Shown: positions 1 through 64,000 of the stretch, piece after piece
How positions within the stretch are numbered: position 1 is the first letter of the stretch
Layout of the letters: every line of letters starts with the position of its first letter
Virus record (IMG/VR): IMGVR_UViG_3300020477_001008
Location: 1 to 64,000 of that record
Strand: one strand, 5' to 3'
Length of the DNA: 64,000 bases
Position numbers and translations under genes: made by a program
Notes under the pieces: generated by a model
Seen by the model: the letters and a program-made list of their open reading frames with translations, nothing else
What the model was told of the DNA's origin: nothing
Databases searched by the model: none

Positions 1-2
1 TA

Positions 3-275
3 ATTAATATTGCAGTTGCTATGCAATCAATATGGATCGATGGATTAAAAATAAGTAAGACTTTACCTGATGAAGATTTTTTTCTTCATCAAGATTTAAG
101 ATTTGGTAATGTAGTTGTAATTAAAACAGACAACGGTTACGATTTTAAAATAATTGATCCTGACTCTTGTGGTATAGTACAAGGTTACTATGGTACTGTT
201 AAAATTGAAAAAACTTTATTAAGACTTTCTAGATTGTGGCACGAAATCAATCTTTATCAGCTTCAACAAAAATAG
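3..275 (+). CDS. Protein kinase-like protein, C-terminal part (5' end outside window)
   Basis: HQDLRFGN (HxDxxxxN catalytic loop) and KIIDPD (DFG-like position); frame open from base 3. Confidence 0.55.
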   Translation: MNIAVAMQSIWIDGLKISKTLPDEDFFLHQDLRFGNVVVIKTDNGYDFKIIDPDSCGIVQGYYGTVKIEKTLLRLSRLWHEINLYQLQQK

Positions 276-370
276 CTTCATTGCGTTCATAAGACTTATC
301 TTTTATAACAAATAGTATTAGTTTTCCTAGAGGTATGATACCTTAAATATTTACACGAGAGAGGTATCAT

Positions 371-991
371 ATGTTCGATAATAATAAAGTAATCTTATGT
401 GACATAGACGGCGTTGTTTTTGATTGGCACTCTGCATTTGTAAATTGGATGGAAATGCAAGGCTATACATCAACACAGATGAAACATCACGATGCTGATA
501 TACATTTAGAATTTGGAATTGATTATAACGAAGCTATAATTAAAAAAGAAGAATTCAATACGAATATGATAGCTTCTACACTACAGCCTTTTGCTGACGC
601 AGACATTTATATTAATAAATTATATAACGAAGGTTATAGATTTATTGGTGTTACAAGTTTTAGTGATAAGCCAATAGCCCAGTACTATAGGTATCTAAAT
701 TTAGAAGATTATTTTCCAACGGATTGCTTCGGTACAATGATATTTGTATCTGCAGGCGAACCTAAAAGAGAAATCCTAGAACAGTTCGAGGGAACTGGAA
801 TGATCTACGTAGATGATAGAATACTTAATATTAATAGCGGATTAGTCTTAGGACTTAAACCGATTCTAATGAGTCATTCATATAATTTACACTACGAGAG
901 AAACGATGTTTTACGAGCTAGGAATTGGAAACAGTTATACGACCACATCAAGAATTTAGAACAACCTAAAAAAATAGACGACAAAAAGTAA
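371..991 (+). CDS. HAD-superfamily 5'-nucleotidase/phosphatase (T4 30.2-like)
   Basis: ILCDIDGV motif I, YVDDR motif IV; SD GAGAGG. Confidence 0.8.
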   Translation: MFDNNKVILCDIDGVVFDWHSAFVNWMEMQGYTSTQMKHHDADIHLEFGIDYNEAIIKKEEFNTNMIASTLQPFADADIYINKLYNEGYRFIGVTSFSDKPIAQYYRYLNLEDYFPTDCFGTMIFVSAGEPKREILEQFEGTGMIYVDDRILNINSGLVLGLKPILMSHSYNLHYERNDVLRARNWKQLYDHIKNLEQPKKIDDKK

Positions 992-1043
992 TCTCTCCCT
1001 TGTTAGTATAGCAAACAGTACTACAGGCAATTTCACTAAATTA

Positions 1044-1072
1044 GAAGCGGCTACTTCGAAAGTAGCCGTTTC
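1044..1072 (+). terminator. Terminator-like hairpin
   Basis: GAAGCGGCTACT/AGTAGCCGTTTC stem downstream of 371..991; weak U-tract. Confidence 0.5.
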
Positions 1073-1331
1073 ACGTTCAAAAAGACTTGTTTTAAGCGTC
1101 ATACAATGGGGTTAAAGCGACCGAGTGGGGTGTTAGTACCCCCGGATTTTTTGGTAATCCAATAATTAACAACTACGATAATAAATAATATTATAATAAC
1201 AAAAGGAGGCCACTGCCTCTTATTATTATGGTTACCTCCTCAAACAAAGTGTGGCAAACTAACAGCATCTCATAAATACTTTTAGCAACGATCCAATACA
1301 AAAAAATAATTTAAACCAGGTCTACCATAAG

Positions 1332-1541
1332 ATGAGAAAAAATTATTATGGCAGGCGTAGATGGAATAGCAATACTAGAAATAATAAAAACCACTCAGTA
1401 ACTACGAACAGTAATAGTAAATCTGCGTTTGCGAAATACAAAGAATTATTAGATAGAGCCTCAAAGGCAAACGATCCTATCGAAAAGATAAACCTACAGC
1501 AATCTGCTGAACATTGGCTAAAGGTTAGCAAGGAGGCCTAG
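1332..1541 (+). CDS. DUF4167-like small protein (alphaproteobacterial family)
   Basis: R/N-rich N-terminus followed by KYxxLxxxA...D..E...Q.AEHW helix pattern. Confidence 0.65.
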   Translation: MRKNYYGRRRWNSNTRNNKNHSVTTNSNSKSAFAKYKELLDRASKANDPIEKINLQQSAEHWLKVSKEA

Positions 1542-2764
1542 TGAAACCTTATTGCATAGCACCATTTGTACATTTATATCAACATAGTCAAAGTCTAGAT
1601 GATAGAGTATGTTGCATTAGTAAAATAAACAAAGCTGATGATAATAGAGATAATGGTGTTGATAATAACTTACAAAGCAAATGGGAAAATGAATATTATC
1701 AAGACATTAGAAAAAGAATGTTAGAACCAGGTTCAGATTTACCTGAATGTGCAGAATGTATTAGGTTAGAAAAACAAGGACAAACTAGCGATAGATTAAA
1801 TTTTGAAAGTCGTTTTAAAAATCAATATATAGAATTTAATACTATAACTGGTAACCAATATAACCATCCATTAGATTATGATTTACGTCCAGGAAACTTA
1901 TGTAATTTAGGTTGTAGAATGTGTAGTCCAATGAGTAGTACACAATTAAGTAAAGAATATAAAAAACATAAAGATGATTTTAATGATCTTGTTCCTGAAA
2001 CTTTTTTTACAATGGAAGATGGTTGTGATTGGGACTATAAAGAAAACCTAGATTGGATTAAAGAAAATTTGTTATCAGGTAAAACAAATAGAATTAAATT
2101 CCTTGGCGGTGAACCTACAATAATGCCAGGTGTATTAGAATTACTTGACTTTATGATTGATAATAGTTTAACACGAACATCATTATCTTTTACTACAAAT
2201 TGTACAAATGAAAACAGACATTTTGTTAGTAAAGTATCAAGGTTTACTGATGTATATTTTCATTTTTCAATAGATGGTATTGGTAGAACATTAGAATACA
2301 TTAGACATCCTGCTAAATGGAACAAAATAAATGAAAATATTAGAAAATTATCTTCTAATAAGAGTTGGATAGCACCAATGTGTAATACAACTATTCAAGC
2401 ATATAATATTCATCATTTAAAAGATTATGTTTATTGGTTAAAAGCATTAAACAAAATCAGACACGTAGAACTCAATACAGTAATAATAGATTATCCAAGT
2501 CATATGAGTTATAAAGTACTTCCAGTAGAATATAGAAATTGCTATATTGTTGATTTAATTAATGATCCTATAATGCAATGGGACGTAATAAAACAATCTA
2601 ATTTAAGAGCAAACCTTAAAACTATATTAGAAGATAAAACTGTTGAAGGTACTGATAAGTTTATAGAGCATACTAAAGCATTTGATAAAGTTAGGAATCA
2701 AAATATAAAAAATTATATTCCACAACTAGCTAGTTATTTTGGTCTTTCAAATAGGTATCAGTAA
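1541..2764 (+). CDS. Radical SAM protein with N-terminal SPASM/Twitch-like Cys cluster
   Basis: CNLGCRMC (CxxxCxxC), GGEP, N-terminal CxxP...CC...CxxC. Confidence 0.9.
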   Translation: MKPYCIAPFVHLYQHSQSLDDRVCCISKINKADDNRDNGVDNNLQSKWENEYYQDIRKRMLEPGSDLPECAECIRLEKQGQTSDRLNFESRFKNQYIEFNTITGNQYNHPLDYDLRPGNLCNLGCRMCSPMSSTQLSKEYKKHKDDFNDLVPETFFTMEDGCDWDYKENLDWIKENLLSGKTNRIKFLGGEPTIMPGVLELLDFMIDNSLTRTSLSFTTNCTNENRHFVSKVSRFTDVYFHFSIDGIGRTLEYIRHPAKWNKINENIRKLSSNKSWIAPMCNTTIQAYNIHHLKDYVYWLKALNKIRHVELNTVIIDYPSHMSYKVLPVEYRNCYIVDLINDPIMQWDVIKQSNLRANLKTILEDKTVEGTDKFIEHTKAFDKVRNQNIKNYIPQLASYFGLSNRYQ

Positions 2765-2766
2765 TA

Positions 2767-3018
2767 TTATTTCTTCTTAAATGAATCTGCTGTAAGTCCA
2801 GCTTTTGCAAATGCATCAGCTAATGAATTGTTTTGCATACTACCTGATGAAAAGTTTTTTGCAGGTCTTTCTTTCTTTTCAAATTTTCTTTTTGGCTTTC
2901 TTGTTGGTTTTATTTCAGCTTTAGGAATAGAGATAGAGGTAACTTTTTTAGGCTTTGGTGCTTTACGTTTTTTAGGAACGGCTTTTGGTATCATTATTGT
3001 TTGTTTTTTATTTGCCAT
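2767..3018 (-). CDS. Lys/Pro-rich basic hypothetical protein
   Basis: ORF abuts neighbours in a minus-strand run. Confidence 0.6.
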   Translation of the reverse strand: MANKKQTIMIPKAVPKKRKAPKPKKVTSISIPKAEIKPTRKPKRKFEKKERPAKNFSSGSMQNNSLADAFAKAGLTADSFKKK

Positions 3019-3023
3019 ATACT

Positions 3024-3296
3024 TTATTTACTTCTTCTTATGTTTTTTCGTTCAGATTCGCCTTCAATTTGATATTTTTCATTTATTGGAATCCAAAATT
3101 TTGGTGGATCTACATAATCTTCAGTATCTATTTCACTCCACATATAGTCAAATAGTTCATCTTTATCAAGTAATTCGATATTGTAGCTTTCTTCAGCACT
3201 ATTAATTTCATCCCACATTACTTCTCTGTTATACTCTACCTTTCTTTGGTAGTCCCAGTAAGCTTTAAGTTCTTTATATTCCTTTTTTGAAATCAT
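3024..3296 (-). CDS. Hypothetical protein
   Basis: ORF with SD AAGG; operon context. Confidence 0.65.
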   Translation of the reverse strand: MISKKEYKELKAYWDYQRKVEYNREVMWDEINSAEESYNIELLDKDELFDYMWSEIDTEDYVDPPKFWIPINEKYQIEGESERKNIRRSK

Positions 3297-3358
3297 AGTA
3301 CCTTTTTTACTGCCAGCGAGTGCTTATGGAAGTTTAGCACTCGCAACAATAATTTGAT

Positions 3359-3823
3359 TTAGTGTTTTGTGTCTTCGTCTTCATCTTCGTAATCACCATC
3401 GATTACGTCGTCTTCGTCGTCGTAGTCAAAGTCATCACCTTCATCATCGAAGTCGTCGTGATCTTCGTCATCATCGCCGTCATCGTATTCAAAGTCGTCT
3501 TCATCATCTGAATCATCTTCGTCATCATCTGAATCATCGTCTTCGTAATCTTCATCATCAGAATCATCGTCTTCGTAATCTTCATCATCTGAATCATCTT
3601 CATCATTTGAATCGTCTTCAAAGTCGTAGTCTTCTGGTAAACAAGCACAAGGATCATCGTAACAATCGTCACAAACTTCATCATCGTTCTCGTCTTCAAA
3701 ATCATCGTCGTAGTCTTCATCGTGTATTGAAGTTAGATCTAAATGTTCGAAAAGCTCTTCTAATTTGCTTTCGATCAAATCTAATCTTTCTTCAATAGAA
3801 TCTAATCTATTCTCGTTGTCCAT
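3359..3823 (-). CDS. Extremely acidic (poly-D/E) protein with N-terminal coiled coil and CxxC-x4-CxC
   Basis: Strong SD GAGAGAGG; D/E-dominated sequence; VCDDCYDDPCAC. Confidence 0.8.
   Translation of the reverse strand: MDNENRLDSIEERLDLIESKLEELFEHLDLTSIHDEDYDDDFEDENDDEVCDDCYDDPCACLPEDYDFEDDSNDEDDSDDEDYEDDDSDDEDYEDDDSDDDEDDSDDEDDFEYDDGDDDEDHDDFDDEGDDFDYDDEDDVIDGDYEDEDEDTKH
3531..3590. repeat. 30-bp tandem repeat encoding DDEDYEDDDS
   Basis: GAATCATCGTCTTCGTAATCTTCATCATC at 3531 and 3561, with degenerate flanking copies. Confidence 0.85.
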
Positions 3824-3918
3824 ATGGTTACCTCTCTCAAATAGTAATTTAAATGTAAAGTATGCAGTATTACTTAATGAGTGGTAATTAGGAATTACCT
3901 ACTGATAGAATGGTTTAG

Positions 3919-4653
3919 TTAAGCTTTAATGAGAAATTTTCTTATGATCCAAGCTGGTAGATCTAGCTCGTACCAACGTTCTTTATTGTCCCAGCTATAG
4001 GGCTTTGCGTGGTGTGTATTGTGTAATCCACTACCTAGGGTAATAAGGTTCACAAATAAGTTGTTCGTGCTTTTATCCGGCGTATTAAACAATCTATAGC
4101 CCCATTTATGACATATACTATTAACAGCACCAGCACTATGGAATGTTACTACAGCAGGTATTGAAATTAAAAATACAGCTATACGCCAATCAATTAAAGC
4201 TAGTATAATGTAACTTGAAAACAATATTTTTAAGTAGTTTTGATGTACAAATTTAATAAAAGGATCTCGTATTAAATCAGCAACATATTTTCTTTCAACA
4301 CTAAATGGTTTCCAAAATGTAGTCCACACTCTCCATAATGATTGATCACCGTGTGGGTCTCCTTCAGCATCAGGTACTTGGTGATGTTTTCTATGTATAC
4401 CACACCATAATACAGGACTACCAAAACAATTAAAAATACTCATTGCAATTAAGAACTTTCTTCTTAATGGTCCTGTTTTGAAACTGTTATGAGCTAGATA
4501 TCTATGTAAAGCAATTTCGCCACCTACTTTACCAAACATAATCCAACCAACAAGTGATAATGCTAACCAACTAAGATCAGCATACACTAATCCTGTTACT
4601 AACATTATGTGATTGAATAATAATATTAATTTTAACTTATATTCGTAGCTCAT
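3919..4653 (-). CDS. Membrane fatty-acid desaturase (delta-9 type)
   Basis: Three His boxes HRYLAH, HRKHH, HNTHH plus TM segments; start moved to MSYEY (4653). Confidence 0.9.
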   Translation of the reverse strand: MSYEYKLKLILLFNHIMLVTGLVYADLSWLALSLVGWIMFGKVGGEIALHRYLAHNSFKTGPLRRKFLIAMSIFNCFGSPVLWCGIHRKHHQVPDAEGDPHGDQSLWRVWTTFWKPFSVERKYVADLIRDPFIKFVHQNYLKILFSSYIILALIDWRIAVFLISIPAVVTFHSAGAVNSICHKWGYRLFNTPDKSTNNLFVNLITLGSGLHNTHHAKPYSWDNKERWYELDLPAWIIRKFLIKA

Positions 4654-5302
4654 TTTTGTATACCTTATTTGTAGCATATTTATTTGTACTAGCTTCAATA
4701 AGCTTCTGGTGTGCTGATTCTACTACTTTACCTGCTATAAATCCTACAATACGATCGTCATCAATTCCTTCTTTAACATCAACGCCGTGTGGCTGTGTAC
4801 AATTATTAATTAAAAATGCATCTGTATCTTCTGGTATATTACAAAAATGTTTAGGTTGTTTACTCATATCTTTGCTGTAATCATATTCATTACACATATA
4901 CAAAGTATCTCGTGAACCAGTTACAATAAATCTATATCCAATTGGCTCATTAGACATTTGATGATCTAACATCTCTTGAGTAATTGTCATATGATGTTTG
5001 TATGGTGCTTCGGTTTTATTTCCATCAACGTGAGGTGCAACGTTTCCAGTTGACCTAGCTAGTCTTACATAAAATTTATGTTCAAAAGGAAAGTATGTAT
5101 CTATCCATTCTAATAGCTCAGGATATTTTTGTTTTGCAAAATCGTTCCAAGGTTTCATATCACCTAATGGTTGACTAAAATCTTTTGTTCCTAATAGTGT
5201 TTCTTCTTTCCACCATACGTATTTTTCTGCACCAACAAAGTTATCAATAATCTTTTGTTTGTTAGGTATCGGTGGTATATCTAAGGGTGTGAATACTAGC
5301 AT
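4637..5302 (-). CDS. Putative 2OG-Fe(II) oxygenase/cupin-fold hydroxylase
   Basis: PHVD...PHGV (HxD...H triad). Confidence 0.55.
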   Translation of the reverse strand: MLVFTPLDIPPIPNKQKIIDNFVGAEKYVWWKEETLLGTKDFSQPLGDMKPWNDFAKQKYPELLEWIDTYFPFEHKFYVRLARSTGNVAPHVDGNKTEAPYKHHMTITQEMLDHQMSNEPIGYRFIVTGSRDTLYMCNEYDYSKDMSKQPKHFCNIPEDTDAFLINNCTQPHGVDVKEGIDDDRIVGFIAGKVVESAHQKLIEASTNKYATNKVYKNELRI

Positions 5303-5311
5303 TGTTCTCTC

Positions 5312-5854
5312 CTATTTCCAATCTGCTTTTGCACTTAATACTAATGATTTTATTTCTTGCTCTTGATCTATTATCCAATTAATTGTATCTATTACTGTTT
5401 TAAATGTTAGTTTAGGACCTTTGTAATCTTTATTAAATTCTGTTTCAACGTGACCCAATGCAAGGTTAGTTATTTTAACTCTTCTACCTTCAATGTCTTG
5501 TTGTAATATTTCTACTGCCGAATGTACAGCCGCTTTTTCTACAGGATACATTCTATGAACTACTTGCCAAGCAGTTTGAGGAACAGCATCAGTTCCAATG
5601 TTTATAATTAATTTTCCTTTGCTATATTGCCAATCTTGATATAGTTCGTTTAACATATTAACTTGAGAAAATCTATCGTGTGCATTATTAATGAACACAT
5701 CACAGTCTTGAACTTTTTTTATTATTTCCATTCTATGGAATATATCATTGATGTTATGTCCATTATCTCTACTAAAGCCAACTATCTCGTGACCTAAGCC
5801 ATCATAGATTGCTTTACCTATGCCTGATGTGTGTCCTGTAATGGCTACCTTCAT
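5312..5854 (-). CDS. Short-chain dehydrogenase/reductase (SDR)
   Basis: TGHTSGIG, FINNA, YxxxK (YPVEK). Confidence 0.9.
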   Translation of the reverse strand: MKVAITGHTSGIGKAIYDGLGHEIVGFSRDNGHNINDIFHRMEIIKKVQDCDVFINNAHDRFSQVNMLNELYQDWQYSKGKLIINIGTDAVPQTAWQVVHRMYPVEKAAVHSAVEILQQDIEGRRVKITNLALGHVETEFNKDYKGPKLTFKTVIDTINWIIDQEQEIKSLVLSAKADWK

Positions 5855-6243
5855 TTTTTATTCTTATCTGGTAAGCCTCTTTGTTGAACTAAATGTTTAT
5901 CTAATGCATCTGCTGGAAAACCTGTTATGGGTTTTGGTTCTTCTAGCATTGAAGCTAAAGATCCATCTCCATACATTTCTCTAACAATATCAGCACCACC
6001 AACAAACTCTTTATTGATATAAAGTTGTGGTATAGTTGGCCAATCACTAAAAGTTTTTATTTCTTCCCTTAGATTACCATTAGTATCATCTAAAACATTT
6101 ACATCTTGAAAGTCTGTTTCAAGTTTACCTAATATTTTACAAACTAATCCAGAGAATCCACATTGTGGAAAGTCTTTAGTACCTTTCATAAAAAGTACTA
6201 CCTTGTTTTCGTCTATAATCTTTTGTATTTCTTCGTTTGTCAT
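5851..6243 (-). CDS. grxD: Monothiol glutaredoxin Grx4
   Basis: FMKG..PQCGFS, WPTIPQLY, GGADI. Confidence 0.95.
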   Translation of the reverse strand: MTNEEIQKIIDENKVVLFMKGTKDFPQCGFSGLVCKILGKLETDFQDVNVLDDTNGNLREEIKTFSDWPTIPQLYINKEFVGGADIVREMYGDGSLASMLEEPKPITGFPADALDKHLVQQRGLPDKNKK

Positions 6244-6617
6244 TAGCAATTCCTTCCTGGAAATAACATATCCGGGTACATACCTGGTCCTGGGTATGGT
6301 CCTTTATCAGGATCTTCATTAACCCAATTATTCATATTGGGATATTTTAATTTAAAAATAACAGCTTGTTCCTTGTTGTCAAATACCAAAGCTAATTTTC
6401 CTTCTTCTAACCAGTGATCAATTATTGGTGCCTGATGCTTTTCAAGATAGTTCCAAACATCGTCCATAAAGTATCTGTCTGTTAGCACAGGCATTGGTCT
6501 ATCTTTGCCATCTGGTACAATAACAACTGGTGCATTAATTCTTACTACTCTATCTTTTAATTTTTTATATTTCTTTTGCTTGTATTTAACGTTTTTCATT
6601 GTGTGTATTAATTTCAT
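6243..6617 (-). CDS. Hypothetical protein
   Basis: TAATG coupling at both ends; start moved to MKLIH. Confidence 0.6.
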   Translation of the reverse strand: MKLIHTMKNVKYKQKKYKKLKDRVVRINAPVVIVPDGKDRPMPVLTDRYFMDDVWNYLEKHQAPIIDHWLEEGKLALVFDNKEQAVIFKLKYPNMNNWVNEDPDKGPYPGPGMYPDMLFPGRNC

Positions 6618-6781
6618 TAAGGGTGTAGCCAATCCTTCCAACTGAAGTTAGCAAATTTTTGTTTGTTTTCTTTTGTTATCTTTTTTAATTGTTCTAAAGG
6701 ACTTCCTTTTTTTCTTCCACCTTTGTTCCTATGTATTCTTCTAGGCTTTCTATTAGCTGACATATTCTTTTTACTTGTCAT
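6617..6781 (-). CDS. Small basic protein (54 aa, MTSKKNMSANRKPRR...)
   Basis: Hand translation; ATGA/TAATG coupling with neighbours. Confidence 0.5.
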   Translation of the reverse strand: MTSKKNMSANRKPRRIHRNKGGRKKGSPLEQLKKITKENKQKFANFSWKDWLHP

Positions 6782-6897
6782 AATAACATTCCTATTATTA
6801 AACCTATTACAATTCCTTCACACCAAAATGCCCATCTATGAGAACCTTTTGCTGTATGTTTTTTAATAAACTCTGTTGTCCATTCTTTACTTGTCAT
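6778..6897 (-). CDS. Small membrane protein (39 aa, MTSKEWTTEFIKKHTAKGSHRWAFWCEGIVIGLIIGMLL)
   Basis: Hand translation; SD AAGGA; C-terminal TM helix. Confidence 0.55.
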   Translation of the reverse strand: MTSKEWTTEFIKKHTAKGSHRWAFWCEGIVIGLIIGMLL

Positions 6898-7050
6898 TGT
6901 GTTCCTTTATCCATTGTTCTATTTTTCGTTGAGTTATATATAAATTACTTCCTGATAGTTTAGGAACATATCTTTTTACCCAATCATTAGATTGATATGC
7001 TTCTATCTTTTTAAAAAGATATCCTGCTAAACTTTTTGAGTAATTGTCAT

Positions 7051-7968
7051 TTAAAAGACCGGCCATTGAATTGTTTCCATTTCTTCGTTCATTGATTCAT
7101 ATGCTGGTGTAAGACAAACTCTATTAACACCACTTTCTCTTTTAAACCTATCCCAAGCTGAATCAAAAGTTGTACCTAATAGATAAGAGTCGCTAGGTAT
7201 TAAATTAAATTGTGAACAAATAGCTTCTTGTTTTTGTCTATACATTTCTTTTTTATCAAACACACTACTATTTAATGTTACAGCTTTGAACACATCAATT
7301 ATTGCGTGATTAAAATAACCAACACCTTGTAGTTCTCTTTGTATTAGTTCTTCTCTTCTACTAAATCTTATTCCAGCTCTTAATAAGCCAAGTCCATATG
7401 GTTTTGATACACTCCAAAATATTTGTTTTACTTTTTTGTTTACTGGAATTTTATGTGGACCTGTTGTACCTATAAATGCTAAATCAAGATATATGTCTAT
7501 ATCTAAATCACTATTAATTACTTCTTCGTATCTTTCATCAAAACATCCTGTTGCACTAAAAGGATTGCTCATATACAAAGGTACACCATCTATTAAATCT
7601 TCTGGAGTTGTAGCAATATGTTTAGGAGTCTTAACAAATGATGAGTATCTATATTCTCCTTTAAAGATTTGATATTCATCAACCCAATTACACATAGCAT
7701 CTATACTTTCGTGAATACCATTAGTTGGGTATGCCCATTTATATTCGCTAGTATCAATTACAGGACTTAAAAACTTTCTTACTTGTTCAGCACAAACGTT
7801 CCATTTATCCCTTCTTTTTTCAGAAGATGTCCCAGTATTTTCATTGGTGCTTTCAACATAAGAACCATATTGATAAGTTAAAGCTTTCTTAATATCTAAA
7901 TCTACAGGAGAATGGATTGCTTTACTTTTACCAAACGATTCATTAGTTAAGTGAAATGTTGATATCAT
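7051..7968 (-). CDS. PLP-dependent aminotransferase-like enzyme (class I/II fold)
   Basis: SNPFSATG, YLDLAF, WSVSKPYGLGLLRAG (PLP-lysine motif). Confidence 0.8.
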   Translation of the reverse strand: MISTFHLTNESFGKSKAIHSPVDLDIKKALTYQYGSYVESTNENTGTSSEKRRDKWNVCAEQVRKFLSPVIDTSEYKWAYPTNGIHESIDAMCNWVDEYQIFKGEYRYSSFVKTPKHIATTPEDLIDGVPLYMSNPFSATGCFDERYEEVINSDLDIDIYLDLAFIGTTGPHKIPVNKKVKQIFWSVSKPYGLGLLRAGIRFSRREELIQRELQGVGYFNHAIIDVFKAVTLNSSVFDKKEMYRQKQEAICSQFNLIPSDSYLLGTTFDSAWDRFKRESGVNRVCLTPAYESMNEEMETIQWPVF

Positions 7969-8017
7969 ACTATAATTGTAATATAAATTTGCCTAAATGT
8001 CTATGGCTATTTTCTTA

Positions 8018-8045
8018 TTGACTTTTAAAATTTATCTGTTATTAT
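8018..8045 (+). promoter_or_regulatory. sigma70-type promoter
   Basis: TTGACT-N16-TATTAT with extended -10 TG. Confidence 0.6.
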
Positions 8046-8066
8046 AGTATTAATAATAATGAATTA

Positions 8067-8402
8067 ATGGATTGGTCAAACTTATTACTCGCAGTTGGAT
8101 TGGTCTACGTGGCTTACGAGGCAGGTAGATGGGCTCAAAGAGAAGATTTTAAAAGAGATGCTGAAATTCACGTAATGATAATGAAAGCATTTGAAAAAGC
8201 ACAACAACAGAACCATTATCAAAGTATTGTGGACCATAATGAAGAGATGGAAAAAGCAAAAGAAGATTATGAAAAGGGTAATAAGGAACTGTGGGACGAA
8301 ATTGAACAAGATAGAGCTAAATGGGAAGCAGAAGAATTAGCCAATCAAATTGAAAAAACACTAGAAGACGACGATAAAAAAGATGACGATAGAACCAATT
8401 AA
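8067..8402 (+). CDS. Hypothetical protein, N-terminal TM plus coiled coil
   Basis: ORF downstream of promoter. Confidence 0.65.
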   Translation: MDWSNLLLAVGLVYVAYEAGRWAQREDFKRDAEIHVMIMKAFEKAQQQNHYQSIVDHNEEMEKAKEDYEKGNKELWDEIEQDRAKWEAEELANQIEKTLEDDDKKDDDRTN

Positions 8403-8703
8403 AGAGAAACTAGACGAAAAGATTAAACGATTAAACTCATCAAGGGTAGTGAAGAAAGTGACACCTAAGGGCGATTTATCTTGGTATGTGAAATGGATAT
8501 CAGTATTTCTTATACTGTTCGCCACAGTGGCTAGAAGTGTAGGTAGTTTGCCACAATACGATATGTGGTTTGGATTGTTTGGTACATTAGGTTGGGCTTG
8601 GGTTGGATATCTATGGCACGACAGAGCATTATTGGTTTTAAATTCTATTTTGGTTACATTATTAATAATAGGACTTGCAAATTTCTATTTTGGAGTGATA
8701 TAG
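8383..8703 (+). CDS. Small multi-pass membrane protein (DUF6552-like)
   Basis: WYVKW...WHDRALLVLN; three TM segments. Confidence 0.6.
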   Translation: MTIEPIKEKLDEKIKRLNSSRVVKKVTPKGDLSWYVKWISVFLILFATVARSVGSLPQYDMWFGLFGTLGWAWVGYLWHDRALLVLNSILVTLLIIGLANFYFGVI

Positions 8704-9023
8704 ATCTTTGTTTAAGCTATTTTACATCCTATTTCCAGCAATTTCCATAGTAATGATCTTTATTTTCCTATATTTCTATGCTGATGTTATGGCTTTGTAC
8801 TTTAATGATCTTTTTGCTAATTCTAGCAATAATGAGGTATGTATGGTAAGTAATCTTATATGCTAAACAAGAAAATGATAACAATGATCTTTGCATTAAC
8901 ATTGATAATGGGTTGCGTAAAGAACAATATTCCAGAACAATTTCAAGATGATAAAAACCCTAAACCAGTTATGTACGAAAGAACACAAATTTAGGTCGTA
9001 ATTAACCCTATTTTATCATATAC

Positions 9024-9031
9024 TATAAATA
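9024..9031 (+). promoter_or_regulatory. T4-type late promoter
   Basis: Perfect TATAAATA 5 nt before ATG 9037. Confidence 0.65.
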
Positions 9032-9036
9032 ATAAT

Positions 9037-9180
9037 ATGCAACAGGAAGAAAACTTAATCGAATGTGTATGTAATTGCGGTTGCGAACATCATTGCGAAG
9101 AACCTTGTACAGAGTGTTTGAAATGCGATGATTGTGATTGTCAATGTGGATGCCAATGTGGCCCAGAGGAAGACGAATAG
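9037..9180 (+). CDS. Metallothionein-like Cys-rich peptide (47 aa, 13 Cys)
   Basis: MQQEENLIECVCNCGCEHHCEEPCTECLKCDDCDCQCGCQCGPEEDE; missed by the ORF track. Confidence 0.7.
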   Translation: MQQEENLIECVCNCGCEHHCEEPCTECLKCDDCDCQCGCQCGPEEDE

Positions 9181-9222
9181 TCAATTAATGCACAATAATC
9201 AAACTAAATTAATCGGGAAAAT

Positions 9223-9471
9223 ATGAGTACAGGTAAACTAAAATGGTTTAATGCCAAAAAAGGTTACGGCTTCATTACCACTAGCGAAGGTAAAGACGTT
9301 TTCTTACATATTTCTGACCTACAAGCTTCAGGTATTGAAAGCTTACAAGAAGGCGAAGATTTGTCTTTTGATATGGGTGAGAATAGAGGTAAAGAAAAAG
9401 CTATTAACATAAAACAAGTTGGTGGAGAAGCACCAGCTGAGGCACCAGAACCTACAGAAAAATCAGAATAA
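9223..9471 (+). CDS. cspA: Cold-shock protein
   Basis: GKLKWFNAKKGYGFI (RNP1), DVFLHIS (RNP2). Confidence 0.95.
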   Translation: MSTGKLKWFNAKKGYGFITTSEGKDVFLHISDLQASGIESLQEGEDLSFDMGENRGKEKAINIKQVGGEAPAEAPEPTEKSE

Positions 9472-9564
9472 CATAACCGATTAATCTTCAGTAACTTAAT
9501 CTGTTAAAAGGCACGTTAAATCCTTGCGGCCTAGCTCTAAATAACTTATGAGCGAGGTAGAGCA

Positions 9565-9870
9565 ATGGCTAAAGCTAAAATCAATTTTAGGTCTTGGAAA
9601 GCAAGAGCACCAAAAATACCAGAATACACTTGTCCATTAATAGACGGTATATTGGACGACTTATCTGCAGACACAAACATAACAGCCAAGCAATACACAA
9701 AAGCAAAAAGAAAGCTGGAACGATTAAGAAAGCAAAATGATCGTTTAAGATCTAGTGGCATTTATTGGTACGAAAAATGCAAAAAGAACTTCAGCAGAAT
9801 AGATGAATCCGTTACAGAAGACGCAAAAAGCATATGGAATACGTTCTTTCCTTGGCTAAAAATAAAATAA
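9565..9870 (+). CDS. Hypothetical protein (PEYTCPLID motif, coiled coil)
   Basis: SD GAGG; TAAATA late-type element upstream. Confidence 0.7.
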   Translation: MAKAKINFRSWKARAPKIPEYTCPLIDGILDDLSADTNITAKQYTKAKRKLERLRKQNDRLRSSGIYWYEKCKKNFSRIDESVTEDAKSIWNTFFPWLKIK

Positions 9871-10039
9871 AATAACGGCTTTTTATTCCTGTTCATTGGT
9901 GATAATTACATATACTCGAGTGCGAGAAGTAGCGGTGCTCAGCCACTTAAAAAGGCTACATTTGGTCCGAAAGTAAGCGACGGTAACAGTTTAAAAAGGC
10001 TTATAAAAATCTTTCATTTAGTGACCGTATATAAAAAAC

Positions 10040-10107
10040 AGACTAAAACATAGTTTTTGTCTACCCCGCCAGAGCTTGATGCTCTATAAAGTGCGGGGCT
10101 TTTTTTT
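10040..10107. terminator. Back-to-back terminators
   Basis: + strand CCCCGC...GCGGGG followed by a T-run; - strand AGACAAAAAC..GTTTTAGTCT followed by GTTTTTT. Confidence 0.65.
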
Positions 10108-10109
10108 GA

Positions 10110-10313
10110 CTATTTTTTCAGAAGTTGTATTAGATAATCATCTCTAGAAATGTTGCTGTAAACAACATAGCCTCGGGCTCCATTGTAGGGATTTTGCATA
10201 TAGGTTTCATAGGTGTAGTAATGCTTGAACAAGATAAGCTCACCGGTATCTAATCGTTTGGGTAGCAGAGCAAAACGTCTGGTCCATCTGCTGTTCATAT
10301 TGTATAACCACAT
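10110..10313 (-). CDS. Hypothetical protein
   Basis: TAAATA upstream; terminator downstream. Confidence 0.6.
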   Translation of the reverse strand: MWLYNMNSRWTRRFALLPKRLDTGELILFKHYYTYETYMQNPYNGARGYVVYSNISRDDYLIQLLKK

Positions 10314-10352
10314 TGTAGTATTATTTACTGAAATTGCATAAGATCTTTATGG

Positions 10353-10380
10353 TTGACTTATAGGCAAACTCTGTTATAGT
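10353..10380 (+). promoter_or_regulatory. sigma70-type promoter
   Basis: TTGACT-N16-TATAGT with TG. Confidence 0.7.
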
Positions 10381-10411
10381 AATGATGTTTAATTAACAAT
10401 AGGAGCAAAAG

Positions 10412-10645
10412 ATGTTTAAATCATTTATAAAACATTGGACAAAGTCGCTCTTATTTGTAGCATCATTATTGATGATAGCTTACGGATCAATACAGTTAGG
10501 CGAATATATCGCAGTAGCGACCGCGAGCGAAAACGCAGATAGAGTGACATTGGCAGTTAGTATGGCGATTATAGTATTAATAGGTACTATAGGTTGGGCA
10601 TACAATGGTGCTAAATTTGATACAGAAATAGCCAAAAGAAAATAA
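10412..10645 (+). CDS. Two-TM membrane protein
   Basis: SD AGGAG; two hydrophobic helices. Confidence 0.7.
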   Translation: MFKSFIKHWTKSLLFVASLLMIAYGSIQLGEYIAVATASENADRVTLAVSMAIIVLIGTIGWAYNGAKFDTEIAKRK

Positions 10646-10716
10646 ACAAGTGGGGGCGATTGCTGTAATATTCTGTAACAAAACCATTAAATAACTTTAC
10701 CAAAGAGGTAAAGCAT

Positions 10717-10812
10717 ATGGAATTGTTTAAAGGACTAGTAGCATTTTTTATATTAGCAATAGTGATCGCCCTGCTATTGGGTTGGTATCATAGTACACTG
10801 ATTTGGATGTAA
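10717..10812 (+). CDS. Membrane microprotein (31 aa, MELFKGLVAFFILAIVIALLLGWYHSTLIWM)
   Basis: SD GAGG; hand translation. Confidence 0.5.
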   Translation: MELFKGLVAFFILAIVIALLLGWYHSTLIWM

Positions 10813-10820
10813 ATGTAAAA

Positions 10821-10868
10821 CGTTCATCTGGTATAACAGACGGAAGTAAGCACTAGCTGAAGGAACGC
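10821..10868 (+). ncRNA. Glutamine riboswitch (glnA / Downstream-peptide class)
   Basis: P1 CGTTC/GAACG, P2 TCTG/CAGA, junction CGGAAGTA, P3 AGC/GCT, GAA E-loop; 25 nt upstream of an ORF. Confidence 0.85.
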
Positions 10869-10893
10869 ACTTAACTGTAAAAAGGAGAGTGTT

Positions 10894-11067
10894 ATGAGAG
10901 ACACAAAAGGACTAGAAGCTTACACTGATAAGATCAATAAAGAAAAGAAGGCTAAGGCACTTAATAGAACACTACGTAAGAGTGTTGAAACGGGTGCAAA
11001 TGGCACACAGAACTATGTGGTCAAGAGTGGTAAGAACAAGGGTAAGATAGCTTCTAAAGGACAGTAG
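10894..11067 (+). CDS. Small basic protein under the riboswitch (57 aa, MRDTKGLEAYTDKINKEKKAKALNRTLRKSVETGANGTQNYVVKSGKNKGKIASKGQ)
   Basis: SD AAGGAG; hand translation. Confidence 0.75.
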   Translation: MRDTKGLEAYTDKINKEKKAKALNRTLRKSVETGANGTQNYVVKSGKNKGKIASKGQ

Positions 11068-11563
11068 AACTGAACATAAACAGGCTGGTTAACACACTGA
11101 AATAATGGGTGGTCAAAAGGTTAAGGTACATCTCTCTTCACCCAGAAAAAAGGTCATAAAAGTATATTCTAAGATCATAAAACCTACCGTAAGATATCTA
11201 CAGACCCAAAAAGACCATTTTTCCCACCTTTCCCATCATACCCCAAGGTTCTGATATTGCCCCGCCTTTCAGGCTATGAGCCCATAACTGATAGGGGCCA
11301 AATATTCCCACCTTTCTCTATAATGATCTATATTGGTCAGAGAGCCGATCAGCACTACGTTGCTTTCAGCACTCGTGCTGTCTAGCTTGATGCCTGACCG
11401 TAATATGCTTCCTATGTTGGTTGACTCCGGGTACTCTACAATACCGTCAACCACAACATATAGTCACAGCAGTATCAGAGAGAAAACATTTTTTGAACAC
11501 ATTTCAAACACATTTGATCTAATGGTTACTAGATATAGTGCCGTTGCAGAATGAACACACCCC

Positions 11564-11607
11564 TCACGACAGCGTTTGACCTGGGATCTAGCGTAGGGCT
11601 CGCTATT
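11564..11607. repeat. Bipartite repeat copy 1: TCACGAC-N24-AGGGCTCGCTATT
   Basis: Identical arms and exact 24-nt spacer in three copies. Confidence 0.9.
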
Positions 11608-11634
11608 AGCTTTCGCTGGCTTGGCAAGAATTGG

Positions 11635-11662
11635 TTGACAAATCTGGATAATGTGTTAATAT
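11635..11662 (+). promoter_or_regulatory. Early sigma70-type promoter
   Basis: GGTTGACA-N16-TAATAT with TG. Confidence 0.75.
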
Positions 11663-11697
11663 AGTATTAATTAACCAATATAGCCGAGGAGGGCAAT

Positions 11698-11919
11698 ATG
11701 GCAACTAAAGATACATTATACAAATTCCACGCAACAGTAACAATGCCAAGCGGAAAGCAAAGACATTTGTTTACTAACGACACAGTTAGCAGAACAAAAG
11801 TTCTTATTAAAGCTGGTGTTGATATGAGTGGTGTTAATTGGATTGCATTAGACACTCCAATGACTAAAGCTCAGGTGATAGCTTCTGGGGAACCAGCAGT
11901 TACTACTCAAGTAGCTTAA
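11698..11919 (+). CDS. Hypothetical early protein (ends -VA)
   Basis: Own promoter; SD GAGGAGG. Confidence 0.75.
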   Translation: MATKDTLYKFHATVTMPSGKQRHLFTNDTVSRTKVLIKAGVDMSGVNWIALDTPMTKAQVIASGEPAVTTQVA

Positions 11920-11924
11920 CTCGT

Positions 11925-11968
11925 TCACGACGGTTTTGGCGGGCTCTTATCGCAGAGGGCTCGCTATT
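11925..11968. repeat. Bipartite repeat copy 2
   Basis: TCACGAC-ggttttggcgggctcttatcgcag-AGGGCTCGCTATT. Confidence 0.9.
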
Positions 11969-11978
11969 AAAGATCTAA

Positions 11979-12215
11979 TTATTCTGAATAATCCGGAAGA
12001 GGGCCACCATACTTCTTACCTTTGACTGTTTTATGGCCCACAGTCTTTCTTTTACCATCTAGCTTGTGTTCACGATCCGAATCACGTCTACGCAATCCTT
12101 TTGATCTACAGCTTGATAACCAGCTGGCAGGTAGCTCTGAATCAGGCTTACCACTCTTACACACTTTGGTAGGGGCTGGTCCTATATTGTCTGTTATGAT
12201 GTCTGACACTTTCAT
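11979..12215 (-). CDS. Small basic late protein (possible internal head protein)
   Basis: Perfect TATAAATA at 12221-12228 on the - strand; MKVSDIIT N-terminus resembles T4-type capsid-targeting leaders. Confidence 0.65.
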   Translation of the reverse strand: MKVSDIITDNIGPAPTKVCKSGKPDSELPASWLSSCRSKGLRRRDSDREHKLDGKRKTVGHKTVKGKKYGGPLPDYSE

Positions 12216-12234
12216 ACAAGTATTTATAAACGGT

Positions 12235-12278
12235 TCACGACAGTAATTAGAGTTGCAAAACCAAAAGGGCTCGCTATT
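12235..12278. repeat. Bipartite repeat copy 3
   Basis: TCACGAC-agtaattagagttgcaaaaccaaa-AGGGCTCGCTATT. Confidence 0.9.
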
Positions 12279-12408
12279 GCCTTTAAGGGGTGGGGTGGTT
12301 TAAATGTACTACCTTTGTACTTTTGAACTTAAACCATTGATTCTTGGTGGTTTGGGGCCTGTTTTGTTTGTTTCAGTCTGCGTAGTCCCGGCCCCTGAGA
12401 CGAAGTTT

Positions 12409-12771
12409 CTAGTTTAGATATAATGGTCCAGTCCACTTAACAATGTAGCCTGGCACAAACACATTACCTCTAGGCTGATTGAGTGCTGGTGCATTCCAAC
12501 CTGCCGCTTTAAGGATGTCTCCTCTTTTGAAGTGTTTGAAGTCGTGCTTATTAACGAAGCCCCAAACTGATCTGCTTCCACCTCTATCGTGTCTTATGAT
12601 TTTGATGAACTTCTGTCTTGAAGAATCTTTTACTTCCCAACCATCATCAAACTCTTTAATCATATTCTCGTTTACTTCAGGTATGTCACCGTTTGCTTTG
12701 GTGTTCCATTTACGATAGTCTGCTTTAGCTTGATCTATCATTGTGTCTATTGCTTTGTATATGTCGTCCAT
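12409..12771 (-). CDS. Conserved-looking phage early protein (GDILKAAGWNAPA..RGN motif)
   Basis: SD GAGGA; own promoter at 12795-12822 (-). Confidence 0.75.
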   Translation of the reverse strand: MDDIYKAIDTMIDQAKADYRKWNTKANGDIPEVNENMIKEFDDGWEVKDSSRQKFIKIIRHDRGGSRSVWGFVNKHDFKHFKRGDILKAAGWNAPALNQPRGNVFVPGYIVKWTGPLYLN

Positions 12772-12794
12772 ATTATCCTCTCTGTTATATTATT

Positions 12795-12822
12795 AATATA
12801 CAGCAGATTGCATATTTGTCAA
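12795..12822 (-). promoter_or_regulatory. Early sigma70-type promoter (divergent)
   Basis: TTGACA-N16-TATATT on the - strand. Confidence 0.7.
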
Positions 12823-12824
12823 CC

Positions 12825-12868
12825 ACAACATATATGCCCTAACTATGGACCTCGATACTACATATAGT
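12825..12868. promoter_or_regulatory. Tandem NrdR-box-like pair (32-bp spacing)
   Basis: ACAACATATATG (12825) and ACTACATATAGT (12857) versus NrdR core aCwAtATaTwGt. Confidence 0.6.
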
Positions 12869-12894
12869 CTTTTATGTGCGTCAGCATAACACAC

Positions 12895-12922
12895 TTGCGT
12901 TTTTTAGCTTTGCTGGTATACT
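12895..12922 (+). promoter_or_regulatory. Promoter of the TC/CC-free operon (atypical -35)
   Basis: TTGCGT-N16-TATACT with TG. Confidence 0.65.
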
Positions 12923-12942
12923 AATAACAAAAAGGAGCAGTT

Positions 12943-13344
12943 ATGATATTATATACAAAACAATTTAGTAATGCAGTTAGACAAGTTATAAAGAAGCATA
13001 GAGCAAAAGTGCATACGAGATACACATTTGGCACGAGTGGGAGTTGCAGTATGTTTACTAGCGAAGGCAAAAGAAAGATTAGCTTTAACTGTATAGGAAC
13101 TAGAAAACAATTTAACTTAATAAGAAAAGATTTAGTTAAGTTGTTTGCAGGAACTTGGCAACAAAACTTTATGAAGTACAAATGGAACACGGACGGTTGG
13201 CACGATAAAAGAATGTTTAGGATAGAGGGAACTTGTTTGTTTGAGGACAAAACAAAGGAAGAGTTTGCAAAAATAATGAAACAAAGAACACACAACATAT
13301 TGTGGGGCAAGTTGGCAGGTGATACTACAGCTTGTGGAAATTAG
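12943..13344 (+). CDS. Basic, proline-free immediate-early protein
   Basis: SD AAGGAG; no Pro; Ser coded only by AGY. Confidence 0.8.
   Translation: MILYTKQFSNAVRQVIKKHRAKVHTRYTFGTSGSCSMFTSEGKRKISFNCIGTRKQFNLIRKDLVKLFAGTWQQNFMKYKWNTDGWHDKRMFRIEGTCLFEDKTKEEFAKIMKQRTHNILWGKLAGDTTACGN
13292..13335. promoter_or_regulatory. Tandem NrdR-box-like pair (32-bp spacing)
   Basis: acACAACATATTGTgg (13292) and ACTACAGCTTGT (13324), upstream of the -35 at 13349. Confidence 0.6.
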
Positions 13345-13348
13345 GGGG

Positions 13349-13376
13349 TTGACAAGTAGCAATACTATGTTAAATT
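13349..13376 (+). promoter_or_regulatory. Early promoter
   Basis: TTGACA-N16-TAAATT with TG. Confidence 0.75.
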
Positions 13377-13382
13377 AATATT

Positions 13383-13505
13383 ATGGTTAGCAAGTTAATA
13401 AAATTAATTACAAGTTATTACGCAAGTTATTATGCAAGTATTATTTTAATATTTGTAATACTAGCAATAATAGGTGCGTTGCTAACAGCTTGTACACTAA
13501 TATAG
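13383..13505 (+). CDS. Membrane microprotein, paralog A (MVSKLIKLITSYYASYYASIILIFVILAIIGALLTACTLI)
   Basis: Probably leaderless; aligns ungapped with 16123 and 23940 ORFs. Confidence 0.65.
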   Translation: MVSKLIKLITSYYASYYASIILIFVILAIIGALLTACTLI

Positions 13506-13515
13506 AGAGGACTAT

Positions 13516-14139
13516 ATGCAAAAGCAAAAGTATACAAAAGAAGAGATAGAAGCAGGCGTTAAGTTTTTACAAAACGCAAATGTAAACTTTGACTATGACA
13601 AAGACGATATGCAAATTAACTTTAGTATAGACGTTGGTTGCAGAATATGGACGGACGGTAGTAGCATATGGAGTAGGGGAGTTGTTAAAGGAGTTAAAGT
13701 TAGTAGCTTGAGTTTAACAGCAACACACAGCAAAGATATGTACGACAAAAAGGATTGGGCAAGTTTAAAGGACGAGGACTTGTACTGGAGTGGTGGACTT
13801 ACGGGTTATGCTTTTTACGATGGTAGTGGCAAAGACGGAACGTGGTACGATGGCGTTGACGACGAAAGTGCATTAATTAATAGGAACACTAGTAAACATA
13901 GCGACGGCTTAATTTACACGGACGACGGCTTTGTTAAAAATTTAATAAAGTACTTAAGAGACGAGTGTAGCTTTGATACTAGCTTTACAGACTTAACAAA
14001 GTTTTTGGACTTTAGCTATAGCGAACAAGGGATGCAGGATATGGAAACTGTAAACTTTGACGTGGAAATGGACGGGGACTTTTGGATTAAGTGTAATGAC
14101 GAGCTAGTTAAGTTTTTACATAACAAAAAAGTAGCTTAA
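13516..14139 (+). CDS. Acidic, proline-free immediate-early protein (207 aa, ends -VA)
   Basis: SD GAGAGG; no Pro. Confidence 0.85.
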   Translation: MQKQKYTKEEIEAGVKFLQNANVNFDYDKDDMQINFSIDVGCRIWTDGSSIWSRGVVKGVKVSSLSLTATHSKDMYDKKDWASLKDEDLYWSGGLTGYAFYDGSGKDGTWYDGVDDESALINRNTSKHSDGLIYTDDGFVKNLIKYLRDECSFDTSFTDLTKFLDFSYSEQGMQDMETVNFDVEMDGDFWIKCNDELVKFLHNKKVA

Positions 14140-14348
14140 TGAGTACACGTTACAGATACGACAAGGCAACGGACAATTACGTTGAGGACGAATGGCAAGG
14201 TACTATACTAGAACAATGCGAAGCACTTGTACTAGCATTAAAGGAAGAAAGTGCTACAGAAGACAATGTAGCACGAAAGGAAGAATTGGAAATGCTAGTA
14301 GGGGAAATAGAATATAGAATAGGAGCAGGAGGAAACTATTTAATTTAA
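14139..14348 (+). CDS. Small acidic proline-free protein
   Basis: TAATG coupling. Confidence 0.7.
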   Translation: MSTRYRYDKATDNYVEDEWQGTILEQCEALVLALKEESATEDNVARKEELEMLVGEIEYRIGAGGNYLI

Positions 14349-14354
14349 TATGAT

Positions 14355-14397
14355 ACTAGTTGTAGTGTTAGCTTTAATAGTTGGCACTACATATAGT
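14355..14397. promoter_or_regulatory. Tandem NrdR-box-like pair (31-bp spacing)
   Basis: ACTAGTTGTAGT (14355) and ACTACATATAGT (14386), upstream of the -35 at 14410. Confidence 0.6.
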
Positions 14398-14470
14398 GAA
14401 TTTAAGCGGTTGACAAATAATAGATGTGTGTTAATTTAAAACAATAAACCAAACGAGAGGTAAAAACAAA

Positions 14471-14761
14471 ATGGTAAAACTAGCAAAAGAATCAATCATA
14501 GACAGTATATTAAAAATTACTGACACTAATGAATTGAGAGAAATCTCAAATGCTTTACACCAACATAGAACTTATATGAATGCTCAAGCAACAAGAAATT
14601 TTGTTGTAGGAGATAAAGTAGAGTTCGAAGGCAGAAGAGGTAGAACTGTACAAGGTGTAGTTAAGAGAGTTAAAATCAAAAACATTATAGTTGAAGAAAC
14701 TAATTCACCGTTTGGTGGAAGATGGAATGTTTCTGCTTCATTACTAAAGAAAGTAGCATAA
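14471..14761 (+). CDS. Early protein with SH3/KOW-like C-terminal domain
   Basis: VGDKVEF..GVVKRV..WNVSASLL; SD GAGAGG. Confidence 0.7.
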   Translation: MVKLAKESIIDSILKITDTNELREISNALHQHRTYMNAQATRNFVVGDKVEFEGRRGRTVQGVVKRVKIKNIIVEETNSPFGGRWNVSASLLKKVA

Positions 14762-14955
14762 TGCCAAAAGGGATTTTAACTAACAAGCAAGTAGACAAAT
14801 TAATAGAACTTGGGCCGGACATAATCGCCGGCCTAGAGTGCAATTTAAATGGCTCAGGATTACCTTGTAGAACTGATAGATTATATGCGGTTGACAAAAT
14901 GATTGCTTATGTTAAACTACACGGATACAAAGTAATAGACAAGGATAAAAAATGA
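14761..14955 (+). CDS. Hypothetical early protein (start MPKGIL)
   Basis: TAATG coupling. Confidence 0.55.
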   Translation: MPKGILTNKQVDKLIELGPDIIAGLECNLNGSGLPCRTDRLYAVDKMIAYVKLHGYKVIDKDKK

Positions 14956-15188
14956 GAGACTTGACTGAACAGCAAAAGGCTTTACTAGACTTACACAAAC
15001 ACATTGGGCGAGCAGAACAGCTTCCTAACAATGTGTGGGAGGAGTTAGTAGAACTAAATGATACAGAAGTTTTGTATCAAAATGTCAATTGTTATTTAGG
15101 AGACAATTACGACAGTGATGCTCCAGTTTATAATTGGAGTAAGAATCAATTAAACTTTAACTTTACAGAGGAGGATGCAAATGCCTAA
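14952..15188 (+). CDS. Hypothetical early protein
   Basis: ATGA overlap; SD AAGGA. Confidence 0.65.
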   Translation: MRDLTEQQKALLDLHKHIGRAEQLPNNVWEELVELNDTEVLYQNVNCYLGDNYDSDAPVYNWSKNQLNFNFTEEDANA

Positions 15189-15399
15189 ACCAAAAAAGCA
15201 AAAGTACGAGTATGAACCATTACCGGAAGATTACATCGACTTTGATGAAGACGGTACTTTACTAGATGAAGAGTCTAGTGATGTATTAGATCAAGATGTA
15301 GAAAGTCTTGATGAACTACAAGAAGACGAAGAGTATAAAGAAGAAGATGGCTACGGCGGAGGCGTCGAAGGCATTTACAATTGGGACGAATGGAATTAA
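15181..15399 (+). CDS. Small acidic early protein
   Basis: SD GAGGAGG. Confidence 0.65.
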   Translation: MPKPKKQKYEYEPLPEDYIDFDEDGTLLDEESSDVLDQDVESLDELQEDEEYKEEDGYGGGVEGIYNWDEWN

Positions 15400-15464
15400 C
15401 AGGTTGACAAAACGTTAACTTGTGTTACATTTAAATTATATTAACTTTTACAGAGAGAGAAAAT

Positions 15465-15893
15465 ATGTCTACAAGATCAAGAATAGCAGTACAGCAACCA
15501 GACGGTAGCTGGGATTCAGTTTATCATCATTACGACGGATATCCTGAAGGAGTAGGTGTTTGCCTAAAGCAACACATTCCAACTTACGACAAAGCAGTTA
15601 AACTAGTAGCAGGTGGCGACATCAGTTACATAGATTGGGACACAGCAGTTGTAAAATATTATGCAAAGCGAAGTAGCTGGGACGATCCTAGAGGCGGTAG
15701 CGACGAAGCTTGGGAAGATGTGGCACCCATTAACAGTAAAACTTTTGCAGATTTAATTGACGTAACTAACGGTAGTAACGGATGTTATCTATACGTATAC
15801 TACTTTCAAACAAACGGTGTGCGTTGTTACAATCCCGATACAAGGGAAGAAGTGCGTATACCAAAATCGAGGAAAGAAGAAGAGGTAGCTTAA
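15465..15893 (+). CDS. Phage early protein of MSTRSxI...YxHxDGYP type
   Basis: MSTRSRIAV, YHHYDGYPEGVG; own promoter. Confidence 0.8.
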   Translation: MSTRSRIAVQQPDGSWDSVYHHYDGYPEGVGVCLKQHIPTYDKAVKLVAGGDISYIDWDTAVVKYYAKRSSWDDPRGGSDEAWEDVAPINSKTFADLIDVTNGSNGCYLYVYYFQTNGVRCYNPDTREEVRIPKSRKEEEVA

Positions 15894-16122
15894 TGTTTAC
15901 AACTTATATCTTTTTAGTGAAGTTAAGTTACTTAGGTCCTGTAGCTTTAATAATATAGAGCTACAGTACTACACGTACAAACAGTATAGCTATCAGATAG
16001 TATCTATAAGCTTAGAAACAACTGTTTGTACACAGTACAATTGTAACAGTATTGCTGAATGCATAATTGTACACAGTATAGTTGTAGGTCGTGGTTGACA
16101 GAATTGAAAAGGATGCTATACT

Positions 16123-16278
16123 ATGAGCAACAAAATTATTGGAGATAACGGAGAAATACAAGAAGTACCTTTAATCAAAAAAGGAATAACATTATTTCTT
16201 TGGTATCTCGTAGGTAGATACGGAGGTGTATTTTTAATATATTTCCTACTAGCTATAATAGGAGGCCTTGTGTCCTAG
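16123..16278 (+). CDS. Membrane microprotein, paralog B (51 aa)
   Basis: ...LIKKGITLFLWYLVGRYGGVFLIYFLLAIIGGLVS. Confidence 0.55.
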   Translation: MSNKIIGDNGEIQEVPLIKKGITLFLWYLVGRYGGVFLIYFLLAIIGGLVS

Positions 16279-16573
16279 TAGCTATTACAGAATTCGTATC
16301 AGACGAAGTCTATATCGGTTTTGATGGAACTTCGTAGTCTTTGTTGTGATACAGAATGTAGTGGGGTTCTTCCCGGTGCGGGTGTTATTACCACTTAAAA
16401 TCCAAATAACAACGATGCGAGTCATTTCAGGGATAGAGACTCTTGCTAAATGAAATCCTTAGGGGTTTAGATTCATCACTAAACCCCACTAAACACTCCA
16501 TAAAATATAGAAAAAGTTGGTTGACAATTACCCGAAATATGCTATATTAGTTTATATAACAGAGGAGTTGAAA

Positions 16574-17131
16574 ATGCCAAATTGGTGCAATAACAATATA
16601 ACAATAAGAGCCCCTAAAAAGAAACTAGATAAGATAGTTAAAGCGGCTAAAAACGGCGAGTTGCTAAATCATTTTTTACCAATGCCTAAAGTATTAGACG
16701 GCACAACAGCCGATGGTTCTAAAGACAAAGCAATGATAAAGAAGACAGGCTACTCAGACTGGTATAGTTGGAGAGTTGATAATTGGGGAACTAAATGGGA
16801 CATAGATATCTATGAAGGTTCTATTAGTAGAGTAGATGACGAAACGGTGCAGTTTGGTTTTGACTCTGCTTGGGCTCCACCCATTGATGCCTACAAGGCA
16901 GTTCAAGATAAACATCAAGACATTTCAATCACGGCTTACTATTACGAACCAGGAATGGACTTTGCTGGAGAGTATGCAGACGGTGTGATAAGTGAAGTTA
17001 ATGTGTCAGATGAAAAGGATTCTTACTTTGAAGATACCGCACTAGGTAAAGAGTTAGATGCTTACTACGGTATATTAGAATCTAGAGCTGAATGGGAAGC
17101 ACAAAGAAATGCGGAGGTTCATAGTGCCTGA
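16574..17131 (+). CDS. DUF1281/YubB-like ferredoxin-fold protein
   Basis: MPNWCNN, WYSWRVDNWGTKWD, FDSAWAPP, YYEPG; SD GAGGAG. Confidence 0.8.
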   Translation: MPNWCNNNITIRAPKKKLDKIVKAAKNGELLNHFLPMPKVLDGTTADGSKDKAMIKKTGYSDWYSWRVDNWGTKWDIDIYEGSISRVDDETVQFGFDSAWAPPIDAYKAVQDKHQDISITAYYYEPGMDFAGEYADGVISEVNVSDEKDSYFEDTALGKELDAYYGILESRAEWEAQRNAEVHSA

Positions 17132-17492
17132 TAATCTACCAACTGATAAAAAAGATTGTAGAGAACAAGAAGAAGTGATCGTTGATAAGGACGGTCACTT
17201 TTTAAGTCACTATGTTTTAGCAGAAAGATTACTACAAGTTGAGTATGCTCAAATTAGAGATGAGATACGCCACGAAGCAACAAGTGATACTTTAACATAT
17301 ATCCTTGAAGGTGGCTTTAGAGGTTTTCACAAATTTACTAAACAGCAACAAAGAGATGAATGGCTTGATGGTGCAGAAGAGAAATGGTTTCACTTGTACG
17401 AAACAGGAGAACTACCTTGGGAACCATATGAAGAAGATCCTATTGCTATTAGAGACCACGCAAAGCGAAAGGAGAACAATGCCACTATTTAA
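17124..17492 (+). CDS. Hypothetical early protein
   Basis: GTG start after GGAGG. Confidence 0.6.
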   Translation: MPDNLPTDKKDCREQEEVIVDKDGHFLSHYVLAERLLQVEYAQIRDEIRHEATSDTLTYILEGGFRGFHKFTKQQQRDEWLDGAEEKWFHLYETGELPWEPYEEDPIAIRDHAKRKENNATI

Positions 17493-17670
17493 ATTATTCG
17501 CAGATGTAGACTCAGTTGTTGAAGAAGCAGAACATCTTGAACAAATATTCAAAGATGGTATCGAAGCAGAAAACGATGATGAGGCTTATAAGATAGTTGA
17601 GAAGAAAGTAAAAGAGTTAAACTTTGGTGGACCTTACTACACTTTAAGTGATCAATGGGAGGACGACTAA
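17479..17670 (+). CDS. Hypothetical early protein (start MPLFKL)
   Basis: SD AGGAG. Confidence 0.6.
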   Translation: MPLFKLFADVDSVVEEAEHLEQIFKDGIEAENDDEAYKIVEKKVKELNFGGPYYTLSDQWEDD

Positions 17671-18218
17671 TGGAATTTTTACCTAGAGAAGAAGACAACA
17701 GATTAGATGATAGAACAGCAAGGTTCCACGCAAGAGTAATGAAAGAAGACCTTGCAACATTACCTTATGTTCCTACAACAGCAAACAGAGACATCAACAT
17801 AGCAAGAGCTCAAAACTATGTGACTTGGGACTATGATAAAGATATGTGGTGTTCGGTAGATCATTTAATGATGAACTTTTATATTAAAGCAACAACAGAT
17901 CAATCAAGAGAAGTATTAGAAGATATGATTAATAGAGATGTTGTTAGATTGATTAAAGGTCCTAGATATTATCAACAAGCAAAAGTATATTCTTTTATTG
18001 ATATGGATTATCCAGAAGATGAATCAATATATGATTTAGTCAAGAAGCCTAAGAAAGATAGAAAGGCACACAGCATTACTGGCGACGAAGGAGAGATTAC
18101 TTACTTTGTCACACTACACATTCAGGAATGTAATAACTTAGACCTTAGAGTTTATGATGAAGAAGGTCGTGGAGATTATTTTGACTTACACGGAACTAAC
18201 CTAGAGGAGGTAGCATAA
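17670..18218 (+). CDS. Hypothetical early protein (ends -VA)
   Basis: TAATG coupling, SD GGAGG. Confidence 0.7.
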   Translation: MEFLPREEDNRLDDRTARFHARVMKEDLATLPYVPTTANRDINIARAQNYVTWDYDKDMWCSVDHLMMNFYIKATTDQSREVLEDMINRDVVRLIKGPRYYQQAKVYSFIDMDYPEDESIYDLVKKPKKDRKAHSITGDEGEITYFVTLHIQECNNLDLRVYDEEGRGDYFDLHGTNLEEVA

Positions 18219-18466
18219 TGGCTTGGAGCCAAGAAGAAGAACACGAACATCTTAAATCACCTTACACGAAATATAGTATAGGTTTAGAATATACGGTATG
18301 GGTTGATGTAGATGCCAAAGATGAAAGCGAAGCAATAGATAAGGCCTGCAACGCAAATTATAGTTTGAATGTTTATATAGGTAAGAACCATCCTAGAGTA
18401 GCAGTTAGTACACACGCAGAACTAAATGAATATTCAGACCCAAAAGTATGGTGCGAAAATGACTAA
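18218..18466 (+). CDS. Hypothetical early protein (VxAxxxxEA motif)
   Basis: SD GAGGAGG. Confidence 0.65.
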   Translation: MAWSQEEEHEHLKSPYTKYSIGLEYTVWVDVDAKDESEAIDKACNANYSLNVYIGKNHPRVAVSTHAELNEYSDPKVWCEND

Positions 18467-18701
18467 AAAGAAATTAGATATGAAAGCAGTAAAGAAGGAG
18501 TTAGATAAGATGTTTGATGATTATGATTTAAGCAAAAAAGGTAGCGGAGCACCTAAAGGATCTAGATATATTGAAGTTGTAGTAGGTTTGCACATAGATG
18601 AAAACGCAGACCCCAGCGAGATCATTGAGAATGTTGATTATGATTTCAAGCACAAACACATAAAGGATATGTCGATACAAGATGTATTAACAGAGTTCTA
18701 G
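18459..18701 (+). CDS. Hypothetical early protein
   Basis: Overlaps upstream stop. Confidence 0.6.
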   Translation: MTKKKLDMKAVKKELDKMFDDYDLSKKGSGAPKGSRYIEVVVGLHIDENADPSEIIENVDYDFKHKHIKDMSIQDVLTEF

Positions 18702-18772
18702 TAAGGCACTAGATATAGTAGGTTGACAAATATTCAACTTATGTTAGTATTAAGAATAAGGAGAAGTTGCAA

Positions 18773-19156
18773 ATGACAAAAGAAATATATAACAAAGACA
18801 ATCCACACCAGGATATAGGTAAATCAAAATACAGAGTTAGAAGACATTACACTTGTTGGGTAGAATACGATGTAGTTGCTAATTCAAAAGAAGAAGCGGA
18901 AGATGCCGTTTTAGAACAAGGTGGCATTAACAAGATCGATTGGGAAGAAGGTTATCATAAAGATGAACCTGTAGAAGTTTATGCTAACGATTACAATTGG
19001 TCAGATTGTGATGATAGAGATTACGAAAAATACAGAGGACCATTAACAAACAAAGTTGCTGAATGTATTCCATACGAAGATAGTGATAGTATAGACTATC
19101 AAGATCCAGATTGGTCTACAGACGATTATGAATGGAAGAAAGAAGAAATAGCATAA
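18773..19156 (+). CDS. Hypothetical acidic early protein (VxAxSxEEA motif)
   Basis: Own promoter; SD AGGAG. Confidence 0.7.
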   Translation: MTKEIYNKDNPHQDIGKSKYRVRRHYTCWVEYDVVANSKEEAEDAVLEQGGINKIDWEEGYHKDEPVEVYANDYNWSDCDDRDYEKYRGPLTNKVAECIPYEDSDSIDYQDPDWSTDDYEWKKEEIA

Positions 19157-19281
19157 TGGCAAAACTTACTAAAAAAGAAAAGAAAGAATTATTAAAAGAG
19201 TTCTTACATTTCTGGCCACTATCAATAGTTGTCCCGGCTATGTTATTATTAATATTGTTTGGACCTTATATTGTAGGTTGA
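19156..19281 (+). CDS. Membrane microprotein (41 aa, MAKLTKKEKKELLKEFLHFWPLSIVVPAMLLLILFGPYIVG)
   Basis: TAATG coupling; hand translation. Confidence 0.55.
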   Translation: MAKLTKKEKKELLKEFLHFWPLSIVVPAMLLLILFGPYIVG

Positions 19282-19326
19282 CAGATCTAAGAACTATGTT
19301 AATATAAAGAATAACAAAAAGAAGAG

Positions 19327-20370
19327 GTGCAAATGCAAAAAAACGCAATCAAGATAAGAACAGGTATATTTGATAATCAACCTGTGCAAGATATCACTTT
19401 TAATTTAATAAAAGACTTCGAGCCTTATAAGACAGGCGGTGGCTTTTATTTGGTGGATGGGAAAACGGCAAGTGAAGGAGACTATCCTACTAGACCAATT
19501 AGAGTGAAAGTTAAAGATCCAGCTCACGCAGAGTACATAGCAGTAGAGCAACCTTTAACAAAAAAGAAAGTTGTTAAGAAGCCAACTGAAACTGATGAAC
19601 AAGCAATTGAAAGAATCAGAGAAAGGTTTGATATCTTAACTGAAATGGTAGAAGCAACACAAGAAGGAGTTGTCCGTGCAATGATAGTATCGGGACCTCC
19701 AGGTGTTGGTAAGTCATATGGTGTTGAAGCACAATTAAACAAGTCAGACATCTTTAATAAAATAGCAGACGAGAAGCCTAGGTTCGAAGTTGTTCGAGGG
19801 GCTATGTCCGCAATTGGTTTATACCAAAAACTATTCAAGTTCAGTAATGCAGGAAACATTCTTGTATTAGATGATTGTGATAGTATTTTATTTGATGATG
19901 TAGCACTTAACATCTTAAAGGCCGCACTAGACTCTAGTAAGAAAAGATATATCAGTTGGAATACTGAATCAAGAGTTCTTGCTAACGAAGGTGTTCCAGA
20001 TAGATTTGAATTTAGAGGATCAGTAATAATGATCACTAACATTAAATTTGATTATGTTAGATCTAAAAAATTACAAGATCACTTAAATGCAATTATGTCT
20101 AGATGTCACTACTTGGATCTTACAATGGATACAATTAGAGATAGAATGTTAAGATGTAAGCAGGTCCTTGCAGATGGAGAGATGTTAGCAGATTATATGT
20201 TCTCCAAAGAAAAGGAAAAAGAATTGATGGACTTTATGTGGGAATATAAAGAACATCTAAACGAGATTTCATTAAGGATGATCACTAAAATAGCCGACCT
20301 GGCAAAGATGTCAGATGATTGGAAGAAGTTAGCGAGAGTCACTTGTATGAAAAGGAGTTCCGCAGTATAG
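19327..20370 (+). CDS. AAA+ family ATPase
   Basis: Walker A GPPGVGKS, Walker B ILVLDD, ITN sensor-1, SR arginine finger. Confidence 0.9.
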   Translation: MQMQKNAIKIRTGIFDNQPVQDITFNLIKDFEPYKTGGGFYLVDGKTASEGDYPTRPIRVKVKDPAHAEYIAVEQPLTKKKVVKKPTETDEQAIERIRERFDILTEMVEATQEGVVRAMIVSGPPGVGKSYGVEAQLNKSDIFNKIADEKPRFEVVRGAMSAIGLYQKLFKFSNAGNILVLDDCDSILFDDVALNILKAALDSSKKRYISWNTESRVLANEGVPDRFEFRGSVIMITNIKFDYVRSKKLQDHLNAIMSRCHYLDLTMDTIRDRMLRCKQVLADGEMLADYMFSKEKEKELMDFMWEYKEHLNEISLRMITKIADLAKMSDDWKKLARVTCMKRSSAV

Positions 20371-20425
20371 CGGAATAGAGACTTAGGTTATTCACTTGCA
20401 ACCTCTCTTACCTAAGTCTTGACAC

Positions 20426-20453
20426 GGGGGTGGGCGTAAAAACCCACCCTTTT
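20426..20453 (+). terminator. Rho-independent terminator
   Basis: GGGTGGG/CCCACCC followed by TTTT. Confidence 0.75.
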
Positions 20454-20521
20454 ACTACGAATATAAGAGGTTGACGTATTTCAAATCCAATGTATATTAG
20501 TACTATAAAGGGAGGCAAACT

Positions 20522-20890
20522 ATGTCAAAAGAAGTTAAACAATTTACAACAGCAAAGATGAATCCAGCAGAAATCTTTGGTAATGCGTGTCTAAAGGCGA
20601 GATATGCTGTAGATGAATTTACAGCTAAACACGGTGAACCAATGTACTGTGGATTTGCTAACATTTCAATTCATCCTGCAAGAGGACCTTTTGTTTCTTG
20701 GTGCAAGAAGATGAATATTGGTAGCAATGGTTATGGTGGCGGTTGGAGAATTTCATATTATGATTTTATGAATGATCACCAATACAAACATACACAATCA
20801 ATGGATATAAAAGAAGTGGCTATGAACGCCGTTTCTTCGTACTTTGAAAGCTTAGGAATTACTGCCTATGCAGAAAGTAGGGCAGATTAA
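20522..20890 (+). CDS. Phage early protein (CGFA motif)
   Basis: Own promoter, SD GGAGG. Confidence 0.75.
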   Translation: MSKEVKQFTTAKMNPAEIFGNACLKARYAVDEFTAKHGEPMYCGFANISIHPARGPFVSWCKKMNIGSNGYGGGWRISYYDFMNDHQYKHTQSMDIKEVAMNAVSSYFESLGITAYAESRAD

Positions 20891-20970
20891 TTAGTAAAAC
20901 TGGCATAAAATAGGGGGTTGACATAATCCCCTTTTATGTTATTATGATTATATAAAGAGAGAGAGGTTAT

Positions 20971-21183
20971 ATGAAAAAAATAAGTAGAAACTTTTTTAAC
21001 ACATTAGCAACAATATTGATTGCAGTTGGTATTATTATGATTGCAGGTAGCGGTAATGATTGTGATGGTAAGTGTGTTGAGACAGCAAACACAATTAGCG
21101 AAATGTTAATGTATGCAGGAATAGGTTTAAGTTTTTTTATTACTGGTGCATTAGTTTTAATTAGTAATAGAGACGAGGCGTAA
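20971..21183 (+). CDS. Two-TM membrane protein
   Basis: Two hydrophobic helices flanking a CDGKC loop. Confidence 0.7.
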   Translation: MKKISRNFFNTLATILIAVGIIMIAGSGNDCDGKCVETANTISEMLMYAGIGLSFFITGALVLISNRDEA

Positions 21184-21833
21184 TGAAGAAACTTGTAATA
21201 TACTTTTTTTTAATTTATTTGTTCGCTTGGAAGTTAGTTGGTTATGCAGAAGCAAAAGACAAATACGATGAAGTTATTTTTACAGAACAAGCACAATTAA
21301 TTTTTGATACTACTTTACACGATTGGAAAGAGCACTATACAGATATCAATGAAGATCAAGTTAGATGTATGGCACAGAACATTTACTTTGAAGCAAGAGC
21401 AGAAAGTATGTTAGGTAAGACAGCAGTTGGCTTTGTGACTATTAATAGAGTTAATGATGATAGATGGCCTAACACCATTTGTAAAGTTGTTCATCAAGGA
21501 CCGCACAGAGAAAGTTGGAAAACTAAACAAGATGAGACACTAGCAGATGAAGATAGAATTTATTATCCTAGAAAGCACAGATGTCAATTCAGTTGGTATT
21601 GTGATGGTAAGAAAGATATTATTTGGGCAAACTATTCAGACGGTAGAACAATAGAACAGAATGCTAGAGCTTGGTTTGATAGTATAGTGATTGCACTAGC
21701 AGTTATGACTGGGCACGTCAACGATAACACAGACGGCAGTTTATACTATTACAATCATCACCTAGTATATCCTACTTGGGCTGATACACAAGAACTAAAA
21801 GTGATTATAGGTAATCACACATTTATGAGGTAA
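21183..21833 (+). CDS. SleB-like cell wall hydrolase (Hydrolase_2)
   Basis: NIYFEARAE, NRV...WPNTICKVV, CQFSWYCDG, IGNHTF; signal peptide. Confidence 0.9.
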   Translation: MKKLVIYFFLIYLFAWKLVGYAEAKDKYDEVIFTEQAQLIFDTTLHDWKEHYTDINEDQVRCMAQNIYFEARAESMLGKTAVGFVTINRVNDDRWPNTICKVVHQGPHRESWKTKQDETLADEDRIYYPRKHRCQFSWYCDGKKDIIWANYSDGRTIEQNARAWFDSIVIALAVMTGHVNDNTDGSLYYYNHHLVYPTWADTQELKVIIGNHTFMR

Positions 21834-22004
21834 TATGGATAGCGATTTATTTCAATATATACAGAAACTACAAGCAGAAAACAAGGCTTTAAAACTACAG
21901 GTTGCAGAAGAAACCAAAGAAAAGTACCAATTATATAACAGAATTAAGCACTTGACAGAATCCAAAAATAGTGTACATTTAAACAATAAAGAGAGGTAAA
22001 CTAT

Positions 22005-22985
22005 ATGGAGAAATTTACAACAAGACTTACAATAGCAATAATGGCGCTGATGGTTATGTTATCAATTTCAAATCAGGCTAAAGCAGGTTGGTATGATACC
22101 GCTAGTAAAGATCACAAGAAGTGGGCTAAAGAATTTTATCAAGTAAAAGACAAAGACAAATATACTAATGTTCACGAAACATTATTATCAGATGATATCA
22201 AACTAAAGTTTGGTTATATTAAATTTCCTGGAATCGAAATGAAGAGTTCTTTAAAGTCTGGTAAGAATAACTTTGCAGAAGTAATTGGTGCACAAGAGAT
22301 TGCTTACAATGGAGAAACATTTCATTCTATTATAGTTGACCATAGTAAATGCTACAAAGGTGAATGGGGTAATGACTGTGGTTCAAGTGGTGGTAGCAGT
22401 AGATCAGAATTAAAAGCAAAAGGTTATACATTTAACGAAGGCACAGAGAAATGGATTAACTATGCGGTACTGCCTGCAAACAATATTTTATTTGATGGTA
22501 GAAGCAGAACATTCACAGTTGGACAATGTCATCCACAAGATGATGACGGTGAAAGAATTACTTGGATGATCAAGTTCAGAGACAATACATTAGAATTAAA
22601 TCATAACTTCAAAAGCACACAACAAAATGATGGTACTTGGAAAAGAGGTTATGAAGTGTTTAGAACATTAAAGACATTTTCAGCTAATGAAAACAATGGT
22701 AGCTTTGATTGGACTAACATCAGAATCAACTTTAAGAATAGCAAGAAGGCAGATGGTAAATTACACATTTGGATAGATGGCAAACTGGCTTATGAATACA
22801 CAGGTCCTACTAACTGGAACGATGGTAAAAGAGACAAATGTCAGTTTAAATTTGGTTTATACACTAATGGTAATTTGACATCACCCTACAAAGAGCATAT
22901 GGAGAATATGACAGTATTTGTAGACTATATGGCTATTGCTAAAACAGAAGCAAAATTAGAGAAATTGCTTAAGAAAGACAAGTAA
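22005..22985 (+). CDS. Secreted polysaccharide lyase-like (concanavalin/jelly-roll) protein
   Basis: Signal peptide; RSEL, GQCH, GKLHIWIDGK, FKFGLY. Confidence 0.7.
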   Translation: MEKFTTRLTIAIMALMVMLSISNQAKAGWYDTASKDHKKWAKEFYQVKDKDKYTNVHETLLSDDIKLKFGYIKFPGIEMKSSLKSGKNNFAEVIGAQEIAYNGETFHSIIVDHSKCYKGEWGNDCGSSGGSSRSELKAKGYTFNEGTEKWINYAVLPANNILFDGRSRTFTVGQCHPQDDDGERITWMIKFRDNTLELNHNFKSTQQNDGTWKRGYEVFRTLKTFSANENNGSFDWTNIRINFKNSKKADGKLHIWIDGKLAYEYTGPTNWNDGKRDKCQFKFGLYTNGNLTSPYKEHMENMTVFVDYMAIAKTEAKLEKLLKKDK

Positions 22986-23053
22986 AATAGGGGATTGACA
23001 AAATGGGTAAATGTGTTAATATTAATAATATGCAAACAACAACAGAGGAGAAA

Positions 23054-23563
23054 ATGAATATAAAAGACTATATTTCAATTTCGATTATTGCTTTGGCTTT
23101 TATGCTTATCACTGGGATAGCAAAAGCTGAAGAGTTCAAAACAATATCAGGTTCTGTTGTAGGCGTTGAGGCTATATACGAAACCAAAAACATCCACGAG
23201 CCGCACGAACATTGTACGATACAGGAAGTTCCTATATACGGACAAGACCAAGGTGCGAATATCGTAGGTGCTATTATCGGTGGCTACATAGGTAGCAAGA
23301 TCGGTGGTGGTAAAGGTAATGATATAGCAATAGGTACAGGTGCAGTTATTGGTTCACAAATAGGCAACAAAAAGATAGTTGGCTACAAACAGGTTAGAAC
23401 TTGTGAAACAACCTACACTACCAGCTTACAAAAGGTTTTGAACTATTACATAATATCGTGGAAATCAAACGATGGTATGTTTAGCGGTAAAGCGAAAAGC
23501 ACAAAGCATTGGACTACTGGAGATCACATCAAAGTTAGACTGATAGCTCAACCAGTATTATAG
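23054..23563 (+). CDS. Glycine-zipper 2TM (YcfJ-like) exported protein
   Basis: GAIIGGYIGSKIGGGKG..AIGTGAVIGSQIG; SD GAGGAG. Confidence 0.85.
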   Translation: MNIKDYISISIIALAFMLITGIAKAEEFKTISGSVVGVEAIYETKNIHEPHEHCTIQEVPIYGQDQGANIVGAIIGGYIGSKIGGGKGNDIAIGTGAVIGSQIGNKKIVGYKQVRTCETTYTTSLQKVLNYYIISWKSNDGMFSGKAKSTKHWTTGDHIKVRLIAQPVL

Positions 23564-23584
23564 AACAACCATAACTTGCAACCA

Positions 23585-23613
23585 AGGGCGGGCCTTAAAA
23601 TCCGCCCTTTTTT
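23585..23613 (+). terminator. Rho-independent terminator
   Basis: AAGGGCGG/CCGCCCTT followed by T-run. Confidence 0.8.
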
Positions 23614-23652
23614 AATGGTTGACGGATAGCCAATTTCTGCTATTATAACACT

Positions 23653-23943
23653 ATGAACAGAGGAGCAATTATGCAAAAAGAAATGTTAAAAGGCCAAGGT
23701 GCTAATCCACTACCATTTGATTGTGTAGTATTGGATAGACCTGAAACGATCAAGAACCCATATAGCGGCGAGTCAGTAGAACTACAACCAGATGCAGTAG
23801 CAGTATATGATTGTATCAAAGGTGCTGAACTATTAGCACAAGGTATAGACGATGGCGGACATCCGTTATGGTGCAAGGTTAGAGAAGGCCTAGATTGGTT
23901 TAGACAATACTATGCCAAAGAGTATATGGTATTGTTAGATTGA
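23653..23943 (+). CDS. Hypothetical early protein (start may be 23671)
   Basis: Own promoter; SD GAGGAG. Confidence 0.7.
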   Translation: MNRGAIMQKEMLKGQGANPLPFDCVVLDRPETIKNPYSGESVELQPDAVAVYDCIKGAELLAQGIDDGGHPLWCKVREGLDWFRQYYAKEYMVLLD

Positions 23944-24056
23944 TTAAAAAGATCATTAAACTGGTAGCCAGTTACTATGCAGGATACATAGGTGGCTGGT
24001 TGCTAGTGTTTACCCTACTAGCGATTGCAGGTGCAATAATCTGTATCACTTGCTAG
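23940..24056 (+). CDS. Membrane microprotein, paralog C (MIKKIIKLVASYYAGYIGGWLLVFTLLAIAGAIICITC)
   Basis: TTGA overlap; aligns with paralog A. Confidence 0.6.
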   Translation: MIKKIIKLVASYYAGYIGGWLLVFTLLAIAGAIICITC

Positions 24057-24129
24057 ACTTTTCAAAATAAAAAAAAGAAAAAAATATTTTTCGACCTCGA
24101 CCGTGTATATGCGTCTGGGGTCGGAAACC

Positions 24130-24507
24130 TGAGAATGGGGCTAACGATTGCTAATAAAAAAAGTGGGCTATTATATAGGCGGCGAGATAAAAAGGGCTAT
24201 ATGCAATAGAGGTAAAAGCGAATGCTTTTTAAACTAAAGCACTTGCTTTGGTTTAGACTAGGAAAACAAATGTGGTTGAGGAAACTTGGTTGCTAAAAAA
24301 ATTACGCAGTAAAATTTTATGGGCTAGTGTATAGGCGACGGACTTATATGCATAGCTGATATGGTTAGGTATGCAAAACTAACATAACGGACTTATATGC
24401 AGTTAAAACGTACTTTAATACATTAGAAGCACTTTGATACTACTGAATATGGTTATGACGCTTAAACAGAAGGATATGCACGTTTAAAGGCGGTATTTAC
24501 AACGTAC
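24130..24507 (+). other. Second TC/CC-free tract (apparently non-coding)
   Basis: All Cs (about 48 by hand count) preceded by a purine; repeats (CGGACT)TATATGCA. Confidence 0.85.
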
Positions 24508-24946
24508 CTACCATTAGATCCTGTGGATAGTAAAAAGAACCCTAGAGCATAAGAATACTGTGGATCTCTCGGGCTAGTCAACACTTGAGCGAAGCGAATG
24601 CTTATAAGGGTTATTCAATATAACCACTGTGTCTACTGTATACCACTAGTTGTGAAAAGTTCAGCCCACCCAATTCCAAGGATCACTATAACGTTCCAAT
24701 TCACTTTTATATGGCTTTGCACTCAAACGTAGTACTATTACAAAACCAATAATAAGGATATAAAGCGTCATATAAAGTATATATGATTAACCAGGGTTAG
24801 AACACCTTTAGCTACTGTCAGAACGGTGGATTGTTCCTAGAGCTGAAAGCGAAAGGCTGACCGTACTATTAAGTGGTAGTTAACTAGCTTGAAAAATCGT
24901 TCGTACACATAAAAATTAATACTAATACATCTCTATTAAAATATAA

Positions 24947-25115
24947 CACATACACATATTAGTAAAAATATATCGCGGCATACACATACAGCAAATAATA
25001 AAAAACACATACGCCAAAATTTTTAAACGCATACACACCTCTAAAATAAAAAATCGCATACAAACCTATGTAAAAATACACATACACATACATAAAAAAA
25101 TAGGACGCATACACA
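24947..25115 (+). repeat. Iteron-like (C/G)CATAC repeats separated by A-tracts
   Basis: CATAC at 24949, 24979/85, 25008, 25030, 25057, 25081/87, 25108. Confidence 0.75.
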
Positions 25116-25166
25116 ATTGGCTGTATAATAGCTTGACTTTTAAGCAATATATGTTATATTACTACT

Positions 25167-25406
25167 ATGGGAATTAACTTTGATCTTCCAGAAGAGCAAC
25201 CAATTGAAACAGTATGGATTACTTGTACAGATAAGAACAAGACTATGGAAGCCAATGTAGTTTCTAAAAGACAGCACGAAATTGTTATGGTTACTAAAGA
25301 AGGTAATATTAGATTAAGTTTTAAAAAAGCAAACAGCTTTGGTAAAATCAAAGAAGGAGTTTGGACATCTAATATGGCAGGATATGAATTTGTATATACA
25401 GAATAA
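25167..25406 (+). CDS. Hypothetical protein, probably leaderless
   Basis: TTGACT-N16-TATATT promoter 25133-25160; ATG 6 nt after the -10. Confidence 0.7.
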   Translation: MGINFDLPEEQPIETVWITCTDKNKTMEANVVSKRQHEIVMVTKEGNIRLSFKKANSFGKIKEGVWTSNMAGYEFVYTE

Positions 25407-25886
25407 ATGGCAACAGAAAAAACTAAAAAACTACTGGACAAGCTCAACGATATTACGAGCACTCATAAAGATCTTAACGTACCCAAACACATACCTACTA
25501 GCAATATTATGTGGGTATCAGTTCTAGATATGTACGATTTTCCTAAACACTATGACAAAGTCAAAAAGCACAAAGAAGTAGATGAGGATGGTGTAGAGGA
25601 TTCTTGGTTTTACTATGATAGAATATATGGAGCAAGTCATACGCAAAGATTGATACAAGCAGATGGTTCAGAATATCAAGGCAAAATTTACGATAGACGT
25701 AAAGTTATAAAAAGAGAAGATGGTACTAAATTTTATACTAGATGTCATCAGACAGCAGATGGAAGATGGTTTGATGGATCTGGAATGCCTATGACACCAC
25801 CCACAGAGATAGACAATGAACAAGATGAAAAACAAATACCTGAAGAAGCCCAGTCCGAAGAGAAGGAAACTGGCTCGCAAGAATAA
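25407..25886 (+). CDS. Hypothetical protein
   Basis: Directly abuts upstream stop. Confidence 0.7.
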   Translation: MATEKTKKLLDKLNDITSTHKDLNVPKHIPTSNIMWVSVLDMYDFPKHYDKVKKHKEVDEDGVEDSWFYYDRIYGASHTQRLIQADGSEYQGKIYDRRKVIKREDGTKFYTRCHQTADGRWFDGSGMPMTPPTEIDNEQDEKQIPEEAQSEEKETGSQE

Positions 25887-26094
25887 GTTCTGGCTAAAGC
25901 TTAAAGGAACTTATCAAGAAGATACTACTATGTTAGATCACGACGAACTAGCAAAAGATGTAGAAAGATTGATTGCGGCTGTACAGCAAGATATGATGTG
26001 GGACGACAAAGATGTAAAAACCTGGGATATGATACAACAAGGAATTGTAGATTGGTCAGGAGAAGTAGCTAAAAAATATAGGAAGAAAAAATGA
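25816..26094 (+). CDS. Hypothetical protein (true start may be 25930)
   Basis: ORF track; overlap makes the start uncertain. Confidence 0.5.
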   Translation: MNKMKNKYLKKPSPKRRKLARKNKFWLKLKGTYQEDTTMLDHDELAKDVERLIAAVQQDMMWDDKDVKTWDMIQQGIVDWSGEVAKKYRKKK

Positions 26095-26215
26095 TTAGAT
26101 ATATAACAACTTTGATTTGGGAATTAATTAAAGACATTTTTACTGACTTAAAAATATGGTTATATGTAATGCTTATTATAGGAGTTAGTATTATTATTAA
26201 TTGGGCTTTGTTCTA

Positions 26216-26404
26216 ATGAGTGCCGTATATTATAAGGTTACAGTTACTAAAAATGATATGGAATGTACCTTATATTGGTGGGAAAAAACTTATTCTAAGT
26301 TATTGGAATCAGTTGACTTTTTGTACAAATATGCTAAAGTAGATGCAGTAGAACTTGAAATGATAACAAAAAAAGAATGGCATAAAGGAGAATATGGTTT
26401 CTAA
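26216..26404 (+). CDS. Hypothetical protein
   Basis: Overlaps the nadE start. Confidence 0.55.
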   Translation: MSAVYYKVTVTKNDMECTLYWWEKTYSKLLESVDFLYKYAKVDAVELEMITKKEWHKGEYGF

Positions 26405-27149
26405 AGAAATATCAAGTTGGATTAAAAGTTATGCTGGAGAGCATAACAGAGAAAGTTTAGTTGTTGGTATATCCGGAGGCATTGATAGTTCAGTTGTTAG
26501 TACTTTGTGTGCTATGACAGAACTACCTGTATATGCTTTAACTATGCCTATAAGACAAATTGAAAGTCAAAACGATTTAAGTATGAAACAAGGCGAATGG
26601 CTTGTTAAAAAATTTAACAATGTATCTCATTGTATTATTCCTTTAGATTCAGTTTATAATAATTTTCAAGATAGTTTAGGCAGTCCTTTTGATAATGAAC
26701 TTGCTTATGCAAATACAAAATCAAGATTACGTATGGTAACACTACACCAAATATCTGGATCTAAAAAAGGTTTAGTTGTAGGTACAGGAAACAAAGTAGA
26801 AGATTTTGGAGTAGGCTTTTTTACAAAATATGGAGATGGTGGAGTTGACTTATCACCAATTGGCGACTTGTTTAAATCTGAAGTTTATGCACTAGCTAAA
26901 GAACTTGATATAATGCAAGAAATAATTGACGCACCACCAACAGATGGTTTGTGGGAAGACGGTAGAACTGATCAAGATCAACTAGGTGGATTAACTTACG
27001 ATCAAATGGAACGAGCTATGGACTTAGATCAAAAAGGTGCAATTACAATTGATGATGATAGTGTATTAATACAAAACTATAGAAATATTAGAAAACAAAA
27101 TTTACATAAAATGGAACCAATACCAATCTACAAAAAGGAGTATAAATGA
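26394..27149 (+). CDS. nadE: NH3-dependent NAD+ synthetase
   Basis: GISGGIDS, N.KSRLRM, TGNKVE, GFFTKYGDG, PIGDLFKSEV, PPTDGL. Confidence 0.95.
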   Translation: MVSKEISSWIKSYAGEHNRESLVVGISGGIDSSVVSTLCAMTELPVYALTMPIRQIESQNDLSMKQGEWLVKKFNNVSHCIIPLDSVYNNFQDSLGSPFDNELAYANTKSRLRMVTLHQISGSKKGLVVGTGNKVEDFGVGFFTKYGDGGVDLSPIGDLFKSEVYALAKELDIMQEIIDAPPTDGLWEDGRTDQDQLGGLTYDQMERAMDLDQKGAITIDDDSVLIQNYRNIRKQNLHKMEPIPIYKKEYK

Positions 27150-27667
27150 TAAAGCATATCTGCGCCACACTATTGCTGGCTTGTAATTTAATATCTCAAC
27201 CAGTAAGTTATGAAACAAAAGATCAGTTTGTTCATCTTATTAAAGAGTGTGCAGTTGAATATAATGCTTACTTTGCCGAACCAGATAAAAGAATTCCTGT
27301 GCCATTAGTTGTAGCAGTTGCAGGACACGAGAGTGGTTGGGGTACTAGTAGATTTGCAACAGAAGGCTATAACTTTTTTGGAATTTATGCAGGACCTAAT
27401 GCAGTAGATTATATGGTACCAAAAGATAACGATCAAATTAAATTAGTAAAATTTGAATCAATATGTGATGGTGTGTATGGCTTTATGGATCTGTTATCAA
27501 AAGATAAACGATATAAAGACTTTAGAGATCAATTAATACATCAATGGATATCTGATGATATTAATTATGATGCATTAGTTTATCTATTATCACCTATATA
27601 TGCTACTGACCCAGGCTGGGGTCCTAAAGTATTACAAACAATTAAGCAATTAGAATTAAAATATTAA
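27146..27667 (+). CDS. GH73 glucosaminidase/muramidase (Bax/FlgJ-like)
   Basis: HESGWG.S, NFFGI, YATDP. Confidence 0.85.
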   Translation: MIKHICATLLLACNLISQPVSYETKDQFVHLIKECAVEYNAYFAEPDKRIPVPLVVAVAGHESGWGTSRFATEGYNFFGIYAGPNAVDYMVPKDNDQIKLVKFESICDGVYGFMDLLSKDKRYKDFRDQLIHQWISDDINYDALVYLLSPIYATDPGWGPKVLQTIKQLELKY

Positions 27668-28734
27668 CTAAAGTAATCTTCTTGATTACCTTCTCTTATA
27701 GTATCCATTGTTAAACAATGTATTCCACCATCCCAGAAATGTTTGTGTCGCCAATGCCACGGCCAAGCTTCTATTCCGTGAGCTTTAAATTTATCGTATG
27801 TTTCTTTATGGTAGCCGTTAGTAATTACTAAATTTTCATTTACACTAAAGCAGTTAACATCAAATACTGTTTCATCACAATAGCCAATCCATTCAGTTAA
27901 GTACTCTGAAACAAATTCTTGATACCATCTTTTTTTACGTGTTTTTGTAAAATAGTCAGGTACGTTCCACGCAGTCTTAGGCACTTCGATTACGTCCCAA
28001 CTTTTTAAAACTTCTGGAATATCTTCTTTATCCCAACAAGCAAGAAGTCCTGGTCTTAGTAATGCTAACTTACCATCAAGGTGTCCACCTACATTAACAA
28101 TATGATATCTAAACTTATCACCGAATGCTCTTTGTAACCATTCCATACCTAAGTTAGAACCTTTGCCTTTATGATGACCACGTGTTGGATGTACAGCAGA
28201 ATAAAAAATATCTTTGCCACATCTTAATATATTTGCTGAATGATACAATATTTTTTTATCATCGTGTTCTTCATATCCTTGTGTTGGACTATCAAAGTTA
28301 GGCATAGGCATTGAAATCCAATTATTACCTTGCTTATAATATTCTATAAAATGATTGTAAGTACCCCAGTTTTCAAAAAAACGACCATTGTTACCTGTGT
28401 AAAAATGAACTAACGTATCTCCATAAACACCAGCAGTATCTCTTGGTTGAAGTGGATGATTTGGAAATTGAAATTTAAATTTGCTTAAATCAATTTGGCC
28501 AAACTTCTTGTTTAAGTCAAATGTTATTTCTGGTCTTAATACATTAACACCAACACTTTCTAAAAAGTCTTTGACTTTTAAAACATCTTCTTCAGTCTCT
28601 TCGAATATTTGTTTTAGCCCAGCACGTAAATCATCTTCAGGAAATTGCTCTTTAGTTAACCAGTCTGTTGTATAACCTTTACCTAGTATAACTTCTTTTA
28701 ATGGTTGGAACTCTGTCCAAGAATTAGCTTTCAT
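27664..28734 (-). CDS. Amidinotransferase (glycine/inosamine-phosphate type)
   Basis: NSWTEFQPLKEVILG, PRD, HLDG, GGIHCLTMD..R. Confidence 0.85.
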   Translation of the reverse strand: MKANSWTEFQPLKEVILGKGYTTDWLTKEQFPEDDLRAGLKQIFEETEEDVLKVKDFLESVGVNVLRPEITFDLNKKFGQIDLSKFKFQFPNHPLQPRDTAGVYGDTLVHFYTGNNGRFFENWGTYNHFIEYYKQGNNWISMPMPNFDSPTQGYEEHDDKKILYHSANILRCGKDIFYSAVHPTRGHHKGKGSNLGMEWLQRAFGDKFRYHIVNVGGHLDGKLALLRPGLLACWDKEDIPEVLKSWDVIEVPKTAWNVPDYFTKTRKKRWYQEFVSEYLTEWIGYCDETVFDVNCFSVNENLVITNGYHKETYDKFKAHGIEAWPWHWRHKHFWDGGIHCLTMDTIREGNQEDYFS

Positions 28735-28845
28735 TTGTACACCTTTTTTATTATTATATTATTATTTATTTTATTAAGATGTGTACTATCACACCGGTTG
28801 GATTGTTAAGATTGTAATGTTTTTAAAGTTTAAAAAATAGAAGAA

Positions 28846-28935
28846 TTATTTCCTCTTCCATCTTTTACTTCTAGCTCTTCTTTTTTTACTGCCTCTTTTA
28901 CGTCTGCCCTTGTGGGTCTTATCCTGCCTAGCCAT
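28846..28935 (-). CDS. Very basic 29-aa peptide (MARQDKTHKGRRKRGSKKRRARSKRWKRK)
   Basis: Hand translation; SD AAAGG. Confidence 0.5.
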   Translation of the reverse strand: MARQDKTHKGRRKRGSKKRRARSKRWKRK

Positions 28936-29041
28936 AAAGCCTTTCATTACTTCAATGAACTGCTATTTGCTTACATTAATGTGATACAACCGTAAATGAA
29001 AATTGACGTATAGACAATAAAAAGTGCCCACATCGTCTTAC

Positions 29042-29194
29042 TCATTCAACATCCTTTTGATGTGCTTTACCTGATTTTCTACCACGCATATAATATTTTG
29101 ATGGTTCATAATCCCATCTCATACCGTGATGTCCACGTATATCAGCATACCACATTCTAAGTCTAACTATCATCTTTCTAATTTGTCTTGCCAT
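29042..29194 (-). CDS. Small basic protein (50 aa, MARQIRKMIVRLRMWYADIRGHHGMRWDYEPSKYY...)
   Basis: Hand translation; downstream of late promoter TATAAATA 29329-29336 (-) and a long hairpin leader. Confidence 0.65.
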   Translation of the reverse strand: MARQIRKMIVRLRMWYADIRGHHGMRWDYEPSKYYMRGRKSGKAHQKDVE

Positions 29195-29367
29195 TGGTGC
29201 TCAGTCTTTCGTTTTAACAAAGTTAACAAAATTTCAAAGTAGTCTTCTACAATATTTCTGTTAACGTTTTATCAAAACGACTGTGCCATTAGCCGAAATA
29301 ATAGGGTGTTCTACTTGAAGTTCATACCTATTTATAATTCAAGTTAAAATTTAACTTCAAACGACAA

Positions 29368-29472
29368 TTATTTGTAAATGAAAGGATCTCGCTTTTTGAG
29401 TTCTTTAATTTTTTTCTTGTAAGCGAAATGCATTTTGATCTCAATCCAGATGTTTTTGATCCACTTAATCAT
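29368..29472 (-). CDS. Small protein (34 aa, ...KELKKRDPFIYK)
   Basis: SD AGGAG; hand translation. Confidence 0.6.
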   Translation of the reverse strand: MIKWIKNIWIEIKMHFAYKKKIKELKKRDPFIYK

Positions 29473-29479
29473 ATTGCTC

Positions 29480-30661
29480 CTATCTGATTTTAATGATATT
29501 CATTAGCTCTGATAACTCAGGAAACGTTTTATCAAATGACTCTACTCTTACTAAATCCATTCTGTATATGTGCCTCTTAAACTCACCTATTTTATTACTA
29601 CTATCGCTGTTTTCCATAAATTGAATTACTTGGTTGAATCCTTTATAATTATAGTCTAAAAGCCTATCTTTTACAACCTCTTTTAAGAAGCTTGGTAATG
29701 TAGAGATGTTATAATGCTTGGGTTCGTGTAATGTATTTAGGTATACTTTCATACCAAAATTATCAGTCCAGTCTATGAATTCAGGCAAGTAAAAAGCATT
29801 AAAAATATTAACAGTATGACATATAGATAAATCTAGCTTATTTGATTCATATGTTTGCCACACTTCTAAATTCTTCAGTACTTGCTCCCATTTAGCTGGG
29901 TGTCTTTGGTATTCAAATTGTTTACCTATACCATCGATACTAAAATGCACATCAACATATTTGAAATGCGGAAATATATTATCAAGAGCATCTAATGGCA
30001 ATTGTGTTCCATTTGTGTTATAGTGTAAGCTGATTTTATGTGCGTGTCCTTGTTTTATAATCTTATGTAAAAGATCCAAATGTTCTTTTATCATAAACGG
30101 TTCACCACCTGTAAAATCCAAATGCTCTAGTACAGGAATTAGTGATTCAACATTTTTCCAAAACACTTCTGATTTTTCTGGCCAATCAAGTCTTTCATAA
30201 AACTTAATATCTTTATCAATTATATCATATTTTCTTTGTTCTGAAATCCATTTAGATGAGTATTGTGGAGAACAAATTCTGCATTTAAGATTACATATAT
30301 TTCCAAGTTTTAAATCCAAATATCTAGGAGCAGATTCTTCCCATATGATTTTATCATTAATTAAATGCTTGTATTTTGCATTATCTCTTACTCTTTTAGA
30401 TGCTTTACCCGACATTTCTTCCATCCAACATCTATGGCATCCACGTGGTTGTGTGCCAGATAAAAACCTTTTACGTATAGTAGCTAGTTCTTCACTATTC
30501 CATATTTCTTGGAATTCTTCACGTTGGATTTTATATTCTTGACCATTTTCCTTTTTTAGTGTATCTTTATACATACAGCACGGTTTTACTGTGCCGTTAG
30601 GTTGGACTTCTAAACCAGTCCAAGGAAGAATACAAAAATTTTGAGGTAATTTATTATCCAT
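29480..30661 (-). CDS. Radical SAM/SPASM-Twitch protein
   Basis: CNLKCRIC, GGEP, FCILPW..PCC..CHRC. Confidence 0.9.
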   Translation of the reverse strand: MDNKLPQNFCILPWTGLEVQPNGTVKPCCMYKDTLKKENGQEYKIQREEFQEIWNSEELATIRKRFLSGTQPRGCHRCWMEEMSGKASKRVRDNAKYKHLINDKIIWEESAPRYLDLKLGNICNLKCRICSPQYSSKWISEQRKYDIIDKDIKFYERLDWPEKSEVFWKNVESLIPVLEHLDFTGGEPFMIKEHLDLLHKIIKQGHAHKISLHYNTNGTQLPLDALDNIFPHFKYVDVHFSIDGIGKQFEYQRHPAKWEQVLKNLEVWQTYESNKLDLSICHTVNIFNAFYLPEFIDWTDNFGMKVYLNTLHEPKHYNISTLPSFLKEVVKDRLLDYNYKGFNQVIQFMENSDSSNKIGEFKRHIYRMDLVRVESFDKTFPELSELMNIIKIR

Positions 30662-31405
30662 ATGTTAAATGTCGCTTTTATCGGTTGTAGTTGGACGCAA
30701 GGTTACAATATTCCATATACTAGTACTTATCCGTATATTGTACACGAATTGTTAAACAAATACAAGGTTGAAAACAGAGTAGTTAATGCTGGAAGAAATG
30801 GTTCCAGTTGGGTTACATATCCAAGTACTATAAAATATATTAACGAAACGTATGATGCTGATATATTTGTAGTTCAGCATACAACACCGGACAGAGGTTT
30901 ATTGCAGTTTTCATCTAGCCAGTGGAAGTACCAAAAAATAGCTAGAGATCACGATGTGTATGAAAACTATTTGCAGTTATGGGATAACACACAAAGTTAT
31001 TATCATTTAACAATAGGAATGGCTGAACAAATAATTGCTGATGAAAAATCAGAATTAGTACAACATATTTTTCACGAAATACAACGCAAGAGTACATTAA
31101 CAAAACAACAAATAATTGATAGAGTTTCTTATTGGTATAATCAAGAAAGACATCATCCTCTTAACTTTGAAAAATATACAGAAGCAGTTGAGTATTGTAA
31201 TTATTATATTAAAGATAAAAACAAAAAAATTGTAAATTTATTTTGGTTAGATGATGAGTTTTGTAAATCATTTACAAATCTACCCAATAAAATAGTTGTA
31301 CAAAACGAAATAGATTTTAAACAATATGCAATTGATTCTGGATATCACTTTGATGATAAAGGAAATAAAATATTAGCTGAGGTACTAATACCCCAGCTTT
31401 TATAG
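30662..31405 (+). CDS. SGNH/GDSL-like protein
   Basis: GCSWT, NAGRNG, DSGYH. Confidence 0.7.
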   Translation: MLNVAFIGCSWTQGYNIPYTSTYPYIVHELLNKYKVENRVVNAGRNGSSWVTYPSTIKYINETYDADIFVVQHTTPDRGLLQFSSSQWKYQKIARDHDVYENYLQLWDNTQSYYHLTIGMAEQIIADEKSELVQHIFHEIQRKSTLTKQQIIDRVSYWYNQERHHPLNFEKYTEAVEYCNYYIKDKNKKIVNLFWLDDEFCKSFTNLPNKIVVQNEIDFKQYAIDSGYHFDDKGNKILAEVLIPQLL

Positions 31406-31558
31406 GATTATTTTTTAGCTTTCTTTTTAGGTTTACTCTCAACTTTTTTTGGAGGTTTACCAACTAAAAATTCTGTTAGTGCTTCTAAGTCTTTTATAAC
31501 TTTGTCGATAAATTTGGCCATATTAATCTCCTTGTTAATTGTTTAATAGTATATATGA

Positions 31559-31756
31559 TTATGATTTGTCTTTAGGAACTTTGACCCAACGGTCAACTTC
31601 TGTACCTTTTCTATTAGTATACTCTACTCTTAGAAACTGTGTACCTTTTGGTGCCGAGCCTGCCACAGATTTAAATATTTTTTTAAAGCCTAAGCCTTCT
31701 TTTTCTTGTGTAAACTCTTTATCATCGGTTATTTTAATTTTTATCTTTCTACCCAT
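31559..31756 (-). CDS. Small basic protein (start MGRKIK)
   Basis: ORF track, start adjusted. Confidence 0.6.
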   Translation of the reverse strand: MGRKIKIKITDDKEFTQEKEGLGFKKIFKSVAGSAPKGTQFLRVEYTNRKGTEVDRWVKVPKDKS

Positions 31757-31848
31757 AACTTTACTTATCCACAAAAATTTCGGGGGTACTAACACCCCAG
31801 GTGGTGGCGTTTCGGGTACTGTAGGGGTCTTAAAACAAATCTTTTTTT

Positions 31849-33072
31849 CTATGATTTAGCTATTTTTTCAAGATCTAGCAATTCTGGAAATATATCACGC
31901 CAATTTTCATTTCTTATATTATCTAAACGATTTGTGATTTCATACCAGTCTTTTATTAAGTGAGAGTAGTCAGCTTCATACAAATAACTTATTAGCGATT
32001 CATATCTTGTATGATTAGCATCTGTATTTTCTTTCATCCACGTTTGAGCATTAGTCCATTTCTCTGCAAGTTTATCTTTCATATCTTTTGGTAGTATTTG
32101 TATTCTCAAATGCTCAGGAGTTTGCAAAGGATTTAATAAACTATGTGGACCAACCCATTCCTTTTTAATCCAATCAATATGAAAATCTGAAACGTGAAAA
32201 CTATTAAACACGTCAACACACGACGCAACAAAAAAGAAAGCCCTAGGACATTTTTCAAAAACATTTTTTCTATTTTCTTCAACTTGCTCCCAGCTTTGCC
32301 CAGCACGAAGATATTCACCTCGCTTATGTGTTGCATCTAAACTAGCACCAATTTCTACATATTCAAACTTGTCCCATTCTTTGAATACGTCCATTCCTTT
32401 ATAAATTACTTGGCTAAAGTTTGTATTGTACTTTAGTCTTACGTGAAACATTTTCTTTTCTACTAATTTTTTTAATATTCTATAATGCTCTTCCATTATT
32501 AATGGTTCACCACCGGCAAAATATACTTCTTCTAAACCATCTACATATGGCTCAACTACTTCCCAAAATCTTTTTTCGTCTTTGTATGGTCTAATAACTT
32601 TAGAGTGATCTGGTTTACTGAATAATTTAGTTTGGTCTTCATACCAGCTTGATGATAAATCTGGACCACAAGTTCTACATTTAAAGTTACATAAGTTACT
32701 AAATCTAAAATCAATGTAAGGTAAATTAACTTTGTCAACAGTACCATCTTCTTTAGTTGATTCTACAACATCCCAATGATGATTTAATTTTTCATTAGAC
32801 CAAGTTCTAGTTGTATTAATACTATGTCTTTCTTGTTCGTAACAACGTGTACAGATCTTATTAGCTTTTCCATTTAGTAAGTCTTTACGTAATTGTTTTT
32901 GTTGCGGAGAATTCCAAGCTTGTTCTAATGTTATTTCTTTTAAGTTACCCATTATATCGTTACTATCACTCATACAACAAGTCAATACTCTACCATCTGG
33001 CCACGTGTGTAAATGTGTCCACGGTATCATACAAAAAGTTTTTGATTTAAGTAACTTATCTTTATCTAGCAT
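31849..33072 (-). CDS. Radical SAM/SPASM-Twitch protein
   Basis: CNFKCRTC, GGEP, FCMIPW..CC..CTRC. Confidence 0.9.
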   Translation of the reverse strand: MLDKDKLLKSKTFCMIPWTHLHTWPDGRVLTCCMSDSNDIMGNLKEITLEQAWNSPQQKQLRKDLLNGKANKICTRCYEQERHSINTTRTWSNEKLNHHWDVVESTKEDGTVDKVNLPYIDFRFSNLCNFKCRTCGPDLSSSWYEDQTKLFSKPDHSKVIRPYKDEKRFWEVVEPYVDGLEEVYFAGGEPLIMEEHYRILKKLVEKKMFHVRLKYNTNFSQVIYKGMDVFKEWDKFEYVEIGASLDATHKRGEYLRAGQSWEQVEENRKNVFEKCPRAFFFVASCVDVFNSFHVSDFHIDWIKKEWVGPHSLLNPLQTPEHLRIQILPKDMKDKLAEKWTNAQTWMKENTDANHTRYESLISYLYEADYSHLIKDWYEITNRLDNIRNENWRDIFPELLDLEKIAKS

Positions 33073-34072
33073 TGATTTCGCTTTTCCAACTTGGAATAAG
33101 CAGATTTTCAAACACACTTCTGTTATGAGAAAGTTTTGCTTTTATATCATCTTGTTGATATAATTCTGTCCATTCCTCAGGTGTTTTATGTACAAGAGTT
33201 TCTATCTCGTTCCACATAGCACTATATCTTTCATTGTAAGGTAAACTATCAAATGCTTCGTGGTTATATAATTCTGTGTAAGGTTCAAAGCCATTATCTA
33301 TTAAGAACTTCATTGTATCCTTACAACCGTGAACGATAAAAATTTTATTGTACAAAATTGGTTTCCAAGTTTTTTCTGTTATAAACAAACTAGTATCACT
33401 AACAATACTTTCATTTACTATTTCAAATCCCGCATAGTGATAATTTGGAGGTAATATTTCTTGATTTTGTCCTTCGTCAATTTCTTTACCTGTAAAATCT
33501 AATTTAAGATCATCTCCTTGAAATTTTGGATTAGTAAAATAATGATCAGGCACATTATTACCATATCTATTAATCCAAGATATCTCGCCAAATCCATCTA
33601 ATCCATTATCAAACAAATCAGTGACTAATTTTGCTCTATGTGTTTTTGCCGCTCCATTTAAACAAATAAATCTTCTAGTTTTTCTTTCATATGCTTTGGG
33701 TTGTTTAATACTTTTATTTTGTTTGTTTATTATTGTTCTGGATAGTAATTCAAAAGGTGCTGACACTATGTTTACAGGAAAATCTTTACGTTCAGTTCCT
33801 GCAAACCATTTATCTACATTTTCTTTTAGATTAACATCAGCCATTACTAAACTAGCATTATCTTCAGGCCAACCTTCTAAAGCTTCACGTACATACGGTA
33901 AAAAATTTTCTTTTGTTTGGAAATGTATTTCACCTTCCCACACTCTTTTAATTACAATATGATGTGTTTCTTTTTTATCTTGATTATTACGAATCCAATA
34001 ATTTAGGGCATTAAGTTGTCCTAAAATATCGTGTGTACAATCTAAATCAACTATGTGAAGTTCTTTATTCAT
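33062..34072 (-). CDS. Glycosyltransferase-like protein (E..F.TEK..KP family)
   Basis: FICLNG...HR, NES..FITEKTWKPI, GF. Confidence 0.6.
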   Translation of the reverse strand: MNKELHIVDLDCTHDILGQLNALNYWIRNNQDKKETHHIVIKRVWEGEIHFQTKENFLPYVREALEGWPEDNASLVMADVNLKENVDKWFAGTERKDFPVNIVSAPFELLSRTIINKQNKSIKQPKAYERKTRRFICLNGAAKTHRAKLVTDLFDNGLDGFGEISWINRYGNNVPDHYFTNPKFQGDDLKLDFTGKEIDEGQNQEILPPNYHYAGFEIVNESIVSDTSLFITEKTWKPILYNKIFIVHGCKDTMKFLIDNGFEPYTELYNHEAFDSLPYNERYSAMWNEIETLVHKTPEEWTELYQQDDIKAKLSHNRSVFENLLIPSWKSEINAR

Positions 34073-34539
34073 TTGTTTAATCTCTTTAACATATTTACTC
34101 TTTTTTGATGACGCCCACCTTCAAATTTAGTTTGGAAAAAATCTTCTATCATATATTGTGCTGTATCAGTATCTGTATAATCTGCACCTAAACACATAAC
34201 ATTCATATCGTTGTGTTCACGTGCTTGTTCAACATCATACCTATCTCTACAAACTACTGCTCTAATATTTTGAAATCTATTAGCCGCAATACAAACACCA
34301 AAACCAGATCCACATATTAAAATTCCGTGTGTATATATGTCAAATGTTTCACCAAACTTTTTAACATAATTAGGATAATCACATTTATCATTTGTATATG
34401 TTCCTACGTCTTGCATAACAGCAATTGGAAATGGTCCTTCATTATCGCTGTTAACAGGACACACCCAATCCATTAATTCATTTTTTAATTCAAGTCCTCT
34501 ATGGTCCGATCCCCACAATAAATCTATTGTTTTAGCCAT
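34069..34539 (-). CDS. rpiB: Ribose-5-phosphate isomerase B
   Basis: GSDHRG, DYP, ICGSGFG, AREHND.NV, FEGGRH. Confidence 0.9.
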   Translation of the reverse strand: MAKTIDLLWGSDHRGLELKNELMDWVCPVNSDNEGPFPIAVMQDVGTYTNDKCDYPNYVKKFGETFDIYTHGILICGSGFGVCIAANRFQNIRAVVCRDRYDVEQAREHNDMNVMCLGADYTDTDTAQYMIEDFFQTKFEGGRHQKRVNMLKRLNK

Positions 34540-35852
34540 TCTGTAAATCCTTCTAAATATTTTTCCTTGTTAAGTTTTAAAAACAGCTCTCTGTTATATA
34601 AAAGCTTGTCGTATATTTCAAAATACATACGATGTAAATCTTCATTCTTCATACCACACATTAAATTAATTTGTCTCCAGGCACTATCAATTCTTTCTGC
34701 TGAATTTTCTATCCAATCATAGTTACTATCAAACATTGGTTCAAATGTTTTGTAACCACAATCTTGTAGATGTGCTAGTGTACCACGTGAGCCAACTACA
34801 ATAAATGGATGTAGTTGTAATATTGGCTGATATACTTTTTCAGTTATAAACAACGGATCACCTGGTGCTGATTCGCAAACAGTCTCATTAATAATTGAAA
34901 AATAACTATTGGAATAGTGTTCAACTTTCATTCTTCTTTGATTTAATTGTTCACCTATATCATCAGCTGTGTTATCTAAAACAATCGGTATGCTTTCTTT
35001 TAAAAACTTTTGCATATCGTCAACTGCTTCTTTTGGATCACCTTTAGTAAACTGTTCAGCATCTTTTAAAGTAAAACTATCTACACTAGGTGTGAAATAA
35101 CGATTTAAGAAACTTGTATAACCATCTTTTAAATAGTTTCTTTTATACAATTGACTCATAATCCATATTCTATGTGGTCTAGGATTTGCATTACGACAAA
35201 CAAATTTCATTGTTCTAATTTCACTATCATCAACTGTATCTGGATGTACTAGTTCATCTGCAACTTTTATTTCACGCATTCTATCACGTGAAAAATACAT
35301 ACGATCAGTTTCTAAACGATAATTTAGTTCAAATATATTCAAGCCAAATGTTTTAATATTTGATTGCAGTCTACGTTTTTTAAGATATGTTTTAAAGTTT
35401 TCTTCCATACGCAAGTCACCAAACACAAGATTAATCTTGTCATCAGGTATACCCTTATCACCAAGAGTCCATAACAAGTCGTCCATAAATCTTGGCATAT
35501 TTAAATTGAAGCCTTCTGTAGGAAACCATATTAATATTTTAATTTGATCGTTGCATTTTATTTGATTTAATATATCTTCATCAATAAAATGAAACACGTT
35601 CTCGTAAAAGAAACTTAGATCAATCCATTCTGGTTGTATATGAAACCAAAATGTTTCTCCACTTGTTGCTAAAGCATCTGGGTTATTTTTTGTATATTCT
35701 ATGTTACAGTAATCTAATATCTCTTCAAGATATTCATATTTTACATTACCCCAATTGTTATGATGTTCATTGTTTCTTTTCCAGAAAGGAATGCAGTTAG
35801 GCAAAGGCCTACCATCTATCCACGTTTGATATAATAAATTAATTTTCTTCAT
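34524..35852 (-). CDS. Glycosyltransferase-like protein (TEK family)
   Basis: PRPHR, SIINET..FITEKVYQPI...HPF, GYKTF. Confidence 0.6.
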   Translation of the reverse strand: MKKINLLYQTWIDGRPLPNCIPFWKRNNEHHNNWGNVKYEYLEEILDYCNIEYTKNNPDALATSGETFWFHIQPEWIDLSFFYENVFHFIDEDILNQIKCNDQIKILIWFPTEGFNLNMPRFMDDLLWTLGDKGIPDDKINLVFGDLRMEENFKTYLKKRRLQSNIKTFGLNIFELNYRLETDRMYFSRDRMREIKVADELVHPDTVDDSEIRTMKFVCRNANPRPHRIWIMSQLYKRNYLKDGYTSFLNRYFTPSVDSFTLKDAEQFTKGDPKEAVDDMQKFLKESIPIVLDNTADDIGEQLNQRRMKVEHYSNSYFSIINETVCESAPGDPLFITEKVYQPILQLHPFIVVGSRGTLAHLQDCGYKTFEPMFDSNYDWIENSAERIDSAWRQINLMCGMKNEDLHRMYFEIYDKLLYNRELFLKLNKEKYLEGFTEWLKQ

Positions 35853-36597
35853 CTTGTATCCAATGTTCTACAACTTTATCAGCAAATGCTTTATGACATT
35901 CAGTTGACGGGTGACCAATCATAATTTTCTCGCCTTTTATTTCTGCCCAACCTTGTGGTTCTTTATTAATATGATCTTCTAACAAATTTCCAGTAAAGTC
36001 GTTTGCAATACCCCATTCAGCTAGTCCACCATCTTTACCGTGAAACCAAAACTGACTCCAATCAACTTGGTTATACCAAAATTCTAATTCGTCTCTTCCT
36101 TTAATTACACCTGCGTGATATTCATCTGTAAAAGTCTTTTGCCAGCAAAATAGTTTTAATCTTACGTTATGTACTTTACAATAATTTTGTAAAGCAACTA
36201 TTGAGCATAATGTTCTTAAAGCCTGTGTAACATTATGAAAATTATATTTCATATAATATTTTATAGGTTTTGATATTTTAGAATCTGCATCATTAATCCA
36301 GTCTAAATTACCTGCACTCTTTAGCCAAGTATAATTTTCTTTAGCTACAACGTGGTCACTTGTATGTTCTAACTTTCCTTTTGTAGTAACTTCAAATCTG
36401 TCTATTCCTGATATTTGCATTATAGCCATATCGGGTTTGAAATTAGAAATAGCTTTCATTAAATTTCTAATATTCATTTCATTACCACCACCACCTTCAG
36501 CAACATTGAACAATTCATATCTTTGTTCTAACCAATTTGCCCAGCTGTCTGGTGCGTGTGTAAAGGAACAACCTGATGTAACTAATCTTACTTGCAT
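35839..36597 (-). CDS. SGNH-like protein
   Basis: GCSFT, NVAEGGGGN, GHP. Confidence 0.65.
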   Translation of the reverse strand: MQVRLVTSGCSFTHAPDSWANWLEQRYELFNVAEGGGGNEMNIRNLMKAISNFKPDMAIMQISGIDRFEVTTKGKLEHTSDHVVAKENYTWLKSAGNLDWINDADSKISKPIKYYMKYNFHNVTQALRTLCSIVALQNYCKVHNVRLKLFCWQKTFTDEYHAGVIKGRDELEFWYNQVDWSQFWFHGKDGGLAEWGIANDFTGNLLEDHINKEPQGWAEIKGEKIMIGHPSTECHKAFADKVVEHWIQDEEN

Positions 36598-36609
36598 TGG
36601 ATATATTCT

Positions 36610-37557
36610 CTATTCTTTGTTATTATTTAAGCTACTATTAATGATTGATAGTGTGCTTTTAGCATTGTTCTTTAGTACTTGTACATTATAGTCAGTTATA
36701 CTGTTAAATGGGGTATAATCAAGTTTTAAGGCGGATTTTAAAGCGATTGTAAGCTGAAGTAGTCTCTTGCTATGCTCTTTTTCAAAGTCATAATTTTCAT
36801 CTATTAAATTGGAAAAAGTCTTATATCCTTTCCTTTTTAAGTTAGTTAAAAAGAAAGGTGTTGATGCTATAATAAAAGGGTGTTTATTAGCAATAGCCCT
36901 ATATGTTTTTTCAGTTGGATGAAACTCTTGATTTCCATCGTAGTGCGTTTCTGCTATTAAACTAAAATTAGTAACACGATATAATCGTTCATCATATGGG
37001 TAGCCAAGATAATGATTTCCTTCTACTTGAATATCATCTAATGTTTTTGTAATTCCAAATAAAGAGGAGTATCCTTCTCCTAATATTCCAGCACCCATTA
37101 ATAAATCATATAAATTTTTTCTGTTATATTTGTTTGCTTTACCACCTAGAAACAAATATCTAAGACTGCCTAAATGTTTGTTTGCAGTTTTACATTCTTT
37201 GTTAACAAATAATCTATGATATGCATCTAATTCAAATTGGTCTATAATTATATTTTTTCTTCCTGGTGCAAATTTTTCAAAAGAACTTAATGAAAAAATT
37301 ATTATATCCTGTGTTGGATTTAAACTAGCAAATTGTGTTTTTAAATGTTCGTCGTGTTCGTATGGATGCTCTCTTATATAAGAATATAAAATAGGAATTG
37401 TACTTCCTAATGTATCTTCAAATACTGGTTCATTGTGCGAACTAGCAATAGCAACAAAGTCTGCTTTGTTAATATTATCAACATATTCTACATCTATAAA
37501 TCTTGTTACAGATTCTAAATCATAAAAATATTTTGGATGTTTATATACCTTAACCAT
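36610..37557 (-). CDS. Glycosyltransferase-like protein (TEK family)
   Basis: SLIAET..TEKTYRAI..HPF, GYKTF..IDE.YD. Confidence 0.6.
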   Translation of the reverse strand: MVKVYKHPKYFYDLESVTRFIDVEYVDNINKADFVAIASSHNEPVFEDTLGSTIPILYSYIREHPYEHDEHLKTQFASLNPTQDIIIFSLSSFEKFAPGRKNIIIDQFELDAYHRLFVNKECKTANKHLGSLRYLFLGGKANKYNRKNLYDLLMGAGILGEGYSSLFGITKTLDDIQVEGNHYLGYPYDERLYRVTNFSLIAETHYDGNQEFHPTEKTYRAIANKHPFIIASTPFFLTNLKRKGYKTFSNLIDENYDFEKEHSKRLLQLTIALKSALKLDYTPFNSITDYNVQVLKNNAKSTLSIINSSLNNNKE

Positions 37558-37741
37558 CTTTGCCAGACTCTTTAAAGTCTATGTCAATTCTCTTTTCAAC
37601 ATCTTTTTCATTAAAAATGCTAGTTGCAATAACTGTTGTAATTGCTAACATTGGCATAGTATATACCATAGCTTCTGTCCATATCGCAATACTATATGTT
37701 GGTATTGCTATAATTAATATTTTATAAATTAATTTAACCAT
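37550..37741 (-). CDS. Small two-TM membrane protein
   Basis: Hydrophobic; overlaps neighbours. Confidence 0.55.
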   Translation of the reverse strand: MVKLIYKILIIAIPTYSIAIWTEAMVYTMPMLAITTVIATSIFNEKDVEKRIDIDFKESGKDG

Positions 37742-38651
37742 ATAATATTTTATTTTTAATCTCTCCACAATCAATTGATTCAGCTAATCTTCTATTATTC
37801 ATAAGCTTTGATGGAGATAATTTTTGTTGTATTTCTTCTATACTTAATTGTGTAAATTTTAACAGTTCATCTAAAGGATCATTATTATAATCAAGTAATT
37901 CGTCATACAATTGAAATCCCATTTTCTTTAATTCTTCGTAATATCTATCTGGATCACCTACACCATAATATAAAAATATTTGGAAGTTTAATATTGGCTT
38001 CCAAGTTTTTTCAGTAAAGAAAACGTGCTTGTCTTCGTGTGTTTCATTAATAACATTTAAGAAACTATCTTTCATAATATCTAATGGAACACTCTTGTCA
38101 TCTGCTTTTACTTCATCAACTGTTTTATCTAGAGTATAAAGATTTACTTTTTCTTCTGTTTTGAACCCGTGGTCGTATGTACCAATTAGGCTTACATAGT
38201 TATTTTTTATTAAGTTATGTTCTTCACAAAATTTAATAAACTTAATTCTTTTATGTTTAATTGCACCATTAAATGAACAAAAATGTTTTGACCTTGTAAA
38301 TGACATACCATTTAATCTATCTTCCTTCTGTTGAATATCTAAAAAATGATAAGGATAATGTAAAACTTTTCCAGCAAAAGGTACACCTTTACAATTTAAA
38401 TTTGGTGTAACAAATGTAATATCATAAGGATGTATATTTTCTAGTTGTCTAGTCATACAGTCAACAACTGTTTCACCAGACTTCATAACAGGGCCAGGAA
38501 TATCTGCTTCCCAAGGTTCAAAAATAATTAACTTTTTTTCTCCACTACCAATAAATTCATCTAGGTTTGGTAATGGATTATCGCAAAATAAGTCAGGCAT
38601 ATTTTGACTTGGTGTTGCTCTGTAATAAGGATTCTCAATAATAAAAGACAT
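37734..38651 (-). CDS. Glycosyltransferase-like protein (TEK family)
   Basis: NVINET..FFTEKTWKPI, GF. Confidence 0.6.
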   Translation of the reverse strand: MSFIIENPYYRATPSQNMPDLFCDNPLPNLDEFIGSGEKKLIIFEPWEADIPGPVMKSGETVVDCMTRQLENIHPYDITFVTPNLNCKGVPFAGKVLHYPYHFLDIQQKEDRLNGMSFTRSKHFCSFNGAIKHKRIKFIKFCEEHNLIKNNYVSLIGTYDHGFKTEEKVNLYTLDKTVDEVKADDKSVPLDIMKDSFLNVINETHEDKHVFFTEKTWKPILNFQIFLYYGVGDPDRYYEELKKMGFQLYDELLDYNNDPLDELLKFTQLSIEEIQQKLSPSKLMNNRRLAESIDCGEIKNKILYG

Positions 38652-39091
38652 TATTCGTATTCAAAGTTCTGGGTTTCACTATTCACTTGTAATTCTTTTG
38701 CACCATTGCGTAAATGAAATCTTCTTGCCATTTCTGTTAGTGGAGATAATGTTACATATCTTTTTATTTCTGGCATTTCTTCTTTCAACCACTTTTGTGC
38801 TTCAAAAACTATTTCTCTTCCAGAACCTTTTTTATAACTCCATAATGTATAAAACATAGCTATTGAACCTTCTTTTCCATCTTGTATTCGTTGCTTGGAA
38901 AAATCTAGCAACTCTTTATCTGTAATTGGTACTTCATTTGTAAACATCATACAAATTACGGCGTCAACCATTCCTTCGTTTTCTAGGACTAAAACTTTTC
39001 CACCGTCCATCTTTTCATCTATTGATATGCCAGGCCTAACTGGATCATCATCTAATAGTTGTAGCTCATCATCTTGGATTTCTCTTAACAT
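38651..39091 (-). CDS. GNAT-like phage protein
   Basis: FYTLWS..KGSGR, VTLSP, RFHLRNGA. Confidence 0.5.
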   Translation of the reverse strand: MLREIQDDELQLLDDDPVRPGISIDEKMDGGKVLVLENEGMVDAVICMMFTNEVPITDKELLDFSKQRIQDGKEGSIAMFYTLWSYKKGSGREIVFEAQKWLKEEMPEIKRYVTLSPLTEMARRFHLRNGAKELQVNSETQNFEYE

Positions 39092-39106
39092 AATTGTTGT
39101 CCTGTT

Positions 39107-39871
39107 CTAATCGTCTAAATCAAATAACCACGGTTCAATGATTGATAGTGTAAAAAGATATTGGGCTTCTGTTGCCGGATGTCCTCCGGGCATATCATCA
39201 AAACCTTTATCAATACACCATTCTTTCATACCACACTTCTTATTATAGAACCACCAGGTGTCTTTGTCAATCAGCTTTTCAAGATGTTTTGTCATTGGAT
39301 ACTCTGTACGGAATAAATCAGTATCCCAAGCTTTAAAATTCAATAATTCAATCTCATTGGCTTTGCAATATTGTTGGACAAGTAGGATATTTTCCAATGT
39401 ACGCATCATTTGTTCTTCCCTAGTATGATAGTTTTTAATGTATTCTTTAACCAATTTATTAACTATATCACTTTTGGTTTTCCAAACATCGTAGCCCCCA
39501 CCTGGCTTGATAAAGCTACCTTTAGTAGAACAATGCCATTTACCAGTTAATATTTGGTTAGTAAACCCAGCTTCATCTTTCATTGTTTCATATATGTCCA
39601 TATAAAGTGGATGTTCTTGATTTACATATAAACTAAATCTATTAGGATCACTCCACCCAATTATAACGTGAGTAATATCGTCTTGATGTTTTTGTAATCC
39701 TTTAATAACATTTCTTGCTATTAAAACATTATCACTAGCCATTTCTGAAACGTTTATTACTTTAGATTCTTTCCAAGGGTCTTTGGCTTTATTAATATGA
39801 TTAGGCCAAGCAATATTATCTTTCATAATATGTGCTGTAAATGAATCTCCACCTGTTAATACTGTTGTCAT
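39107..39871 (-). CDS. SGNH-like protein
   Basis: GDSFT, WS...R, GHP. Confidence 0.65.
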   Translation of the reverse strand: MTTVLTGGDSFTAHIMKDNIAWPNHINKAKDPWKESKVINVSEMASDNVLIARNVIKGLQKHQDDITHVIIGWSDPNRFSLYVNQEHPLYMDIYETMKDEAGFTNQILTGKWHCSTKGSFIKPGGGYDVWKTKSDIVNKLVKEYIKNYHTREEQMMRTLENILLVQQYCKANEIELLNFKAWDTDLFRTEYPMTKHLEKLIDKDTWWFYNKKCGMKEWCIDKGFDDMPGGHPATEAQYLFTLSIIEPWLFDLDD

Positions 39872-41061
39872 TCTGCCTCTATTATTTGTGTTAATGCGTC
39901 AATAAATGCAAAGTATCTATTGATTAAATTATATTGATTCTGTATTGCTATCTCTAATGTTTTAACAGGTAATCCATCTTTGCATATTTTTTCTACTTGG
40001 TCCAAAGCTTTTACCATTCTTAATTCTGGATCTAGTTCTTCATCGTAGCTTTCGTTTATGTGCGGATTAAATGTTTCATATCCATAATTTTTTAATTGTT
40101 TCAAATAGTTTGGTGTTGCTAAAACAATAAAAGGATGACAATTACCAATTGCTTTAACAAGCTTCTCACTTAAAAAGAATTGTGGATTGCAAGTTCCATT
40201 GCCTTTATGTGGATATGGTTGACAATGTCCGCTATGTGTTTCACTAACTAAACTCATAAATGTATCCATAAACAATTGCTTATTATATGGATAACCTGGA
40301 TGGTGTTTACCAAAGAAAACTTTTTCACTAATATTTTCATCTGCATCGTGTGAATTTGGCCACCACTTCCAAAATTTTTCCCAGTCTTTTTCATTTATAA
40401 TATCACTAACTAATTCATAATATTTGTCTTTGTTCCAGTTCTCGTGATCACCAGATCCTCTTAATAAATTAATAATACCTTTATCAACTAATCTTTTATT
40501 CCATAAATGAACAACGTGTCTTAACCTCATATACTTGTGAGGCTTACCATTCATATCTAAAAATTGTCTTTGCGGATTTTTATAAGCCGCTTCGTGTGGT
40601 GTACATATTTGTATTTCCTTGTTTAAGTATCTATGTACAAAGTCTACTTCAAAGTAAGGAACCTCAACAACATTAACTCTTCTTTTATGTAAGCTTTCTA
40701 AATGCTCAGGATTGTTTCCATAAAAATAAAATATTTGTCCAGGATCTATTCCGTGATCGTTTGCCGCTTGTTCACCTATTCTACTTTGCATTTGAACCCA
40801 TTCATTATCTGCAAAAGGAAATTCTCTCATATAGCAAATAGCCAAACGTGCCTGTTTCAATTTTAAGTAAGGCAACATCTCTTTCATTTTTGGATAGCTC
40901 CAAAAGTTTTCTATATCACTTCCTACCATAGCAACTTCAAACCAAAATTTTGTATCGCCACCTAGTGCAGGTAACTCTTCGAGATACTCAACATCTCTCA
41001 CAAAACGAGATATAGTTTCTAATGGTTCATAATGTCCCACGTAAGCTTTTTTAACTAACAT
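39868..41061 (-). CDS. Glycosyltransferase-like protein (TEK family)
   Basis: SLVSET..FLSEKLVKAI..HPF, GYETF..INESYD. Confidence 0.6.
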   Translation of the reverse strand: MLVKKAYVGHYEPLETISRFVRDVEYLEELPALGGDTKFWFEVAMVGSDIENFWSYPKMKEMLPYLKLKQARLAICYMREFPFADNEWVQMQSRIGEQAANDHGIDPGQIFYFYGNNPEHLESLHKRRVNVVEVPYFEVDFVHRYLNKEIQICTPHEAAYKNPQRQFLDMNGKPHKYMRLRHVVHLWNKRLVDKGIINLLRGSGDHENWNKDKYYELVSDIINEKDWEKFWKWWPNSHDADENISEKVFFGKHHPGYPYNKQLFMDTFMSLVSETHSGHCQPYPHKGNGTCNPQFFLSEKLVKAIGNCHPFIVLATPNYLKQLKNYGYETFNPHINESYDEELDPELRMVKALDQVEKICKDGLPVKTLEIAIQNQYNLINRYFAFIDALTQIIEAE

Positions 41062-41791
41062 TTGGTATTACTACTCTTTCAGCATATTGATCGTGTTGTT
41101 CTTTAGTTGGATGATTTCCTTGATCTAATTCTTCTTGAGTTAGGCTAGTATTTTCCACACACCATTCTCCAAGACTAGGTAACCATATTGTATGTTCATT
41201 TGTAATTTGTGAAGCTATTGGTCCACTAAATCTTCCTAGTTTATAATTTTCTATTTCAGGTTTCCACCAAAACATAATATTTTTTAATCCTTTACTTTTG
41301 CAATAATACTGTACTTTCAATATATTTTCAAGAGATTCTATGATTGCTTGTTCGTCTGAATAAAAGTGTTTTGCATAAGGTTCAACAAAATGTTTATGTA
41401 TAAGATCAGATGATCCTTTATGGTTAATATTGTTTCCACCTGTTTTAATCCAGAATTCAGGTTTTTTAACTGCATCTGAATTTATATCTGTATAGTCTCC
41501 AGCCCAGTCCGGCCATTCTGCTTTTTTAAATTCTGAGTGTAAAGGATGTGAGCTATCTATATAATAACTTTTTCTATGTATTCCAGACCACTGACAGATT
41601 ATTAATGGATTAGTATGCTTATCAGCTTCATTGATTACTGACCTAGCGATATAATCATTACCTGCCGCACAAGAACCTACATTAATAACATCGGTATGTT
41701 CAGCTAGTTTTCCTGCCCAAGTCATTTCATTATTATACGTAAATGAACAACCTGCAACAATAATTTTTTTATAATTAAATATTTTATTCAT
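41051..41791 (-). CDS. SGNH-like protein
   Basis: GCSFT, AAGNDYI, QWS...R, NHP. Confidence 0.65.
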   Translation of the reverse strand: MNKIFNYKKIIVAGCSFTYNNEMTWAGKLAEHTDVINVGSCAAGNDYIARSVINEADKHTNPLIICQWSGIHRKSYYIDSSHPLHSEFKKAEWPDWAGDYTDINSDAVKKPEFWIKTGGNNINHKGSSDLIHKHFVEPYAKHFYSDEQAIIESLENILKVQYYCKSKGLKNIMFWWKPEIENYKLGRFSGPIASQITNEHTIWLPSLGEWCVENTSLTQEELDQGNHPTKEQHDQYAERVVIPNVS

Positions 41792-42140
41792 CCCAATACA
41801 TCTTATTCATTTTTTGATACTCATATTCTTTTTTTAAATTTCTCATTTCTTGTTCTGTTACTCTATGATGAAATGTCATACCATTAATTGTTATACTAAT
41901 TCTTACGTAAGGATTAGGTGCACGGTGTGGCCTAGGTCCTCGCTCTTTATATTGTACGTACCAGTGTGTACCATCTCTATCAATACCAACTCCGGGTTTC
42001 CAATGGTCTAATATATTTTCAAAATCTTCTACAAGCAATTTATATCCATTTGTTAATTCTTCGTTAACAAGGATTGATATGTCAACTGTTTGTGTATTTT
42101 TCAACAAATATATTTTTATTTTTTTACTAAATTTTGTCAT
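41784..42140 (-). CDS. Hypothetical protein
   Basis: Overlaps both neighbours. Confidence 0.65.
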   Translation of the reverse strand: MTKFSKKIKIYLLKNTQTVDISILVNEELTNGYKLLVEDFENILDHWKPGVGIDRDGTHWYVQYKERGPRPHRAPNPYVRISITINGMTFHHRVTEQEMRNLKKEYEYQKMNKMYWDE

Positions 42141-43659
42141 TACTATCTACGTATTCTTGGCTTCCTGGATTAGCACCTTGTGGTTTTACTATCCAGCCTT
42201 CTTTTTTAGCTCTTTCTTCTAATTCTTTTTTATGCATTGATCCTTTTGTAGCATCGCCATCGAACAAACCAACTGGCTTGATAACAGTTTCAGGTATACT
42301 AACAAACCATTTTTGTAACTCTTTATGAGTAAATGTTTCAATAAAATTTTTATTTCTTCTAGTATCATATTGCGTATAAAAAGTTTTAAAGTCTCTATGT
42401 CTTGTTACTTCACTTGATGTATATGCGTGACCTGTTTTAATTACTCTTGTATACTCTATTAATCTTTTAATACCATCAATTTCCATATCGTGAACAAGTG
42501 GATTATCTTTGTTATCAGCTATCCATTTTTCTAATGCATCAGCTCTTTCATTTCTAATATGTGTTGGTAATGTTACAATACTTTGAAAACTTGGAAATCT
42601 TAATATATTAAAACTCATTGTAGGAAAATGTTTTCCATATTGTTCTTTTAAGTTAACCATCTCGTCCATAAACTCAGGTAATGAAAATAAACATAAAGCA
42701 TTAATAGTCATCATCATATGAAACTCACGTACATTACCTTCTTGTAAAAACTTGTGAATATTTCCTATCCACGTATCCCATAATAAACCATCTCTAATAT
42801 ATTCTGCTTGTTTTCCAAATGATTCATTGGATGTATACAAATCAAAATATTTAAAAGAGTGTGTTGCATCAACTAATCTTTGCATTAGCTCCGGTTTAGC
42901 TCCTAGGTTAGTATTAACAGCAAATCTAACATTACAATCTGGATTATTATTCCACCAATCAATTAATCTCCAAAAGTCTTGCGACATAGTTGCTTCACCG
43001 CCTGTTACTCTTAATTCTTCTAATGTATCTTTTAATTCATCTTCCCACCATTTAAAAAAAGCATCTATATAAGGATTGCCTTCATTTCTCTTTCCATATT
43101 TCATTGCCCACGAGCCGTCTTGCTGAAATGCTCTAGCACCATCACTAACTAAATTTTGATATGCTCCATTTTTCTTAATATCGTTTTGCCATTGTGTTGA
43201 AAAACTAGCATTACAATATGAACAAGAAAAATTACAGTTGGCATCAAAGGCAATTTCTAATGTTTTTAAAGGAACATCTTCTGTATAACTATATTTTGTT
43301 TTTGCTTCTTCTAATGCTTTTTCTTTATAGATAACTGATTTATATGTTCTATCTGATACATAATTTTTACCTAAGTCTTCAACTTTCCAACAGTATTCAC
43401 ACTCTTTAGGTCTTTCACCATCGAGCATTTGTTTACGCACCATCTTTTTATATTTGGTATTGTGAATAGCTTTAAAGTTTTTTTGTACTTCTTCTAAAGG
43501 AATTTTATGTGCTGGTGGGTGGTGGCAACTTGCAGTAGATCCTGAGTTCAACCATATAGTAGAGTTGTACCATTTAGCACCACAGAAGCTTGGGGATATT
43601 TTATCAATAACTCTATCCCGCCACTCTTGATAAGATTCGTTTGGCTTTTTATCTATCAT
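42127..43659 (-). CDS. Radical SAM/Twitch protein
   Basis: CNFSCSYC, GGE, FCGAKW..SCHH..CEYCW. Confidence 0.9.
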   Translation of the reverse strand: MIDKKPNESYQEWRDRVIDKISPSFCGAKWYNSTIWLNSGSTASCHHPPAHKIPLEEVQKNFKAIHNTKYKKMVRKQMLDGERPKECEYCWKVEDLGKNYVSDRTYKSVIYKEKALEEAKTKYSYTEDVPLKTLEIAFDANCNFSCSYCNASFSTQWQNDIKKNGAYQNLVSDGARAFQQDGSWAMKYGKRNEGNPYIDAFFKWWEDELKDTLEELRVTGGEATMSQDFWRLIDWWNNNPDCNVRFAVNTNLGAKPELMQRLVDATHSFKYFDLYTSNESFGKQAEYIRDGLLWDTWIGNIHKFLQEGNVREFHMMMTINALCLFSLPEFMDEMVNLKEQYGKHFPTMSFNILRFPSFQSIVTLPTHIRNERADALEKWIADNKDNPLVHDMEIDGIKRLIEYTRVIKTGHAYTSSEVTRHRDFKTFYTQYDTRRNKNFIETFTHKELQKWFVSIPETVIKPVGLFDGDATKGSMHKKELEERAKKEGWIVKPQGANPGSQEYVDSNDKI

Positions 43660-43662
43660 ATT

Positions 43663-43914
43663 TTAAGTCTTCAATATTACGTGATGTTTTTTTGGTTTAA
43701 CTCTAGGTTTGTATTTTTTAGTTAACAAATCTTTAGCTTTCTTTTCCAGCTTACTAAATCTACAATTGAATAATTTTCTTGAACCTTTACTAGTGACTAT
43801 AACTGGTTGATTGTGTTCATCTAATTCAATTGATTTAACTTTAGCCACAACGTTACGAAAGCGTCCCACCTCGATATAATCTCCAACTTTAATTTCTACT
43901 TTATAACTTTTCAT
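43663..43914 (-). CDS. Small basic beta-barrel-like protein
   Basis: IKVGD..VGRFRN..VKSI..DEHNQP. Confidence 0.6.
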   Translation of the reverse strand: MKSYKVEIKVGDYIEVGRFRNVVAKVKSIELDEHNQPVIVTSKGSRKLFNCRFSKLEKKAKDLLTKKYKPRVKPKKHHVILKT

Positions 43915-45409
43915 TATGTATCCATTTATTTAATAATTGTACACCCCAACCTGTAGCACCACCTGATGCTGTCATTGAACCTTTATCATTCCAAGTAACA
44001 CCTGCAATATCTAAATGAGCCCACGGTGTATCATTAACAAATCTTTGCAAAAATTGTGCCGCTGTTGTTGAACTTGCTTCACCACCTTTACCTACATTGT
44101 GCATATCTGCAATAGTTGAATCAACATATTTGTCGTATCTTTCACCTAGTGGATCACAAGGTAAACGCCAAAGTTTTTCATTAACTTCTTTTCCAGCTTT
44201 TAATAGTTGATCACTTAATTCATCATTGTTTGAAAATAATCCACCAAGTTGATCTCCTAACGCAATTGAAATAGCACCTGTGAGTGTTGCTAGATTAACC
44301 ATAGCTGATGGTTTATATTTGTCTTGTGTATACCATAAGCAATCAGCTAATACTACTCTACCTTCAGCATCTGTATTATCAATTTCAATAGTTTGTCCAC
44401 TTAATGATTTGATAACGTCACCTGGTTTATATGCATTACTTGATACCATATTTTCTACTAGTCCAATAACGCCTACAGCATTTACTTTTGATTTACGCAT
44501 AGCTAATGACATCATTGTACCAACAACTACTGCTGATCCACCCATATCATATTTCATATCTTTTAAACCTCTAGATGGTTTAATTGAATAGCCACCTGTA
44601 TCAAAACATACACCTTTACCAACTAACGCAATTGGTTTTGAATCTCCACCGTTCATCCATTCCATTACAACTACTTTGGATTCTCTAGCACTACCTTGTC
44701 CTACTGACAATAATGCTCTCATACCTATATCTTCTAATTCTTTTTCACCAAATACTTTTATGTTTAATCCTGTGTCTACTGCCATTGCTGTAACTCTATC
44801 TGCATATGATTGTGGATATAAAATATTAGATGGTTCTGAAATTAAATCTTTTGTAAAAAATATACTTTGAGCTATTGCTTTTTTATCTTGAAATAATTTA
44901 TTTGCAGACTCTTCATTGTCATCTTGAATAACTAAATCAAAATTTGTATATTTAGGAACTTTATCACCTGTATAATATTTGTTGAAGTTATATGTTTTTA
45001 GCATCATACCAAATGCAATATTAACTCCCATAGTATCAGCATAAATGGCTACCTTGCCTTTTGTTCCTCTGCTTTGTAATAAGCTATATATTTGTCCACC
45101 TAAGTCTTTACATTTATTTTCATCTCTTGATTCTGAAAAAGAATTAGGATTTAAAATTAATTTTTTTAAATCACCTAAACTAATAATCAATGCTTCATTG
45201 CTGTTTAATTTATTTGTAGTAACAAAAAATCCTGATCCAAAGTCTCCTTTGTAATCATTATTAGTAACAGTATTAGTAATTGCACCTTCTGTTAATTCGT
45301 CAACTCTTTTTGCTGACTCTGATAATATAAATTCTTTTTCTTTTTTAGATATGAAATGTATTTCACAACTTGTTTTTTCTTCTATTGTTTTTTTAAATTC
45401 TATATTCAT
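43901..45409 (-). CDS. pepA: Leucyl aminopeptidase (M17)
   Basis: VGKGVCFDTGG, MKYDMGG, NTDAEGR, ATLTGA, WAHLDIAG. Confidence 0.95.
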   Translation of the reverse strand: MNIEFKKTIEEKTSCEIHFISKKEKEFILSESAKRVDELTEGAITNTVTNNDYKGDFGSGFFVTTNKLNSNEALIISLGDLKKLILNPNSFSESRDENKCKDLGGQIYSLLQSRGTKGKVAIYADTMGVNIAFGMMLKTYNFNKYYTGDKVPKYTNFDLVIQDDNEESANKLFQDKKAIAQSIFFTKDLISEPSNILYPQSYADRVTAMAVDTGLNIKVFGEKELEDIGMRALLSVGQGSARESKVVVMEWMNGGDSKPIALVGKGVCFDTGGYSIKPSRGLKDMKYDMGGSAVVVGTMMSLAMRKSKVNAVGVIGLVENMVSSNAYKPGDVIKSLSGQTIEIDNTDAEGRVVLADCLWYTQDKYKPSAMVNLATLTGAISIALGDQLGGLFSNNDELSDQLLKAGKEVNEKLWRLPCDPLGERYDKYVDSTIADMHNVGKGGEASSTTAAQFLQRFVNDTPWAHLDIAGVTWNDKGSMTASGGATGWGVQLLNKWIHNEKL

Positions 45410-45410
45410 A

Positions 45411-45731
45411 TTAATTTCCTTCTTTATCGAAATCAGCATACATTGTATACTTTGCTGTTAATTCTTCGCCTGCTTTAATTTTTTTAATAGTACACAAATA
45501 ACGAACAGGTAATTGATGCCAAAAGCCTTTTAAGTTTATACAATTAGGTGTATCTGAATGATTATAAAAAGCACCTAAGGCAGTTCTAATAGCACCGTGT
45601 GGAAAGTTTTTGTTTTCAATATGTACAATACCTAATACAACTTCTTTATCAAAATCTTTTGTAGCAAACAAGCCTAAGCCTTGCACTTTAGATTCTTTAA
45701 TTGTTAAGCCATCTGGTAAAGGTTTATACAT
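45411..45731 (-). CDS. SET-domain protein-lysine methyltransferase
   Basis: GLGLFA, FYNHS..PN, IKAGEELT..Y. Confidence 0.9.
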   Translation of the reverse strand: MYKPLPDGLTIKESKVQGLGLFATKDFDKEVVLGIVHIENKNFPHGAIRTALGAFYNHSDTPNCINLKGFWHQLPVRYLCTIKKIKAGEELTAKYTMYADFDKEGN

Positions 45732-46040
45732 TTATCTTTTTCCTATCGGTGGATGTGTTGTTATTTCTTTGCAAACAAATTCAATTTCTTTGTTTTTAAT
45801 TTTTCGTATTATATCACAATCTTTTCCAGTTACACTTGATATAATCATATCTGTTGTAGTTTTTTGTCCTGATAATGCTAGTCCTGTATCAATACCGGTC
45901 TTTGCCATAGTCACAGATTTGTATGTTGAATAACTACTACCTGCCGCCGCTGTGGTACTTGACCCAAGTATAGTAGTTTCAATAAAACCACAACCTGATA
46001 ATGTCACTAATAACACTAATAATCCAAAAATTCTTACCAT
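45732..46040 (-). CDS. Putative lipoprotein
   Basis: MVRIFGLLVLLVTLSGC lipobox; start moved to 46040. Confidence 0.65.
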   Translation of the reverse strand: MVRIFGLLVLLVTLSGCGFIETTILGSSTTAAAGSSYSTYKSVTMAKTGIDTGLALSGQKTTTDMIISSVTGKDCDIIRKIKNKEIEFVCKEITTHPPIGKR

Positions 46041-46098
46041 ACGTAAATTCCTAAATAAATTGCTATCCACAATACTATCGCCCAAAATATTATAGTTC

Positions 46099-47484
46099 TC
46101 ATAAGCAACTTTCATAAAATTCTTCCAATTCCGGAAAAACTTTTTTAAATGATTTGTTCCTTCTTTTATCATATTCATTAATATATCTTACAAAATCATT
46201 TCTAGTTATATTTAAGTTAATTTGCTCAGCTTCGTTTGGATCTGCTTCTGCATATGACTTAAAACGCATTAATTTAGCTAGTTCAAAATCAAAAAACCCT
46301 TTATATGGGTTGTTATGTGTTTCAGCATTATTCTCCATAACTGCCACAGCAGGATCTAATAATGATCCATATTTTTTAGGTAATATTGAAGCACTCAAAT
46401 AAGCAGGGTGCCTTAAAATTGCTGTGTCTATTGTTATTGGTACTTTTCTATCATTGCTATAAAATTCTGTTTTTAATGGATGTATTATATCAAGTAACTT
46501 ATGCAACCTTGGCATACTTAATAATCCAGTTGTACACATAATTGTAATTTTTGTTTTTGGTAATTCAGTTAGCACACGACACATATTATCATACCATTGA
46601 TTAAAGTCTAACCCATCTCTAATATACTCTGCTTGTTCGCCAAATGTATCAACTGATGTGTATAGTCTTGTTAAACCAATTTTATTATCTAATGTTATAC
46701 GTTTCATTTTTTCAATGTATTGATCAAACAGTTTATCTGGTACGCAACCATTTGAGTTAATGCTTAATTCTAATTCTGGTCTTGGATTGTTATTAACATA
46801 ATCTAATACTTTAAAAGTATCTTTTGCTAATAGAGGTTCCCCGCCTGTAATTCTAAAAACCTGGAGAGTTTTGTACAGGTCGGGAAACCATTTCCAAAAA
46901 GCGTCAACATAAGGATTATGTTCACGATGCGGAATCGGTAATTTGCCTTGTTGTTTTAGCCAAGACAAGTTATTAAATTTATCGCTTGTAGGATATGCAC
47001 CTTCAGATTGTATTTCTTCCATCCAGGAACTACTGAATGCAGGACTACAATATGCACATTTTAAATTACAAACATTTGAAAAACTAACTTCAACATAAGT
47101 TGGATTAACATTTTCTACGCCAACCATTTTAGCAGTTTCTTCTAAATATGGTTTAGCCCACGGCTCGTGTGATTTAGAACTTCTATCGCTATAATGTTCT
47201 GGACCTAGATCTTCTACGTTCCAACAGTATTGACATTCAGGAGGTCGTACTCCTTTTAACATTAATTCTCTTTGTGATTTTTTATATTCAGTATTGTGTA
47301 AAGCACTAGGATTAGTTTTTAATTCTTCTACAGGAACTTGGTGTGTTCTAGGGTGATGACAACTATGTGTATGACCATATTGTAAATGAATAGTTGACTG
47401 ATACCATTTCGCTAGACAGAATGATGGCGATACAGCATTAAGCTGATCTCTTGTCTGCTTGATTTTAATAACTTCATCTGTCAT
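46099..47484 (-). CDS. Radical SAM/Twitch protein (paralog of 42127)
   Basis: CNLKCAYC, GGEP, FCLAKW..SCHH..CQYCW. Confidence 0.9.
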   Translation of the reverse strand: MTDEVIKIKQTRDQLNAVSPSFCLAKWYQSTIHLQYGHTHSCHHPRTHQVPVEELKTNPSALHNTEYKKSQRELMLKGVRPPECQYCWNVEDLGPEHYSDRSSKSHEPWAKPYLEETAKMVGVENVNPTYVEVSFSNVCNLKCAYCSPAFSSSWMEEIQSEGAYPTSDKFNNLSWLKQQGKLPIPHREHNPYVDAFWKWFPDLYKTLQVFRITGGEPLLAKDTFKVLDYVNNNPRPELELSINSNGCVPDKLFDQYIEKMKRITLDNKIGLTRLYTSVDTFGEQAEYIRDGLDFNQWYDNMCRVLTELPKTKITIMCTTGLLSMPRLHKLLDIIHPLKTEFYSNDRKVPITIDTAILRHPAYLSASILPKKYGSLLDPAVAVMENNAETHNNPYKGFFDFELAKLMRFKSYAEADPNEAEQINLNITRNDFVRYINEYDKRRNKSFKKVFPELEEFYESCL

Positions 47485-47619
47485 TTTTTTTAAAAAAACT
47501 TTTGATATAATTCCATAGACATTGTGTATATGCAGTTATAACAACAGCAGTAATTAATATTATACAAATTGGTATCCATATAATCCAAAAAATAATATCA
47601 CCTATTGTATCTAATATTT

Positions 47620-47871
47620 TCATTGTGCTTCTATTTGAAAGCCTTTCCACGGTTTAGGTTTGTATGTACCGTTATGTAGTGCTTCCATATTTTTTGCTAA
47701 TCGCTCTTCGTGTTCTGCTTTTAGTCTTGCTTTTTTTATCTCCATATCTTCATAAATTTTTTCAACGTTTTCTTCACCTGTTATAATCTGTGCTGTCTTT
47801 ATCATTGCACCCATTGGTAATCCAAACACAAATGTAAAAAATAATATTGCCATTGCTATTACTGTTTTCAT
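47620..47871 (-). CDS. Membrane-anchored hypothetical protein
   Basis: N-terminal TM; ATGA overlap. Confidence 0.6.
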   Translation of the reverse strand: MKTVIAMAILFFTFVFGLPMGAMIKTAQIITGEENVEKIYEDMEIKKARLKAEHEERLAKNMEALHNGTYKPKPWKGFQIEAQ

Positions 47872-48863
47872 ATAGTTTTATAAGTTATCCTTCCTTCAGA
47901 ATCTTTTTCTGTAACTAAATTTCCTTGTCTAGGTGGATTCCAATAAACTTTTTTAAAGAACTTTGATCCAGCTTCGTCTATTTCTGAAACAGGCATATTT
48001 AATTTTTTACGTAATTGATCTCCAAGAAATCTTGTTTCTTTTTCAAGCTTTTCCATACTCCAATTGTATTTTGACTTAACACAATATTGATCTTCTCCTG
48101 CAAACTTTGGCATAATTTCTTCTGTGAAATATTTTGTGTGCCAATCAAAGTGTGCAACATTTACAAAGTCAAACGTTGGATCTAAATTTGTTAAGTAACA
48201 ACCTAATCTTGTTCCATACAAAGCCCATAAGCCGTTTTCCACATCTCTACCTATGTTACTCCATATGAGTAATCTCCAATAATTTTTATCGTGTAAACTT
48301 GCTTCAAAATTATCTGGATCAACTTTTACTCCTCTATCCAAAGACATCTTTACACCTTCTCTAAATCCTGCTCTATAAGCCTGATAAGGTGTTGCATTAT
48401 TCATTACATAACTAAATGCTTCATTGAATTGAATATAATTTAAGTCCCAACAAAAGTCTACTTTGGATCTTTCATCCTCTGCAATCTCGTGTGTTTTCAT
48501 ATCTAAAACATATTGTACAGGCCAACATTTAATTCCACCATTACCATATACTAGTCCATTAATACTATTAATACCACACCAACTAATAACAGAACTTTCT
48601 AGTTTAACATCAGCTTGTCTAAAATCAATTACTTGATCAAAAAACTTTGGATCAACAATATTATCACCGTCAACAGAAATAAATCTATCCGTTTCACTTG
48701 CTTCAGCACAGGCTTTGTGTGCCGCATCTGAGCCTAATACTCCGTGTGTTCTTTTAGCCCAAGGACATTTTGTTTTTAAGTCAGCCCAGTTTTCTTCCAT
48801 ATTAGGTTCGTCAAAACTAATATAAAAAATGTCAATGTCAGTTACATCAATTATTTTACTCAT
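47868..48863 (-). CDS. GT-A fold glycosyltransferase-like protein
   Basis: FYISFDEP, AHKACA, SVDGDN (DxD), YGNGGIKCW, RAGFREGVK. Confidence 0.6.
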   Translation of the reverse strand: MSKIIDVTDIDIFYISFDEPNMEENWADLKTKCPWAKRTHGVLGSDAAHKACAEASETDRFISVDGDNIVDPKFFDQVIDFRQADVKLESSVISWCGINSINGLVYGNGGIKCWPVQYVLDMKTHEIAEDERSKVDFCWDLNYIQFNEAFSYVMNNATPYQAYRAGFREGVKMSLDRGVKVDPDNFEASLHDKNYWRLLIWSNIGRDVENGLWALYGTRLGCYLTNLDPTFDFVNVAHFDWHTKYFTEEIMPKFAGEDQYCVKSKYNWSMEKLEKETRFLGDQLRKKLNMPVSEIDEAGSKFFKKVYWNPPRQGNLVTEKDSEGRITYKTI

Positions 48864-49452
48864 CTTTTAATTCCTTATAACAATAATCGTCGTATATTCT
48901 TTTTGTATAAACACAATTATCTGTGTGTTTAGTATTATAAGAAACGACTGCTTCTTTATTTGTTAGCAAGTATAAAACCGGAATACGTGCATACTCAATT
49001 AAATTATGTGGATCACTATCGTAACATAAAATAAAATCTAAAAATTCTTGTCCTTCTATATTAATATTTTCAATTTTAGTATCATTTGTTATTTTGTATT
49101 TTTTCATCAAATAAGCTCTGAATGTTTCATCAAATTTAATAGTTAATTTTTGTTCTTTTATATTGTTTTCCACAATTACGTCCCCAGCTTCTAGTTTAGG
49201 TATTTTAAATAACCTATCATCTATAAGCTTTACAGCAATATCTGTTTTCTTCAACTTTATTGAATATTTACTCTGTTTTACATCCTTATCTATGTAATAA
49301 TGCACAGGATTTTTCTTGTTATTAATAAAGTCTTCTACGTCTTTATAATCAATTTCAAAGTATGTTTTAGACAAATCAGGTTGGTTACGATTAATACCTA
49401 ATATATTTCTAGTTTCTAAATCAAATAAAACGTATCTTTTTTCGTCTATCAT
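48856..49452 (-). CDS. Hypothetical protein
   Basis: Overlaps neighbours. Confidence 0.65.
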   Translation of the reverse strand: MIDEKRYVLFDLETRNILGINRNQPDLSKTYFEIDYKDVEDFINNKKNPVHYYIDKDVKQSKYSIKLKKTDIAVKLIDDRLFKIPKLEAGDVIVENNIKEQKLTIKFDETFRAYLMKKYKITNDTKIENINIEGQEFLDFILCYDSDPHNLIEYARIPVLYLLTNKEAVVSYNTKHTDNCVYTKRIYDDYCYKELKDE

Positions 49453-50300
49453 AATCCAATTTTCTTTTCTAATTTAACTATTATTTCATCTGTAAGAAAT
49501 TCTTTGTCTTGATAATGAAATGGTAAAGTTTGTTTATAATTTCCAATTTTTAAATCACAATCTTTTGAAAAATATGCACCAATATGTTTTGTCCAATTTT
49601 TAGAATAACCAGGACCCCAACCTTGTACATTTGATTTCATATGTACAAAAGTAGGATAGTTTAAATGTTTATTACATATTTCATTGCCTATGCCTAATAT
49701 TTTTCCAGCCAAAGCATAAACTACATCAGCACTTAAAAATGTTTGTCTTGGTGGTACTAAAAAGTCTTCTTTAAATGTATCATAGTTTCTAAAAATATGT
49801 TCAACTAATTTAAAATACTCTTCTGCTACATCGCTATTTTTATTAAAATGAAAAAATGCTGTATATATATTTGGTAAATTATTTGCTAAAAATGTTTGTC
49901 TATTTGAATTATTATTAGCTATTTCATTTCTATAAGTTTTAACTTGAGATGGTGATGTTAAATTTCTATTTGAAAAATAATCCCACCAATGTCCTATGTC
50001 ACTTAAAAATAACATATCAGTATCTAAAATAACTGTATGTTGATATGGAGTCATATAATAATATTTCCATTTGTTATTAATCTTCCAATCAGCCAATTGT
50101 GCGTCATCATTGAATGGCATTTCTATTACTTGATCAAATACAGTTTTATATTTGTCAGGAACAATTGTATCTTTGTCAACAGCAATACTAATACGTCTAA
50201 CAGATCTTTGTGTGTTGGTAATACTTAAAGCAAGAGCATAAGCCATACGAACATAATCATAATTACTATTTTGTGCTATTACTAGATATCCTTTACTCAT
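49449..50300 (-). CDS. GT-A glycosyltransferase (GT8/mannosyltransferase-like)
   Basis: TPY..TVILDTDML (DxD), FVHMK, PFHY. Confidence 0.7.
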   Translation of the reverse strand: MSKGYLVIAQNSNYDYVRMAYALALSITNTQRSVRRISIAVDKDTIVPDKYKTVFDQVIEMPFNDDAQLADWKINNKWKYYYMTPYQHTVILDTDMLFLSDIGHWWDYFSNRNLTSPSQVKTYRNEIANNNSNRQTFLANNLPNIYTAFFHFNKNSDVAEEYFKLVEHIFRNYDTFKEDFLVPPRQTFLSADVVYALAGKILGIGNEICNKHLNYPTFVHMKSNVQGWGPGYSKNWTKHIGAYFSKDCDLKIGNYKQTLPFHYQDKEFLTDEIIVKLEKKIGL

Positions 50301-50475
50301 TATCTAACTCTTCCCAACTGTTATCAGCTTCTTTATTTTTTTTGTATTTTTTTAAAACAGATGTATCACCACTGCCAATTGCTTTAAAAAAATCAGACAT
50401 CGCTGAACTTTTTTCTTTAATTGATTGACAACCAGTTAGCATTGTTATTGCAATTATTAATACAAATATTCTCAT
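50293..50475 (-). CDS. Small lipoprotein
   Basis: MLTGC lipobox. Confidence 0.6.
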   Translation of the reverse strand: MRIFVLIIAITMLTGCQSIKEKSSAMSDFFKAIGSGDTSVLKKYKKNKEADNSWEELDNE

Positions 50476-50792
50476 TATCTATTATCGCCATCTCCGTGGA
50501 TTGTATTATTTTTTAATCTTTCTTCAAGCTTTGTCTTGTTTGTATCGGCAACTTCTTGTAATGTAATATTTAAATCACCAGCTAGTGCTGAAAGATACCA
50601 AAGCACATCTCCTAATTCTTTTGTAATAGTTTCTTTAAAGTTTTCTTTTGCACCATCTCTAATGTGCTTTTTTACTTTTTCAGCTACTTCGCCTGCTTCT
50701 CCACATAGCCCTAAAGTTGGATATAATGTTGTATATTCTTTTGGATATCGCTTCATAGATGCAACAAATTCTTGATACTCGTTAAATGTCAT
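50475..50792 (-). CDS. MazG-like NTP pyrophosphohydrolase
   Basis: LGLCGEAGEVAEKVKK, ELGDVLWY. Confidence 0.9.
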   Translation of the reverse strand: MTFNEYQEFVASMKRYPKEYTTLYPTLGLCGEAGEVAEKVKKHIRDGAKENFKETITKELGDVLWYLSALAGDLNITLQEVADTNKTKLEERLKNNTIHGDGDNR

Positions 50793-51670
50793 TAGCTGTT
50801 CTCCTTAATAATTTTATCTGATAATCTGTTTAACGCAAATTTATTCATTACGTGTATGTTTGTGTTTTCAGTTTGACATAATAGATAGTCGCCTGGGTTG
50901 TTTGGTTTTTCTAATAAAAATTTAAATTTAGTTCCTTCAACATCTATAAAATCATCAAAGCCGTGTGAGTGTTGTAAAAATGGAACTGGTAATGGCTTAA
51001 CAAAATTATTATTTGCCATTCCATTTAATAAATGTATAGCTATACTAAATGCAAAATCATTTCTAAATGTTGGTGCATCAAAATGATAAAGTAATTTATA
51101 ATATTCATAATTGCGTTGTACGTGATTAACCATATCAAATAACATTTCAGATTCTTTTGTTTTTCTAAAAAATACTGCGGTTGCCCAATAAAAGTTAATT
51201 GACTGTTCTCCTATTCTAGAAAACTCTTCAAATTTTCTAGTTGAAAATATATCTTTTGAATCTCTATTAATTTGTATATCATAATCTAATTCCCAACACA
51301 TATCAAATTGATTATTGCAAATCATATAATCAACATCTAATATTAATGTTTCATCATATGGAGAGTAATGGAAAGAGTTATGCCTATCAATATTATAAAA
51401 TGTTTCAATTTGTTTAGAATATCTAGTATCGTAAAATCTTTTTTTGTTTGGAGTGTTTCTTCGTCTTTCAATTAGAATATTATCTATTTTACTATCAACA
51501 AATTCTTTACTATATGCTTTGTATAGCCAATTAACTGTGCCTTCATCTGTAACAATAGTTACAGAATTATTTTTCATATGTTTTTTGATTAGACAGCTAT
51601 TTGCTAAAGCTATCTTTCCGTAATCGATATGACGATTATTATGTGCGTAAAATAGAATACCTCTAGACAT
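50792..51670 (-). CDS. GT-A glycosyltransferase (paralog of 49449)
   Basis: SPYDETLILDVDY, FRNDFAFSIA, HVMNK. Confidence 0.7.
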   Translation of the reverse strand: MSRGILFYAHNNRHIDYGKIALANSCLIKKHMKNNSVTIVTDEGTVNWLYKAYSKEFVDSKIDNILIERRRNTPNKKRFYDTRYSKQIETFYNIDRHNSFHYSPYDETLILDVDYMICNNQFDMCWELDYDIQINRDSKDIFSTRKFEEFSRIGEQSINFYWATAVFFRKTKESEMLFDMVNHVQRNYEYYKLLYHFDAPTFRNDFAFSIAIHLLNGMANNNFVKPLPVPFLQHSHGFDDFIDVEGTKFKFLLEKPNNPGDYLLCQTENTNIHVMNKFALNRLSDKIIKENS

Positions 51671-51675
51671 AGGAA

Positions 51676-52023
51676 TTACTCTACTAGTTTATGTACTTTT
51701 CTTTTATTTGCTAGTTCGCTATGTTGTCTATGATATTCGTTAACTGATTCAAACCACCTGGTTGTAATTTGATTATAAAAGTCTTGTAAATCTTCTATAT
51801 CAATTGGTGTTTTATTTGAATCTAACATTATCATTGATTTTTTGCCTTGCTTACAAAAAGAATCAATAAATGCTATTAATGTTTCATTAATATGAAATAT
51901 ACCACCATTGTAAGCATAATTCAATTGTGCTTCGCATCTATCTTTAAGCTTTTCTTTTTGGTTAGCCAATGTTGATCTATAGTTGGCAAATTCCAATGCT
52001 TTTTCAAGTCTTTGATCGGTCAT
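51676..52023 (-). CDS. Conserved-looking hypothetical protein
   Basis: ORF between tail genes and the GT island. Confidence 0.7.
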   Translation of the reverse strand: MTDQRLEKALEFANYRSTLANQKEKLKDRCEAQLNYAYNGGIFHINETLIAFIDSFCKQGKKSMIMLDSNKTPIDIEDLQDFYNQITTRWFESVNEYHRQHSELANKRKVHKLVE

Positions 52024-52061
52024 AAAAAAACCCTCCAGTGTGTTTATAATACACTAGAGGG
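52024..52061 (-). terminator. Rho-independent terminator of the tail operon, overlapping a TTGACT-N17-TATTAT promoter
   Basis: CCCTCTAGTGT/ACACTGGAGGG followed by T7 on the - strand. Confidence 0.75.
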
Positions 52062-52098
52062 CTTTATAAGTCAACTAATTTATATAATATTATATCAA

Positions 52099-53028
52099 TT
52101 ATAACGTAGCTGTATTGGCAAAACTTGGAGAAGCCACTTGTACGTAAGAGGCATTATCCGCTTTGTCAAAAGTAACAGTACTTGATATTGTACCATCTAC
52201 TGAGTCAGTACCAGTCCAACCTGTACCTTCATTTGGTGCAGTACCTAAACCGCCACCAGTGTATGTACCAGTTTCTGCCGCGTGATCATCGTTCAAATCA
52301 ACCTGGAAAGTTAGTAATCCAGATCCATCTGTTTTAGCTTGGATATGTATATCGTTCGCTGTGTAATCACCTGAACCAATTGGTGCTGACATAATTGTTT
52401 GGTTAGAAGTTGTTAAATCTCTATAACCAACTGATGTGTTAGTACCATATGATCCGCCTGATTTTGTAGTGTCTGTTGCATTCATAGTCACAGTACCTAG
52501 ACCTGTACCTAAGTTAGTCCAAGCCGTGTTTTGGTCTGTTGAAGAACCGCCTGATCTTGCTACAACTATGTGGATTTTACCACCTGAGTTGAAAAAGTAT
52601 CTAGCCGCATTCTGCGAACCAAAGTTAACAGTGAAAGTATGTGTAATAGTACCACTCCAAGAATCAGTTCTTGAAGATGAAATACCAGCTTGTCCCGTTG
52701 ACAAGTTAGAGGCATCAGCCGTGTCTGCGTTAGTATCGATTAACGTGACGTCTGCCGCTAAATTTGACAAAGGTAAAATATTTCCACCTGTTGTTACTGT
52801 GTTAGATGCATTAGTTAGTGTTGTTCCTTGGTGATTGGCCGCTTTTTGTAGACCTGAAAGTAAAGAATTCCATTGAGCCGCTGTAATCGTAGCGCCTGCA
52901 CTCAAAGTTGTTATCTCTGATAAGCCGTATCCTTTTGCTCCCGAGCCGGTACCAATCACTGCATTTACGTTATTAGCAAACGTGTTATAGTCTGCCGCTG
53001 TAATTGTATCACCTTGTTGATAAGCCAT
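52099..53028 (-). CDS. Virion structural protein (tail/baseplate-associated)
   Basis: G/T/S/A-rich; ITAADYN/ITAAQWN repeats; RYFFNSGG. Confidence 0.7.
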   Translation of the reverse strand: MAYQQGDTITAADYNTFANNVNAVIGTGSGAKGYGLSEITTLSAGATITAAQWNSLLSGLQKAANHQGTTLTNASNTVTTGGNILPLSNLAADVTLIDTNADTADASNLSTGQAGISSSRTDSWSGTITHTFTVNFGSQNAARYFFNSGGKIHIVVARSGGSSTDQNTAWTNLGTGLGTVTMNATDTTKSGGSYGTNTSVGYRDLTTSNQTIMSAPIGSGDYTANDIHIQAKTDGSGLLTFQVDLNDDHAAETGTYTGGGLGTAPNEGTGWTGTDSVDGTISSTVTFDKADNASYVQVASPSFANTATL

Positions 53029-53030
53029 TG

Positions 53031-54350
53031 TTATTTCACTCCTATTGCAATAGTTATTTTGTCAACCTCTTCGGTTGTTTTTGACACTAGAGCTCTACCA
53101 AAGGTAGCTTTCCAGTTGTCATTTGGATCGGCTTTTACAGCAACACCTGGAATATCACTGCTAACCAATCTATCACCTTTTGCAACTGGTCCCTTAACTT
53201 TGCAAGAAACCCTTCCAGAAAAAGCTACAAATGGGTGAGTAGTATCATCTCCCGCTCCGTCATTCATTCTAAATGCTGGAGTTTCAGAAATAACACCAAA
53301 TACGTTTTCATCTGCCCTGTCGGCAGTTTTTGTAATTTCTTCTACACCACCTAGTGCAACAATTGTACCTGGATCCATAGTAACGTCTGCCGCAAATCTT
53401 TCAGCGATATCGGCGTATTGGGCTGAAGTTGCCACACCGTATATGGTTGCATAACGTTTAGTATTTGATCCTAAATCAACTGAAGCATTCGCAGTAGGTT
53501 CTAACTTACCTGCGTGTGCCTGTGTAGTAGTTTTAGTTAAAATCATTATTTTAGCCGAGTCATAACTTACCGCGGCGTTACTAGCATCTTGTACTGCAAG
53601 AGCTTCGTCTGCCAACGGAGCTACTGCCGCCGGATCTAAATAACCATCTCTAATATTCAAACCAGCTTGTAGCGAACCTGTTGCCGCCGCACCTGATGTT
53701 GTTACTGAGAAGTTATTTCTAATATCATATTGTAAAGTTCCATTTGTCATAGCCGCTGTTTGACCAGTACTAATATCAAATGAAGCTGGAGCATATAAGG
53801 CAATTACTTGATCAGCACCTGCACCTGTTTTTCCAATTATTGCAGTTACTTCAACATCAGTATCACCAGATACGTTAGTACCTGCTGTGTAACCAGCTCT
53901 TCTAGCCGCTGTTGCCCAAGCATTTGGACCAACTTTAAGTGTTACTGAAGTTTGTCTAGCATTTGCAGTTGCCATAGCAGTCGCCTGCCAAGCCGCTCCA
54001 TCATAAATTTTTAAAATTTTATCTGAAGTAGTATCCATCCACAAAGTACCTGCTGTTGCAGAACTTGGCGCTGATGTTCCTACTGTTACGTTTAATCTAT
54101 CCCAAGCTGTACCGTCATATGCTTTTAATACAGATTCACCTGTATCATACCATAATTGTCCTGTTTGTGGACTTGATGGTGCAGAGCTGTTAGCTTGATT
54201 TTCTAGTAATTTTACAAAGTCCTCAGCGATTAACTCACCGTAACCTGTATAGTTTTTTCCAATCAGTGTTATGCCACCTACAACCTGAGTAGTACCCGGT
54301 GTAACTGTGGTAACAACTGTTCCTCTTGTATTATTAATTGTATAAGACAT
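53031..54350 (-). CDS. Tail fibre/baseplate protein with C-terminal autoproteolytic chaperone-like domain
   Basis: LIGKNY.GYGE, GQLWYD; ATSAQYADIAE...GVIS..PAF.MN...GRV.CKV.G...KGD.LVSS. Confidence 0.75.
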   Translation of the reverse strand: MSYTINNTRGTVVTTVTPGTTQVVGGITLIGKNYTGYGELIAEDFVKLLENQANSSAPSSPQTGQLWYDTGESVLKAYDGTAWDRLNVTVGTSAPSSATAGTLWMDTTSDKILKIYDGAAWQATAMATANARQTSVTLKVGPNAWATAARRAGYTAGTNVSGDTDVEVTAIIGKTGAGADQVIALYAPASFDISTGQTAAMTNGTLQYDIRNNFSVTTSGAAATGSLQAGLNIRDGYLDPAAVAPLADEALAVQDASNAAVSYDSAKIMILTKTTTQAHAGKLEPTANASVDLGSNTKRYATIYGVATSAQYADIAERFAADVTMDPGTIVALGGVEEITKTADRADENVFGVISETPAFRMNDGAGDDTTHPFVAFSGRVSCKVKGPVAKGDRLVSSDIPGVAVKADPNDNWKATFGRALVSKTTEEVDKITIAIGVK

Positions 54351-54436
54351 TATTAGTTGCTCCTATTTCTATTTATGCGTAGTTTCATTAAAACCGGTGT
54401 TATATAGCATAAAATTAACTGTTTCCTTTTGTTGCA

Positions 54437-55087
54437 TTATTGCATTTGTACCCTTACGGTATACACTATTTCTATTTGTCTATTGGTACTTTTTTGTACT
54501 GGGTGGAAAATAACGTGCGATAGCATTAAAGCCTGCGTATTATCTAATGTTCCACTTGTAGTATCTTGATAATAACCAAATAAACCTAGCTCATCAAACA
54601 CATAATTTGAGTCTGTTGTAGCTGAATCACTTGCATCTTGCGTAGCTGGTTCACCAAAATCTAAAGTACATTTTACTTTTAGATCTGTATATGCGCCAGT
54701 TGATGGCAAAATTTCAATATTATTGTTTGGATCTGTAGTTGCTGTTGTGCTTGTACCTGATGGTTTAGCTACAGCTTTTGTATAAGTTCTGTTATACAAA
54801 TCTGATGAATTATCTTTTGTAGCAGTTGTGTTTGTACTTTTGTACTTAATACTACCTGTTGATAATATATCAGATCCACCGTTACCAAAGCCCATCCAAT
54901 AAATTCCTGAGTCATTTAACGTATGATAACTTAAAGCTGAAGCTATCACGTAAGCCATATTACCAAAATGGATTGCGTTTTTTTGGTCTACTAATACCTC
55001 TCCGGTATTTTTATCCTTAATTAAAATGTGACCTTCCATTTTAATTTTACCTTCTTCATCTGGCTTTTGTACGTTATTTTCTGACAT
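54437..55087 (-). CDS. Baseplate/tail structural protein
   Basis: KNAIH..N, FDELGL, HVIFHPVQKS.NR. Confidence 0.65.
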   Translation of the reverse strand: MSENNVQKPDEEGKIKMEGHILIKDKNTGEVLVDQKNAIHFGNMAYVIASALSYHTLNDSGIYWMGFGNGGSDILSTGSIKYKSTNTTATKDNSSDLYNRTYTKAVAKPSGTSTTATTDPNNNIEILPSTGAYTDLKVKCTLDFGEPATQDASDSATTDSNYVFDELGLFGYYQDTTSGTLDNTQALMLSHVIFHPVQKSTNRQIEIVYTVRVQMQ

Positions 55088-55160
55088 AATTTTTCCCTAT
55101 ATTATATTATAATGATATTTATTGTCAACATTATAATAGTATTTAATCTCCTTATATTCC

Positions 55161-57680
55161 TTATATTACAGTCGCATTCTGACGTGCTAATAACACCCAA
55201 CCAGTAGTCTGATAAAGTAGTGTTACTGTGTCCTCAACATTGTTGAATAATATACTTGTTCCATTTACAAAGTTAGTTGGAGTAACAGTACCGTTACCGC
55301 CGTTCACTTTCATTGAAATTATTTTAATCTGTCCTTCTACTCCATCTGCTAGTGAGTAAGCATCTGTACCAGTTGTTGTTAGTAATGTGACTGTTTCTGC
55401 TAAACTTATTGTTCCTGCTCCACTGATGTTTTGTACACCGTGAACAGTTTTATTAGCTTTTACTGTACCTGCAAAGTAAGCCGTATCATTAGTCTCTGGT
55501 GCGTAAACAGAATATCTGTTTGTGGCTGTACCATTATCAAGAGTTGTTTTAGCTAATACACCAATTAAATTTGTTGTTGATGAACTAGCATCATCCATAC
55601 CGGCTTTTGCCGCTAAACCTACAACATTCGTTGCTGTTAGGTTATGAGTACCTGTTGTAATATCTCCAACTATGTGTCTACCAACCACACCTGATACAGT
55701 AGTAGCCGCACCTGAGTTTTCAAGTGATGTCCAATCATAGTTACCTAACCATCTACCGTCATTGGTTGGATTATCTGCACCAAAACTGTAACCTGCTAAA
55801 TCAAATCTTGTGTCAGTTAATAAACCTTGTTTTCTATTTCCTGAATCAGTATTAGCACCTAAAGTAAGTTTGTTACCTATTGCTTGGTTGTAATGTCTTT
55901 GAGTATTATCTAAACCTGTTGTTGTAAAAAAGCTTTGAGCTTTTTGAATTCTTGCTTGAGTTGTTGCGTTCCAATGTCCTGGTGTTGAACCTATATCAAG
56001 TTTACCAGTTGGTTTTAATTTAAGTTCACCTGTAGCTGTAAGTGTTAGATCTTTTGCTTTGTATTCTGCGTTAATTGGACCATATGCTTCTGCATCAGTA
56101 ATAGGAGATCCAGAATCATATCTTCTTATGTTATCATATGCTCTGTTTTCGTGAACAATCTTACCTCTGGCATCACCAGAGAAAATTGTTACCCTTGCCT
56201 CTGCGTCAGCATTATCTGATCTATCAATAGTTTTAAATTGCCACATTGAACCATTCTTACTTGCATTAACATAAGACTCATACAATGGATGTGAATTATT
56301 GAATAATGAAATATTAAAGCCGGCGTTACCATTTTTATCATAATGGTATGCACTTAGATTGGCACCAGTGTCTACTGACACACCCGCGTTGTTAGTATTT
56401 TGTAAAAATGTTATACCTGATAGTAAATCACTCTTGATTCTAATATCACTAAGGTTAGTAGCACCTGCAATACTTGTTGTAGTATTCAAATAGTCTGCTT
56501 GTAAACTGTCACCAACTGCTGAAGCTGATCTAGTAGATAAACCACCTGATGCGTATGCTGTAAATCCAGTTGTATCTGTTCCACTTAACTCAAATGTATT
56601 TGTTGTTTTGTTTGCAACTTCATATGTGTTAGTGTTAAGTTGAGTCATTCCAACAACGCCAGTGATAGTAACTCTATCACCATTAATCCATTTATGTCCA
56701 TTAGCAGTAACCACACCTGGGTTAGCTTGAGTTACACCTGTTATAGCAATTGAATATGCTCCAGATGTAATACTTGCATTAGAAGTTAAATCTGTTGTAA
56801 TGTTTCTATCTGCATAAGTTGAAAGTTTAATATCACCTGTTGAACTTGTTAATGTGTTTGCTTTTAAGTCACCATCCCAATCGGTACTATCACTTGAGTT
56901 CACCCAAGCACTACCGTTGTATTTTAAAACTTGTCCATTACTAGGTCCTGATATTGTTGTATCAGTCATTCCTGATAATGTTGTTGTAGTTGAATCTGCA
57001 ACTACCCAATTGGTACCATTATATTGTAAAATTTTAGTTGATGCTATACCAGTTGTATCTACATCTGATAATGCATTAATACTTGATGCCGCTATTCTAA
57101 CATCTGCTCTTGCATCTGCTCTAGCATTTGTGAAATATAAATTAGAACCTTCTGTTAGATTTGCTGTTGTTTTAGTTCCTAATCTTGTATCCCATCTTGC
57201 GTCTGTATAGTAAAGGTTCGTACCTTCACTTAAATTTGTTGTTGACTTGGCCGCTAACCTAGTATCAAATCTTGCAGTTGTATAATATAAGTTTGTCGAA
57301 CCTTCTGGCAAATAATCTGTGTTACTAAAATTACCAAATTTAATACTTGTTGTACCGTGATCATAATACATATGATACTTGTCATCTGAGGCACCTGGCG
57401 TAGCTACATCTGATAAATCACCTATTTTTGCTGTTCCAGTTAAGTAGGCTCCTACTCTTGCGTTTGTGTAGTATAAGTTTGTACCTTCTGTTAAATCACT
57501 TGTAGTAAAATTTGTAATTTGATTAGCTTTTACAGAATGTCCTATTTCTAAAAAGTTTAAGTCAACTTCTTCGTGTGTTAGCGGTCTATTAACAATGTCA
57601 ATAGTCGCATCTACATTAGCCTTCAGATTAACTACTGAAGAGCTTGAAGTTGATCGTAATGTAATATTTCCTAGTGCCAT
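55161..57680 (-). CDS. Long tail fibre / receptor-binding protein
   Basis: PLTHEEVDLNF anchor; four LxEGxNLY(Y/F)TxAR repeats; LSDV/W-V-N repeats; beta-rich C-terminus. Confidence 0.75.
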   Translation of the reverse strand: MALGNITLRSTSSSSVVNLKANVDATIDIVNRPLTHEEVDLNFLEIGHSVKANQITNFTTSDLTEGTNLYYTNARVGAYLTGTAKIGDLSDVATPGASDDKYHMYYDHGTTSIKFGNFSNTDYLPEGSTNLYYTTARFDTRLAAKSTTNLSEGTNLYYTDARWDTRLGTKTTANLTEGSNLYFTNARADARADVRIAASSINALSDVDTTGIASTKILQYNGTNWVVADSTTTTLSGMTDTTISGPSNGQVLKYNGSAWVNSSDSTDWDGDLKANTLTSSTGDIKLSTYADRNITTDLTSNASITSGAYSIAITGVTQANPGVVTANGHKWINGDRVTITGVVGMTQLNTNTYEVANKTTNTFELSGTDTTGFTAYASGGLSTRSASAVGDSLQADYLNTTTSIAGATNLSDIRIKSDLLSGITFLQNTNNAGVSVDTGANLSAYHYDKNGNAGFNISLFNNSHPLYESYVNASKNGSMWQFKTIDRSDNADAEARVTIFSGDARGKIVHENRAYDNIRRYDSGSPITDAEAYGPINAEYKAKDLTLTATGELKLKPTGKLDIGSTPGHWNATTQARIQKAQSFFTTTGLDNTQRHYNQAIGNKLTLGANTDSGNRKQGLLTDTRFDLAGYSFGADNPTNDGRWLGNYDWTSLENSGAATTVSGVVGRHIVGDITTGTHNLTATNVVGLAAKAGMDDASSSTTNLIGVLAKTTLDNGTATNRYSVYAPETNDTAYFAGTVKANKTVHGVQNISGAGTISLAETVTLLTTTGTDAYSLADGVEGQIKIISMKVNGGNGTVTPTNFVNGTSILFNNVEDTVTLLYQTTGWVLLARQNATVI

Positions 57681-57688
57681 AACAATAT

Positions 57689-60600
57689 TTATTCCTCATT
57701 AAAGTACCCAGTTTTATCACCTGATGGTGTAGTATATCCTGGCTGTACGTATGTTGTATTATGCAATTTAAAGTTACTTAGACCACCTTGTCTAATGAAT
57801 ATAGCTTGTTCTGATGGGTCAAGTTCTGCTTTATCCCACTCAACACTATCAAACATAACTGCGTCCCAGTTAGCTTGTATAGTTTTATCAACTAGTTTAG
57901 TACCAGCTGGATCAAAACCAGACCATCTAGCTGAAGTATCAGCATTTGGTATATCGTGCTGTGAACTTGATGAATATATAACTTCATCTGTAGTGTGATT
58001 TGTAATTGGAGTACCTAAAATACCTCTACGTATTTTTTTCAAAGTATTACCACTTACTTCACTAAATTCTATTAATTCGTCTCCAATCCAAACATAACCA
58101 GGATTGGTTGAGCTTACTGATCCTGTAATAATTGCAGGGATTGTTCCAATAGCCGCTGTTGTTGGATTACCACTTGAATCGTAATTTGTATCAGGATCTG
58201 GAACACTAACACTATCAAATAAAACACTAGCATTAGCAACTGTAATTTGATTAACAGTTAAATCAATGTTTGCACTCAAGCTTGTTTCACAAACTTTTGG
58301 TAATCTTTTAAATTGTGCTTTGTTATCATTACCATAAAAAATTCTAAATGCATATTGATCACCATAGCCCATAGTTTCTGTTGTATCCCCATCACTATCT
58401 AAATCTTTTTTATCTGCCGCAGTTTCTTGATAAGTTATAACTGTAATTTTTAAAGTTTCTTTCATTTGCATTAAGAAGTTTTCTTCTGGTCTATCTTCTT
58501 GTAATGGTCTTAAGAAACCTGCACCATCGAATTTAGTTACAACTAAATTCCATTTACCTGCCGCATAGTCAGTTGCAAAATTTGCCGTACTTGTATGATC
58601 TGAAGCCGCAAAATAAATGTATTCGTCAATTAAATCCCATCTAGAAAACTGCATACCAGATTCACCTGCAAGATTTTTATGTTGTACGTTACATCTATAA
58701 ATTTTGCCTTGGTATTCAACAACGTCTTTAACTTTGTATTCTGATACACTACTCCAAGCCGGGAAGTGACTAATATCATCATACTTCACAAAATTATTTG
58801 TTGTAATTTGATCATTATCATCAATAGTTATTTTTGTTGAATAACTTGTAGTTGGTTGCCATAACAATGAAGTTTGGAATAACGTATTAAAGAAATCTTG
58901 TACAGCATCTTCATCCCATTTTAATGAAGTATCAAAATCTGAAATATCAAAACCTAAGCTTTCAATTGCTTCATCGTCTGCATAACTTGTAAGATTAAAA
59001 TCTGTAGCAGTAGCAAAACCATCTGATATCATTGAGTTAAAATCAATATCTCTAAATGGAGATAATTTAACTCTTAGTTTTCTCATAAACTCAGTTATTT
59101 GATCTGTTGAGTTTATATCAAGTGCCGCTAACTCATTTGCAAAATGATATTTTGCAATTCTTTCAATTGCACTATTAGTTGAACCATAAGTTAAGTCACC
59201 TGCTCCACCTGTGCTTTGAATTTCTGTACTTGTTTTCTTTTTCTTTAATTCAACTAATTGAGTTTTATCATCACTAAACACTTGTACAGTTTTTGTTGTA
59301 TACGAACCAGAATTTTCATCCCAGCTAGAATATGTTAATCCATCTGGGTGGTTTTCAGTAACTAATTCAATTTGTTTACTAATTCTATCAAACACTAAAG
59401 TTTCTTTACTTGTTCTAGTTTCAGCAACATTAACATTTGCATTTTCAAGTGGTGTTTGTTTTTTACTAGTATAGTTAATTAATTTTGAGTGATATGGTTT
59501 AGCTTCATTAATATAATCTTTAACGTAACTAAATGTATCAGGTGCGTATGAAACTGATTGTTGTAAAGATAAATCTTTTTGTACAGCGTCAAAATATGTT
59601 GTTTTTATAATCCAATCAATATTGTTTTGTTCTTCAAACACAAAGTTAACTGATGCAAATAATAAATTATTTAGATAAGTTTTTTGTGATCCTAAGAATA
59701 GATATGTGTATAATAAATTCATCCATTCTCTTACACCAGTTGATATATCATCTGTTGTTGTCCAGAACTTATTATTCAATTGTGTTGTAGATGTCTTACT
59801 ACTAATTCTTACAAGCTCAGGATTATCTGCTTTACCTGTAAATGTACTCACAGTAGTTGTAGTACTTGCTATATTTGAATTAGAAGTTTCATTATAACTT
59901 CCTGTTGACGTTGTTGCCATTCCTGCCGTAAAGTCAAGATTTGCAGTAGCAACTGGAGCCTGTCCATTTAATACAACATCTCTATCACCATATACATAAA
60001 TTGCTGACTTACTGTTGTAATCATAATTTACTTTAATTACATCATAATCAGATAATGTAGATAAATCTATATTTGCTTTGTAGTCAACTGTTTTATTAAC
60101 AATTATACTATCATCATATCCATTTACATAATAATCTGATTTGTCATATAATGTTTTATCAGTTAATGTATTTTCCCATTCCGGATAATCTACATCAAGG
60201 TTTGTTACTTTTAATATATTGTTTAACGTATATGCAAATACTCTTCTTGCTTCTTTAATATTTTTAAACCAAGTTTGTCTAGGTCTTACACTATTACCGT
60301 ATTGTGAGTACTTACTTAATATTGACGTATCAGGTACTGCTTTTCCTGATGCATCTTTTCCAGATAATGAATCAGTAAGCTTGTTCCAAATCATTTTATC
60401 AACGACTGTATCAGGATCATTTTCTTTAATCATAATCCATTGTTTGTGTATTGGAACGTCTTTATCAATTTTCTTATAGTTCAATCTAAATACTGAATCG
60501 CTAGTAATATGTTTTGTTGCATTTGAAATAGTTAATGCAGTAGTTGATATTGGTGCATACCAATTAACACCATACGAAGTAGGATTTTTAATTAGTCTAC

Positions 60601-63600
60601 TTATTTGTGTTGTTGATAAAGATCTGTATTTTGAATCTGCAACTTTTGTTTTGTTTTTAGTCCAGAAATAATATTTTGTAGATGTAAATCCATCTTTACT
60701 TGTTTTAGTAATTGTGCAATAGTTTGTAGTATTTGCCACAGTACCGTCACCTGTATAATTTGCAGGTAACTCTGAACTTTCTGTCCATTCATAAATGTCA
60801 ACTGTTGATCCTGGGAATAATTTACCCCAATTGTTTTGTCTATATTCATCACTAAAGTTTTCGTATTCAAGATATCTAAGAGTAGATGTATCCCACCACG
60901 TTAAACCATTGTGATCAGCGTCCCACGGAGAGTTTATACTTACTCTGTTTGTACTAGAATGATTAGTATACACAGCCGGATCTGATTGTGTAATATAATT
61001 TATTTCTCTTTGAGCATTACCAGGTATTAAATTTTTAACTGGATCAATTACTTCAAATGGTACTTCACTAGTATAATCATTTGTATCAATTAATGTTAAT
61101 TTAGATTGAGAAAATAGTTTAGTATTAACTTGCGAATTCTTTTTATTAGTTCTTGCTGAACTATCAAAAATTGATTGTCTAATACTTGCATCTGGTTGAT
61201 CGTAATCAACATCAGAGTGTACAAGCCAATAATTAGAACCAATTTTAACACTACCAATTTCGTCACCAGTAGAACTAATAACTGCGGCTGTAATACTGAT
61301 TAATCCTGAATGCCTATCTGCAGGATTCAAATAACTTGAACCATCTGGATTATTTGGATCATCTGCGTGAGGTGTAACAGTTATAGTTGGTAGAGCTTGA
61401 TAATTATCACCTGGTGCTGATAAAGTTATACCATTTATTGCGGCAAGATTACCACGTGCATTTGTTAAGTAAGTTCCTAATCCACCACTAGTTGAACCAG
61501 TAAGATTATAATTATGAGCTTTGTTTAATGAAAATGCTGTTCCATTTAAGTCTTTAAGTGTTACAGATGTTGCACCAGTTACACCAGCAACTACTGTTCC
61601 TGATGCTCCTGTTGTAGCTTGAGTAATTGTTTCTCCTGTTACTACTGTTATTGCTGAATTAGTAGTTAATACTAAATCAATTTTTGCAGTTGCAGTTGCT
61701 CCAGCACCTGAGTCATCACCAGTTCGTGGTGTAATTGTAACATTTGGTGCTAGTAAATATCCTACACCAACATTGTCTACTGTTAAACTTGTTACCGGTC
61801 CTCTTGATGAAACACCTTTATTAAATGCTATATCATCGTGTCTTGTTTTAATAGTAGTATTAGCAGTCATTCTCATTGTGTACCAATAACTATCTCCGCC
61901 ATTGTCTAACCAAATTTTATCTCCTTCAGTAAACGTAACAGTTGAACAAACATTAGAAACAAAGTCTTTAACTGTTGCCGCCAAGTCTGCACCAATATTA
62001 GATGTGTCAATACCATTATTTCTAGTAGCAAGTCTTACATCTTTATATGTATAAAGAGGATGTTTATTTGAACCATTAAAGAAAGTACTTGAATATGCTG
62101 ATACAGTTGTTGCCGCAACAACATCATTTTCTGGTAAATCAAATACATTGTAAATTGCTTTTTTATAATTTACAGAAATTTTTGCAGTACCAGTTGTTGA
62201 TCCTGTAGTTGCAAATCTAATTCTTAATGTAGCATTTGCTCTATCTGTAATTGGCGTACCAAAAGATGTTGCAACTGCATTAGTAGATAAACTTTGATTT
62301 GAAAGTAAACTGTTTGGTGTTGCTGTTGTACCAATATCAAATTGTGGATTCGATCCATCAAATGCAGTATTGATTACAATTTGTACATTAGCAATTGAAT
62401 CTGGTTTAATTAATTGATCTGTAAAGTCTACATATTTGTTGTCACTATCTGTGATAGTATCTTTAACAACAATACCAATTGTTGGATTATCTGAAAATTC
62501 TTTTCTATAACCATAACTACCATTTTCAACATAAGCTTTATTAATTACACCCGATGATGCACTAACAACACCAGTTGCTGGTGATGTTCCTGAAATAGTC
62601 ATAGTAGGTGAAACATAATTTGAACCACCTTTGTTAATTGTTAAATTTAATATTGCACCAAATGTTGAATCCCCGTATGCTGATCCAGACCTTGCTGTAA
62701 CAGTATGTGATCCAGTTGTACTTGCACCTCCAGTACCACCTGTTATTTGATTTGTTGTATCAAATGTATTTGTGTGATCGTAAATGTGTAAAATTGTACT
62801 TGTACCATCTGTATATACATTAATTACTTTACCAGTTGCACCTGTATTTGCCTGTGTTATAGTTTCCCCATATTGGAATGGCGTACTTGCATTTGATAAT
62901 GTTGTATTAATTTGGTACGTTGGATTATTTCCTTTAAACCTAATAACAGCACTAGAACCAGCTGAATCTGATCCACCTGTTTTAATTGATACGTTACCTG
63001 GTTCACCGTAATATGCACCACCAGGATTTGTTAATGTTATTGATGTAATACCACCACTACCGTTGATTGTTGCAACTGTACCTGATGCAGATGTACCACC
63101 GTTTCCGTCAGCTTCAATTGTATCTCCAACTGAATAACCTGAACCAGCAGTTGTTACTACCATTGCTGATACCCCATCAGCAACATTGGCTACAGAAACA
63201 TTTGCATTAGCTCCACCAAAGTCTGTAAAGTTAATTGTTTTTTCAATTACTTGATCTGTTAGTGATAACTGAAATGTTTTTGTTCCATATGTAGTTGTTG
63301 TAATTGTACTTGCGTCTGCATTTTTATGATCTGGTAATACAGCTTCAAATGTAGCATTAGCAGTTGTTACTAATTTTCCAGCAGTCTCATTCATTGATAC
63401 TGTTAATGGATTAGTTGTAATAACACTTTCAATTCCGTGATTTGTATCTGTTAATCTGTATACGTTCCAGTCACCATTGTCATCTTTTGCTACCCAGGTA
63501 GTTGACCCTATAGCAACATCAGTGTTACTTGCTACGGTATTACCGTATTGTGTTTTTAAATTTGCTTTCTCTAATGCTTGGAAATTTGTATCATTAATAT

Positions 63601-64000
63601 GTACGTATCCAGCTGTTGGTAAATCAAATGATTCTGCTCTAGTTGGCCAAATAACATCTGATACTTTAGAGCCTGTTGGCTTTTTAGTCCAGTTTAAACT
63701 GTCATCAGCATCAATAGTAATAATATCATCAGTAATAATATCTGTAGTAACTACATTATCAATTCTTGGTAAAAATTTAACTACTTGAGGATTTGTTTTA
63801 ATTTTAGTTGGATCAAGTCTAAATTCCATAGATTGATTAATTTCTGTACCACCAAATTCACCAACTTTAAATGCATAATACTCATAAAGATTAATTTCTT
63901 GTCTTTCATTAATAATATCAGTTCTTAAAATTTTATCAACTGAGTTTCTAGAACCTTTTTGTCTTACAAATCCTTGATAGAATCTTGTTTGACTTTCATC
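57689..64000 (-). CDS. Very large baseplate wedge-like virion protein (5' end outside window)
   Basis: Frame open to the window edge (...FYQGFVRQKGS...); GSGY/GGAY beta repeats; KPYHSK. Confidence 0.75.
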   Translation of the reverse strand, partial: DESQTRFYQGFVRQKGSRNSVDKILRTDIINERQEINLYEYYAFKVGEFGGTEINQSMEFRLDPTKIKTNPQVVKFLPRIDNVVTTDIITDDIITIDADDSLNWTKKPTGSKVSDVIWPTRAESFDLPTAGYVHINDTNFQALEKANLKTQYGNTVASNTDVAIGSTTWVAKDDNGDWNVYRLTDTNHGIESVITTNPLTVSMNETAGKLVTTANATFEAVLPDHKNADASTITTTTYGTKTFQLSLTDQVIEKTINFTDFGGANANVSVANVADGVSAMVVTTAGSGYSVGDTIEADGNGGTSASGTVATINGSGGITSITLTNPGGAYYGEPGNVSIKTGGSDSAGSSAVIRFKGNNPTYQINTTLSNASTPFQYGETITQANTGATGKVINVYTDGTSTILHIYDHTNTFDTTNQITGGTGGASTTGSHTVTARSGSAYGDSTFGAILNLTINKGGSNYVSPTMTISGTSPATGVVSASSGVINKAYVENGSYGYRKEFSDNPTIGIVVKDTITDSDNKYVDFTDQLIKPDSIANVQIVINTAFDGSNPQFDIGTTATPNSLLSNQSLSTNAVATSFGTPITDRANATLRIRFATTGSTTGTAKISVNYKKAIYNVFDLPENDVVAATTVSAYSSTFFNGSNKHPLYTYKDVRLATRNNGIDTSNIGADLAATVKDFVSNVCSTVTFTEGDKIWLDNGGDSYWYTMRMTANTTIKTRHDDIAFNKGVSSRGPVTSLTVDNVGVGYLLAPNVTITPRTGDDSGAGATATAKIDLVLTTNSAITVVTGETITQATTGASGTVVAGVTGATSVTLKDLNGTAFSLNKAHNYNLTGSTSGGLGTYLTNARGNLAAINGITLSAPGDNYQALPTITVTPHADDPNNPDGSSYLNPADRHSGLISITAAVISSTGDEIGSVKIGSNYWLVHSDVDYDQPDASIRQSIFDSSARTNKKNSQVNTKLFSQSKLTLIDTNDYTSEVPFEVIDPVKNLIPGNAQREINYITQSDPAVYTNHSSTNRVSINSPWDADHNGLTWWDTSTLRYLEYENFSDEYRQNNWGKLFPGSTVDIYEWTESSELPANYTGDGTVANTTNYCTITKTSKDGFTSTKYYFWTKNKTKVADSKYRSLSTTQISRLIKNPTSYGVNWYAPISTTALTISNATKHITSDSVFRLNYKKIDKDVPIHKQWIMIKENDPDTVVDKMIWNKLTDSLSGKDASGKAVPDTSILSKYSQYGNSVRPRQTWFKNIKEARRVFAYTLNNILKVTNLDVDYPEWENTLTDKTLYDKSDYYVNGYDDSIIVNKTVDYKANIDLSTLSDYDVIKVNYDYNSKSAIYVYGDRDVVLNGQAPVATANLDFTAGMATTSTGSYNETSNSNIASTTTTVSTFTGKADNPELVRISSKTSTTQLNNKFWTTTDDISTGVREWMNLLYTYLFLGSQKTYLNNLLFASVNFVFEEQNNIDWIIKTTYFDAVQKDLSLQQSVSYAPDTFSYVKDYINEAKPYHSKLINYTSKKQTPLENANVNVAETRTSKETLVFDRISKQIELVTENHPDGLTYSSWDENSGSYTTKTVQVFSDDKTQLVELKKKKTSTEIQSTGGAGDLTYGSTNSAIERIAKYHFANELAALDINSTDQITEFMRKLRVKLSPFRDIDFNSMISDGFATATDFNLTSYADDEAIESLGFDISDFDTSLKWDEDAVQDFFNTLFQTSLLWQPTTSYSTKITIDDNDQITTNNFVKYDDISHFPAWSSVSEYKVKDVVEYQGKIYRCNVQHKNLAGESGMQFSRWDLIDEYIYFAASDHTSTANFATDYAAGKWNLVVTKFDGAGFLRPLQEDRPEENFLMQMKETLKITVITYQETAADKKDLDSDGDTTETMGYGDQYAFRIFYGNDNKAQFKRLPKVCETSLSANIDLTVNQITVANASVLFDSVSVPDPDTNYDSSGNPTTAAIGTIPAIITGSVSSTNPGYVWIGDELIEFSEVSGNTLKKIRRGILGTPITNHTTDEVIYSSSSQHDIPNADTSARWSGFDPAGTKLVDKTIQANWDAVMFDSVEWDKAELDPSEQAIFIRQGGLSNFKLHNTTYVQPGYTTPSGDKTGYFNEE

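What the first reader, a model, noticed from the sequence alone, without database searches (positions are those of the whole stretch)
12883..14449. 1.57-kb strand-specific TC/CC-free 'launch pad' operon at the start of the early region
Seen: between the TC at 12881-82 and the CC at 14449-50, every C on the + strand (about 185 by hand count) follows A or G. TT, CT, CG, GA and GG remain common on +, so only the template (-) strand lacks GA and GG. The exclusion ignores reading frame and covers codon junctions and intergenic DNA. It forces zero proline, AGY-only Ser and no TTC/ATC/GTC/CTC codons across about 450 codons. Its edges coincide with the promoter at 12895 and the start of the 14410 transcript. 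Established: some phage DpdA enzymes place 7-deazaguanines in context; coliphage CAjan carries preQ0 at GA and GGC. Inference: virion DNA carries a bulky G modification in GA/GG that stalls host RNA polymerase on the template strand, so the first-expressed genes were purged of target sites and bootstrap reading of the rest. Alternatives: escape from a YC-specific RNase or deaminase, or from (6-4) UV lesions at TC/CC.
Basis: partly seen in the sequence, partly recalled or inferred. Interest (0 to 1): 0.95.

Follow-up and report, generated by a model that had tools for sequence, protein, structure and literature searches.

The report
Phage early transcripts purged of YC
A family of marine jumbo phages keeps the sense strand of a few early genes completely free of the dinucleotides TC and CC for 0.7 to over 2.3 kb, even giving up proline, probably so that these RNAs escape a host factor that reads single-stranded pyrimidine-C, of which the termination factor Rho is the only known example.

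Summary
Window 12882-14449 (+) has 187 C and no TC or CC. The tract's own composition predicts 72±6 YC, and the neighbours' YC density gives P~1e-32. The minus strand is normal.

It is not unique to this contig. In 20 of 25 related metagenomic loci the conserved 207-aa gene has zero YC, at 42-95% protein identity, and sits in YC-free runs of 725 to at least 2320 nt. 94 of 120 homologues lack proline. gp133 homologues show 0 YC among 276 C. Four control early-gene families have 34-40% of their C in YC.

The substitutions replace Pro with Asp/Glu/Thr and TCN serine with AGY. That indicates selection, not deamination.

Tracts run from a sigma70-type promoter to the next promoter or a terminator-like hairpin. 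The rare internal YCs are hairpin-paired or single codons. A conserved non-coding island (24129-24507) is also YC-free.

This points to evasion of a reader of single-stranded 5'-YC-3' on RNA. Rho's primary binding clefts bind exactly that, so Rho is the best candidate (about 0.4). An unknown C-specific ssRNA nuclease is the main rival. No published precedent was found.

The parts
12882..14449 (+). Main YC-free tract: 1568 nt of sense strand with 187 C and no TC or CC
   Evidence: Expected 72±6 YC, observed 0. The minus strand is normal (116 TC, 87 CC).
12895..12923 (+). Promoter P1: weak -35 (TTGCGT), 17-nt spacer, extended -10 (TGgTATACT)
   Evidence: Read. The homologous promoter is at the same place in L003. 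It is below the threshold of the consensus scan.
12943..13344 (+). gp133: basic protein (pI 10.1) with no proline and no known family or fold
   Evidence: Homologues have 0 YC among 276 C in six loci (three lineages, L003-5, L008-9 and L130).
13349..13376 (+). Promoter P2: TTGACA-N16-TAAATT with an extended -10 TG
13383..13505 (+). 40-aa membrane ORF with 0 YC. Its paralogue at 23940-24056 has 6 YC.
   Evidence: Homologues in L006, L007 and L164 have 0 YC among 40 C.
13516..14139 (+). gp207: the conserved core cargo. Acidic (pI 4.6), proline-free, 51 invariant residues, novel fold.
14139..14348 (+). gp69: small acidic protein (pI 4.3) with 0 YC
14351..14440 (+). 29-aa hydrophobic ORF. It overlaps a strong hairpin (about 14354-14398) built only from RC and G-U pairs.
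14410..14437 (+). Promoter P3 (TTGACA-N16-TGtTAATTT). The tract ends a few nt into its transcript, at CC 14449.
20931..21223 (+). Second YC-free island. It begins within promoter 20918-20945 and covers the whole 70-aa membrane-protein gene (20971-21183).
   Evidence: A homologue lies inside the main tract of L064. The gene is not YC-free in most other lineages.
24129..24507 (+). Third YC-free island: 379 nt inside a 1.1-kb ORF-less stretch, a candidate structured non-coding RNA
   Evidence: Conserved and also YC-free in L164 (384 nt) and L006 (at least 321 nt); 78% identity. No Rfam family.

Best explanation
A discrete class of early transcripts in this phage lineage is kept free of single-stranded 5'-YC-3'. 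The class always includes the gp207 mRNA and usually those of gp133 and a few small neighbours, and here also a non-coding RNA. This makes the transcripts invisible to a host factor that recognises that dinucleotide on RNA.

The most likely factor is the transcription termination factor Rho. Its hexamer captures nascent RNA through six primary binding clefts, each of which takes one single-stranded YC. A YC-less RNA offers Rho nothing to load on. The transcript is therefore completed even if it is poorly translated or not translated at all, which is the situation of foreign DNA at the start of infection.

The products, acidic gp207 and basic gp133, are then free to act. I infer, without direct evidence, that they neutralise or bypass the same factor, which would explain why the other roughly 25 early genes need no purge.

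Shown: the purge, its strand and frame independence, its conservation under selection, its transcript-like boundaries, and the fact that its exceptions are base-paired or lie inside ORFs.

For: (1) The excluded class is exactly YC. RC is not reduced but raised (C after A 0.20 against 0.16; C after G 0.18 against 0.15). GC content, U content and predicted folding energy equal those of the neighbours. So the pressure is on one dinucleotide class and nothing else.

(2) The literature says each Rho monomer has a 5'-YC binding pocket. Rut sites are arrangements of single-stranded YC, and rut-less RNAs are poorer in YC and richer in G (PMC5314796 introduction; PMC12360218 section 4; PMC9499579). The tract has a C/G ratio of 0.51, against about 0.7 next door.

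(3) The signal is on the sense strand only, ignores reading frame and covers intergenic and leader sequence.

(4) The boundaries look like transcript boundaries. Tracts start just upstream of a sigma70-type promoter. They end at the next promoter, or at a stem-loop whose 3' arm holds the first YCs (L130, L117, L081, L083, L070).

(5) In L003 the YC cluster that interrupts the tract is paired in the stem of a strong hairpin, and in L010 the cluster that ends the tract just after the stop codon is paired likewise. Elsewhere the exceptions are single isolated codons inside the translated ORF (L118, L130, L117). Paired or ribosome-covered YC is what Rho cannot use.

(6) An untranslated, conserved 380-nt RNA-like island is YC-free in three lineages. 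Untranslated RNA is the classic Rho substrate.

(7) Selection is strong and old. There are 0 YC in gp207 genes that are only 66-84% identical in nucleotides. 20 of 25 loci have 0 YC in the gene, with runs up to at least 2320 nt. Controls sit at 34-40%.

(8) The host is probably a proteobacterium, which would have Rho. The giant virion protein and PhoH are nearest to PA5oct-like, Rak2-like, Phosso and Atu_ph07 jumbo phages. The M17 peptidase is nearest to Alphaproteobacteria.
Against: The exclusion is stricter than Rho should need. Loading requires several YCs engaging several monomers (PMC9499579), so isolated YCs ought to be nearly neutral. Yet 1568, 1697 and at least 2320 nt carry none, and proline is given up.

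The last 100 nt or so before terminator-like hairpins are also YC-free, where a rut site should do no harm.

Classical coliphages that infect a host with Rho show no such purge in their first-expressed regions: T7 early 0.091 YC per nt, T5 pre-early 0.076, longest runs 118 nt or less; PA5oct's longest run is 187 nt.

The host is not identified. A glutamine riboswitch and weak similarities to cyanophage genes leave a cyanobacterial host possible, and cyanobacteria lack Rho (PMC12642595).

Nothing links gp207 or gp133 to Rho. Both lack any family or fold match.
Confidence: 0.4

Rival explanations
1. The transcripts evade a ribonuclease that cuts single-stranded RNA at YC, or at C in a pyrimidine context. 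The nuclease could be a host defence or abortive-infection enzyme, for example a HEPN enzyme of the Csx1 type. It could also be a phage-made shut-off RNase whose own operon must be immune. The tract's RNAs survive because they have no site, and gp207 (acidic) could be the inhibitor.
For: An endonuclease is a single-hit agent, so every site has a cost. That fits the near-absolute exclusion and the loss of proline better than Rho does.

The exceptions are base-paired, and the tracts end in protective hairpins. This fits a nuclease specific for single strands, followed by 3' exonuclease trimming.

There are precedents for ssRNA-only, cytosine-specific RNases: SyCsx1 is strictly specific for cytosine and SisCsx1 prefers 5'-C-C-3' (PMC9676260).

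The logic matches ACA-less mRNAs that resist MazF (own knowledge).

The basic gp133 (pI 10.1) and acidic gp207 (pI 4.6) sit together like an RNase and its inhibitor.
Against: No RNase with Y-then-C specificity that spares RC is known. Searches found none.

A purely C-specific enzyme would also select against AC and GC, which are enriched here.

Csx1-type enzymes fire only after CRISPR targeting, which is an odd force for a lineage-wide, gene-specific purge.

Single unpaired Pro or Ser codons are tolerated in L118, L130, L117 and L140.

If the RNase were the phage's own, all later phage mRNAs, which have normal YC, would be hit.

gp133 and gp207 have no nuclease motif and no nuclease fold.
Confidence: 0.3
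2. Virion DNA carries a bulky guanine modification in GA/GG context (DpdA or 7-deazaguanine type) that stalls host RNA polymerase on the template strand. The first-expressed genes have therefore lost template GA/GG.
For: Sense-strand YC absence is formally the same as template-strand GR absence.

The effect would be gene-specific, as observed.

The genome is rich in radical-SAM/SPASM enzymes of unknown role, and only 64 of 243 kb was examined.
Against: CAjan, which really has preQ0 at GA/GGC, has no GR-free or YC-free run longer than 112 nt. Its DpdA, FolE, QueD, QueC and QueE have no hit in the window or in the family loci.

The window's best 'QueC' hit is an NAD synthase (3.5e-50 for NAD_synthase against 0.011 for QueC).

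The tolerated YCs lie in RNA hairpin stems or are lone codons. A template lesion would block the polymerase regardless.

About a dozen promoters with TTGACA at -35 drive neighbouring genes that have normal template GR.

7-deazaguanines sit in the major groove and are not known to stop RNA polymerase (own knowledge).
Confidence: 0.05
3. The tract avoids a host cytosine deaminase (APOBEC-like, TC/CC context) specific for single-stranded DNA. Such an enzyme would attack the displaced non-template strand of heavily transcribed early DNA.
For: The context (TC and CC) and the strand (non-template) fit. One hit could be lethal, which would explain strictness.
Against: Protecting 1.5 kb out of about 15 kb of early DNA transcribed at the same time from the same type of promoter removes only about 10% of the target. 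Selection would then not be gene-specific and all-or-none, as it is.

In the window no intrinsic terminator separates the tract from YC-containing downstream genes.

The pattern is not a deamination footprint. YC is replaced by GA/AC/AG, Pro by Asp/Glu/Thr, TCN by AGY, and YT does not absorb the loss.

I know of no anti-phage DNA deaminase of this kind.
Confidence: 0.07
4. UV avoidance (fewer (6-4) photoproducts at TC/CC), a neutral mutational or compositional quirk, or an assembly artefact.
For: This is a surface-ocean phage, and TC/CC are (6-4) hot spots (own knowledge).
Against: The template strand keeps 203 TC/CC, and both strands keep TT and CT.

The same trait appears in independent assemblies from Tara, JGI, NCBI and Logan at 42-95% protein identity.

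The edges are sharp. The next ORF has 57-59 YC.
Confidence: 0.02

Closest known systems
Rho utilisation (rut) sites and phage anti-Rho strategies (lambda N/Q antitermination, HK022 put RNA, P4 Psu, E. coli Rof/YaeO)
   Same: The recognised unit is the 5'-YC dinucleotide. Untranslated and foreign RNAs are the main victims. Phages are known to need a way round Rho. Rof is a small acidic protein that occludes Rho's primary binding site (PMC12360218).
   Different: Known phage solutions act in trans: proteins or RNAs that modify the polymerase or inhibit Rho. Here immunity would be written in cis into the whole transcript by removing every YC, at the cost of an amino acid. Nothing like this was found in the literature. 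No link between gp207 or gp133 and Rho has been shown.
Cleavage-site-free mRNAs that resist sequence-specific toxin RNases (ACA-less mRNAs and MazF; own knowledge, with reviews PMC7781912 and PMC5408214 listed)
   Same: A short motif is removed from the sense strand regardless of frame, so the transcript survives when other RNAs do not.
   Different: Those motifs are 3-7 nt long and the nuclease is known. Here a degenerate dinucleotide is removed, which is far more costly (a quarter to a third of all C contexts, all Pro, four of six Ser codons), and no cognate nuclease is known.
CpG depletion of vertebrate RNA viruses and HIV-1 to evade the CpG-binding restriction factor ZAP (own knowledge)
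   Same: A virus suppresses a dinucleotide on its RNA to hide from a host RNA-binding factor.
   Different: CpG depletion is genome-wide, partial and statistical. The phage purge is absolute, confined to chosen transcripts and sharply bounded.
Site-poor first-entering DNA (T5 first-step-transfer DNA lacking EcoRI sites; T7 gene 0.3/Ocr expressed first; own knowledge)
   Same: It has the bootstrap logic. The part of the genome expressed first is intrinsically immune to a host barrier, and it encodes the countermeasure. That countermeasure is often an acidic mimic protein like Ocr.
   Different: Restriction-site avoidance is symmetric on double-stranded DNA. This signal is on one strand only. 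T5 FST DNA and T7 early DNA show no YC purge.
Context-specific 7-deazaguanine DNA modification (DpdA; coliphage CAjan, GA and GGC)
   Same: The dinucleotide context GA/GG is the complement of TC/CC.
   Different: No dpdA/que genes were detected, and CAjan has no comparable tract. Modification is on both strands, whereas this purge is on one.

Membership tests
Rho-blind (rut-less) transcript | Absence of single-stranded 5'-YC-3' on the RNA (sense) strand only | tested here: met
   0 YC in 1568 nt of sense strand, with 203 on the antisense strand. YCs at tract interruptions and 3' edges in relatives are paired in hairpin stems; the other exceptions are single codons inside ORFs.
Rho-blind (rut-less) transcript | C<G skew, the opposite of the C>G bubbles of rut sites | tested here: met
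   C 11.9% and G 23.4%, a C/G ratio of 0.51, against about 0.67-0.72 in adjacent early genes. The shift is modest apart from YC.
Rho-blind (rut-less) transcript | The host encodes Rho | tested here: inconclusive
   The nearest phage relatives infect Proteobacteria, and the M17 peptidase is nearest to Alphaproteobacteria. Set against this are the glutamine riboswitch and weak cyanophage similarities. Cyanobacteria lack Rho (PMC12642595). The riboswitch also occurs in pelagiphages and OM43 phages (PMC9004378).
Rho-blind (rut-less) transcript | Rho fails to load or terminate on the RNA, and restoring YC restores termination | not testable with these tools
   Needs in vitro transcription or ATPase assays, or a reporter with bicyclomycin.
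Motif-free mRNA resistant to a sequence-specific endoribonuclease (MazF/ACA type) | The recognition motif is absent from the transcript irrespective of frame | tested here: met
   (36 of 36 codon junctions; leaders and intergenic sequence included)
Motif-free mRNA resistant to a sequence-specific endoribonuclease (MazF/ACA type) | A cognate nuclease with that specificity exists in the host or phage | tested here: not met
   No YC-specific RNase was found in the literature search. The closest are C-specific or C-C-specific Csx1 enzymes (PMC9676260). The tract proteins match no nuclease family or fold. The host genome is unavailable.
DpdA / 7-deazaguanine DNA modification system | dpdA plus the preQ0 pathway genes (folE, queD, queE, queC) in the phage genome | tested here: not met
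   tblastn with the five CAjan proteins found no hit at E<=0.01 in the window or the family loci. Pfam scans of about 40 of the largest ORFs found no TGT, QueD or FolE; the 'QueC' hit is an NAD synthase. Caveat: 179 kb of the contig was not examined.
DpdA / 7-deazaguanine DNA modification system | Known members need a modification-free template for their first genes | tested here: not met
   CAjan's longest YC-free or GR-free run on either strand is 112 nt.
DpdA / 7-deazaguanine DNA modification system | Modified G at GA/GG in virion DNA | not testable with these tools
   Needs LC-MS or nanopore sequencing of virion DNA.
Restriction-site avoidance in first-entering DNA (T5 FST type) | The avoided word is missing from double-stranded DNA, that is, from both strands | tested here: not met
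   The complement GA/GG is abundant on the same strand (203 copies). T5 FST and T7 early DNA show no YC purge.

The most novel reading that the evidence does not exclude
Marine bacteria impose on incoming phage RNA a barrier that reads the single-stranded dinucleotide YC. The barrier is either Rho acting as a front-line silencer of foreign transcripts or an undiscovered YC-specific RNA nuclease. It is severe enough that a whole lineage of jumbo phages has written cis-encoded stealth into kilobases of early transcript, evolving proline-free proteins to do so. The conserved cargo, gp207 (acidic, novel fold) and gp133 (basic), would be a new class of inhibitor of that barrier. This would be the phage counterpart of CpG/ZAP evasion in animal viruses, but absolute and transcript-specific.
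Probability: 0.6. Interest if true: 0.9.

Novelty: new variant of a known kind. Interest (0 to 1): 0.86.

Why it matters
It would be direct evolutionary evidence that Rho is a strong enough anti-phage barrier to override protein sequence. It would also give a ready-made design rule for Rho-insensitive expression cassettes: no YC.

gp207 and gp133 would then be candidate inhibitors with new folds.

Either way, the signature is trivially computable: long sense-strand runs without YC, and proline-free ORFs. It could be used to mine metagenomes for immediate-early or anti-defence genes that have no homology to anything. It also shows that nucleotide-level selection can remove an amino acid from a protein family for long evolutionary periods.

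Tried and rejected
Similarity searches that found nothing. blastn of 12000-16000 against INPHARED phages gave no match. tblastn of gp207 against the same phages gave no match, so there is no cultured relative. The two IMG/VR protein scans and one DNA-pattern scan returned only this contig.

Function of the tract proteins. PHROGs, Pfam, NCBIfam, PADLOC and a PDB sequence profile gave nothing usable. The AlphaFold models (gp207 pLDDT 84, gp133 pLDDT 74) have no Foldseek match at E<=0.001 in PDB or BFVD.

Mutational origin by C-to-U deamination. Rejected, because YC is replaced by GA/AC/AG, Pro by Asp/Glu/Thr and TCN by AGY, and T is not enriched.

UV avoidance. Rejected, because the template strand is rich in TC, CC and TT.

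General property of jumbo-phage or first-entering early regions. Rejected: PA5oct's longest run is 187 nt, T7's 98-104 nt, T5's (including FST DNA) 118 nt and CAjan's 112 nt.

RNA structure or base-composition explanation. Rejected, because folding energy, GC and U equal the neighbours.

Cyanophage host inferred from plastocyanin. Rejected as evidence, because the cupredoxin is only 30% identical to one PetE. The glutamine riboswitch is not diagnostic either (PMC9004378).

'The purge follows gene identity everywhere'. Only partly true. It holds for gp207, gp133 and the 40-aa ORF. The 70-aa membrane gene is YC-free only in the window and L064.

Metagenome pattern scan. Of the 120 loci retrieved, most were chance matches to the degenerate 21-mer. 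27 encode a gp207 relative.

Literature. Searches for a precedent found none.
Full report
1. The observation.
The window is the first 64 kb of a 242,646-bp IMG/VR contig, a jumbo phage with 33% G+C. On the + strand, positions 12882-14449 (1568 nt) hold 187 C and not one follows T or C. They follow A 120 times and G 67 times. GA (116) and GG (87) are plentiful on the same strand, so the complementary strand is not purged. Shuffling the tract's own bases gives 72.2±6.3 YC (minimum 48 in 20,000 shuffles). Using the YC density of the adjacent same-strand early genes, log10 P is -31.8. No other dinucleotide or two-fold degenerate dinucleotide class gives a comparable run on either strand of the window.

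The five ORFs in the tract total 483 codons. They have no Pro, no TCN Ser (31 AGY) and no NTC or NCC codon. All 36 C-initial codons follow a codon ending in a purine, against 61% elsewhere.

One correction is needed. The window holds two more significant islands on the same strand: 20931-21223 (a promoter plus a 70-aa membrane-protein gene) and 24129-24507 (379 nt with no ORF). Gene by gene the trait is all-or-none. The fraction of C preceded by a pyrimidine is 0-0.02 in these units and 0.22-0.50 in the 25 other early genes.

2. Anatomy.
Genes on the + strand from 12.9 to 27.7 kb are small and preceded by sigma70-type promoters, mostly TTGACA-N16 with an extended -10. Genes from 27.7 kb onward lie on the other strand. 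They include five radical-SAM/SPASM enzymes, an M17 peptidase, RpiB and giant virion proteins.

The tract starts 13 nt upstream of a weak -35 with an extended -10 promoter (12895-12923). It contains, in order:
- gp133, a basic protein (pI 10.1);
- a second promoter (13349);
- a 40-aa membrane ORF;
- gp207, an acidic protein (pI 4.6);
- gp69, an acidic protein;
- a 29-aa ORF that overlaps a strong hairpin made only of RC and G-U pairs.
It ends a few nucleotides into the transcript of a third promoter (14410).

GC content, U content and predicted folding energy of the tract RNA are the same as in neighbouring early genes. C after purines is raised, not lowered. The constraint touches YC and little else.

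A 38-aa paralogue of the 40-aa ORF, outside the tract, has 6 YC. The tract copy has none.

3. Relatives.
gp207 has 483 homologues in marine metagenomes, and 94 of the 120 listed have no proline. DNA came from contigs fetched by protein look-up and from a metagenome pattern scan.
- 25 loci carry a near full-length homologue at 42-95% protein identity.
- 20 of these have zero YC in the gene.
- The median YC-free run is 948 nt. The longest are at least 2320 nt (L064, seven ORFs), 1697, 1696 and 1592 nt.
- Background on the same strand is 0.05-0.10 YC per nt.
- The ORF immediately after a tract has 57-59 YC.

gp207 genes that are only 66-84% identical in nucleotides all have 0 YC in about 600 nt. 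gp133 homologues have 0 YC among 276 C and the 40-aa ORF 0 among 40. Four control early-gene families from the same loci have 34-40% of their C in YC, and never zero.

One subclade (L008/L009) has relaxed the constraint in gp207 (16 YC, 3 Pro) but not in gp133. The most distant partial homologues (32-44% identity) have normal YC. The 70-aa membrane gene is YC-free only in the window and in L064, where it lies inside the main tract. Membership of the class therefore varies outside the core.

4. Selection, not mutation.
Where the relaxed clade has YC, the constrained clades have GA, AC, AG, TT and so on. Pro corresponds to Asp, Glu or Thr, and TCN Ser to AGY. YT does not absorb the missing YC. 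This is not the footprint of C-to-U deamination. Independent assemblies from several projects rule out an artefact.

5. RNA level.
Tracts begin at or just upstream of a promoter. They run to the next promoter, or to a stem-loop whose descending arm carries the first YCs. An example is L130, where GGGGAGCA...TGCTCCCC is followed by a U-rich run; L117, L081, L083 and L070 are similar.

The YCs that break a tract in constrained lineages are of two kinds. Some are paired in the stems of strong hairpins: L003 CCCCTC inside the tract, and L010 TCCCTC ending it just after the stop codon. The others are single isolated codons inside the translated gp207 ORF: a Pro at one loop position in L118 and L130, and one TCC in L117.

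The ORF-less island at 24129-24507 is 78% identical across three lineages whose gp207 genes are about 70% identical. It is YC-free in each: 379 nt, 384 nt and at least 321 nt.

A reader that needs single-stranded RNA explains all of this. A lesion or modification on template DNA does not explain the hairpin and single-codon exceptions. A deaminase acting on the non-template strand would not select gene by gene, because about 15 kb is transcribed from the same kind of promoter at the same time.

6. Which reader?
The one factor known to recognise single-stranded 5'-YC-3' is Rho. Each of its six primary binding clefts takes one YC. Rut sites are arrangements of such dinucleotides, and rut-less RNAs are poorer in YC and richer in G (PMC5314796; PMC12360218; PMC9499579). 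Rho preferentially stops untranslated and foreign transcripts, which fits both an immediate-early operon and a non-coding RNA.

The host must then have Rho. Cyanobacteria do not (PMC12642595), and the window carries a glutamine riboswitch. That riboswitch also occurs in pelagiphages and OM43 phages (PMC9004378). The cupredoxin in a relative is only 30% identical to one cyanophage PetE. The giant virion protein, PhoH and the M17 peptidase point to jumbo phages of Proteobacteria and to Alphaproteobacteria. A host with Rho is likely but not shown.

Several points count against Rho:
- The purge is stricter than a multi-site loader should demand.
- It persists right up to terminator-like hairpins.
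- T7, T5 and PA5oct show nothing similar.

A single-hit agent, an endoribonuclease specific for single-stranded YC, fits the strictness better. There are ssRNA-only, C-specific or C-C-specific HEPN RNases (PMC9676260). But none spares RC, and none is known for these hosts. I therefore rate Rho at about 0.4 and an unknown nuclease at about 0.3. The shared core, evasion of an RNA-level reader of single-stranded YC, I rate at about 0.7-0.8.

7. The proteins.
gp207 is well conserved, with 51 invariant columns, many of them Asp, Gly and aromatic residues. It models confidently (pLDDT 84, pTM 0.83) and has no relative in PDB or BFVD. gp133 is basic, models moderately well (pLDDT 74) and has no informative match. 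No library names either protein.

That they counteract the YC reader is an inference from the bootstrap logic: the gene for the countermeasure must itself be immune. The acidic character of gp207 is reminiscent of Ocr, Rof or barstar-type inhibitors (own knowledge). There is no direct evidence.

CAjan carries preQ0 at GA/GGC, yet its longest YC-free or GR-free run is 112 nt. Its five deazaguanine-pathway proteins find nothing in the window or in the family loci. The model is not excluded for the unseen 179 kb, but nothing supports it.

9. Novelty.
Motif avoidance to escape host factors is a known kind of adaptation: restriction sites, ACA and MazF, CpG and ZAP. I found no description of an absolute, strand-specific, transcript-bounded purge of a degenerate dinucleotide over kilobases, conserved across a phage family and enforcing proline-free proteins. 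I file it as a new variant of a known kind, with an unresolved reader.

Noticed in passing
window 10819-10871 (+): Glutamine riboswitch (Rfam RF01739, 61.4 bits, full length) in the region upstream of the early genes. The regulated gene was not identified. The motif is known from cyanobacteria, cyanophages, pelagiphages and an OM43 phage.
   Followed up: partly
window 24060-25130 (+); L164:860-1420 (-); L006:12010-12425 (+): A 1.1-kb stretch without a credible ORF lies just after a 38-aa membrane ORF. Its first roughly 450 nt are 78% identical across three lineages, better conserved than the flanking proteins. It contains repeated GGGCTAT..ATAGGCG(R)CG modules and has no Rfam match. It is a candidate new structured RNA. 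With three sequences, covariation could not be assessed.
   Followed up: partly
window 24920-25110 (+): A cluster of GCATACACA-like direct repeats spaced about 25-35 nt apart, in an A-rich, G-poor stretch just upstream of the promoter at 25133. It looks like an iteron or protein-binding array, perhaps an origin of replication.
   Followed up: no
window 1541-2764 (+) and 29480-47484 (-): An unusual concentration of radical-SAM enzymes: six in total, two with an N-terminal SPASM domain. With them are an M17 leucyl aminopeptidase (Pfam 3.8e-117), RpiB, two DUF6071 proteins, a fatty-acid desaturase and a short-chain dehydrogenase. Relatives also carry paired radical-SAM genes (L003, L008). The pathway is unknown; a peptide, sugar or nucleic-acid modification is possible.
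   Followed up: partly
window 12943-14440 (+): Within the tract, C-ending codons that are allowed are preferred. GAC 27 against GAT 11 (82 against 198 in other early genes), TAC 13 against 10, AAC 12 against 9, and ACG 8 of 32 Thr (9 of 174 elsewhere). This may be compensation for lost C or selection for translation efficiency. It remains unexplained.
   Followed up: no
window 13383-13505 and 23940-24056 (+): Two paralogous small membrane ORFs (40 and 38 aa, sharing a K-L-x-x-S-Y-Y-A motif). One is inside the tract. The other sits directly upstream of the YC-free non-coding island.
   Followed up: partly
window 57689-63829 (-) and PA5oct NC_071039.1 1-61200: The overall layout is a long block of small early genes on one strand, RNA-seq-annotated lncRNAs in PA5oct, then giant virion proteins on the other strand. 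The 33% similarity of the 2046-aa virion protein also places this phage with PA5oct-, Rak2- and Phosso-type jumbo phages.
   Followed up: partly
L078 (Ga0181559_10042726), whole 3.2-kb contig: Outside the 948-nt gp207 tract, the same strand of this contig still has only 0.014 YC per nt, against 0.05-0.10 elsewhere. This suggests a second adjacent YC-poor unit in that lineage.
   Followed up: no
protein P0122 (alignment A4): One homologue joins the first 93 residues of gp133 to a C-terminal part resembling the window's 15465-15893 protein (phrog_1987 family). It may be a natural fusion or a frameshifted or chimeric assembly.
   Followed up: no

Follow-up and report, generated by a model that had tools for sequence, protein, structure and literature searches.

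In bacteriophage T4 the immediate-early transcription units are read by host RNAP from strong sigma-70 promoters without protein synthesis, and the boundary between immediate-early and delayed-early genes is Rho-dependent. In T7, both in the leading region ahead of gene 0.3/Ocr and in the strand-biased EcoP15I sites, the sequence expressed before the counter-measure exists is kept free of the recognition element of the enemy. The phage and cellular Rho antagonists (P4 Psu, Rof/YaeO) and the antiterminators lambda N and Q have the function of freeing phage transcription from Rho (PMC12360218). The closest cultured relative of the phage considered here, Pseudomonas phage PA5oct (Arenbergviridae; the tail sheath proteins are 40% identical), depends entirely on host RNAP, and its early transcription comes from sigma-70-like promoters (PMC7318152). 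The locus described here lies in the IMG/VR record IMGVR_UViG_3300020477_001008, a 242.6-kb record of a marine jumbo phage of which positions 1 to 64,000 constitute the window analyzed. It includes four small genes at the head of the rightward early cluster that are real and conserved, and that lack proline only because every TC and CC dinucleotide (YC) has been removed from 1.6 kb of the sense strand.

The four ORFs are located on the + strand and have the sizes and properties given in an earlier note made from the sequence alone, which also stated that none of them contains proline; this observation was confirmed. They occupy coordinates 12943-13344 (133 amino acids, pI 10.1), 13383-13505 (40 amino acids, with a hydrophobic C-terminal helix), 13516-14139 (207 amino acids, pI 4.56, with 38 Asp+Glu, 6 Trp and 16 Gly) and 14139-14348 (69 amino acids, pI 4.26). 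Together they include no proline in 449 residues, while the other early proteins have 3.3% Pro and about 15 would be expected. The underlying feature is stronger than had been noticed. The + strand from 12883 to 14448, a tract of 1566 nt, has no CC and no TC, which leaves a gap of 1568 bases, while the next longest gaps in the whole record are 379 and 293 bases. At the sense-strand YC density of the neighboring early genes (0.047 per nt) about 73 YC would be expected, and the chance of such a gap is about e^-73. The absence is at the nucleic acid level: there are no Y|C codon junctions where 14.6 are expected, no YC in 208 nt of non-coding sequence, and no YC where 41.7 are expected (minimum 23 in 2000 simulations) when the same proteins are back-translated with the synonymous usage of the other early genes. 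The same strand carries 203 GA+GG, and the complementary strand is therefore full of YC. The RC dinucleotides are over-represented (AC 1.68x, GC 1.54x), as is TT (1.36x), G (23.4%) far exceeds C (11.9%), and GAC is preferred over GAT 27:10 as compared to 72:175 elsewhere, although the amino acid composition is otherwise ordinary. Coding on the + strand is supported by the existence of conserved protein families and by confident AlphaFold models.

The tract spans two transcription units and the promoter of the third. Promoter P1 (12895-12922, + strand) consists of TTGCGT, a 16-nt spacer and a TG-extended TATACT, and is followed by an AAAGGAG ribosome-binding site ahead of the ATG at 12943; its position is conserved in four of the related marine metagenome loci, designated L024, L026, L001 and L023. 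Promoter P2 (13349-13376, +) consists of TTGACA, a 16-nt spacer and a TG-extended TAAATT. A CACTACATATAG motif followed by promoter P3 (TTGACA, 16-nt spacer, TAATTT) is found at 14385-14437 (+), and the first YC appears at 14449, about +5 of this transcription unit. The purge thus begins at a sigma-70-like promoter, within about 45 nt of the P1 start site, and ends at the start of the third unit. We could not show a constraint at the DNA level reaching upstream of the start site, because 4 of 13 other early promoters also have no YC between −50 and −1. Designation of these genes as immediate-early is inferred from the sigma-70-type promoters with strong ribosome-binding sites and from their position; the time of expression was not measured, as the only RNA data are fragments of the region in four metatranscriptomes, which give neither transcript ends nor timing and in which DNA carry-over cannot be excluded. 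Beyond the tract the YC density recovers gradually, from 0 to 0.034-0.041 and then to about 0.05 per nt.

The 133-amino acid basic protein is the universal core of the cassette. It has 56 invariant columns in the alignment of the family, and its model (pLDDT 77) shows a ferredoxin-like (alpha-beta-beta)x2 domain followed by a long C-terminal helix. The 207-amino acid acidic protein has a confident alpha/beta model (pLDDT 88, pTM 0.85) with no detectable structural relative. The 40-amino acid peptide, with a C-terminal transmembrane helix, is an accessory member: an orthologue (38 amino acids) is present in L023 and absent in L001. A 38-amino acid paralogue encoded at 23940-24056 (+) carries 6 YC, indicating that the peptide family is not intrinsically YC-free. 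The start of the 69-amino acid gene overlaps the stop of the 207-amino acid gene (TAATG). An orthologue is present in L023, but the gene is dispensable in at least one strain, as one metatranscriptome contig skips 14135-14340. Two other YC-free stretches were found on the + strand of the early cluster. One of 293 nt (20932-21222) starts inside a strong promoter (TTGACA at 20918) and encodes a 70-amino acid membrane protein without Pro, whose orthologue in L001 has 2 YC in 204 nt. The other, of 379 nt (24130-24506), has no ORF of 35 amino acids or more on the + strand and is a candidate untranslated early RNA; it has no Rfam match and no homolog among the loci fetched. A YC-free stretch at 85403-85632 corresponds to a Lys/Glu-rich coiled-coil coding segment and is probably a compositional effect.

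The earlier note had proposed, as a way to probe its interpretation, asking whether homologs in other phages also lie in purged DNA and co-occur with modification genes. The first part came out positive. The purge recurs in all 24 related marine metagenome loci examined, and in all 24 the 133-amino acid orthologue has zero YC, with lineages down to 57% protein identity. Rare isolated YC are tolerated (1-3 per cassette in L001, L002, L025 and L026), and in relatives the purge ends at, or is interrupted only by, hairpins at unit ends. On the other hand, lack of proline is not a property of the proteins: the 207-amino acid orthologue in the L001 lineage has 3 Pro and 16 YC, and distant homologs carry Pro and YC. 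As for modification genes, profile searches of the record for TGT/DpdA, thymidylate synthase-like proteins, C5 and N4/N6 methyltransferases and CDA deaminases were all negative. PF01702, PF00145, PF01555 and PF00383 gave no match and PF00303 gave only an 18.9-bit sub-threshold match inside a coiled-coil ORF, with the caveat that the record is only about 55% complete.

No functional lead was obtained from the proteins themselves. Pfam and PHROG scans of the four proteins and their neighbors found nothing for the four, blastn and tblastn against 50,697 phage records found no match, and scans of IMG/VR with single proteins and with the alignment found no relatives. Fold searches against PDB (Foldseek), VIA-wide, AFDB clusters, BFVD and the ESM Atlas (by shape and by features) were equally uninformative. 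For the 207-amino acid model the best PDB match has Z 3.2, Foldseek E is above 0.2, and the only AFDB matches are uncharacterized proteins. The 133-amino acid model matches only generic ferredoxin-like domains. No recognizable glycosylase or hydrolase domain or fold, whether UDG-like, HhH-GPD, H2TH, ALK/HEAT or a metal-dependent hydrolase, and no homology or fold similarity to Psu, Rof, N or Q, was found in these searches. A complex prediction with E. coli Rho and the 207- and 133-amino acid proteins scored 0.00 with no answer, an outcome that counts neither for nor against binding, and the true host Rho is unknown.

The analysis establishes that the four genes form a conserved cassette at the head of the rightward early cluster, that the cassette has sigma-70-type promoters, that its whole transcribed sense strand has been purged of 5'-YC-3', and that the lack of proline and the exclusive use of AGY codons for serine are by-products of that purge. 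What follows is inferred. We consider that the cassette is a bootstrap operon that must be expressed by unmodified host RNA polymerase while a factor that reads YC on the sense strand or on the nascent RNA is still active, and that one or more of its products then make that factor irrelevant for the rest of the genome, which does contain YC. The best candidate for this role is the invariant basic 133-amino acid protein. The most likely reader is the termination factor Rho, a reading to which we assign a probability of about 0.38. Each of the primary RNA-binding clefts of Rho accepts only a 5'-YC dinucleotide (PMC12360218), so YC-free RNA offers Rho no loading site, and the transcript fulfils the sequence requirements of a rut-free RNA, with no YC and with G exceeding C. 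Such transcripts would be Rho-proof even before ribosomes or an antiterminator protect them, in the way T4 immediate-early RNA is made without protein synthesis. In this view the 133-amino acid protein would act as an antiterminator or Rho/RNAP-binding factor and the 207-amino acid, 69-amino acid and membrane peptide products would be accessory host-takeover factors.

This reading is supported by the strand specificity of the purge, its delimitation by transcription units, its action at the nucleic acid level, its maintenance across lineages and the gradual recovery of YC downstream, as well as by the high G and low C content and by the host RNAP dependence of PA5oct. The tolerance of isolated YC fits a reader needing several sites better than a one-hit agent, and the 379-nt stretch with no ORF, which would be prime Rho prey if transcribed, is also YC-free. 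The phage carries an alphaproteobacterial-type tmRNA (alpha_tmRNA, 153 bits), which points to a host class that normally has Rho. However, the host is unknown, its possession of Rho and the action of Rho on YC-restored transcripts were not examined, and a glutamine riboswitch found in the record is typical of cyanobacteria, which lack Rho. No protein evidence links any of the four products to Rho or RNAP. Furthermore, Rho needs several YC, so near-total removal is more stringent than avoiding a rut site would require, and translated mRNA is normally protected from Rho anyway. The enrichment of C after purines indicates that the pressure is context-specific rather than a general avoidance of C-rich RNA. 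The feature is not general to host-RNAP jumbo phages or to PA5oct-like phages, as the 45-kb early region of PA5oct has no such tract. The possibility that the tract specifies an unstructured RNA was rejected, since its folding energy per 150 nt (−25.8 kcal/mol) matches that of other early windows (−26.7, p = 0.31).

The main rival, less likely but possible, is that YC is read by an enzyme that damages nucleic acid at pyrimidine-C, either an endoribonuclease acting on mRNA or an ssDNA-specific nuclease or cytosine deaminase acting on the non-template strand exposed by heavy transcription. It could be a host defense or the phage's own host-shutoff weapon, to which the cassette would be immune because it has no target, and the cassette would encode the inhibitor or simply outlast the activity. 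The strand-specific, unit-delimited and conserved purge fits this model as well. Near-absolute removal of a single dinucleotide class with C kept in RC contexts is what a context-specific enzyme would select, and the graded recovery of YC fits an activity that is progressively neutralized. There are precedents for such specificity, as T4 endonuclease IV cuts ssDNA at 5'-T^C and APOBEC3-type deaminases prefer TC and CC. Against this model, no YC-specific RNase, nuclease or deaminase is known as an anti-phage system and a literature search found none, no CDA-type deaminase is encoded in the record, and the occasional YC in relatives argue against a one-hit lethal agent. If the host is a streamlined marine alphaproteobacterium it is likely to carry few defense systems. 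A bolder version, also less likely than the Rho reading but possible, is that the cassette is the counter-measure to an undescribed activity of this kind, a new host immunity or a new host-shutoff weapon, and that the 133-amino acid protein, the 207-amino acid protein (a new fold by its predicted structure), or both, would be its first known inhibitors. In that case dinucleotide-free bootstrap operons would be a general signature, searchable by computation, for finding such activities and their antidotes in uncultured phages.

A mutational footprint is improbable. In this model recurrent YC-specific C-to-U deamination of the displaced non-template strand in the most heavily transcribed units would have driven YC to extinction, with the proteins adapting to the lost codons. 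The enrichment of TT, the depletion of C only after pyrimidines and the grading of the depletion with distance from the first promoters are consistent with it, and once purged the region would carry no further mutational load. However, it needs the same unknown enzyme, the sharp boundaries at unit ends and the retention of YC exactly where hairpin arms need it look selected, and deamination does not explain the active enrichment of NAC codons.

The interpretation offered in the earlier note was only partly supported. It held that the products are needed before any GA/GG-containing template can be read, for example a glycosylase or hydrolase removing an adduct, an RNAP-binding factor, or an inhibitor of a YC-specific host defense. 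The genes do head the rightward early cluster behind sigma-70-like promoters, and the conservation of the purge fits products that must be made before a YC (template GA/GG) dependent problem is solved, and the RNAP adaptor and inhibitor options are viable but unproven. The specific model in which virion DNA carries an adduct on G in GA/GG contexts that blocks host RNAP on the template strand, to be removed or bypassed by the cassette proteins, is very unlikely. The template strand of the cassette has no GA or GG, and radical-SAM genes of unknown role are syntenic neighbors in relatives, but this radical-SAM cluster sits with SPASM domains, an M17 peptidase, RpiB and a desaturase rather than with nucleotide enzymes. 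To this are added the lack of TGT/DpdA, hydroxymethylase-type or methyltransferase genes in the 242 kb, although the record is only about 55% complete, the absence of any enzyme-like fold match for the two larger proteins, and the fact that neighboring early units use the same promoter type and do contain YC. The ready assembly of the DNA from many independent short-read metagenomes argues weakly against polymerase-blocking adducts. Finally, selection at the protein or translation level against proline or against certain codons or tRNAs, as well as chance or an assembly artefact, although compatible with the lack of Pro and with several unused codon families, are refuted by the codon junctions, the non-coding DNA, the otherwise ordinary composition, the e^-73 probability and the recurrence in 24 independently assembled loci.

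Complete, strand-specific removal of a dinucleotide class from whole transcription units is an unusually clean natural experiment, which has been kept for as long as these phages have diverged. In our interpretation it indicates that some factor reading pyrimidine-C on the sense strand or on RNA matters in the first moments of infection, and it marks the genes that deal with that factor. If the reader is Rho, these would be the first naturally Rho-proof coding sequences, with a simple design rule for Rho-insulated genes, and if it is an enzyme, a new layer of phage-host conflict is exposed. Literature searches for a described YC-free early region found nothing relevant. In either case the feature is trivial to scan for in metagenomes and offers a handle on early-gene function in uncultured jumbo phages, which here probably infect an abundant low-GC marine alphaproteobacterium.

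Compared with the systems mentioned above, the present phage shares with PA5oct the characteristics of a jumbo myovirus of about 33-35% GC, with dependence on host RNAP and many small early genes behind TTGAC/TATAAT promoters; PA5oct also has abundant early non-coding RNAs. However, PA5oct has no homologs of the four proteins, and the longest YC-free gap in its 45-kb early repeat is 187 nt. The Rho antagonists and antiterminators have the function proposed here for the core product of the cassette, without sequence or fold similarity to it. Residues 1-100 of the 133-amino acid protein superpose on PilO/GspM/GspL-type ferredoxin-like domains with Z 9.1-9.6 (Foldseek probability 1.0 but TM below 0.5). 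This is a very common small fold, designed proteins and ribosomal protein S6 score similarly, identity is 3-17%, and the protein is soluble, with no hydrophobic segment or membrane anchor and no type II secretion or type IV pilus gene context, so only the fold is shared, with no implication for function. As in T4, a myovirus that depends on host RNAP, there are promoter-proximal genes that must be made first and without phage help, and downstream early genes that are less protected, which appears here as a graded YC density. T4 is not known to achieve this by deleting a dinucleotide class, and the four proteins have no T4 homologs. With T7 the cassette shares the logic of target-site avoidance and the presence of an acidic early protein, but the 207-amino acid protein is only moderately acidic (38 acidic against 24 basic residues) and is predicted to be a compact alpha/beta fold with no match to the DNA mimics Ocr or ArdA. 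Here the avoided element is a pair of dinucleotides, on one strand only and over whole transcription units, and symmetric recognition of dsDNA is therefore excluded.

The window is the first 64 kb of a 242,646-bp single-contig virus record with 32% GC, which is linear and is estimated by CheckV to be about 55% complete. Portal, terminase and a 1011-aa tail sheath place it among jumbo myoviruses, and the nearest cultured relative is Pseudomonas phage PA5oct, whose sheath is 40% identical, while all close relatives are contigs from marine metagenomes. The four ORFs listed in an earlier note made from the sequence alone are present on the + strand: 12943-13344 (133 aa, pI 10.1), 13383-13505 (40 aa, with a hydrophobic C-terminal helix), 13516-14139 (207 aa, pI 4.56) and 14139-14348 (69 aa, pI 4.26), the start of the latter overlapping the preceding stop. 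None of them contains proline, although the other early proteins of this phage have 3.3% Pro and about 15 prolines would be expected in 449 residues. A metatranscriptome contig (run X15) joins position 14135 directly to 14340 and represents a strain variant that lacks the 69-aa gene.

The real feature is found in the nucleic acid. The + strand from 12883 to 14448 contains no CC and no TC (5'-YC), a gap of 1568 bases that compares with next-longest gaps of 379 and 293 bases in the whole record. At the sense-strand YC density of the neighbouring early genes (0.047 per nt) the probability of such a gap is about e^-73. The observation made in the note thus holds, and is stronger than was stated there. 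Three tests show that the absence is not a consequence of the proteins. First, 205 codons end in a pyrimidine and 32 begin with C, yet there is no Y|C junction where 14.6 are expected. Second, the 208 non-coding bases inside the tract also have none. Third, back-translation of the same four proteins with the synonymous usage of the other early genes gives 41.7 YC on average, and never fewer than 23 in 2000 trials. Apart from Pro the amino-acid composition is ordinary, and serine is as frequent as elsewhere but uses only AGY codons. The purge affects one strand only, as the same strand carries 116 GA and 87 GG and the complement is therefore rich in YC. On the other hand, C is not avoided in general. 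AC and GC are over-represented (1.68x and 1.54x), C is enriched wherever a purine precedes it, and codon preference flips inside the tract, GAC being preferred to GAT 27:10 in 12943-14348 whereas the other early genes (14471-27667) prefer GAT 175:72, with AAC and TAC showing the same shift. This could be a compensation for the lost YC, or a signature of very high expression. The lack of proline is therefore a forced by-product of having no CC.

The tract is delimited by transcription units. A sigma-70-like promoter, P1, sits 12 nt inside its left edge and consists of TTGCGT, a 16-nt spacer and a TG-extended TATACT at 12895-12922, followed by an AAAGGAG ribosome-binding site. A second promoter lies at 13349, and the third, at 14410, is still inside the tract, and the first YC appears at about +5 of that third unit. 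Thirteen further promoter-like sites between 11000 and 26000 (+) share the form GGTTGACA, a 16-nt spacer and TAnnnT, often with a TG extension, and look like a uniform early promoter class to which P1 is the exception, its -35 element (TTGCGT) being weaker and its -10 element stronger. The absence of YC in the 45 nt upstream of the P1 start site is not informative, because 4 of the 13 other promoters also have none there. Downstream of the tract the sense-strand YC density recovers stepwise, from 0.034-0.041 per nt at 14.4-15.4 kb to about 0.05. Two smaller YC-free units exist. One of them, at 20932-21222, starts within a strong promoter and encodes a 70-aa membrane protein. The other, at 24130-24506 (+), is 379 nt long, has no ORF of 35 aa or more on the + strand and contains internal repeats of the type GGGCTA..TATAGGCG.. 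and ACGGACTTATATGCA. It is a candidate abundant early non-coding RNA, like those reported for PA5oct, with no Rfam match and no homologue among the loci fetched for comparison. A further YC-free stretch of 232 nt, at record 85403-85632 (+), lies inside a 593-aa ORF in a Lys/Glu-rich coiled-coil segment, and is probably a compositional effect and not the same phenomenon.

The 133-aa protein has 24 homologues at 57-97% identity, and the 207-aa protein has 31 cluster representatives in 1.84 billion proteins. The note had proposed to ask whether homologues in other phages also lie in purged DNA, and this recurrence was found. We examined 24 marine metagenome loci (L001-L009 and L023-L037), and in every one the 133-aa orthologue has zero YC and lies in an uninterrupted YC-free span of 386-1836 nt or more, some of these spans being cut by contig ends, while the flanking DNA has 0.035-0.13 YC per nt. 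Locus L023 has the same gene order as the window, plus an extra upstream gene, inside an 1806-nt span. In relatives, YC reappears exactly at hairpins that close units: in L023 and L035 a 15-bp hairpin with a C-rich loop, and in L028 and L029 a CCCCTC arm that pairs with GGGAG. The hairpin of L023 (2850-2900) and L035 (2690-2740) is formed by two inverted copies of the motif CAC(A/T)ACATATAG exactly at the 3' end of the YC-free span. In the whole 242-kb record this motif occurs only around the cassette, at 11452, 12824 and 14385 (+), and it may be a terminator, a processing site or an operator. Rare isolated YC are tolerated, at 1-3 per cassette.

The constraint is less tightly tied to the other genes. 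The 207-aa orthologue in the lineage of locus L001 has 16 YC and 3 Pro, the distant homologues P0040 and P0041 have YC and P0041 has Pro, the 38-aa paralogue of the membrane peptide has 6 YC, and the 69-aa gene is missing altogether from the strain represented by run X15. The 133-aa gene is therefore the invariant core, and the purge belongs to the transcription unit rather than to the protein families. In the L001 lineage the other early genes (Hydrolase_2, polysaccharide-lyase-like, Gly-zipper and others) lie on the opposite strand and diverge from the cassette, while in the window (14.4-23 kb) they follow it on the same strand, and the cassette therefore behaves as a separate module.

No Pfam or PHROG family matches any of the four proteins, and cultured phages have no homologues. 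Structure prediction and fold comparison, which had been suggested in the note as a way to test its proposal of a glycosylase or hydrolase, gave nothing to suggest either activity. AlphaFold2 with the family alignments gives a confident model for the 207-aa protein (pLDDT 88, pTM 0.85), a compact alpha/beta fold whose best PDB match is Z 3.2, whose only AFDB matches are two uncharacterised proteins and whose ESM Atlas matches have TM 0.40 or below. The 133-aa model (pLDDT 77) is an (alpha-beta-beta)x2 ferredoxin-like domain followed by a long helix. It resembles PilO/GspM/GspL domains at Z 9.1-9.6, but so do designed proteins and ribosomal protein S6, and this is a shared common fold and not a function. 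A complex prediction of the two proteins with E. coli Rho returned no answer, which is not evidence either way.

Modification genes, with which the note had asked whether homologues co-occur, were also sought. The record has no TGT/DpdA, no thymidylate-synthase-type enzyme above threshold, no C5 or N4/N6 DNA methyltransferase and no CDA-type deaminase, although only about 55% of the genome is represented. At least six radical-SAM genes, two of them with SPASM domains, are present at 1541-2764, 29480-33117, 42127-47484 and neighbouring positions, together with an M17 leucyl aminopeptidase (43901-45439), RpiB (34069-34539) and a fatty-acid desaturase (3919-4698). The radical-SAM pair is syntenic in the related loci L001 and L007. 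The function of this cluster is unknown, and its genes give no sign of acting on DNA. Elsewhere, a single 4061-aa ORF running from window position 57689 to record position 69874 (-) carries a CBM_5_12 carbohydrate-binding module and is followed by an 838-aa protein with an E1_FCCH-like domain and by a Peptidase_G2 (intramolecular chaperone) protein. All of these are probably giant fibre or virion proteins.

The analysis demonstrates that the constraint is on one strand, that it is delimited by transcription units and that it has been maintained over deep divergence. It must therefore act on the mRNA, on the non-template strand or, equivalently, on GA/GG in the template. That the cassette must be expressed while a YC reader is active, and that its products then make that reader irrelevant, since the rest of the genome carries YC, are steps that we infer. 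The only well-characterised reader of 5'-YC dinucleotides in nascent bacterial RNA is the primary binding site of Rho (PMC12360218), and phages of this kind depend on host RNAP (PMC7318152). A YC-free transcript gives Rho nothing to hold. The graded YC recovery downstream, the YC-free stretch without ORFs, the tolerance of rare single YC and the presence of YC only in unit-end hairpins all fit a reader that needs several sites. Several points count against this reading, to which we assign a probability of about 0.38. The purge is more complete than rut avoidance needs, translation should protect coding RNA, and no protein evidence ties the products to Rho. The host is unknown as well. The phage encodes a permuted tmRNA at record 172221-172515 (+; 8221-8515 of the fetched stretch L015), whose best Rfam family is alpha_tmRNA (153 bits) and whose tag peptide is ADENLALAA, and the record also holds 10 tRNA genes, which together suggest a low-GC marine alphaproteobacterial host for a jumbo phage. 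The alphaproteobacterial-type tmRNA favours a Rho-bearing host. On the other hand, a full-length glutamine riboswitch aptamer (RF01739, 61 bits against a gathering score of 35) at 10819-10871 (+), just upstream of the early locus, belongs to a family typical of cyanobacteria and marine metagenomes, and cyanobacteria lack Rho.

Among the alternatives, the one that survives best, although it is still doubtful, is a YC-specific RNase, ssDNA nuclease or deaminase, which could be either a host defence or a phage weapon. A purely mutational footprint of such an enzyme is unlikely. The model of the note, in which an adduct on the template must be dealt with before GA/GG-containing DNA can be read, is slightly less likely still, being weakened by the lack of modification genes, by the lack of enzyme-like folds and by the ease with which this DNA is sequenced in many metagenomes. 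An explanation by unstructured mRNA is rejected, since RNA folding energy in the tract is ordinary. The interpretation given in the note is thus supported in part: its reasoning that these products are needed first and the predicted recurrence in purged DNA hold, but the lack of proline that it emphasised is a by-product and the idea of a de-modifier has no support.

There is a substantial chance that the tract marks an unknown YC-directed activity and its inhibitors. We know of no described case of whole transcription units cleared of a dinucleotide class, and searches of the literature found none. The 45-kb early terminal repeat of PA5oct has no comparable tract, its longest gap being 187 nt. 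In T4, Rho separates immediate-early from delayed-early expression. We regard the tract as a new form of target avoidance in first-expressed phage genes, in which whole transcription units are cleared of a dinucleotide class.

What the first reader, a model, noticed from the sequence alone, without database searches (positions are those of the whole stretch)
24060..25130. 1-kb non-coding element closing the early region: origin or T5-like injection-stop signal
Seen: a hairpin at 24089-24127; a G-rich left arm with TATGC repeats; a central part with three imperfect DnaA-box-like 9-mers (TGTGGATAG 24522, TGTGGATCT 24559, TGTGAAAAG 24651) and AGCGAAGCGA; a C/A-rich right arm with CATAC units every 22-30 bp between A-tracts. 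TATGC and GCATA face in inverted orientation. Established: iterons, DnaA boxes and AT-rich DNA mark origins, and T5 pauses DNA transfer at a repeat- and palindrome-rich signal. Function here is inference.
Basis: partly seen in the sequence, partly recalled or inferred. Interest (0 to 1): 0.6.

Follow-up and report, generated by a model that had tools for sequence, protein, structure and literature searches.

The report
Conserved non-coding repeat element, jumbo phage
A 1.1-kb gene-free stretch in an uncultured marine jumbo phage is kept almost as strictly as the neighbouring genes and is packed with one-strand repeats and small hairpins; it most likely acts as a DNA signal such as a replication origin, but this is not proven.

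Summary
The ORF-free stretch 24057-25166 is real. The window is the first 64 kb of a 242.6-kb marine jumbo myovirus contig. The same element, in the same orientation and syntenic position, occurs in 13 metagenomic loci from three lineages.

Its core is 71-89% identical between lineages, against 46-77% at third codon positions of flanking genes. Mismatches show no 3-base periodicity, so it is non-coding and under purifying selection.

All repeats lie on the + strand:
- a duplicated about 155-nt module
- GGGCTA x5, ATATGC x5 and AGCGAA x4
- hairpins with compensatory changes, several fitting the GCGNAGC/GCGNNAGC DNA mini-hairpin consensus
- a G-poor 3' array of 7-8 CATACA units between A-tracts, ending at a sigma70-like promoter

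It matches no Rfam family. Its fold is no more stable than shuffles (z -0.6) and covariation is weak. Four metatranscriptome runs with exact contigs on nearby genes have none on it.

The DnaA-like 9-mers are at chance level and not conserved, and GC skew gives no signal.

Best reading: a cis-acting DNA element, probably an iteron-type origin like T4 oriE (confidence 0.4). A stage-specific + strand RNA or a regulatory/insulator region remains possible. A T5-like injection stop has no specific support.

The parts
23940..24056 (+). Small 38-aa membrane-type ORF (TTG start). It is the left boundary gene, not part of the element.
   Evidence: Aligned and conserved in L003, L027 and L028. tblastn hits in 5 related loci.
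24057..24087 (+). A-rich leader (A 66%) between the stop codon and the first hairpin.
   Evidence: An A-rich run followed by TAATTTC-like bases lies at the same place in all lineages.
24088..24127 (+). 5' hairpin H1 (16 pairs, 4-5 G-T/U). It contains the box CGACCGTGTATAT (24098-24110), which is identical in seven of nine lineages and has single changes in L003 and L063. It may act as the stop for upstream transcription.
   Evidence: Searches show it is + strand-specific. In L054 the stem CC/GG is swapped to GG/CC, a compensatory change. The stem is not kept in L003, L116 or L115. An alternative pairing of the box with ATATAGGCGGCG has weak covariation.
24118..24430 (+). Left arm: two tandem modules about 155 nt apart. 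Each carries GGAAACYTG (24123-24131; 24280-24288), an A-run, and TGGGCTA..TATAGGCGRCG (24164-24184; 24320-24340).
   Evidence: Family D5 and alignment A8 (the duplication is also present in the Tara lineage). GGGCTA x5 against 0.10 expected.
24214..24229 (+). Hairpin A: AAAAGC-GAAT-GCTTTT. At the same site the relatives have GCGAAGC, GCGGAGC, GCGTAGC or GCGTTAGC, which fit the DNA mini-hairpin consensus.
   Evidence: Found by position in all 9 full copies, with A-T to T-A swaps at two stem positions. Consensus GCGNAGC/GCGNNAGC is taken from PMC13037366. z -4 to -5 together with hairpin B.
24230..24255 (+). Hairpin B: TAAACTAAAGC-ACTT-GCTTTGGTTTA, with a conserved T-G wobble.
   Evidence: pair 167-176 is AU in 5 and GC in 3. 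It is rebuilt with other partners in L003 and Tara40.
24400..24495 (+). Most conserved primary-sequence blocks of the window-like and L003 lineages: CAGTTAAAACGTACTTTAATA (24400-24420) and GAAGGATATGCACGTTTAAAGGCGGTA (24469-24495).
   Evidence: Alignments A1 and A4. Not alignable in the Tara-like clade.
24585..24603 (+). Site B: TTGAGCGAAGCGAATGCTT. It contains GCGAAGC (24589-24595) and a second exact copy of AAGCGAATGCTT.
   Evidence: Family D14. Tara40 has GCGGAGC at the homologous site.
24604..24780 (+). Variable, indel-rich centre. Relatives carry an extra hairpin module of about 47 nt with AGCGAA in its loop.
   Evidence: Alignment A4. Identity drops to 0.45-0.81 here.
24781..24909 (+). 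Conserved right core: hairpin CTACTGT-CAGA-ACGGTGG (24812-24829); site C, CCT-[AGAGCTGAAAGCGAA]-AGG (24836-24856); GTACTATTAAGTGGTAGT; and ATCGTTCGTACACA (24896-24909).
   Evidence: Identity 0.85-0.96. The stem CCT/AGG becomes CTGT/ACAG in the Tara-like clade.
24900..24960 (.). Easiest-to-melt 60-bp window of the element, a candidate unwinding site.
   Evidence: Nearest-neighbour stability lies at the 98th percentile of the genome.
24947..25115 (+). Array of 7 direct units, [C/A][G/A]CATAC[A/G], starting at 24947, 24983, 25006, 25028, 25055, 25079/25085 and 25106. Each is followed by CC and an A-tract. The array is G-poor.
   Evidence: Relatives have 6-8 units, with spacing of 18-31 nt in the window-like clade, 24-45 nt in L003 and 19-95 nt in the Tara-like clade, always on the + strand.
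25133..25160 (+). Sigma70-like promoter TTGACT-16-TATATT (with TG) for the 79-aa gene. This is the right boundary.
   Evidence: Conserved in all window-like copies.
25167..25406 (+). 79-aa gene that co-occurs with the element. The product is predicted to be a small beta-barrel and is a possible binding partner (inference).
   Evidence: tblastn hits in 12 of 13 element-bearing loci and 2 of 67 others, both truncated contigs of close relatives. Model pLDDT 86. The best PDB match is Z 5.0 to Tudor/SH3-like folds, which is not decisive.

Best explanation
The stretch is a cis-acting DNA element of a clade of uncultured marine jumbo myoviruses. It is most likely a replication origin of the iteron type, comparable to T4 oriE.

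Proposed working (inferred):
- A phage or host protein binds the 7-8 same-strand CATACA units and the repeated GGGCTA/ATATGC/GGAAACYTG boxes.
- The A-tract-rich DNA at about 24900-24960 melts.
- The exposed + strand folds into very stable small hairpins (GCGNAGC-type, plus AGCGAA shown in loops) that escape SSB coating and mark where priming starts.
- Hairpin H1 and the promoter at 25133 keep through-transcription out of the element.

Shown: the element is non-coding, conserved and strand-asymmetric, its hairpins carry compensatory changes, and no abundant RNA comes from it.

Inferred: protein binding, melting, priming, and origin function itself.
For: - Homologous ORF-free element of about 1.0-1.3 kb in 13 loci of three lineages, always on the + strand and upstream of the 79-aa, 159-aa, NAD synthase and glucosaminidase block.
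- Core identity 0.71-0.89 against 0.46-0.77 at third codon positions of flanking genes, with no 3-base periodicity.
- All repeat families are direct and on one strand, each in 0 of 2000 shuffles. Unit number and spacing change between lineages while the motif stays the same, as expected for binding sites.
- The motif density is unique in the 242-kb genome.
- Mini-hairpin consensus at conserved sites A, B and C. Such motifs are described at G4, St-1 and alpha3 priming origins, RSF1010 ssiA and N4 hairpin promoters (PMC13037366).
- T4 oriE has evenly spaced direct repeats, relies on an early promoter and lies near a strand switch (PMC3016281). Here sigma70-type promoters flank the element and the strand switch is 2.5 kb away.
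- There is no global RNA fold: z -0.58, SCI 0.1-0.5, weak covariation.
- There is no Rfam match.
- Four metatranscriptome runs have exact contigs on 23047-23615 and 25330-26009, plus a related-strain contig (9 differences) on 23617-23769, but none on 23770-25329.
Against: - No recognisable initiator gene is adjacent. Pfam and PHROGs find nothing for the 79-aa and 159-aa proteins.
- DnaA boxes are absent.
- GC skew gives no signal at the element.
- By gene orientation, a divergent point (about 8 kb) would be the expected origin site rather than 24-25 kb.
- Unit spacing is irregular (18-31 nt in the window-like clade, up to 95 nt in Tara-like copies), unlike classical evenly spaced iterons.
- Dense constraint over about 850 nt is more than most origins need.
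- H1 and hairpin B use G-T/U pairs and fold better as RNA.
- The RNA evidence comes from assembled contigs of one study at low depth, and the uncovered gap also covers parts of the neighbouring small genes.
- No replication data exist.
Confidence: 0.4

Rival explanations
1. A large + strand non-coding RNA of about 0.85-1.1 kb. Hairpins would display GCGAA loops, and an unstructured 3' tail of CA-rich repeats (ACAUACA between A-runs) would bind or sponge a protein. The RNA would be made only at a particular stage or at low level.
For: - Every repeat and hairpin is on the + strand, the same sense as the flanking genes.
- G-U pairs are conserved in H1 and hairpin B. The + strand alifold energy is lower than the - strand in both clades: -87.6 against -64.5, and -72.2 against -65.6.
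- H1 is far more significant as RNA (z -3.8) than as DNA (z -2.0).
- Stems change by compensation at hairpins A, B and C.
- Constraint is dense along about 850 nt.
- The co-occurring 79-aa protein is a small beta-barrel, a fold class that often binds nucleic acids.
Against: - No contig from four metatranscriptome runs lies on it, although nearby genes are covered.
- No sigma70 or ATAAATA-type promoter lies at its 5' edge and no terminator at its 3' edge.
- The whole-element fold is no better than shuffles, the windowed SCI is low, and covariation is only marginally above shuffles.
- No Rfam family matches in four lineages.
Confidence: 0.22
2. A regulatory or insulating DNA region between two early transcription units. 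H1 would stop upstream transcription. The A-tract and CATACA array would be bent DNA and operator sites, for example for the 79-aa protein or a host nucleoid protein, that control the early promoter at 25133 and shield it from read-through.
For: - A terminator (23584-23609) and a promoter (23619-23646) lie upstream, and a conserved promoter (25133-25160) lies directly after the array.
- The 79-aa gene co-occurs with the element.
- A two-unit copy of the CTAATACACATACA motif sits just upstream of a radical SAM gene at G000 136118-136150. In L003 and L116 a radical SAM gene follows the array.
Against: - The gene after the array differs between lineages: a 79-aa gene, a radical SAM gene, or a 219-aa gene.
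- About 850 nt of conserved core lies far from any promoter, which is much more than an operator region needs.
- The motif is not found upstream of the other radical SAM genes.
Confidence: 0.2
3. A T5-like injection-stop signal or another DNA-transit signal, such as a packaging signal or terminal-repeat boundary. DNA entry or cutting would pause at the repeat- and hairpin-rich DNA.
For: T5 Repeat Region 3 is also an untranslated region of about 1.2 kb that is more conserved than its neighbouring ORFs, with many direct repeats (9 copies of DRD) and palindromes (bioRxiv 10.1101/866236). Three short contigs of close relatives end at the element's 5' edge.
Against: - No paired DnaA boxes.
- No long inverted repeats; arms are at most 16 nt.
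- Long contigs of 25-80 kb span the element, and the identical 80-kb contig reaches about 27 kb further left, so the element is not shown to be near an end.
- Contig ends inside the element are scattered rather than at one point.
- The large terminase is T4/PA5oct-like.
Confidence: 0.07
4. Functionless spacer or decayed gene remnants.
For: It contains no ORF and has no known family match.
Against: It is much more conserved than synonymous sites, and the architecture is kept in three lineages despite indels.
Confidence: 0.02

Closest known systems
Bacteriophage T4 oriE (iteron-bearing origin)
   Same: A cluster of short direct repeats in a T4-related myovirus, kept in syntenic places in relatives, associated with early-type promoters and lying near a switch of gene orientation (PMC3016281).
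   Different: T4 iterons are 12 nt long and evenly spaced, and their role is itself unproven. Here the core unit is 8-10 nt with uneven spacing. The element adds an 850-nt conserved core with hairpins. PHROGs found no family, RepEA/RepEB included, for the neighbouring 79-aa and 159-aa proteins.
T5 injection-stop region (Repeat Region 3 of the left terminal repeat)
   Same: A 1.1-1.2 kb untranslated stretch, more conserved than nearby ORFs, dense in direct repeats and small palindromes.
   Different: No paired DnaA boxes, no 131-bp inverted repeats, no demonstrated terminal repeat, and no A1/A2/dmp context was identified.
DNA mini-hairpins at priming or initiation sites (G4, St-1 and alpha3 complementary-strand origins, RSF1010 ssiA, N4 virion-RNAP promoters)
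   Same: GCGAAGC, GCGGAGC, GCGTAGC and GCGTTAGC lie at conserved + strand positions inside covarying stems. These match the motifs listed in PMC13037366.
   Different: Those systems are ssDNA phages, plasmids or an N4-type virion RNA polymerase. No N4-like polymerase was found here, since the 4061-aa protein is a structural protein. In the window itself hairpin A has the loop GAAT, outside the strict consensus.
Plasmid and lambdoid iteron origins (R6K gamma, lambda ori)
   Same: Direct repeats next to A/T-rich, easily melted DNA.
   Different: Those have an adjacent or overlapping initiator gene and repeats phased at about 22 bp. Neither is seen here.
Large phage-borne structured RNAs (GOLLD, ROOL, HEARO)
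   Same: Size class, phage location, and no coding capacity.
   Different: No covariance-model match, no excess folding energy, weak covariation, and no transcripts seen.

Membership tests
Iteron-type replication origin | Array of at least 4 direct repeats in one orientation | tested here: met
   7 units in the window and 6-8 in relatives, all on the + strand. Spacing is uneven, however.
Iteron-type replication origin | Adjacent A/T-rich, easily melted DNA | tested here: met
   The 60-bp window at 24900 lies at the 98th percentile of instability. The array is 73% A+T.
Iteron-type replication origin | Initiator (Rep-like) gene next to or overlapping the repeats | tested here: not met
   No Pfam or PHROG family for the 79-aa and 159-aa products. 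The 79-aa fold is an unassigned small barrel.
Iteron-type replication origin | DnaA boxes (where the origin depends on the host) | tested here: not met
   Chance-level counts, with no conserved box.
Iteron-type replication origin | Compositional skew switch at the site | tested here: not met
   Cumulative GC skew turns at about 28-30 kb and 97.7 kb, together with gene orientation.
Iteron-type replication origin | Replication starts there | not testable with these tools
   Needs depth profiles of infected cells or replication assays.
T5-type injection-stop signal | Lies in a long terminal repeat about 8% from the genome end | tested here: inconclusive
   The contig is partial (55%). An identical 80-kb contig extends about 27 kb further left. 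No ends are known.
T5-type injection-stop signal | Eight DnaA boxes arranged in pairs | tested here: not met
T5-type injection-stop signal | Large inverted repeats (IRC/IRD, 131 bp) | tested here: not met
   The longest inverted arms are 16 nt at 81% identity.
T5-type injection-stop signal | Two-step DNA entry | not testable with these tools
   Needs infection experiments.
Structured non-coding RNA (any Rfam family) | Covariance-model match | tested here: not met
   Nothing at the gathering score, and only one spurious hit at E up to 10.
Structured non-coding RNA (new family) | Conserved secondary structure with covariation | tested here: inconclusive
   Three to four local hairpins covary. 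Overall, 10 cells changed on both sides against 5.4 in shuffles (4 of 500 reach this), and the covariation score was reached by 54 of 500 shuffles. SCI is 0.1-0.5.
Structured non-coding RNA (new family) | Is transcribed | tested here: not met
   No contig in four metatranscriptome runs. These are contig-level data from one study at low depth.
DNA mini-hairpin initiation signal | GCGNAGC or GCGNNAGC motif on the folding strand | tested here: met
   24589-24595 in the window. There are 1-3 per copy at three conserved sites in relatives, nearly all on the + strand.
DNA mini-hairpin initiation signal | Recognised by a primase or polymerase | not testable with these tools
   Biochemical assay needed.

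The most novel reading that the evidence does not exclude
The element encodes a new class of large phage non-coding RNA. This would be a + strand RNA of about 1 kb in which covarying stems display GCGAA loops, and a 3' tail of 7-8 CA-rich repeats recruits or titrates a host or phage RNA-binding protein, possibly the co-occurring 79-aa beta-barrel protein. It would be expressed only in a short window of infection.
Probability: 0.2. Interest if true: 0.8.

Novelty: new variant of a known kind. Interest (0 to 1): 0.55.

Why it matters
Replication origins and other cis-acting signals of jumbo phages are almost unknown, and uncultured marine phages are usually annotated by proteins only. This element is a sharply bounded, strongly conserved non-coding feature with a clear internal grammar: a duplicated module, loop-displayed GCGAA, mini-hairpins, and a CATACA array. 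It also has a co-occurring small protein. That gives a concrete handle for finding where and how such genomes start replication, or for discovering a new RNA. It also provides a sequence marker for this phage clade in metagenomes.

Tried and rejected
- Protein coding: no ORF in any lineage and no 3-base periodicity of mismatches.
- Known RNA families: none.
- tRNA or tmRNA in the window: none.
- Similarity to catalogued phages: none by blastn.
- Presence in bacterial genomes: the 25 hits to a 19-position box pattern (one N, one Y) are of the order I estimate for chance (about 35), and none extends by nhmmer.
- Second genomic copy: the match at G000 85896-85990 lies in frame inside an SbcC-like coiled-coil gene and is low-complexity coincidence.
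- The array as tandem late promoters: the phage's intergenic signal is ATAAATA, which is absent from the array.
- CATACA as a general radical SAM operator: not seen upstream of the other such genes.
- N4-type hairpin promoters: no virion RNA polymerase was found.
- Terminal-repeat boundary: contig ends are scattered and long contigs span the element.
- Fold of the 79-aa protein: confident model, but only weak Tudor/SH3-like matches (Z up to 5.0) and unnamed viral clusters.
- More viral relatives: scans with two flanking proteins and three DNA boxes returned only one other IMG/VR contig.

Full report
**Context.** The window is bases 1-64000 of a 242,646-bp IMG/VR virus record rated 55% complete. 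GC is about 32%. The record encodes a tail sheath, a baseplate wedge and a T4-type large terminase whose nearest catalogued relatives are PA5oct-like jumbo phages at 54% identity. Intergenic DNA is enriched for ATAAATA (the T4-type late promoter word) and for GGTTGAC (a sigma70 -35 word). The finding lies inside a block of small + strand genes (8-27.7 kb) that carry sigma70-like promoters.

**The observation.**
- The ORF-free stretch is 24057-25166. It is bounded by a conserved 38-aa membrane ORF (23940-24056) and by the promoter TTGACT-16-TATATT (25133-25160) of a 79-aa gene.
- The hairpin, the TATGC repeats, AGCGAAGCGA, the CATAC/A-tract array and the G-rich left versus A/C-rich right composition are all present and far above chance.
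- The DnaA-like 9-mers are not supported. There are 4 matches with up to 2 mismatches against 4.6 expected, and none is kept in relatives.

**Relatives.**
- The flanking 159-aa protein led to one IMG/VR contig (L003). Its ORF-free region aligns to the element at 69-77% identity.
- Homologues of the upstream 96-aa protein led to Tara Oceans contigs. These carry a much more diverged 1163-nt copy with the same order of boxes and a longer CATACA array.
- A profile scan of metagenome contigs gave 80 loci. nhmmer found the element in 13 of them, always in the same orientation: a window-like clade, the L003 type and a Tara-like clade.
- More distant relatives that keep the 159-aa gene have no such gap within the fetched DNA.

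**Constraint.** Core identity to the window is 0.89, 0.87, 0.78 and 0.71 for L050, L067, L054 and L003. Third codon positions of the flanking genes are only 0.46-0.77 identical. Mismatches are spread evenly over the three phases. The element is therefore non-coding and under purifying selection about as strong as at first codon positions.

**Anatomy.**
- After an A-rich leader comes hairpin H1, holding the near-invariant box CGACCGTGTATAT.
- Two modules about 155 nt apart follow, each with GGAAACYTG, an A-run and TGGGCTA..TATAGGCG. The duplication is shared with the Tara lineage.
- Hairpins A and B come next. Their stems change by compensation.
- Long conserved blocks follow.
- Site B carries GCGAAGC.
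- An indel-rich centre follows. Relatives insert another hairpin there with AGCGAA in its loop.
- A conserved right core holds a further loop-displayed GAGC..AGCGAA (site C).
- The element ends with 7 CATACA units, each followed by CC and an A-tract.
- Almost every repeat copy is on the + strand: in the window CATACA 8/0, GGGCTA 5/0, ATATGC 5/0, AGCGAA 4/0 (+/- counts); the window-like and L003 copies have at most one - strand CATACA, and the Tara-like copies have 1-3.
- Unit number and spacing vary between lineages while the motifs stay the same.
- The motif density is unique in the genome.

**RNA or DNA?**

For a folding + strand:
- G-T/U pairs are conserved.
- The + strand alifold energies are lower than the - strand in both clades.
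- H1 is significant only on the + strand.

Against a classical structured RNA:
- The whole-element fold has z -0.58.
- The windowed structure-conservation index is 0.1-0.5 with z near 0 outside the hairpins.
- Covariation on the 5' 265 columns is only marginally above shuffles.
- No Rfam family matches in four lineages.
- In four marine metatranscriptome runs of one study, contigs identical to the window cover 23047-23615 and 25330-26009, a related-strain contig (9 differences) covers 23617-23769, and none covers 23770-25329. One short low-depth piece of a related strain lies near 24600.

This is contig-level, low-depth evidence. The gap also includes parts of the small neighbouring genes. It therefore excludes an abundant stable RNA, not all transcription.

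**Link to known DNA signals.** Hairpin A reads GCGAAGC, GCGGAGC, GCGTAGC or GCGTTAGC in six of nine copies. Site B reads GCGAAGC or GCGGAGC in the window-like, L003 and Tara40 copies. These are the 'mini-hairpin DNA' sequences reported at the G4, St-1 and alpha3 priming origins, RSF1010 ssiA and N4 hairpin promoters (PMC13037366). T4 oriE combines direct repeats, an early promoter and closeness to a strand switch (PMC3016281). T5 Repeat Region 3 is a similarly sized, conserved, repeat-rich untranslated region, but it is defined by paired DnaA boxes, long inverted repeats and its place in the terminal repeat. None of these is found here.

**Verdict.** The element is real, conserved and non-coding. 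The best-supported reading is a cis-acting DNA element, most likely an origin with iteron-like repeats, a meltable A/T segment and + strand initiation hairpins (0.4). The rivals are:
- a stage-specific + strand RNA (0.22)
- a regulatory or insulating region tied to the 79-aa gene (0.2)
- a T5-like entry or packaging signal (0.07)
- junk (0.02)

The 79-aa small beta-barrel protein co-occurs with the element (12 of 13 loci against 2 of 67) and is the obvious first candidate for a binding partner. Its fold gives no function.

The read-laying run used 5001 letters.

Noticed in passing
window 10819-10871 (+): Glutamine riboswitch (RF01739, 61 bits) inside an ORF-free gap at 10646-11268.
   Followed up: no
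G000 172221-172515 (L134:2221-2515, +): Phage-borne permuted tmRNA of the alphaproteobacterial type (RF01849, 153 bits). It hints at an alphaproteobacterial, possibly SAR11-like low-GC, host.
   Followed up: no
G000 142165-142243 (L132:10165-10243, +): AdoCbl-II (cobalamin) riboswitch, 85 bits.
   Followed up: no
L129:11697-11770; L134:4269-4355, 12935-13007, 13015-13087: Four tRNA genes elsewhere in the genome. There are none in the window.
   Followed up: no
window 1541-2764, 29480-30661, 31849-33117, 46099-47484; G000 136166-137290; L003:3890-5158: Unusually many radical SAM/SPASM genes. In L003 and L116 one sits directly after the element's array. A two-unit CTAATACACATACA motif lies upstream of the one next to the terminase gene (G000 136118-136150).
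   Followed up: partly
window 57689-64000, continuing to G000 69874 (-): A 4061-aa virion structural protein (phrog_10938) with a CBM_5_12 module, followed by a baseplate wedge gene.
   Followed up: partly
G000 102921-103467 (-); window 8751-9222, 15894-16516, 28735-29479: Other ORF-free gaps of 470-745 nt. The one at about 103 kb starts with a GGTTGAC promoter word and has repeated GGCAAACATAG units. No Rfam hit in the gaps scanned.
   Followed up: no
L040:15943-16583 and 16677-16997 (Tara-lineage relative): Relatives carry ribosomal protein L11 and L33 genes and a plastocyanin-like copper protein gene downstream of the syntenic block.
   Followed up: no
window 23584-23646 (+): A strong intrinsic terminator (9-bp stem, T-run) is followed directly by a sigma70-like promoter. 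This is a terminator-promoter cassette between small early genes. The gene before it (23003-23563, glycine-zipper protein) has the highest RNA contig depth, 94.
   Followed up: partly
window 85896-85990 equivalent (G000; L002:1480-1590): A CATACA/A-rich stretch resembling the array lies in frame inside the SbcC-like (gp46-type) gene and encodes an H/T/K-rich coiled-coil segment.
   Followed up: yes

Follow-up and report, generated by a model that had tools for sequence, protein, structure and literature searches.

Sequence avoidance is a known way for viruses to escape host factors, and several described systems bear on the locus analysed here. The bacterial termination factor Rho suppresses phage gene expression (PMC3526286); each Rho monomer has a pocket for a single-stranded 5'-YC dinucleotide (Y, pyrimidine), and Rho utilisation (rut) sites are arrangements of such dinucleotides in G-poor RNA (PMC9499579). 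Known phage countermeasures (lambda N/nut, HK022 put RNA, P4 Psu, Rho-antagonising RNA elements) are proteins or RNA elements that modify RNA polymerase or inhibit Rho. In eukaryotic viruses, TC is depleted under APOBEC3, CpG under ZAP and UpA under RNase L. Messages lacking nuclease sites are represented by ACA-less mRNAs resistant to MazF and by restriction-site avoidance in phage genomes, while transcripts prime replication in the R-loop origins of T4 (oriF, oriG) and in ColE1 (the RNA II primer).

We describe a 379-nt non-coding stretch in an uncultured marine jumbo phage whose sense strand contains no TC or CC, a rule shared by a few other stretches of the same early region and kept in relatives. 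The avoided dinucleotide is exactly the one read by the primary binding site of Rho, and the affected RNAs are inferred to be early transcripts made by host RNA polymerase, one of them untranslated; however, protection here would be passive, through removal of every recognition dinucleotide over 0.4-1.6 kb, and an action of Rho is inferred from sequence alone. As in the eukaryotic viruses, a two-base motif (YC being the APOBEC context) is purged strand-specifically in early-expressed regions, but those footprints are statistical depletions across genomes, whereas here the absence is total yet confined to a few transcription units, the replacements are not C-to-T products, and no bacterial counterpart enzyme is known. 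The logic of nuclease-site-free messages, that a sequence which must survive an endonuclease carries none of its sites, would apply; restriction avoidance, though, affects both strands and motifs of 4-6 bases, MazF sites are 3-7 bases, and no enzyme has been described for a strict two-base class on one strand. The comparison with T4-type origins rests on an untranslated or promoter-proximal transcript in a phage with a T4-type capsid protein, followed by conserved blocks and an array of short repeats, but no middle-type promoter, unwinding element or initiation event was identified, one of the tracts covers whole genes, and no YC rule is described for those origins. We found no report of a total, strand-specific ban on a two-base class that is confined to a few phage transcription units and strong enough to force proline-free proteins.

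The YC-free tract and its setting

The window analysed is a stretch of 64,000 nt, the first 64 kb of a 242.6-kb virus record (IMGVR_UViG_3300020477_001008), 32% G+C and estimated to be 55% complete, which comes from Tara Oceans and other marine metagenomes and recurs in many samples. The genome encodes a T4-type major capsid protein whose closest cultured relatives are those of the jumbo phages PA5oct, Phosso, Vibrio phage 2.275.O, Serratia phage BF and their kin, all of Proteobacteria. Positions 8-27.6 kb form an early region of small + strand ORFs behind many TTGACA-N16-(TG)TAnnnT promoters, which implies transcription by host RNA polymerase. Homologous loci on contigs of relatives are denoted L001, L002 and so on, and a complete 328-kb relative is denoted G001. 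The relevant features are as follows.

12882-14449, + strand: T1, a 1568-nt YC-free early operon with ORFs of 133, 40, 207 and 69 aa and no proline codon at all
20931-21223, + strand: T3, a 293-nt YC-free tract starting inside an early promoter and covering a 70-aa membrane ORF; weaker on its own, with tracts at the corresponding position in L046 and L065
23619-23646, + strand: nearest upstream sigma-70-like early promoter (TTGACG-16-TATTAT, with TG), the probable source of transcripts entering T2
23940-24056, + strand: 38-aa membrane ORF directly upstream of the non-coding region, a paralogue of the 40-aa ORF inside T1
24057-25166, + strand: conserved 1.1-kb non-coding region between the small membrane ORF and the next early promoter, containing T2; no ORF of 60 aa or more
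24090-24126, + strand: predicted hairpin P1 just upstream of T2, with YCs mostly in its stem
24129-24507, + strand: T2, the 379-nt tract described here (G 23%, C 13%, every C preceded by a purine)
24138-24576, + strand: five same-strand GGGCTA motifs (24138, 24165, 24194, 24321, 24571), two of them extended to GGGCTA..TATAGGCG; the genome has 16 + strand copies
24214-24229, + strand: predicted hairpin AAAAGC-GAAU-GCUUUU inside T2
24231-24254, + strand: predicted hairpin AAACUAAAGC-ACUU-GCUUUGGUUU inside T2, cleanly deleted in L002
24508-24620, + strand: conserved 3' segment with YCs, predicted to pair with the GR-rich 5' strands of T2 in long-range closing helices
24790-24900, + strand: second highly conserved block of the non-coding region
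24946-25113, + strand: G-poor array of CATACA / ACACATAC repeats (8 CATACA, all on +), iteron-like or protein-binding
25133-25160, + strand: next early promoter, marking the end of the non-coding region

The observation made in the first-pass annotation, that all of about 48 consecutive Cs follow a purine in DNA without an ORF of 60 aa, is confirmed. The last YC before the tract is the CC at 24128-24129 and the next is the CC at 24507-24508; in 24130-24507 there are 48 C, 25 as AC and 23 as GC. The tract's own composition predicts about 20 YC, none of 200,000 mononucleotide shuffles reached zero, and the Poisson estimate is 2e-9; using the YC density of the flanking sense-strand early genes (0.047 per nt), P = 1.4e-8, or about 3e-4 after allowing for every gap on both strands of the 242.6-kb genome. 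Genome-wide, the three longest TC-free gaps are 1611, 398 and 296 nt, where chance would give a longest gap of about 222 nt, and the longest CC-free gap (1599 nt) coincides with the first of them. T1, T2 and T3 all lie on the sense strand of the early region, and the complementary rule (no GA/GG) yields nothing comparable. The tracts are an extreme on top of a general purine loading of the mRNAs, in that the sense strand of genes on either strand of the window carries 2-3 times fewer YC than the antisense strand (about 20-25 against 50-70 per 500 nt). No paralogy of the tracts was found within the genome. T2 is non-coding: its longest + strand ORF is 29 aa and 1-nt indels between relatives break all frames.

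Conservation, structure and borders

Near and distant nucleotide searches of cultured phages with the region gave nothing, nor did tblastn of the 207-aa protein; a search of G001 with the T2 DNA found no homologue, and exact-motif scans of IMG/VR found only the L002 contig. One metagenome scan added ten more contigs, so that the element is now represented by six lineages of uncultured marine jumbo phages, 63-92% identical to one another. The non-coding region is syntenic and alignable over its whole length in L002, L054 and L062-L071, and in the pairwise alignment with L002 it is at least as well conserved as the small ORF upstream. Every lineage has a YC-free tract of 346-416 nt at the homologous place, with the polarity of the element and bounded by the same conserved motifs, GGAAACC and ACG(A/T)ACCTA. 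The three distant lineages differ from the window by 78-87 substitutions inside the tract, plus inserts of up to 41 nt, and still have no YC: shuffling the derived bases among the differing positions gives 4-8 YC on average with P(0) at most 0.003, and placing the same number of substitutions at random gives 10-14 YC and never zero in 20,000 trials. Significance against shuffled sequence and conservation in relatives were the two points on which the observation had been staked beforehand, and it holds on both. A more distant contig (L052) has a shorter YC-free stretch of 252 nt in a non-coding gap at the corresponding place, with motifs recognisably similar by eye, although nhmmer did not detect it.

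The coding tract obeys the same rule. The 207-aa ORF of T1 (13516-14139) belongs to a family of at least 483 proteins, all metagenomic and without a Pfam family, and 94 of the 120 best hits contain no proline. Its predicted structure is confident (pLDDT 84, pTM 0.83), but Foldseek found no match in the PDB and there was no informative Atlas neighbour. Homologous loci are YC-free around this gene in every lineage sampled; in L046, L050, L052, L075, L076 and L077, the gene together with 106-704 nt upstream is completely YC-free, in tracts of 725-1352 nt that run 19-187 nt past the stop codon. In G001, where the gene is inverted, the GA/GG-free gap at this gene is the most extreme gap of all 120 dinucleotide pairs in the 328-kb genome. 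Compared with a homologue that still has some YCs, the window's gene uses AGT for TCT serine and TTG for CTC leucine, and Glu or Thr in place of two prolines, which is recoding rather than C-to-T decay. Junctions between a codon ending in Y and a codon starting with C are also absent (0 observed against about 14 expected). The rule is therefore a dinucleotide rule and not a codon or tRNA effect, as the first-pass annotation had argued from the non-coding tract.

RNAalifold on the six lineages, which give limited covariation power, predicts 104 pairs, 10 of them with compensatory changes. P1 has 11 pairs, 3 with both sides changed and pairing kept, and the hairpin at 24214-24229 has two columns with compensatory A-U to U-A changes. 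The repeats and hairpins listed in the first-pass annotation are present; its two hairpins are kept in most relatives, but the CGGACTTATATGCA repeat is not conserved outside the closest lineages. The GR-rich strands inside the tract cannot find Watson-Crick partners within a YC-free sequence and are predicted to pair with 24508-24620 (alignment columns 101-150 with 518-568), although this support is mostly invariant or G-U changes, with one compensatory pair. The overall folding energy is not exceptional (MFE z-score -1.2 on + and -0.6 on -), and the case for a structured RNA, which we consider probable for the first 0.5 kb, rests on the local hairpins and on conservation. No Rfam 15 family matches at gathering score, and at E up to 10 the only hit is a spurious 21-bit match. 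No convincing conserved promoter lies between 24057 and 24129 or inside the element. Contigs from three metatranscriptome runs cover the genes on both sides but nothing between 23770 and 25180, while a probable DNA run covers it evenly; being based on contigs only, this is weak evidence that the element is not an abundant RNA. One contig of run X2 (depth 46) joins 24093 to 25826, skipping 1732 nt that include the whole non-coding element and two ORFs, but its flank is only 21 nt and it may come from a relative or be spurious.

Polarity always follows local gene orientation, including in G001/L001, where the inverted locus carries its tract on the other strand. Tracts begin near promoters (T3 inside the promoter spacer, T1 13 nt before a -35 element) and end at the next promoter, at the next start codon or at a terminator-like hairpin. 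Where YCs reappear at a border they are often the C-rich arm of a hairpin: in L046 at 9651 (between units), in terminator-like hairpins of L052 at 6920 and of L076 and L077 after the stop codon, in T3 at 20927 and at the flanks of T2. In L076 the only YC cluster at the 5' end of the tract (2252-2290) is CCTCC, 22 nt into the first ORF, which could pair with the GGAG of its own ribosome-binding site. In one clade (L001, L048, L073), the 207-aa gene is the last of its unit and faces a convergent gene; there the upstream 360-664 nt and the first 100-185 nt of the gene are YC-free, but the rest carries 11-18 YCs, still about half to a third of expectation. This contrast rests on one clade against seven lineages.

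Candidate readers of pyrimidine-C

What the analysis establishes is that T2 forms the 5' two-thirds of a conserved, non-coding, probably structured element in the early region of this phage, that its sense strand has been kept free of every 5'-YC-3' through extensive divergence, and that a neighbouring early operon follows the same rule. That T2 is transcribed, that its transcript escapes a factor recognising single-stranded 5'-YC-3' (in the RNA or in the displaced DNA strand), and that this factor is Rho are inferences. In the literature searched, apart from eukaryote-specific usages, "YC dinucleotide" refers to two readers, Rho and APOBEC-type deaminases, and the primary binding site of Rho is the only factor known with exactly the required specificity. 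We therefore favor Rho, but only tentatively (probability about 0.35). In this view, RNA polymerase would leave the last translated ORF at 24056 and enter about 0.5 kb of untranslated RNA on which Rho, which attacks untranslated and foreign transcripts, could not load for want of an exposed YC; YCs would reappear only in the 3' strands (24508-24620), which would pair at once with the waiting GR-rich 5' strands, and the RNA would be completed instead of being terminated. The completed RNA could be a regulator, a decoy or a primer for the repeat array downstream.

Several findings fit this reading. TC and CC are both zero while AC and GC are kept or enriched (1.1-1.7 times the flanks) and C content hardly drops; G is at or above C in all 80-nt windows across 24120-24480, so that there is no C>G bubble; and the tracts follow the sense strand, with border YCs mostly in predicted stems. 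T2 is non-coding and lies downstream of an early promoter, although the metatranscriptome contigs cover its flanks but not the element itself, so that its transcription is inferred. The 5' polarity in the terminal-gene clade would be expected for premature termination, and the nearest cultured relatives by capsid protein infect Proteobacteria. However, Rho binds cooperatively to several YCs, so that depletion would suffice, and total absence over 0.4-1.6 kb together with proline-free proteins points to a single-hit process. In seven lineages the tract runs to the very end of the 207-aa ORF and 19-187 nt beyond, a region that a pure termination model constrains only weakly. About 50 other promoter-like sites in this genome, and 86 in G001, show no depletion of YC downstream of the start, so Rho avoidance would have to matter only for a few units. 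PA5oct (L072) infects a Rho-containing host, yet it has no such tract in its first 50 kb, and its RNA-seq-annotated putative lncRNAs in the early region (8263-8498 and 21951-22401) have normal YC content (19 and 39 YC). Searches for phage-encoded NusG/RfaH, Psu or Rof found none, and no known anti-Rho or NusG-like gene links the locus to Rho. The GGCGGTA inside the tract resembles the start of the RfaH ops element, but the other 12 copies in the genome show no comparable setting and the resemblance was dropped.

Alternatively, one could envision a single-hit enzyme, which would better explain the absolute absence, the coverage of whole units including UTRs up to the 3' hairpin, the restriction to a few transcripts and the lack of tracts in PA5oct (consistent with a host-specific factor). 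An endoribonuclease cutting single-stranded RNA at YC, such as a host abortive-infection or CRISPR-associated HEPN-type RNase or a nuclease brought in by the phage itself, could destroy a transcript with any single cut, so that a few first-responder RNAs (T1, perhaps encoding an antidote, and the T2 RNA) would carry no site at all; this would also account for the proline-free proteins and for tolerance of YC in stems. Some HEPN RNases have dinucleotide preferences, for example UC for one Cas13b and C-C for one Csx1, but to our knowledge no bacterial RNase with strict specificity for both UC and CC has been described, no RNase gene has been tied to the locus, and in the terminal-gene clade the mRNA of the 207-aa ORF would not be protected although its upstream region stays YC-free; we regard this as doubtful, though not far behind Rho. 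Attack on the displaced DNA strand in R-loops or transcription bubbles, by an APOBEC-like ssDNA cytosine deaminase followed by uracil excision or by a C-specific ssDNA nuclease, appears less likely still. YC is the classic context of cytosine deaminases, viral R-loops are APOBEC3 targets in HSV-1 (PMC13185267), the polarity is the same as for RNA, and a strand break would be a single-hit event explaining zero tolerance and constraint on UTRs; R-loops would be favored in the untranslated T2, which may belong to a T4-type R-loop origin, and CATACA repeats and conserved blocks lie downstream; this reading keeps part of the origin or R-loop idea of the first-pass annotation. However, the codon replacements are not the C-to-T products expected from deamination, C/T differences between relatives in the early region are less frequent after a pyrimidine than after a purine (3.6% against 5.6% in L065), the predicted helices use many G-U pairs, which suits RNA better than DNA, and no CDA-fold deaminase was found in the phage genomes. 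A further possibility, which we regard as doubtful though nearly as probable as Rho, is that marine bacteria possess an undescribed immune effector, a nuclease or deaminase attacking single-stranded nucleic acid strictly at pyrimidine-C, and that these phages answer with stealth early transcripts, a proline-free antidote operon and a structured non-coding RNA, such that the effector's specificity could be read from its footprint before the effector itself is found.

The interpretation offered in the first-pass annotation is only partly supported. It held that the minus strand must stay unmodified for a host enzyme, such as RNA polymerase making an origin primer or R-loop, or a helicase/primase; a link to a host enzyme acting around early transcription is plausible, and an origin-primer or R-loop role remains compatible with the repeat array downstream, but the core inference of a modification-free zone is not supported and we consider it very unlikely. 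Strand-specific absence of a short motif is what such a zone would look like, but searches of this genome and of G001, restricted to PF00145, PF01555 and PF00383, found no C5, N4 or N6 DNA methyltransferase and no CDA-fold deaminase; the rule also governs a translated operon and follows gene orientation. The minus strand of the tract is rich in YC (GA+GG on the + strand about 0.12-0.13 per nt, the same as in the flanks), so the duplex would still be heavily modified, and this one-sidedness also rules out restriction-site or PAM avoidance. At least five radical-SAM ORFs (1541-2764 on +; 29480-30661, 31849-33117, 42127-43659 and 46099-47484 on -) could be invoked as modifying enzymes, but at least two of them carry SPASM domains, which are typical of peptide or protein maturases. 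A chance gap, compositional artefact or scar of a single hypermutation event is refuted by conservation and statistics: although T3 alone (293 nt, C only 7%) would be borderline, P is about 1e-8 to 1e-9 for T2 and 3e-33 for T1, independent assemblies from many samples and sources carry the same tracts, and codon comparison and substitution spectra exclude hypermutation. The remaining probability belongs to explanations not considered here.

If Rho is the reader, the tracts represent a new, purely cis-encoded way for a phage to defeat termination and a natural experiment on how few YCs Rho needs; if it is not, they point to an unknown YC-specific defence enzyme in abundant marine bacteria. Either way, the rule gives a simple computable signature for finding similar stealth RNAs in other phages, and the locus reveals a conserved non-coding region of about 1.1 kb with no Rfam family.

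Other features of the genome

A full-length glutamine riboswitch aptamer (glnA leader, RF01739; 61 bits, E 4e-11) lies at 10819-10871 (+), inside the early region, and raised the possibility of a cyanophage; cyanobacteria are not known to possess Rho. This was rejected because there is no psbA in this genome or in the complete G001 and because the capsid protein is closest to those of PA5oct-like and related jumbo phages of Proteobacteria. Small paralogous single-pass membrane ORFs (38-40 aa, motif KLI..SYYA) sit inside T1 (13383-13505) and directly upstream of T2 (23940-24056), and a similar mini-ORF lies in the YC-free tract of L001 (about 4740-4805, - strand). The stretch 24892-25104 (+) holds the longest GA-free and second-longest TG-free gaps of the genome, in the CA-rich CATACA / ACACATAC array, which is conserved in L054 and partly in L002 and may represent iterons or protein-binding sites. 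The minus-strand radical-SAM ORFs sit in a long gene block (29480-47484) that also contains a LacAB_rpiB gene, with NAD synthase and glucosaminidase genes just upstream on +. At the end of the window, very large minus-strand ORFs of 2046 aa (57689-63829) and 839 aa (55161-57680) presumably encode virion proteins.
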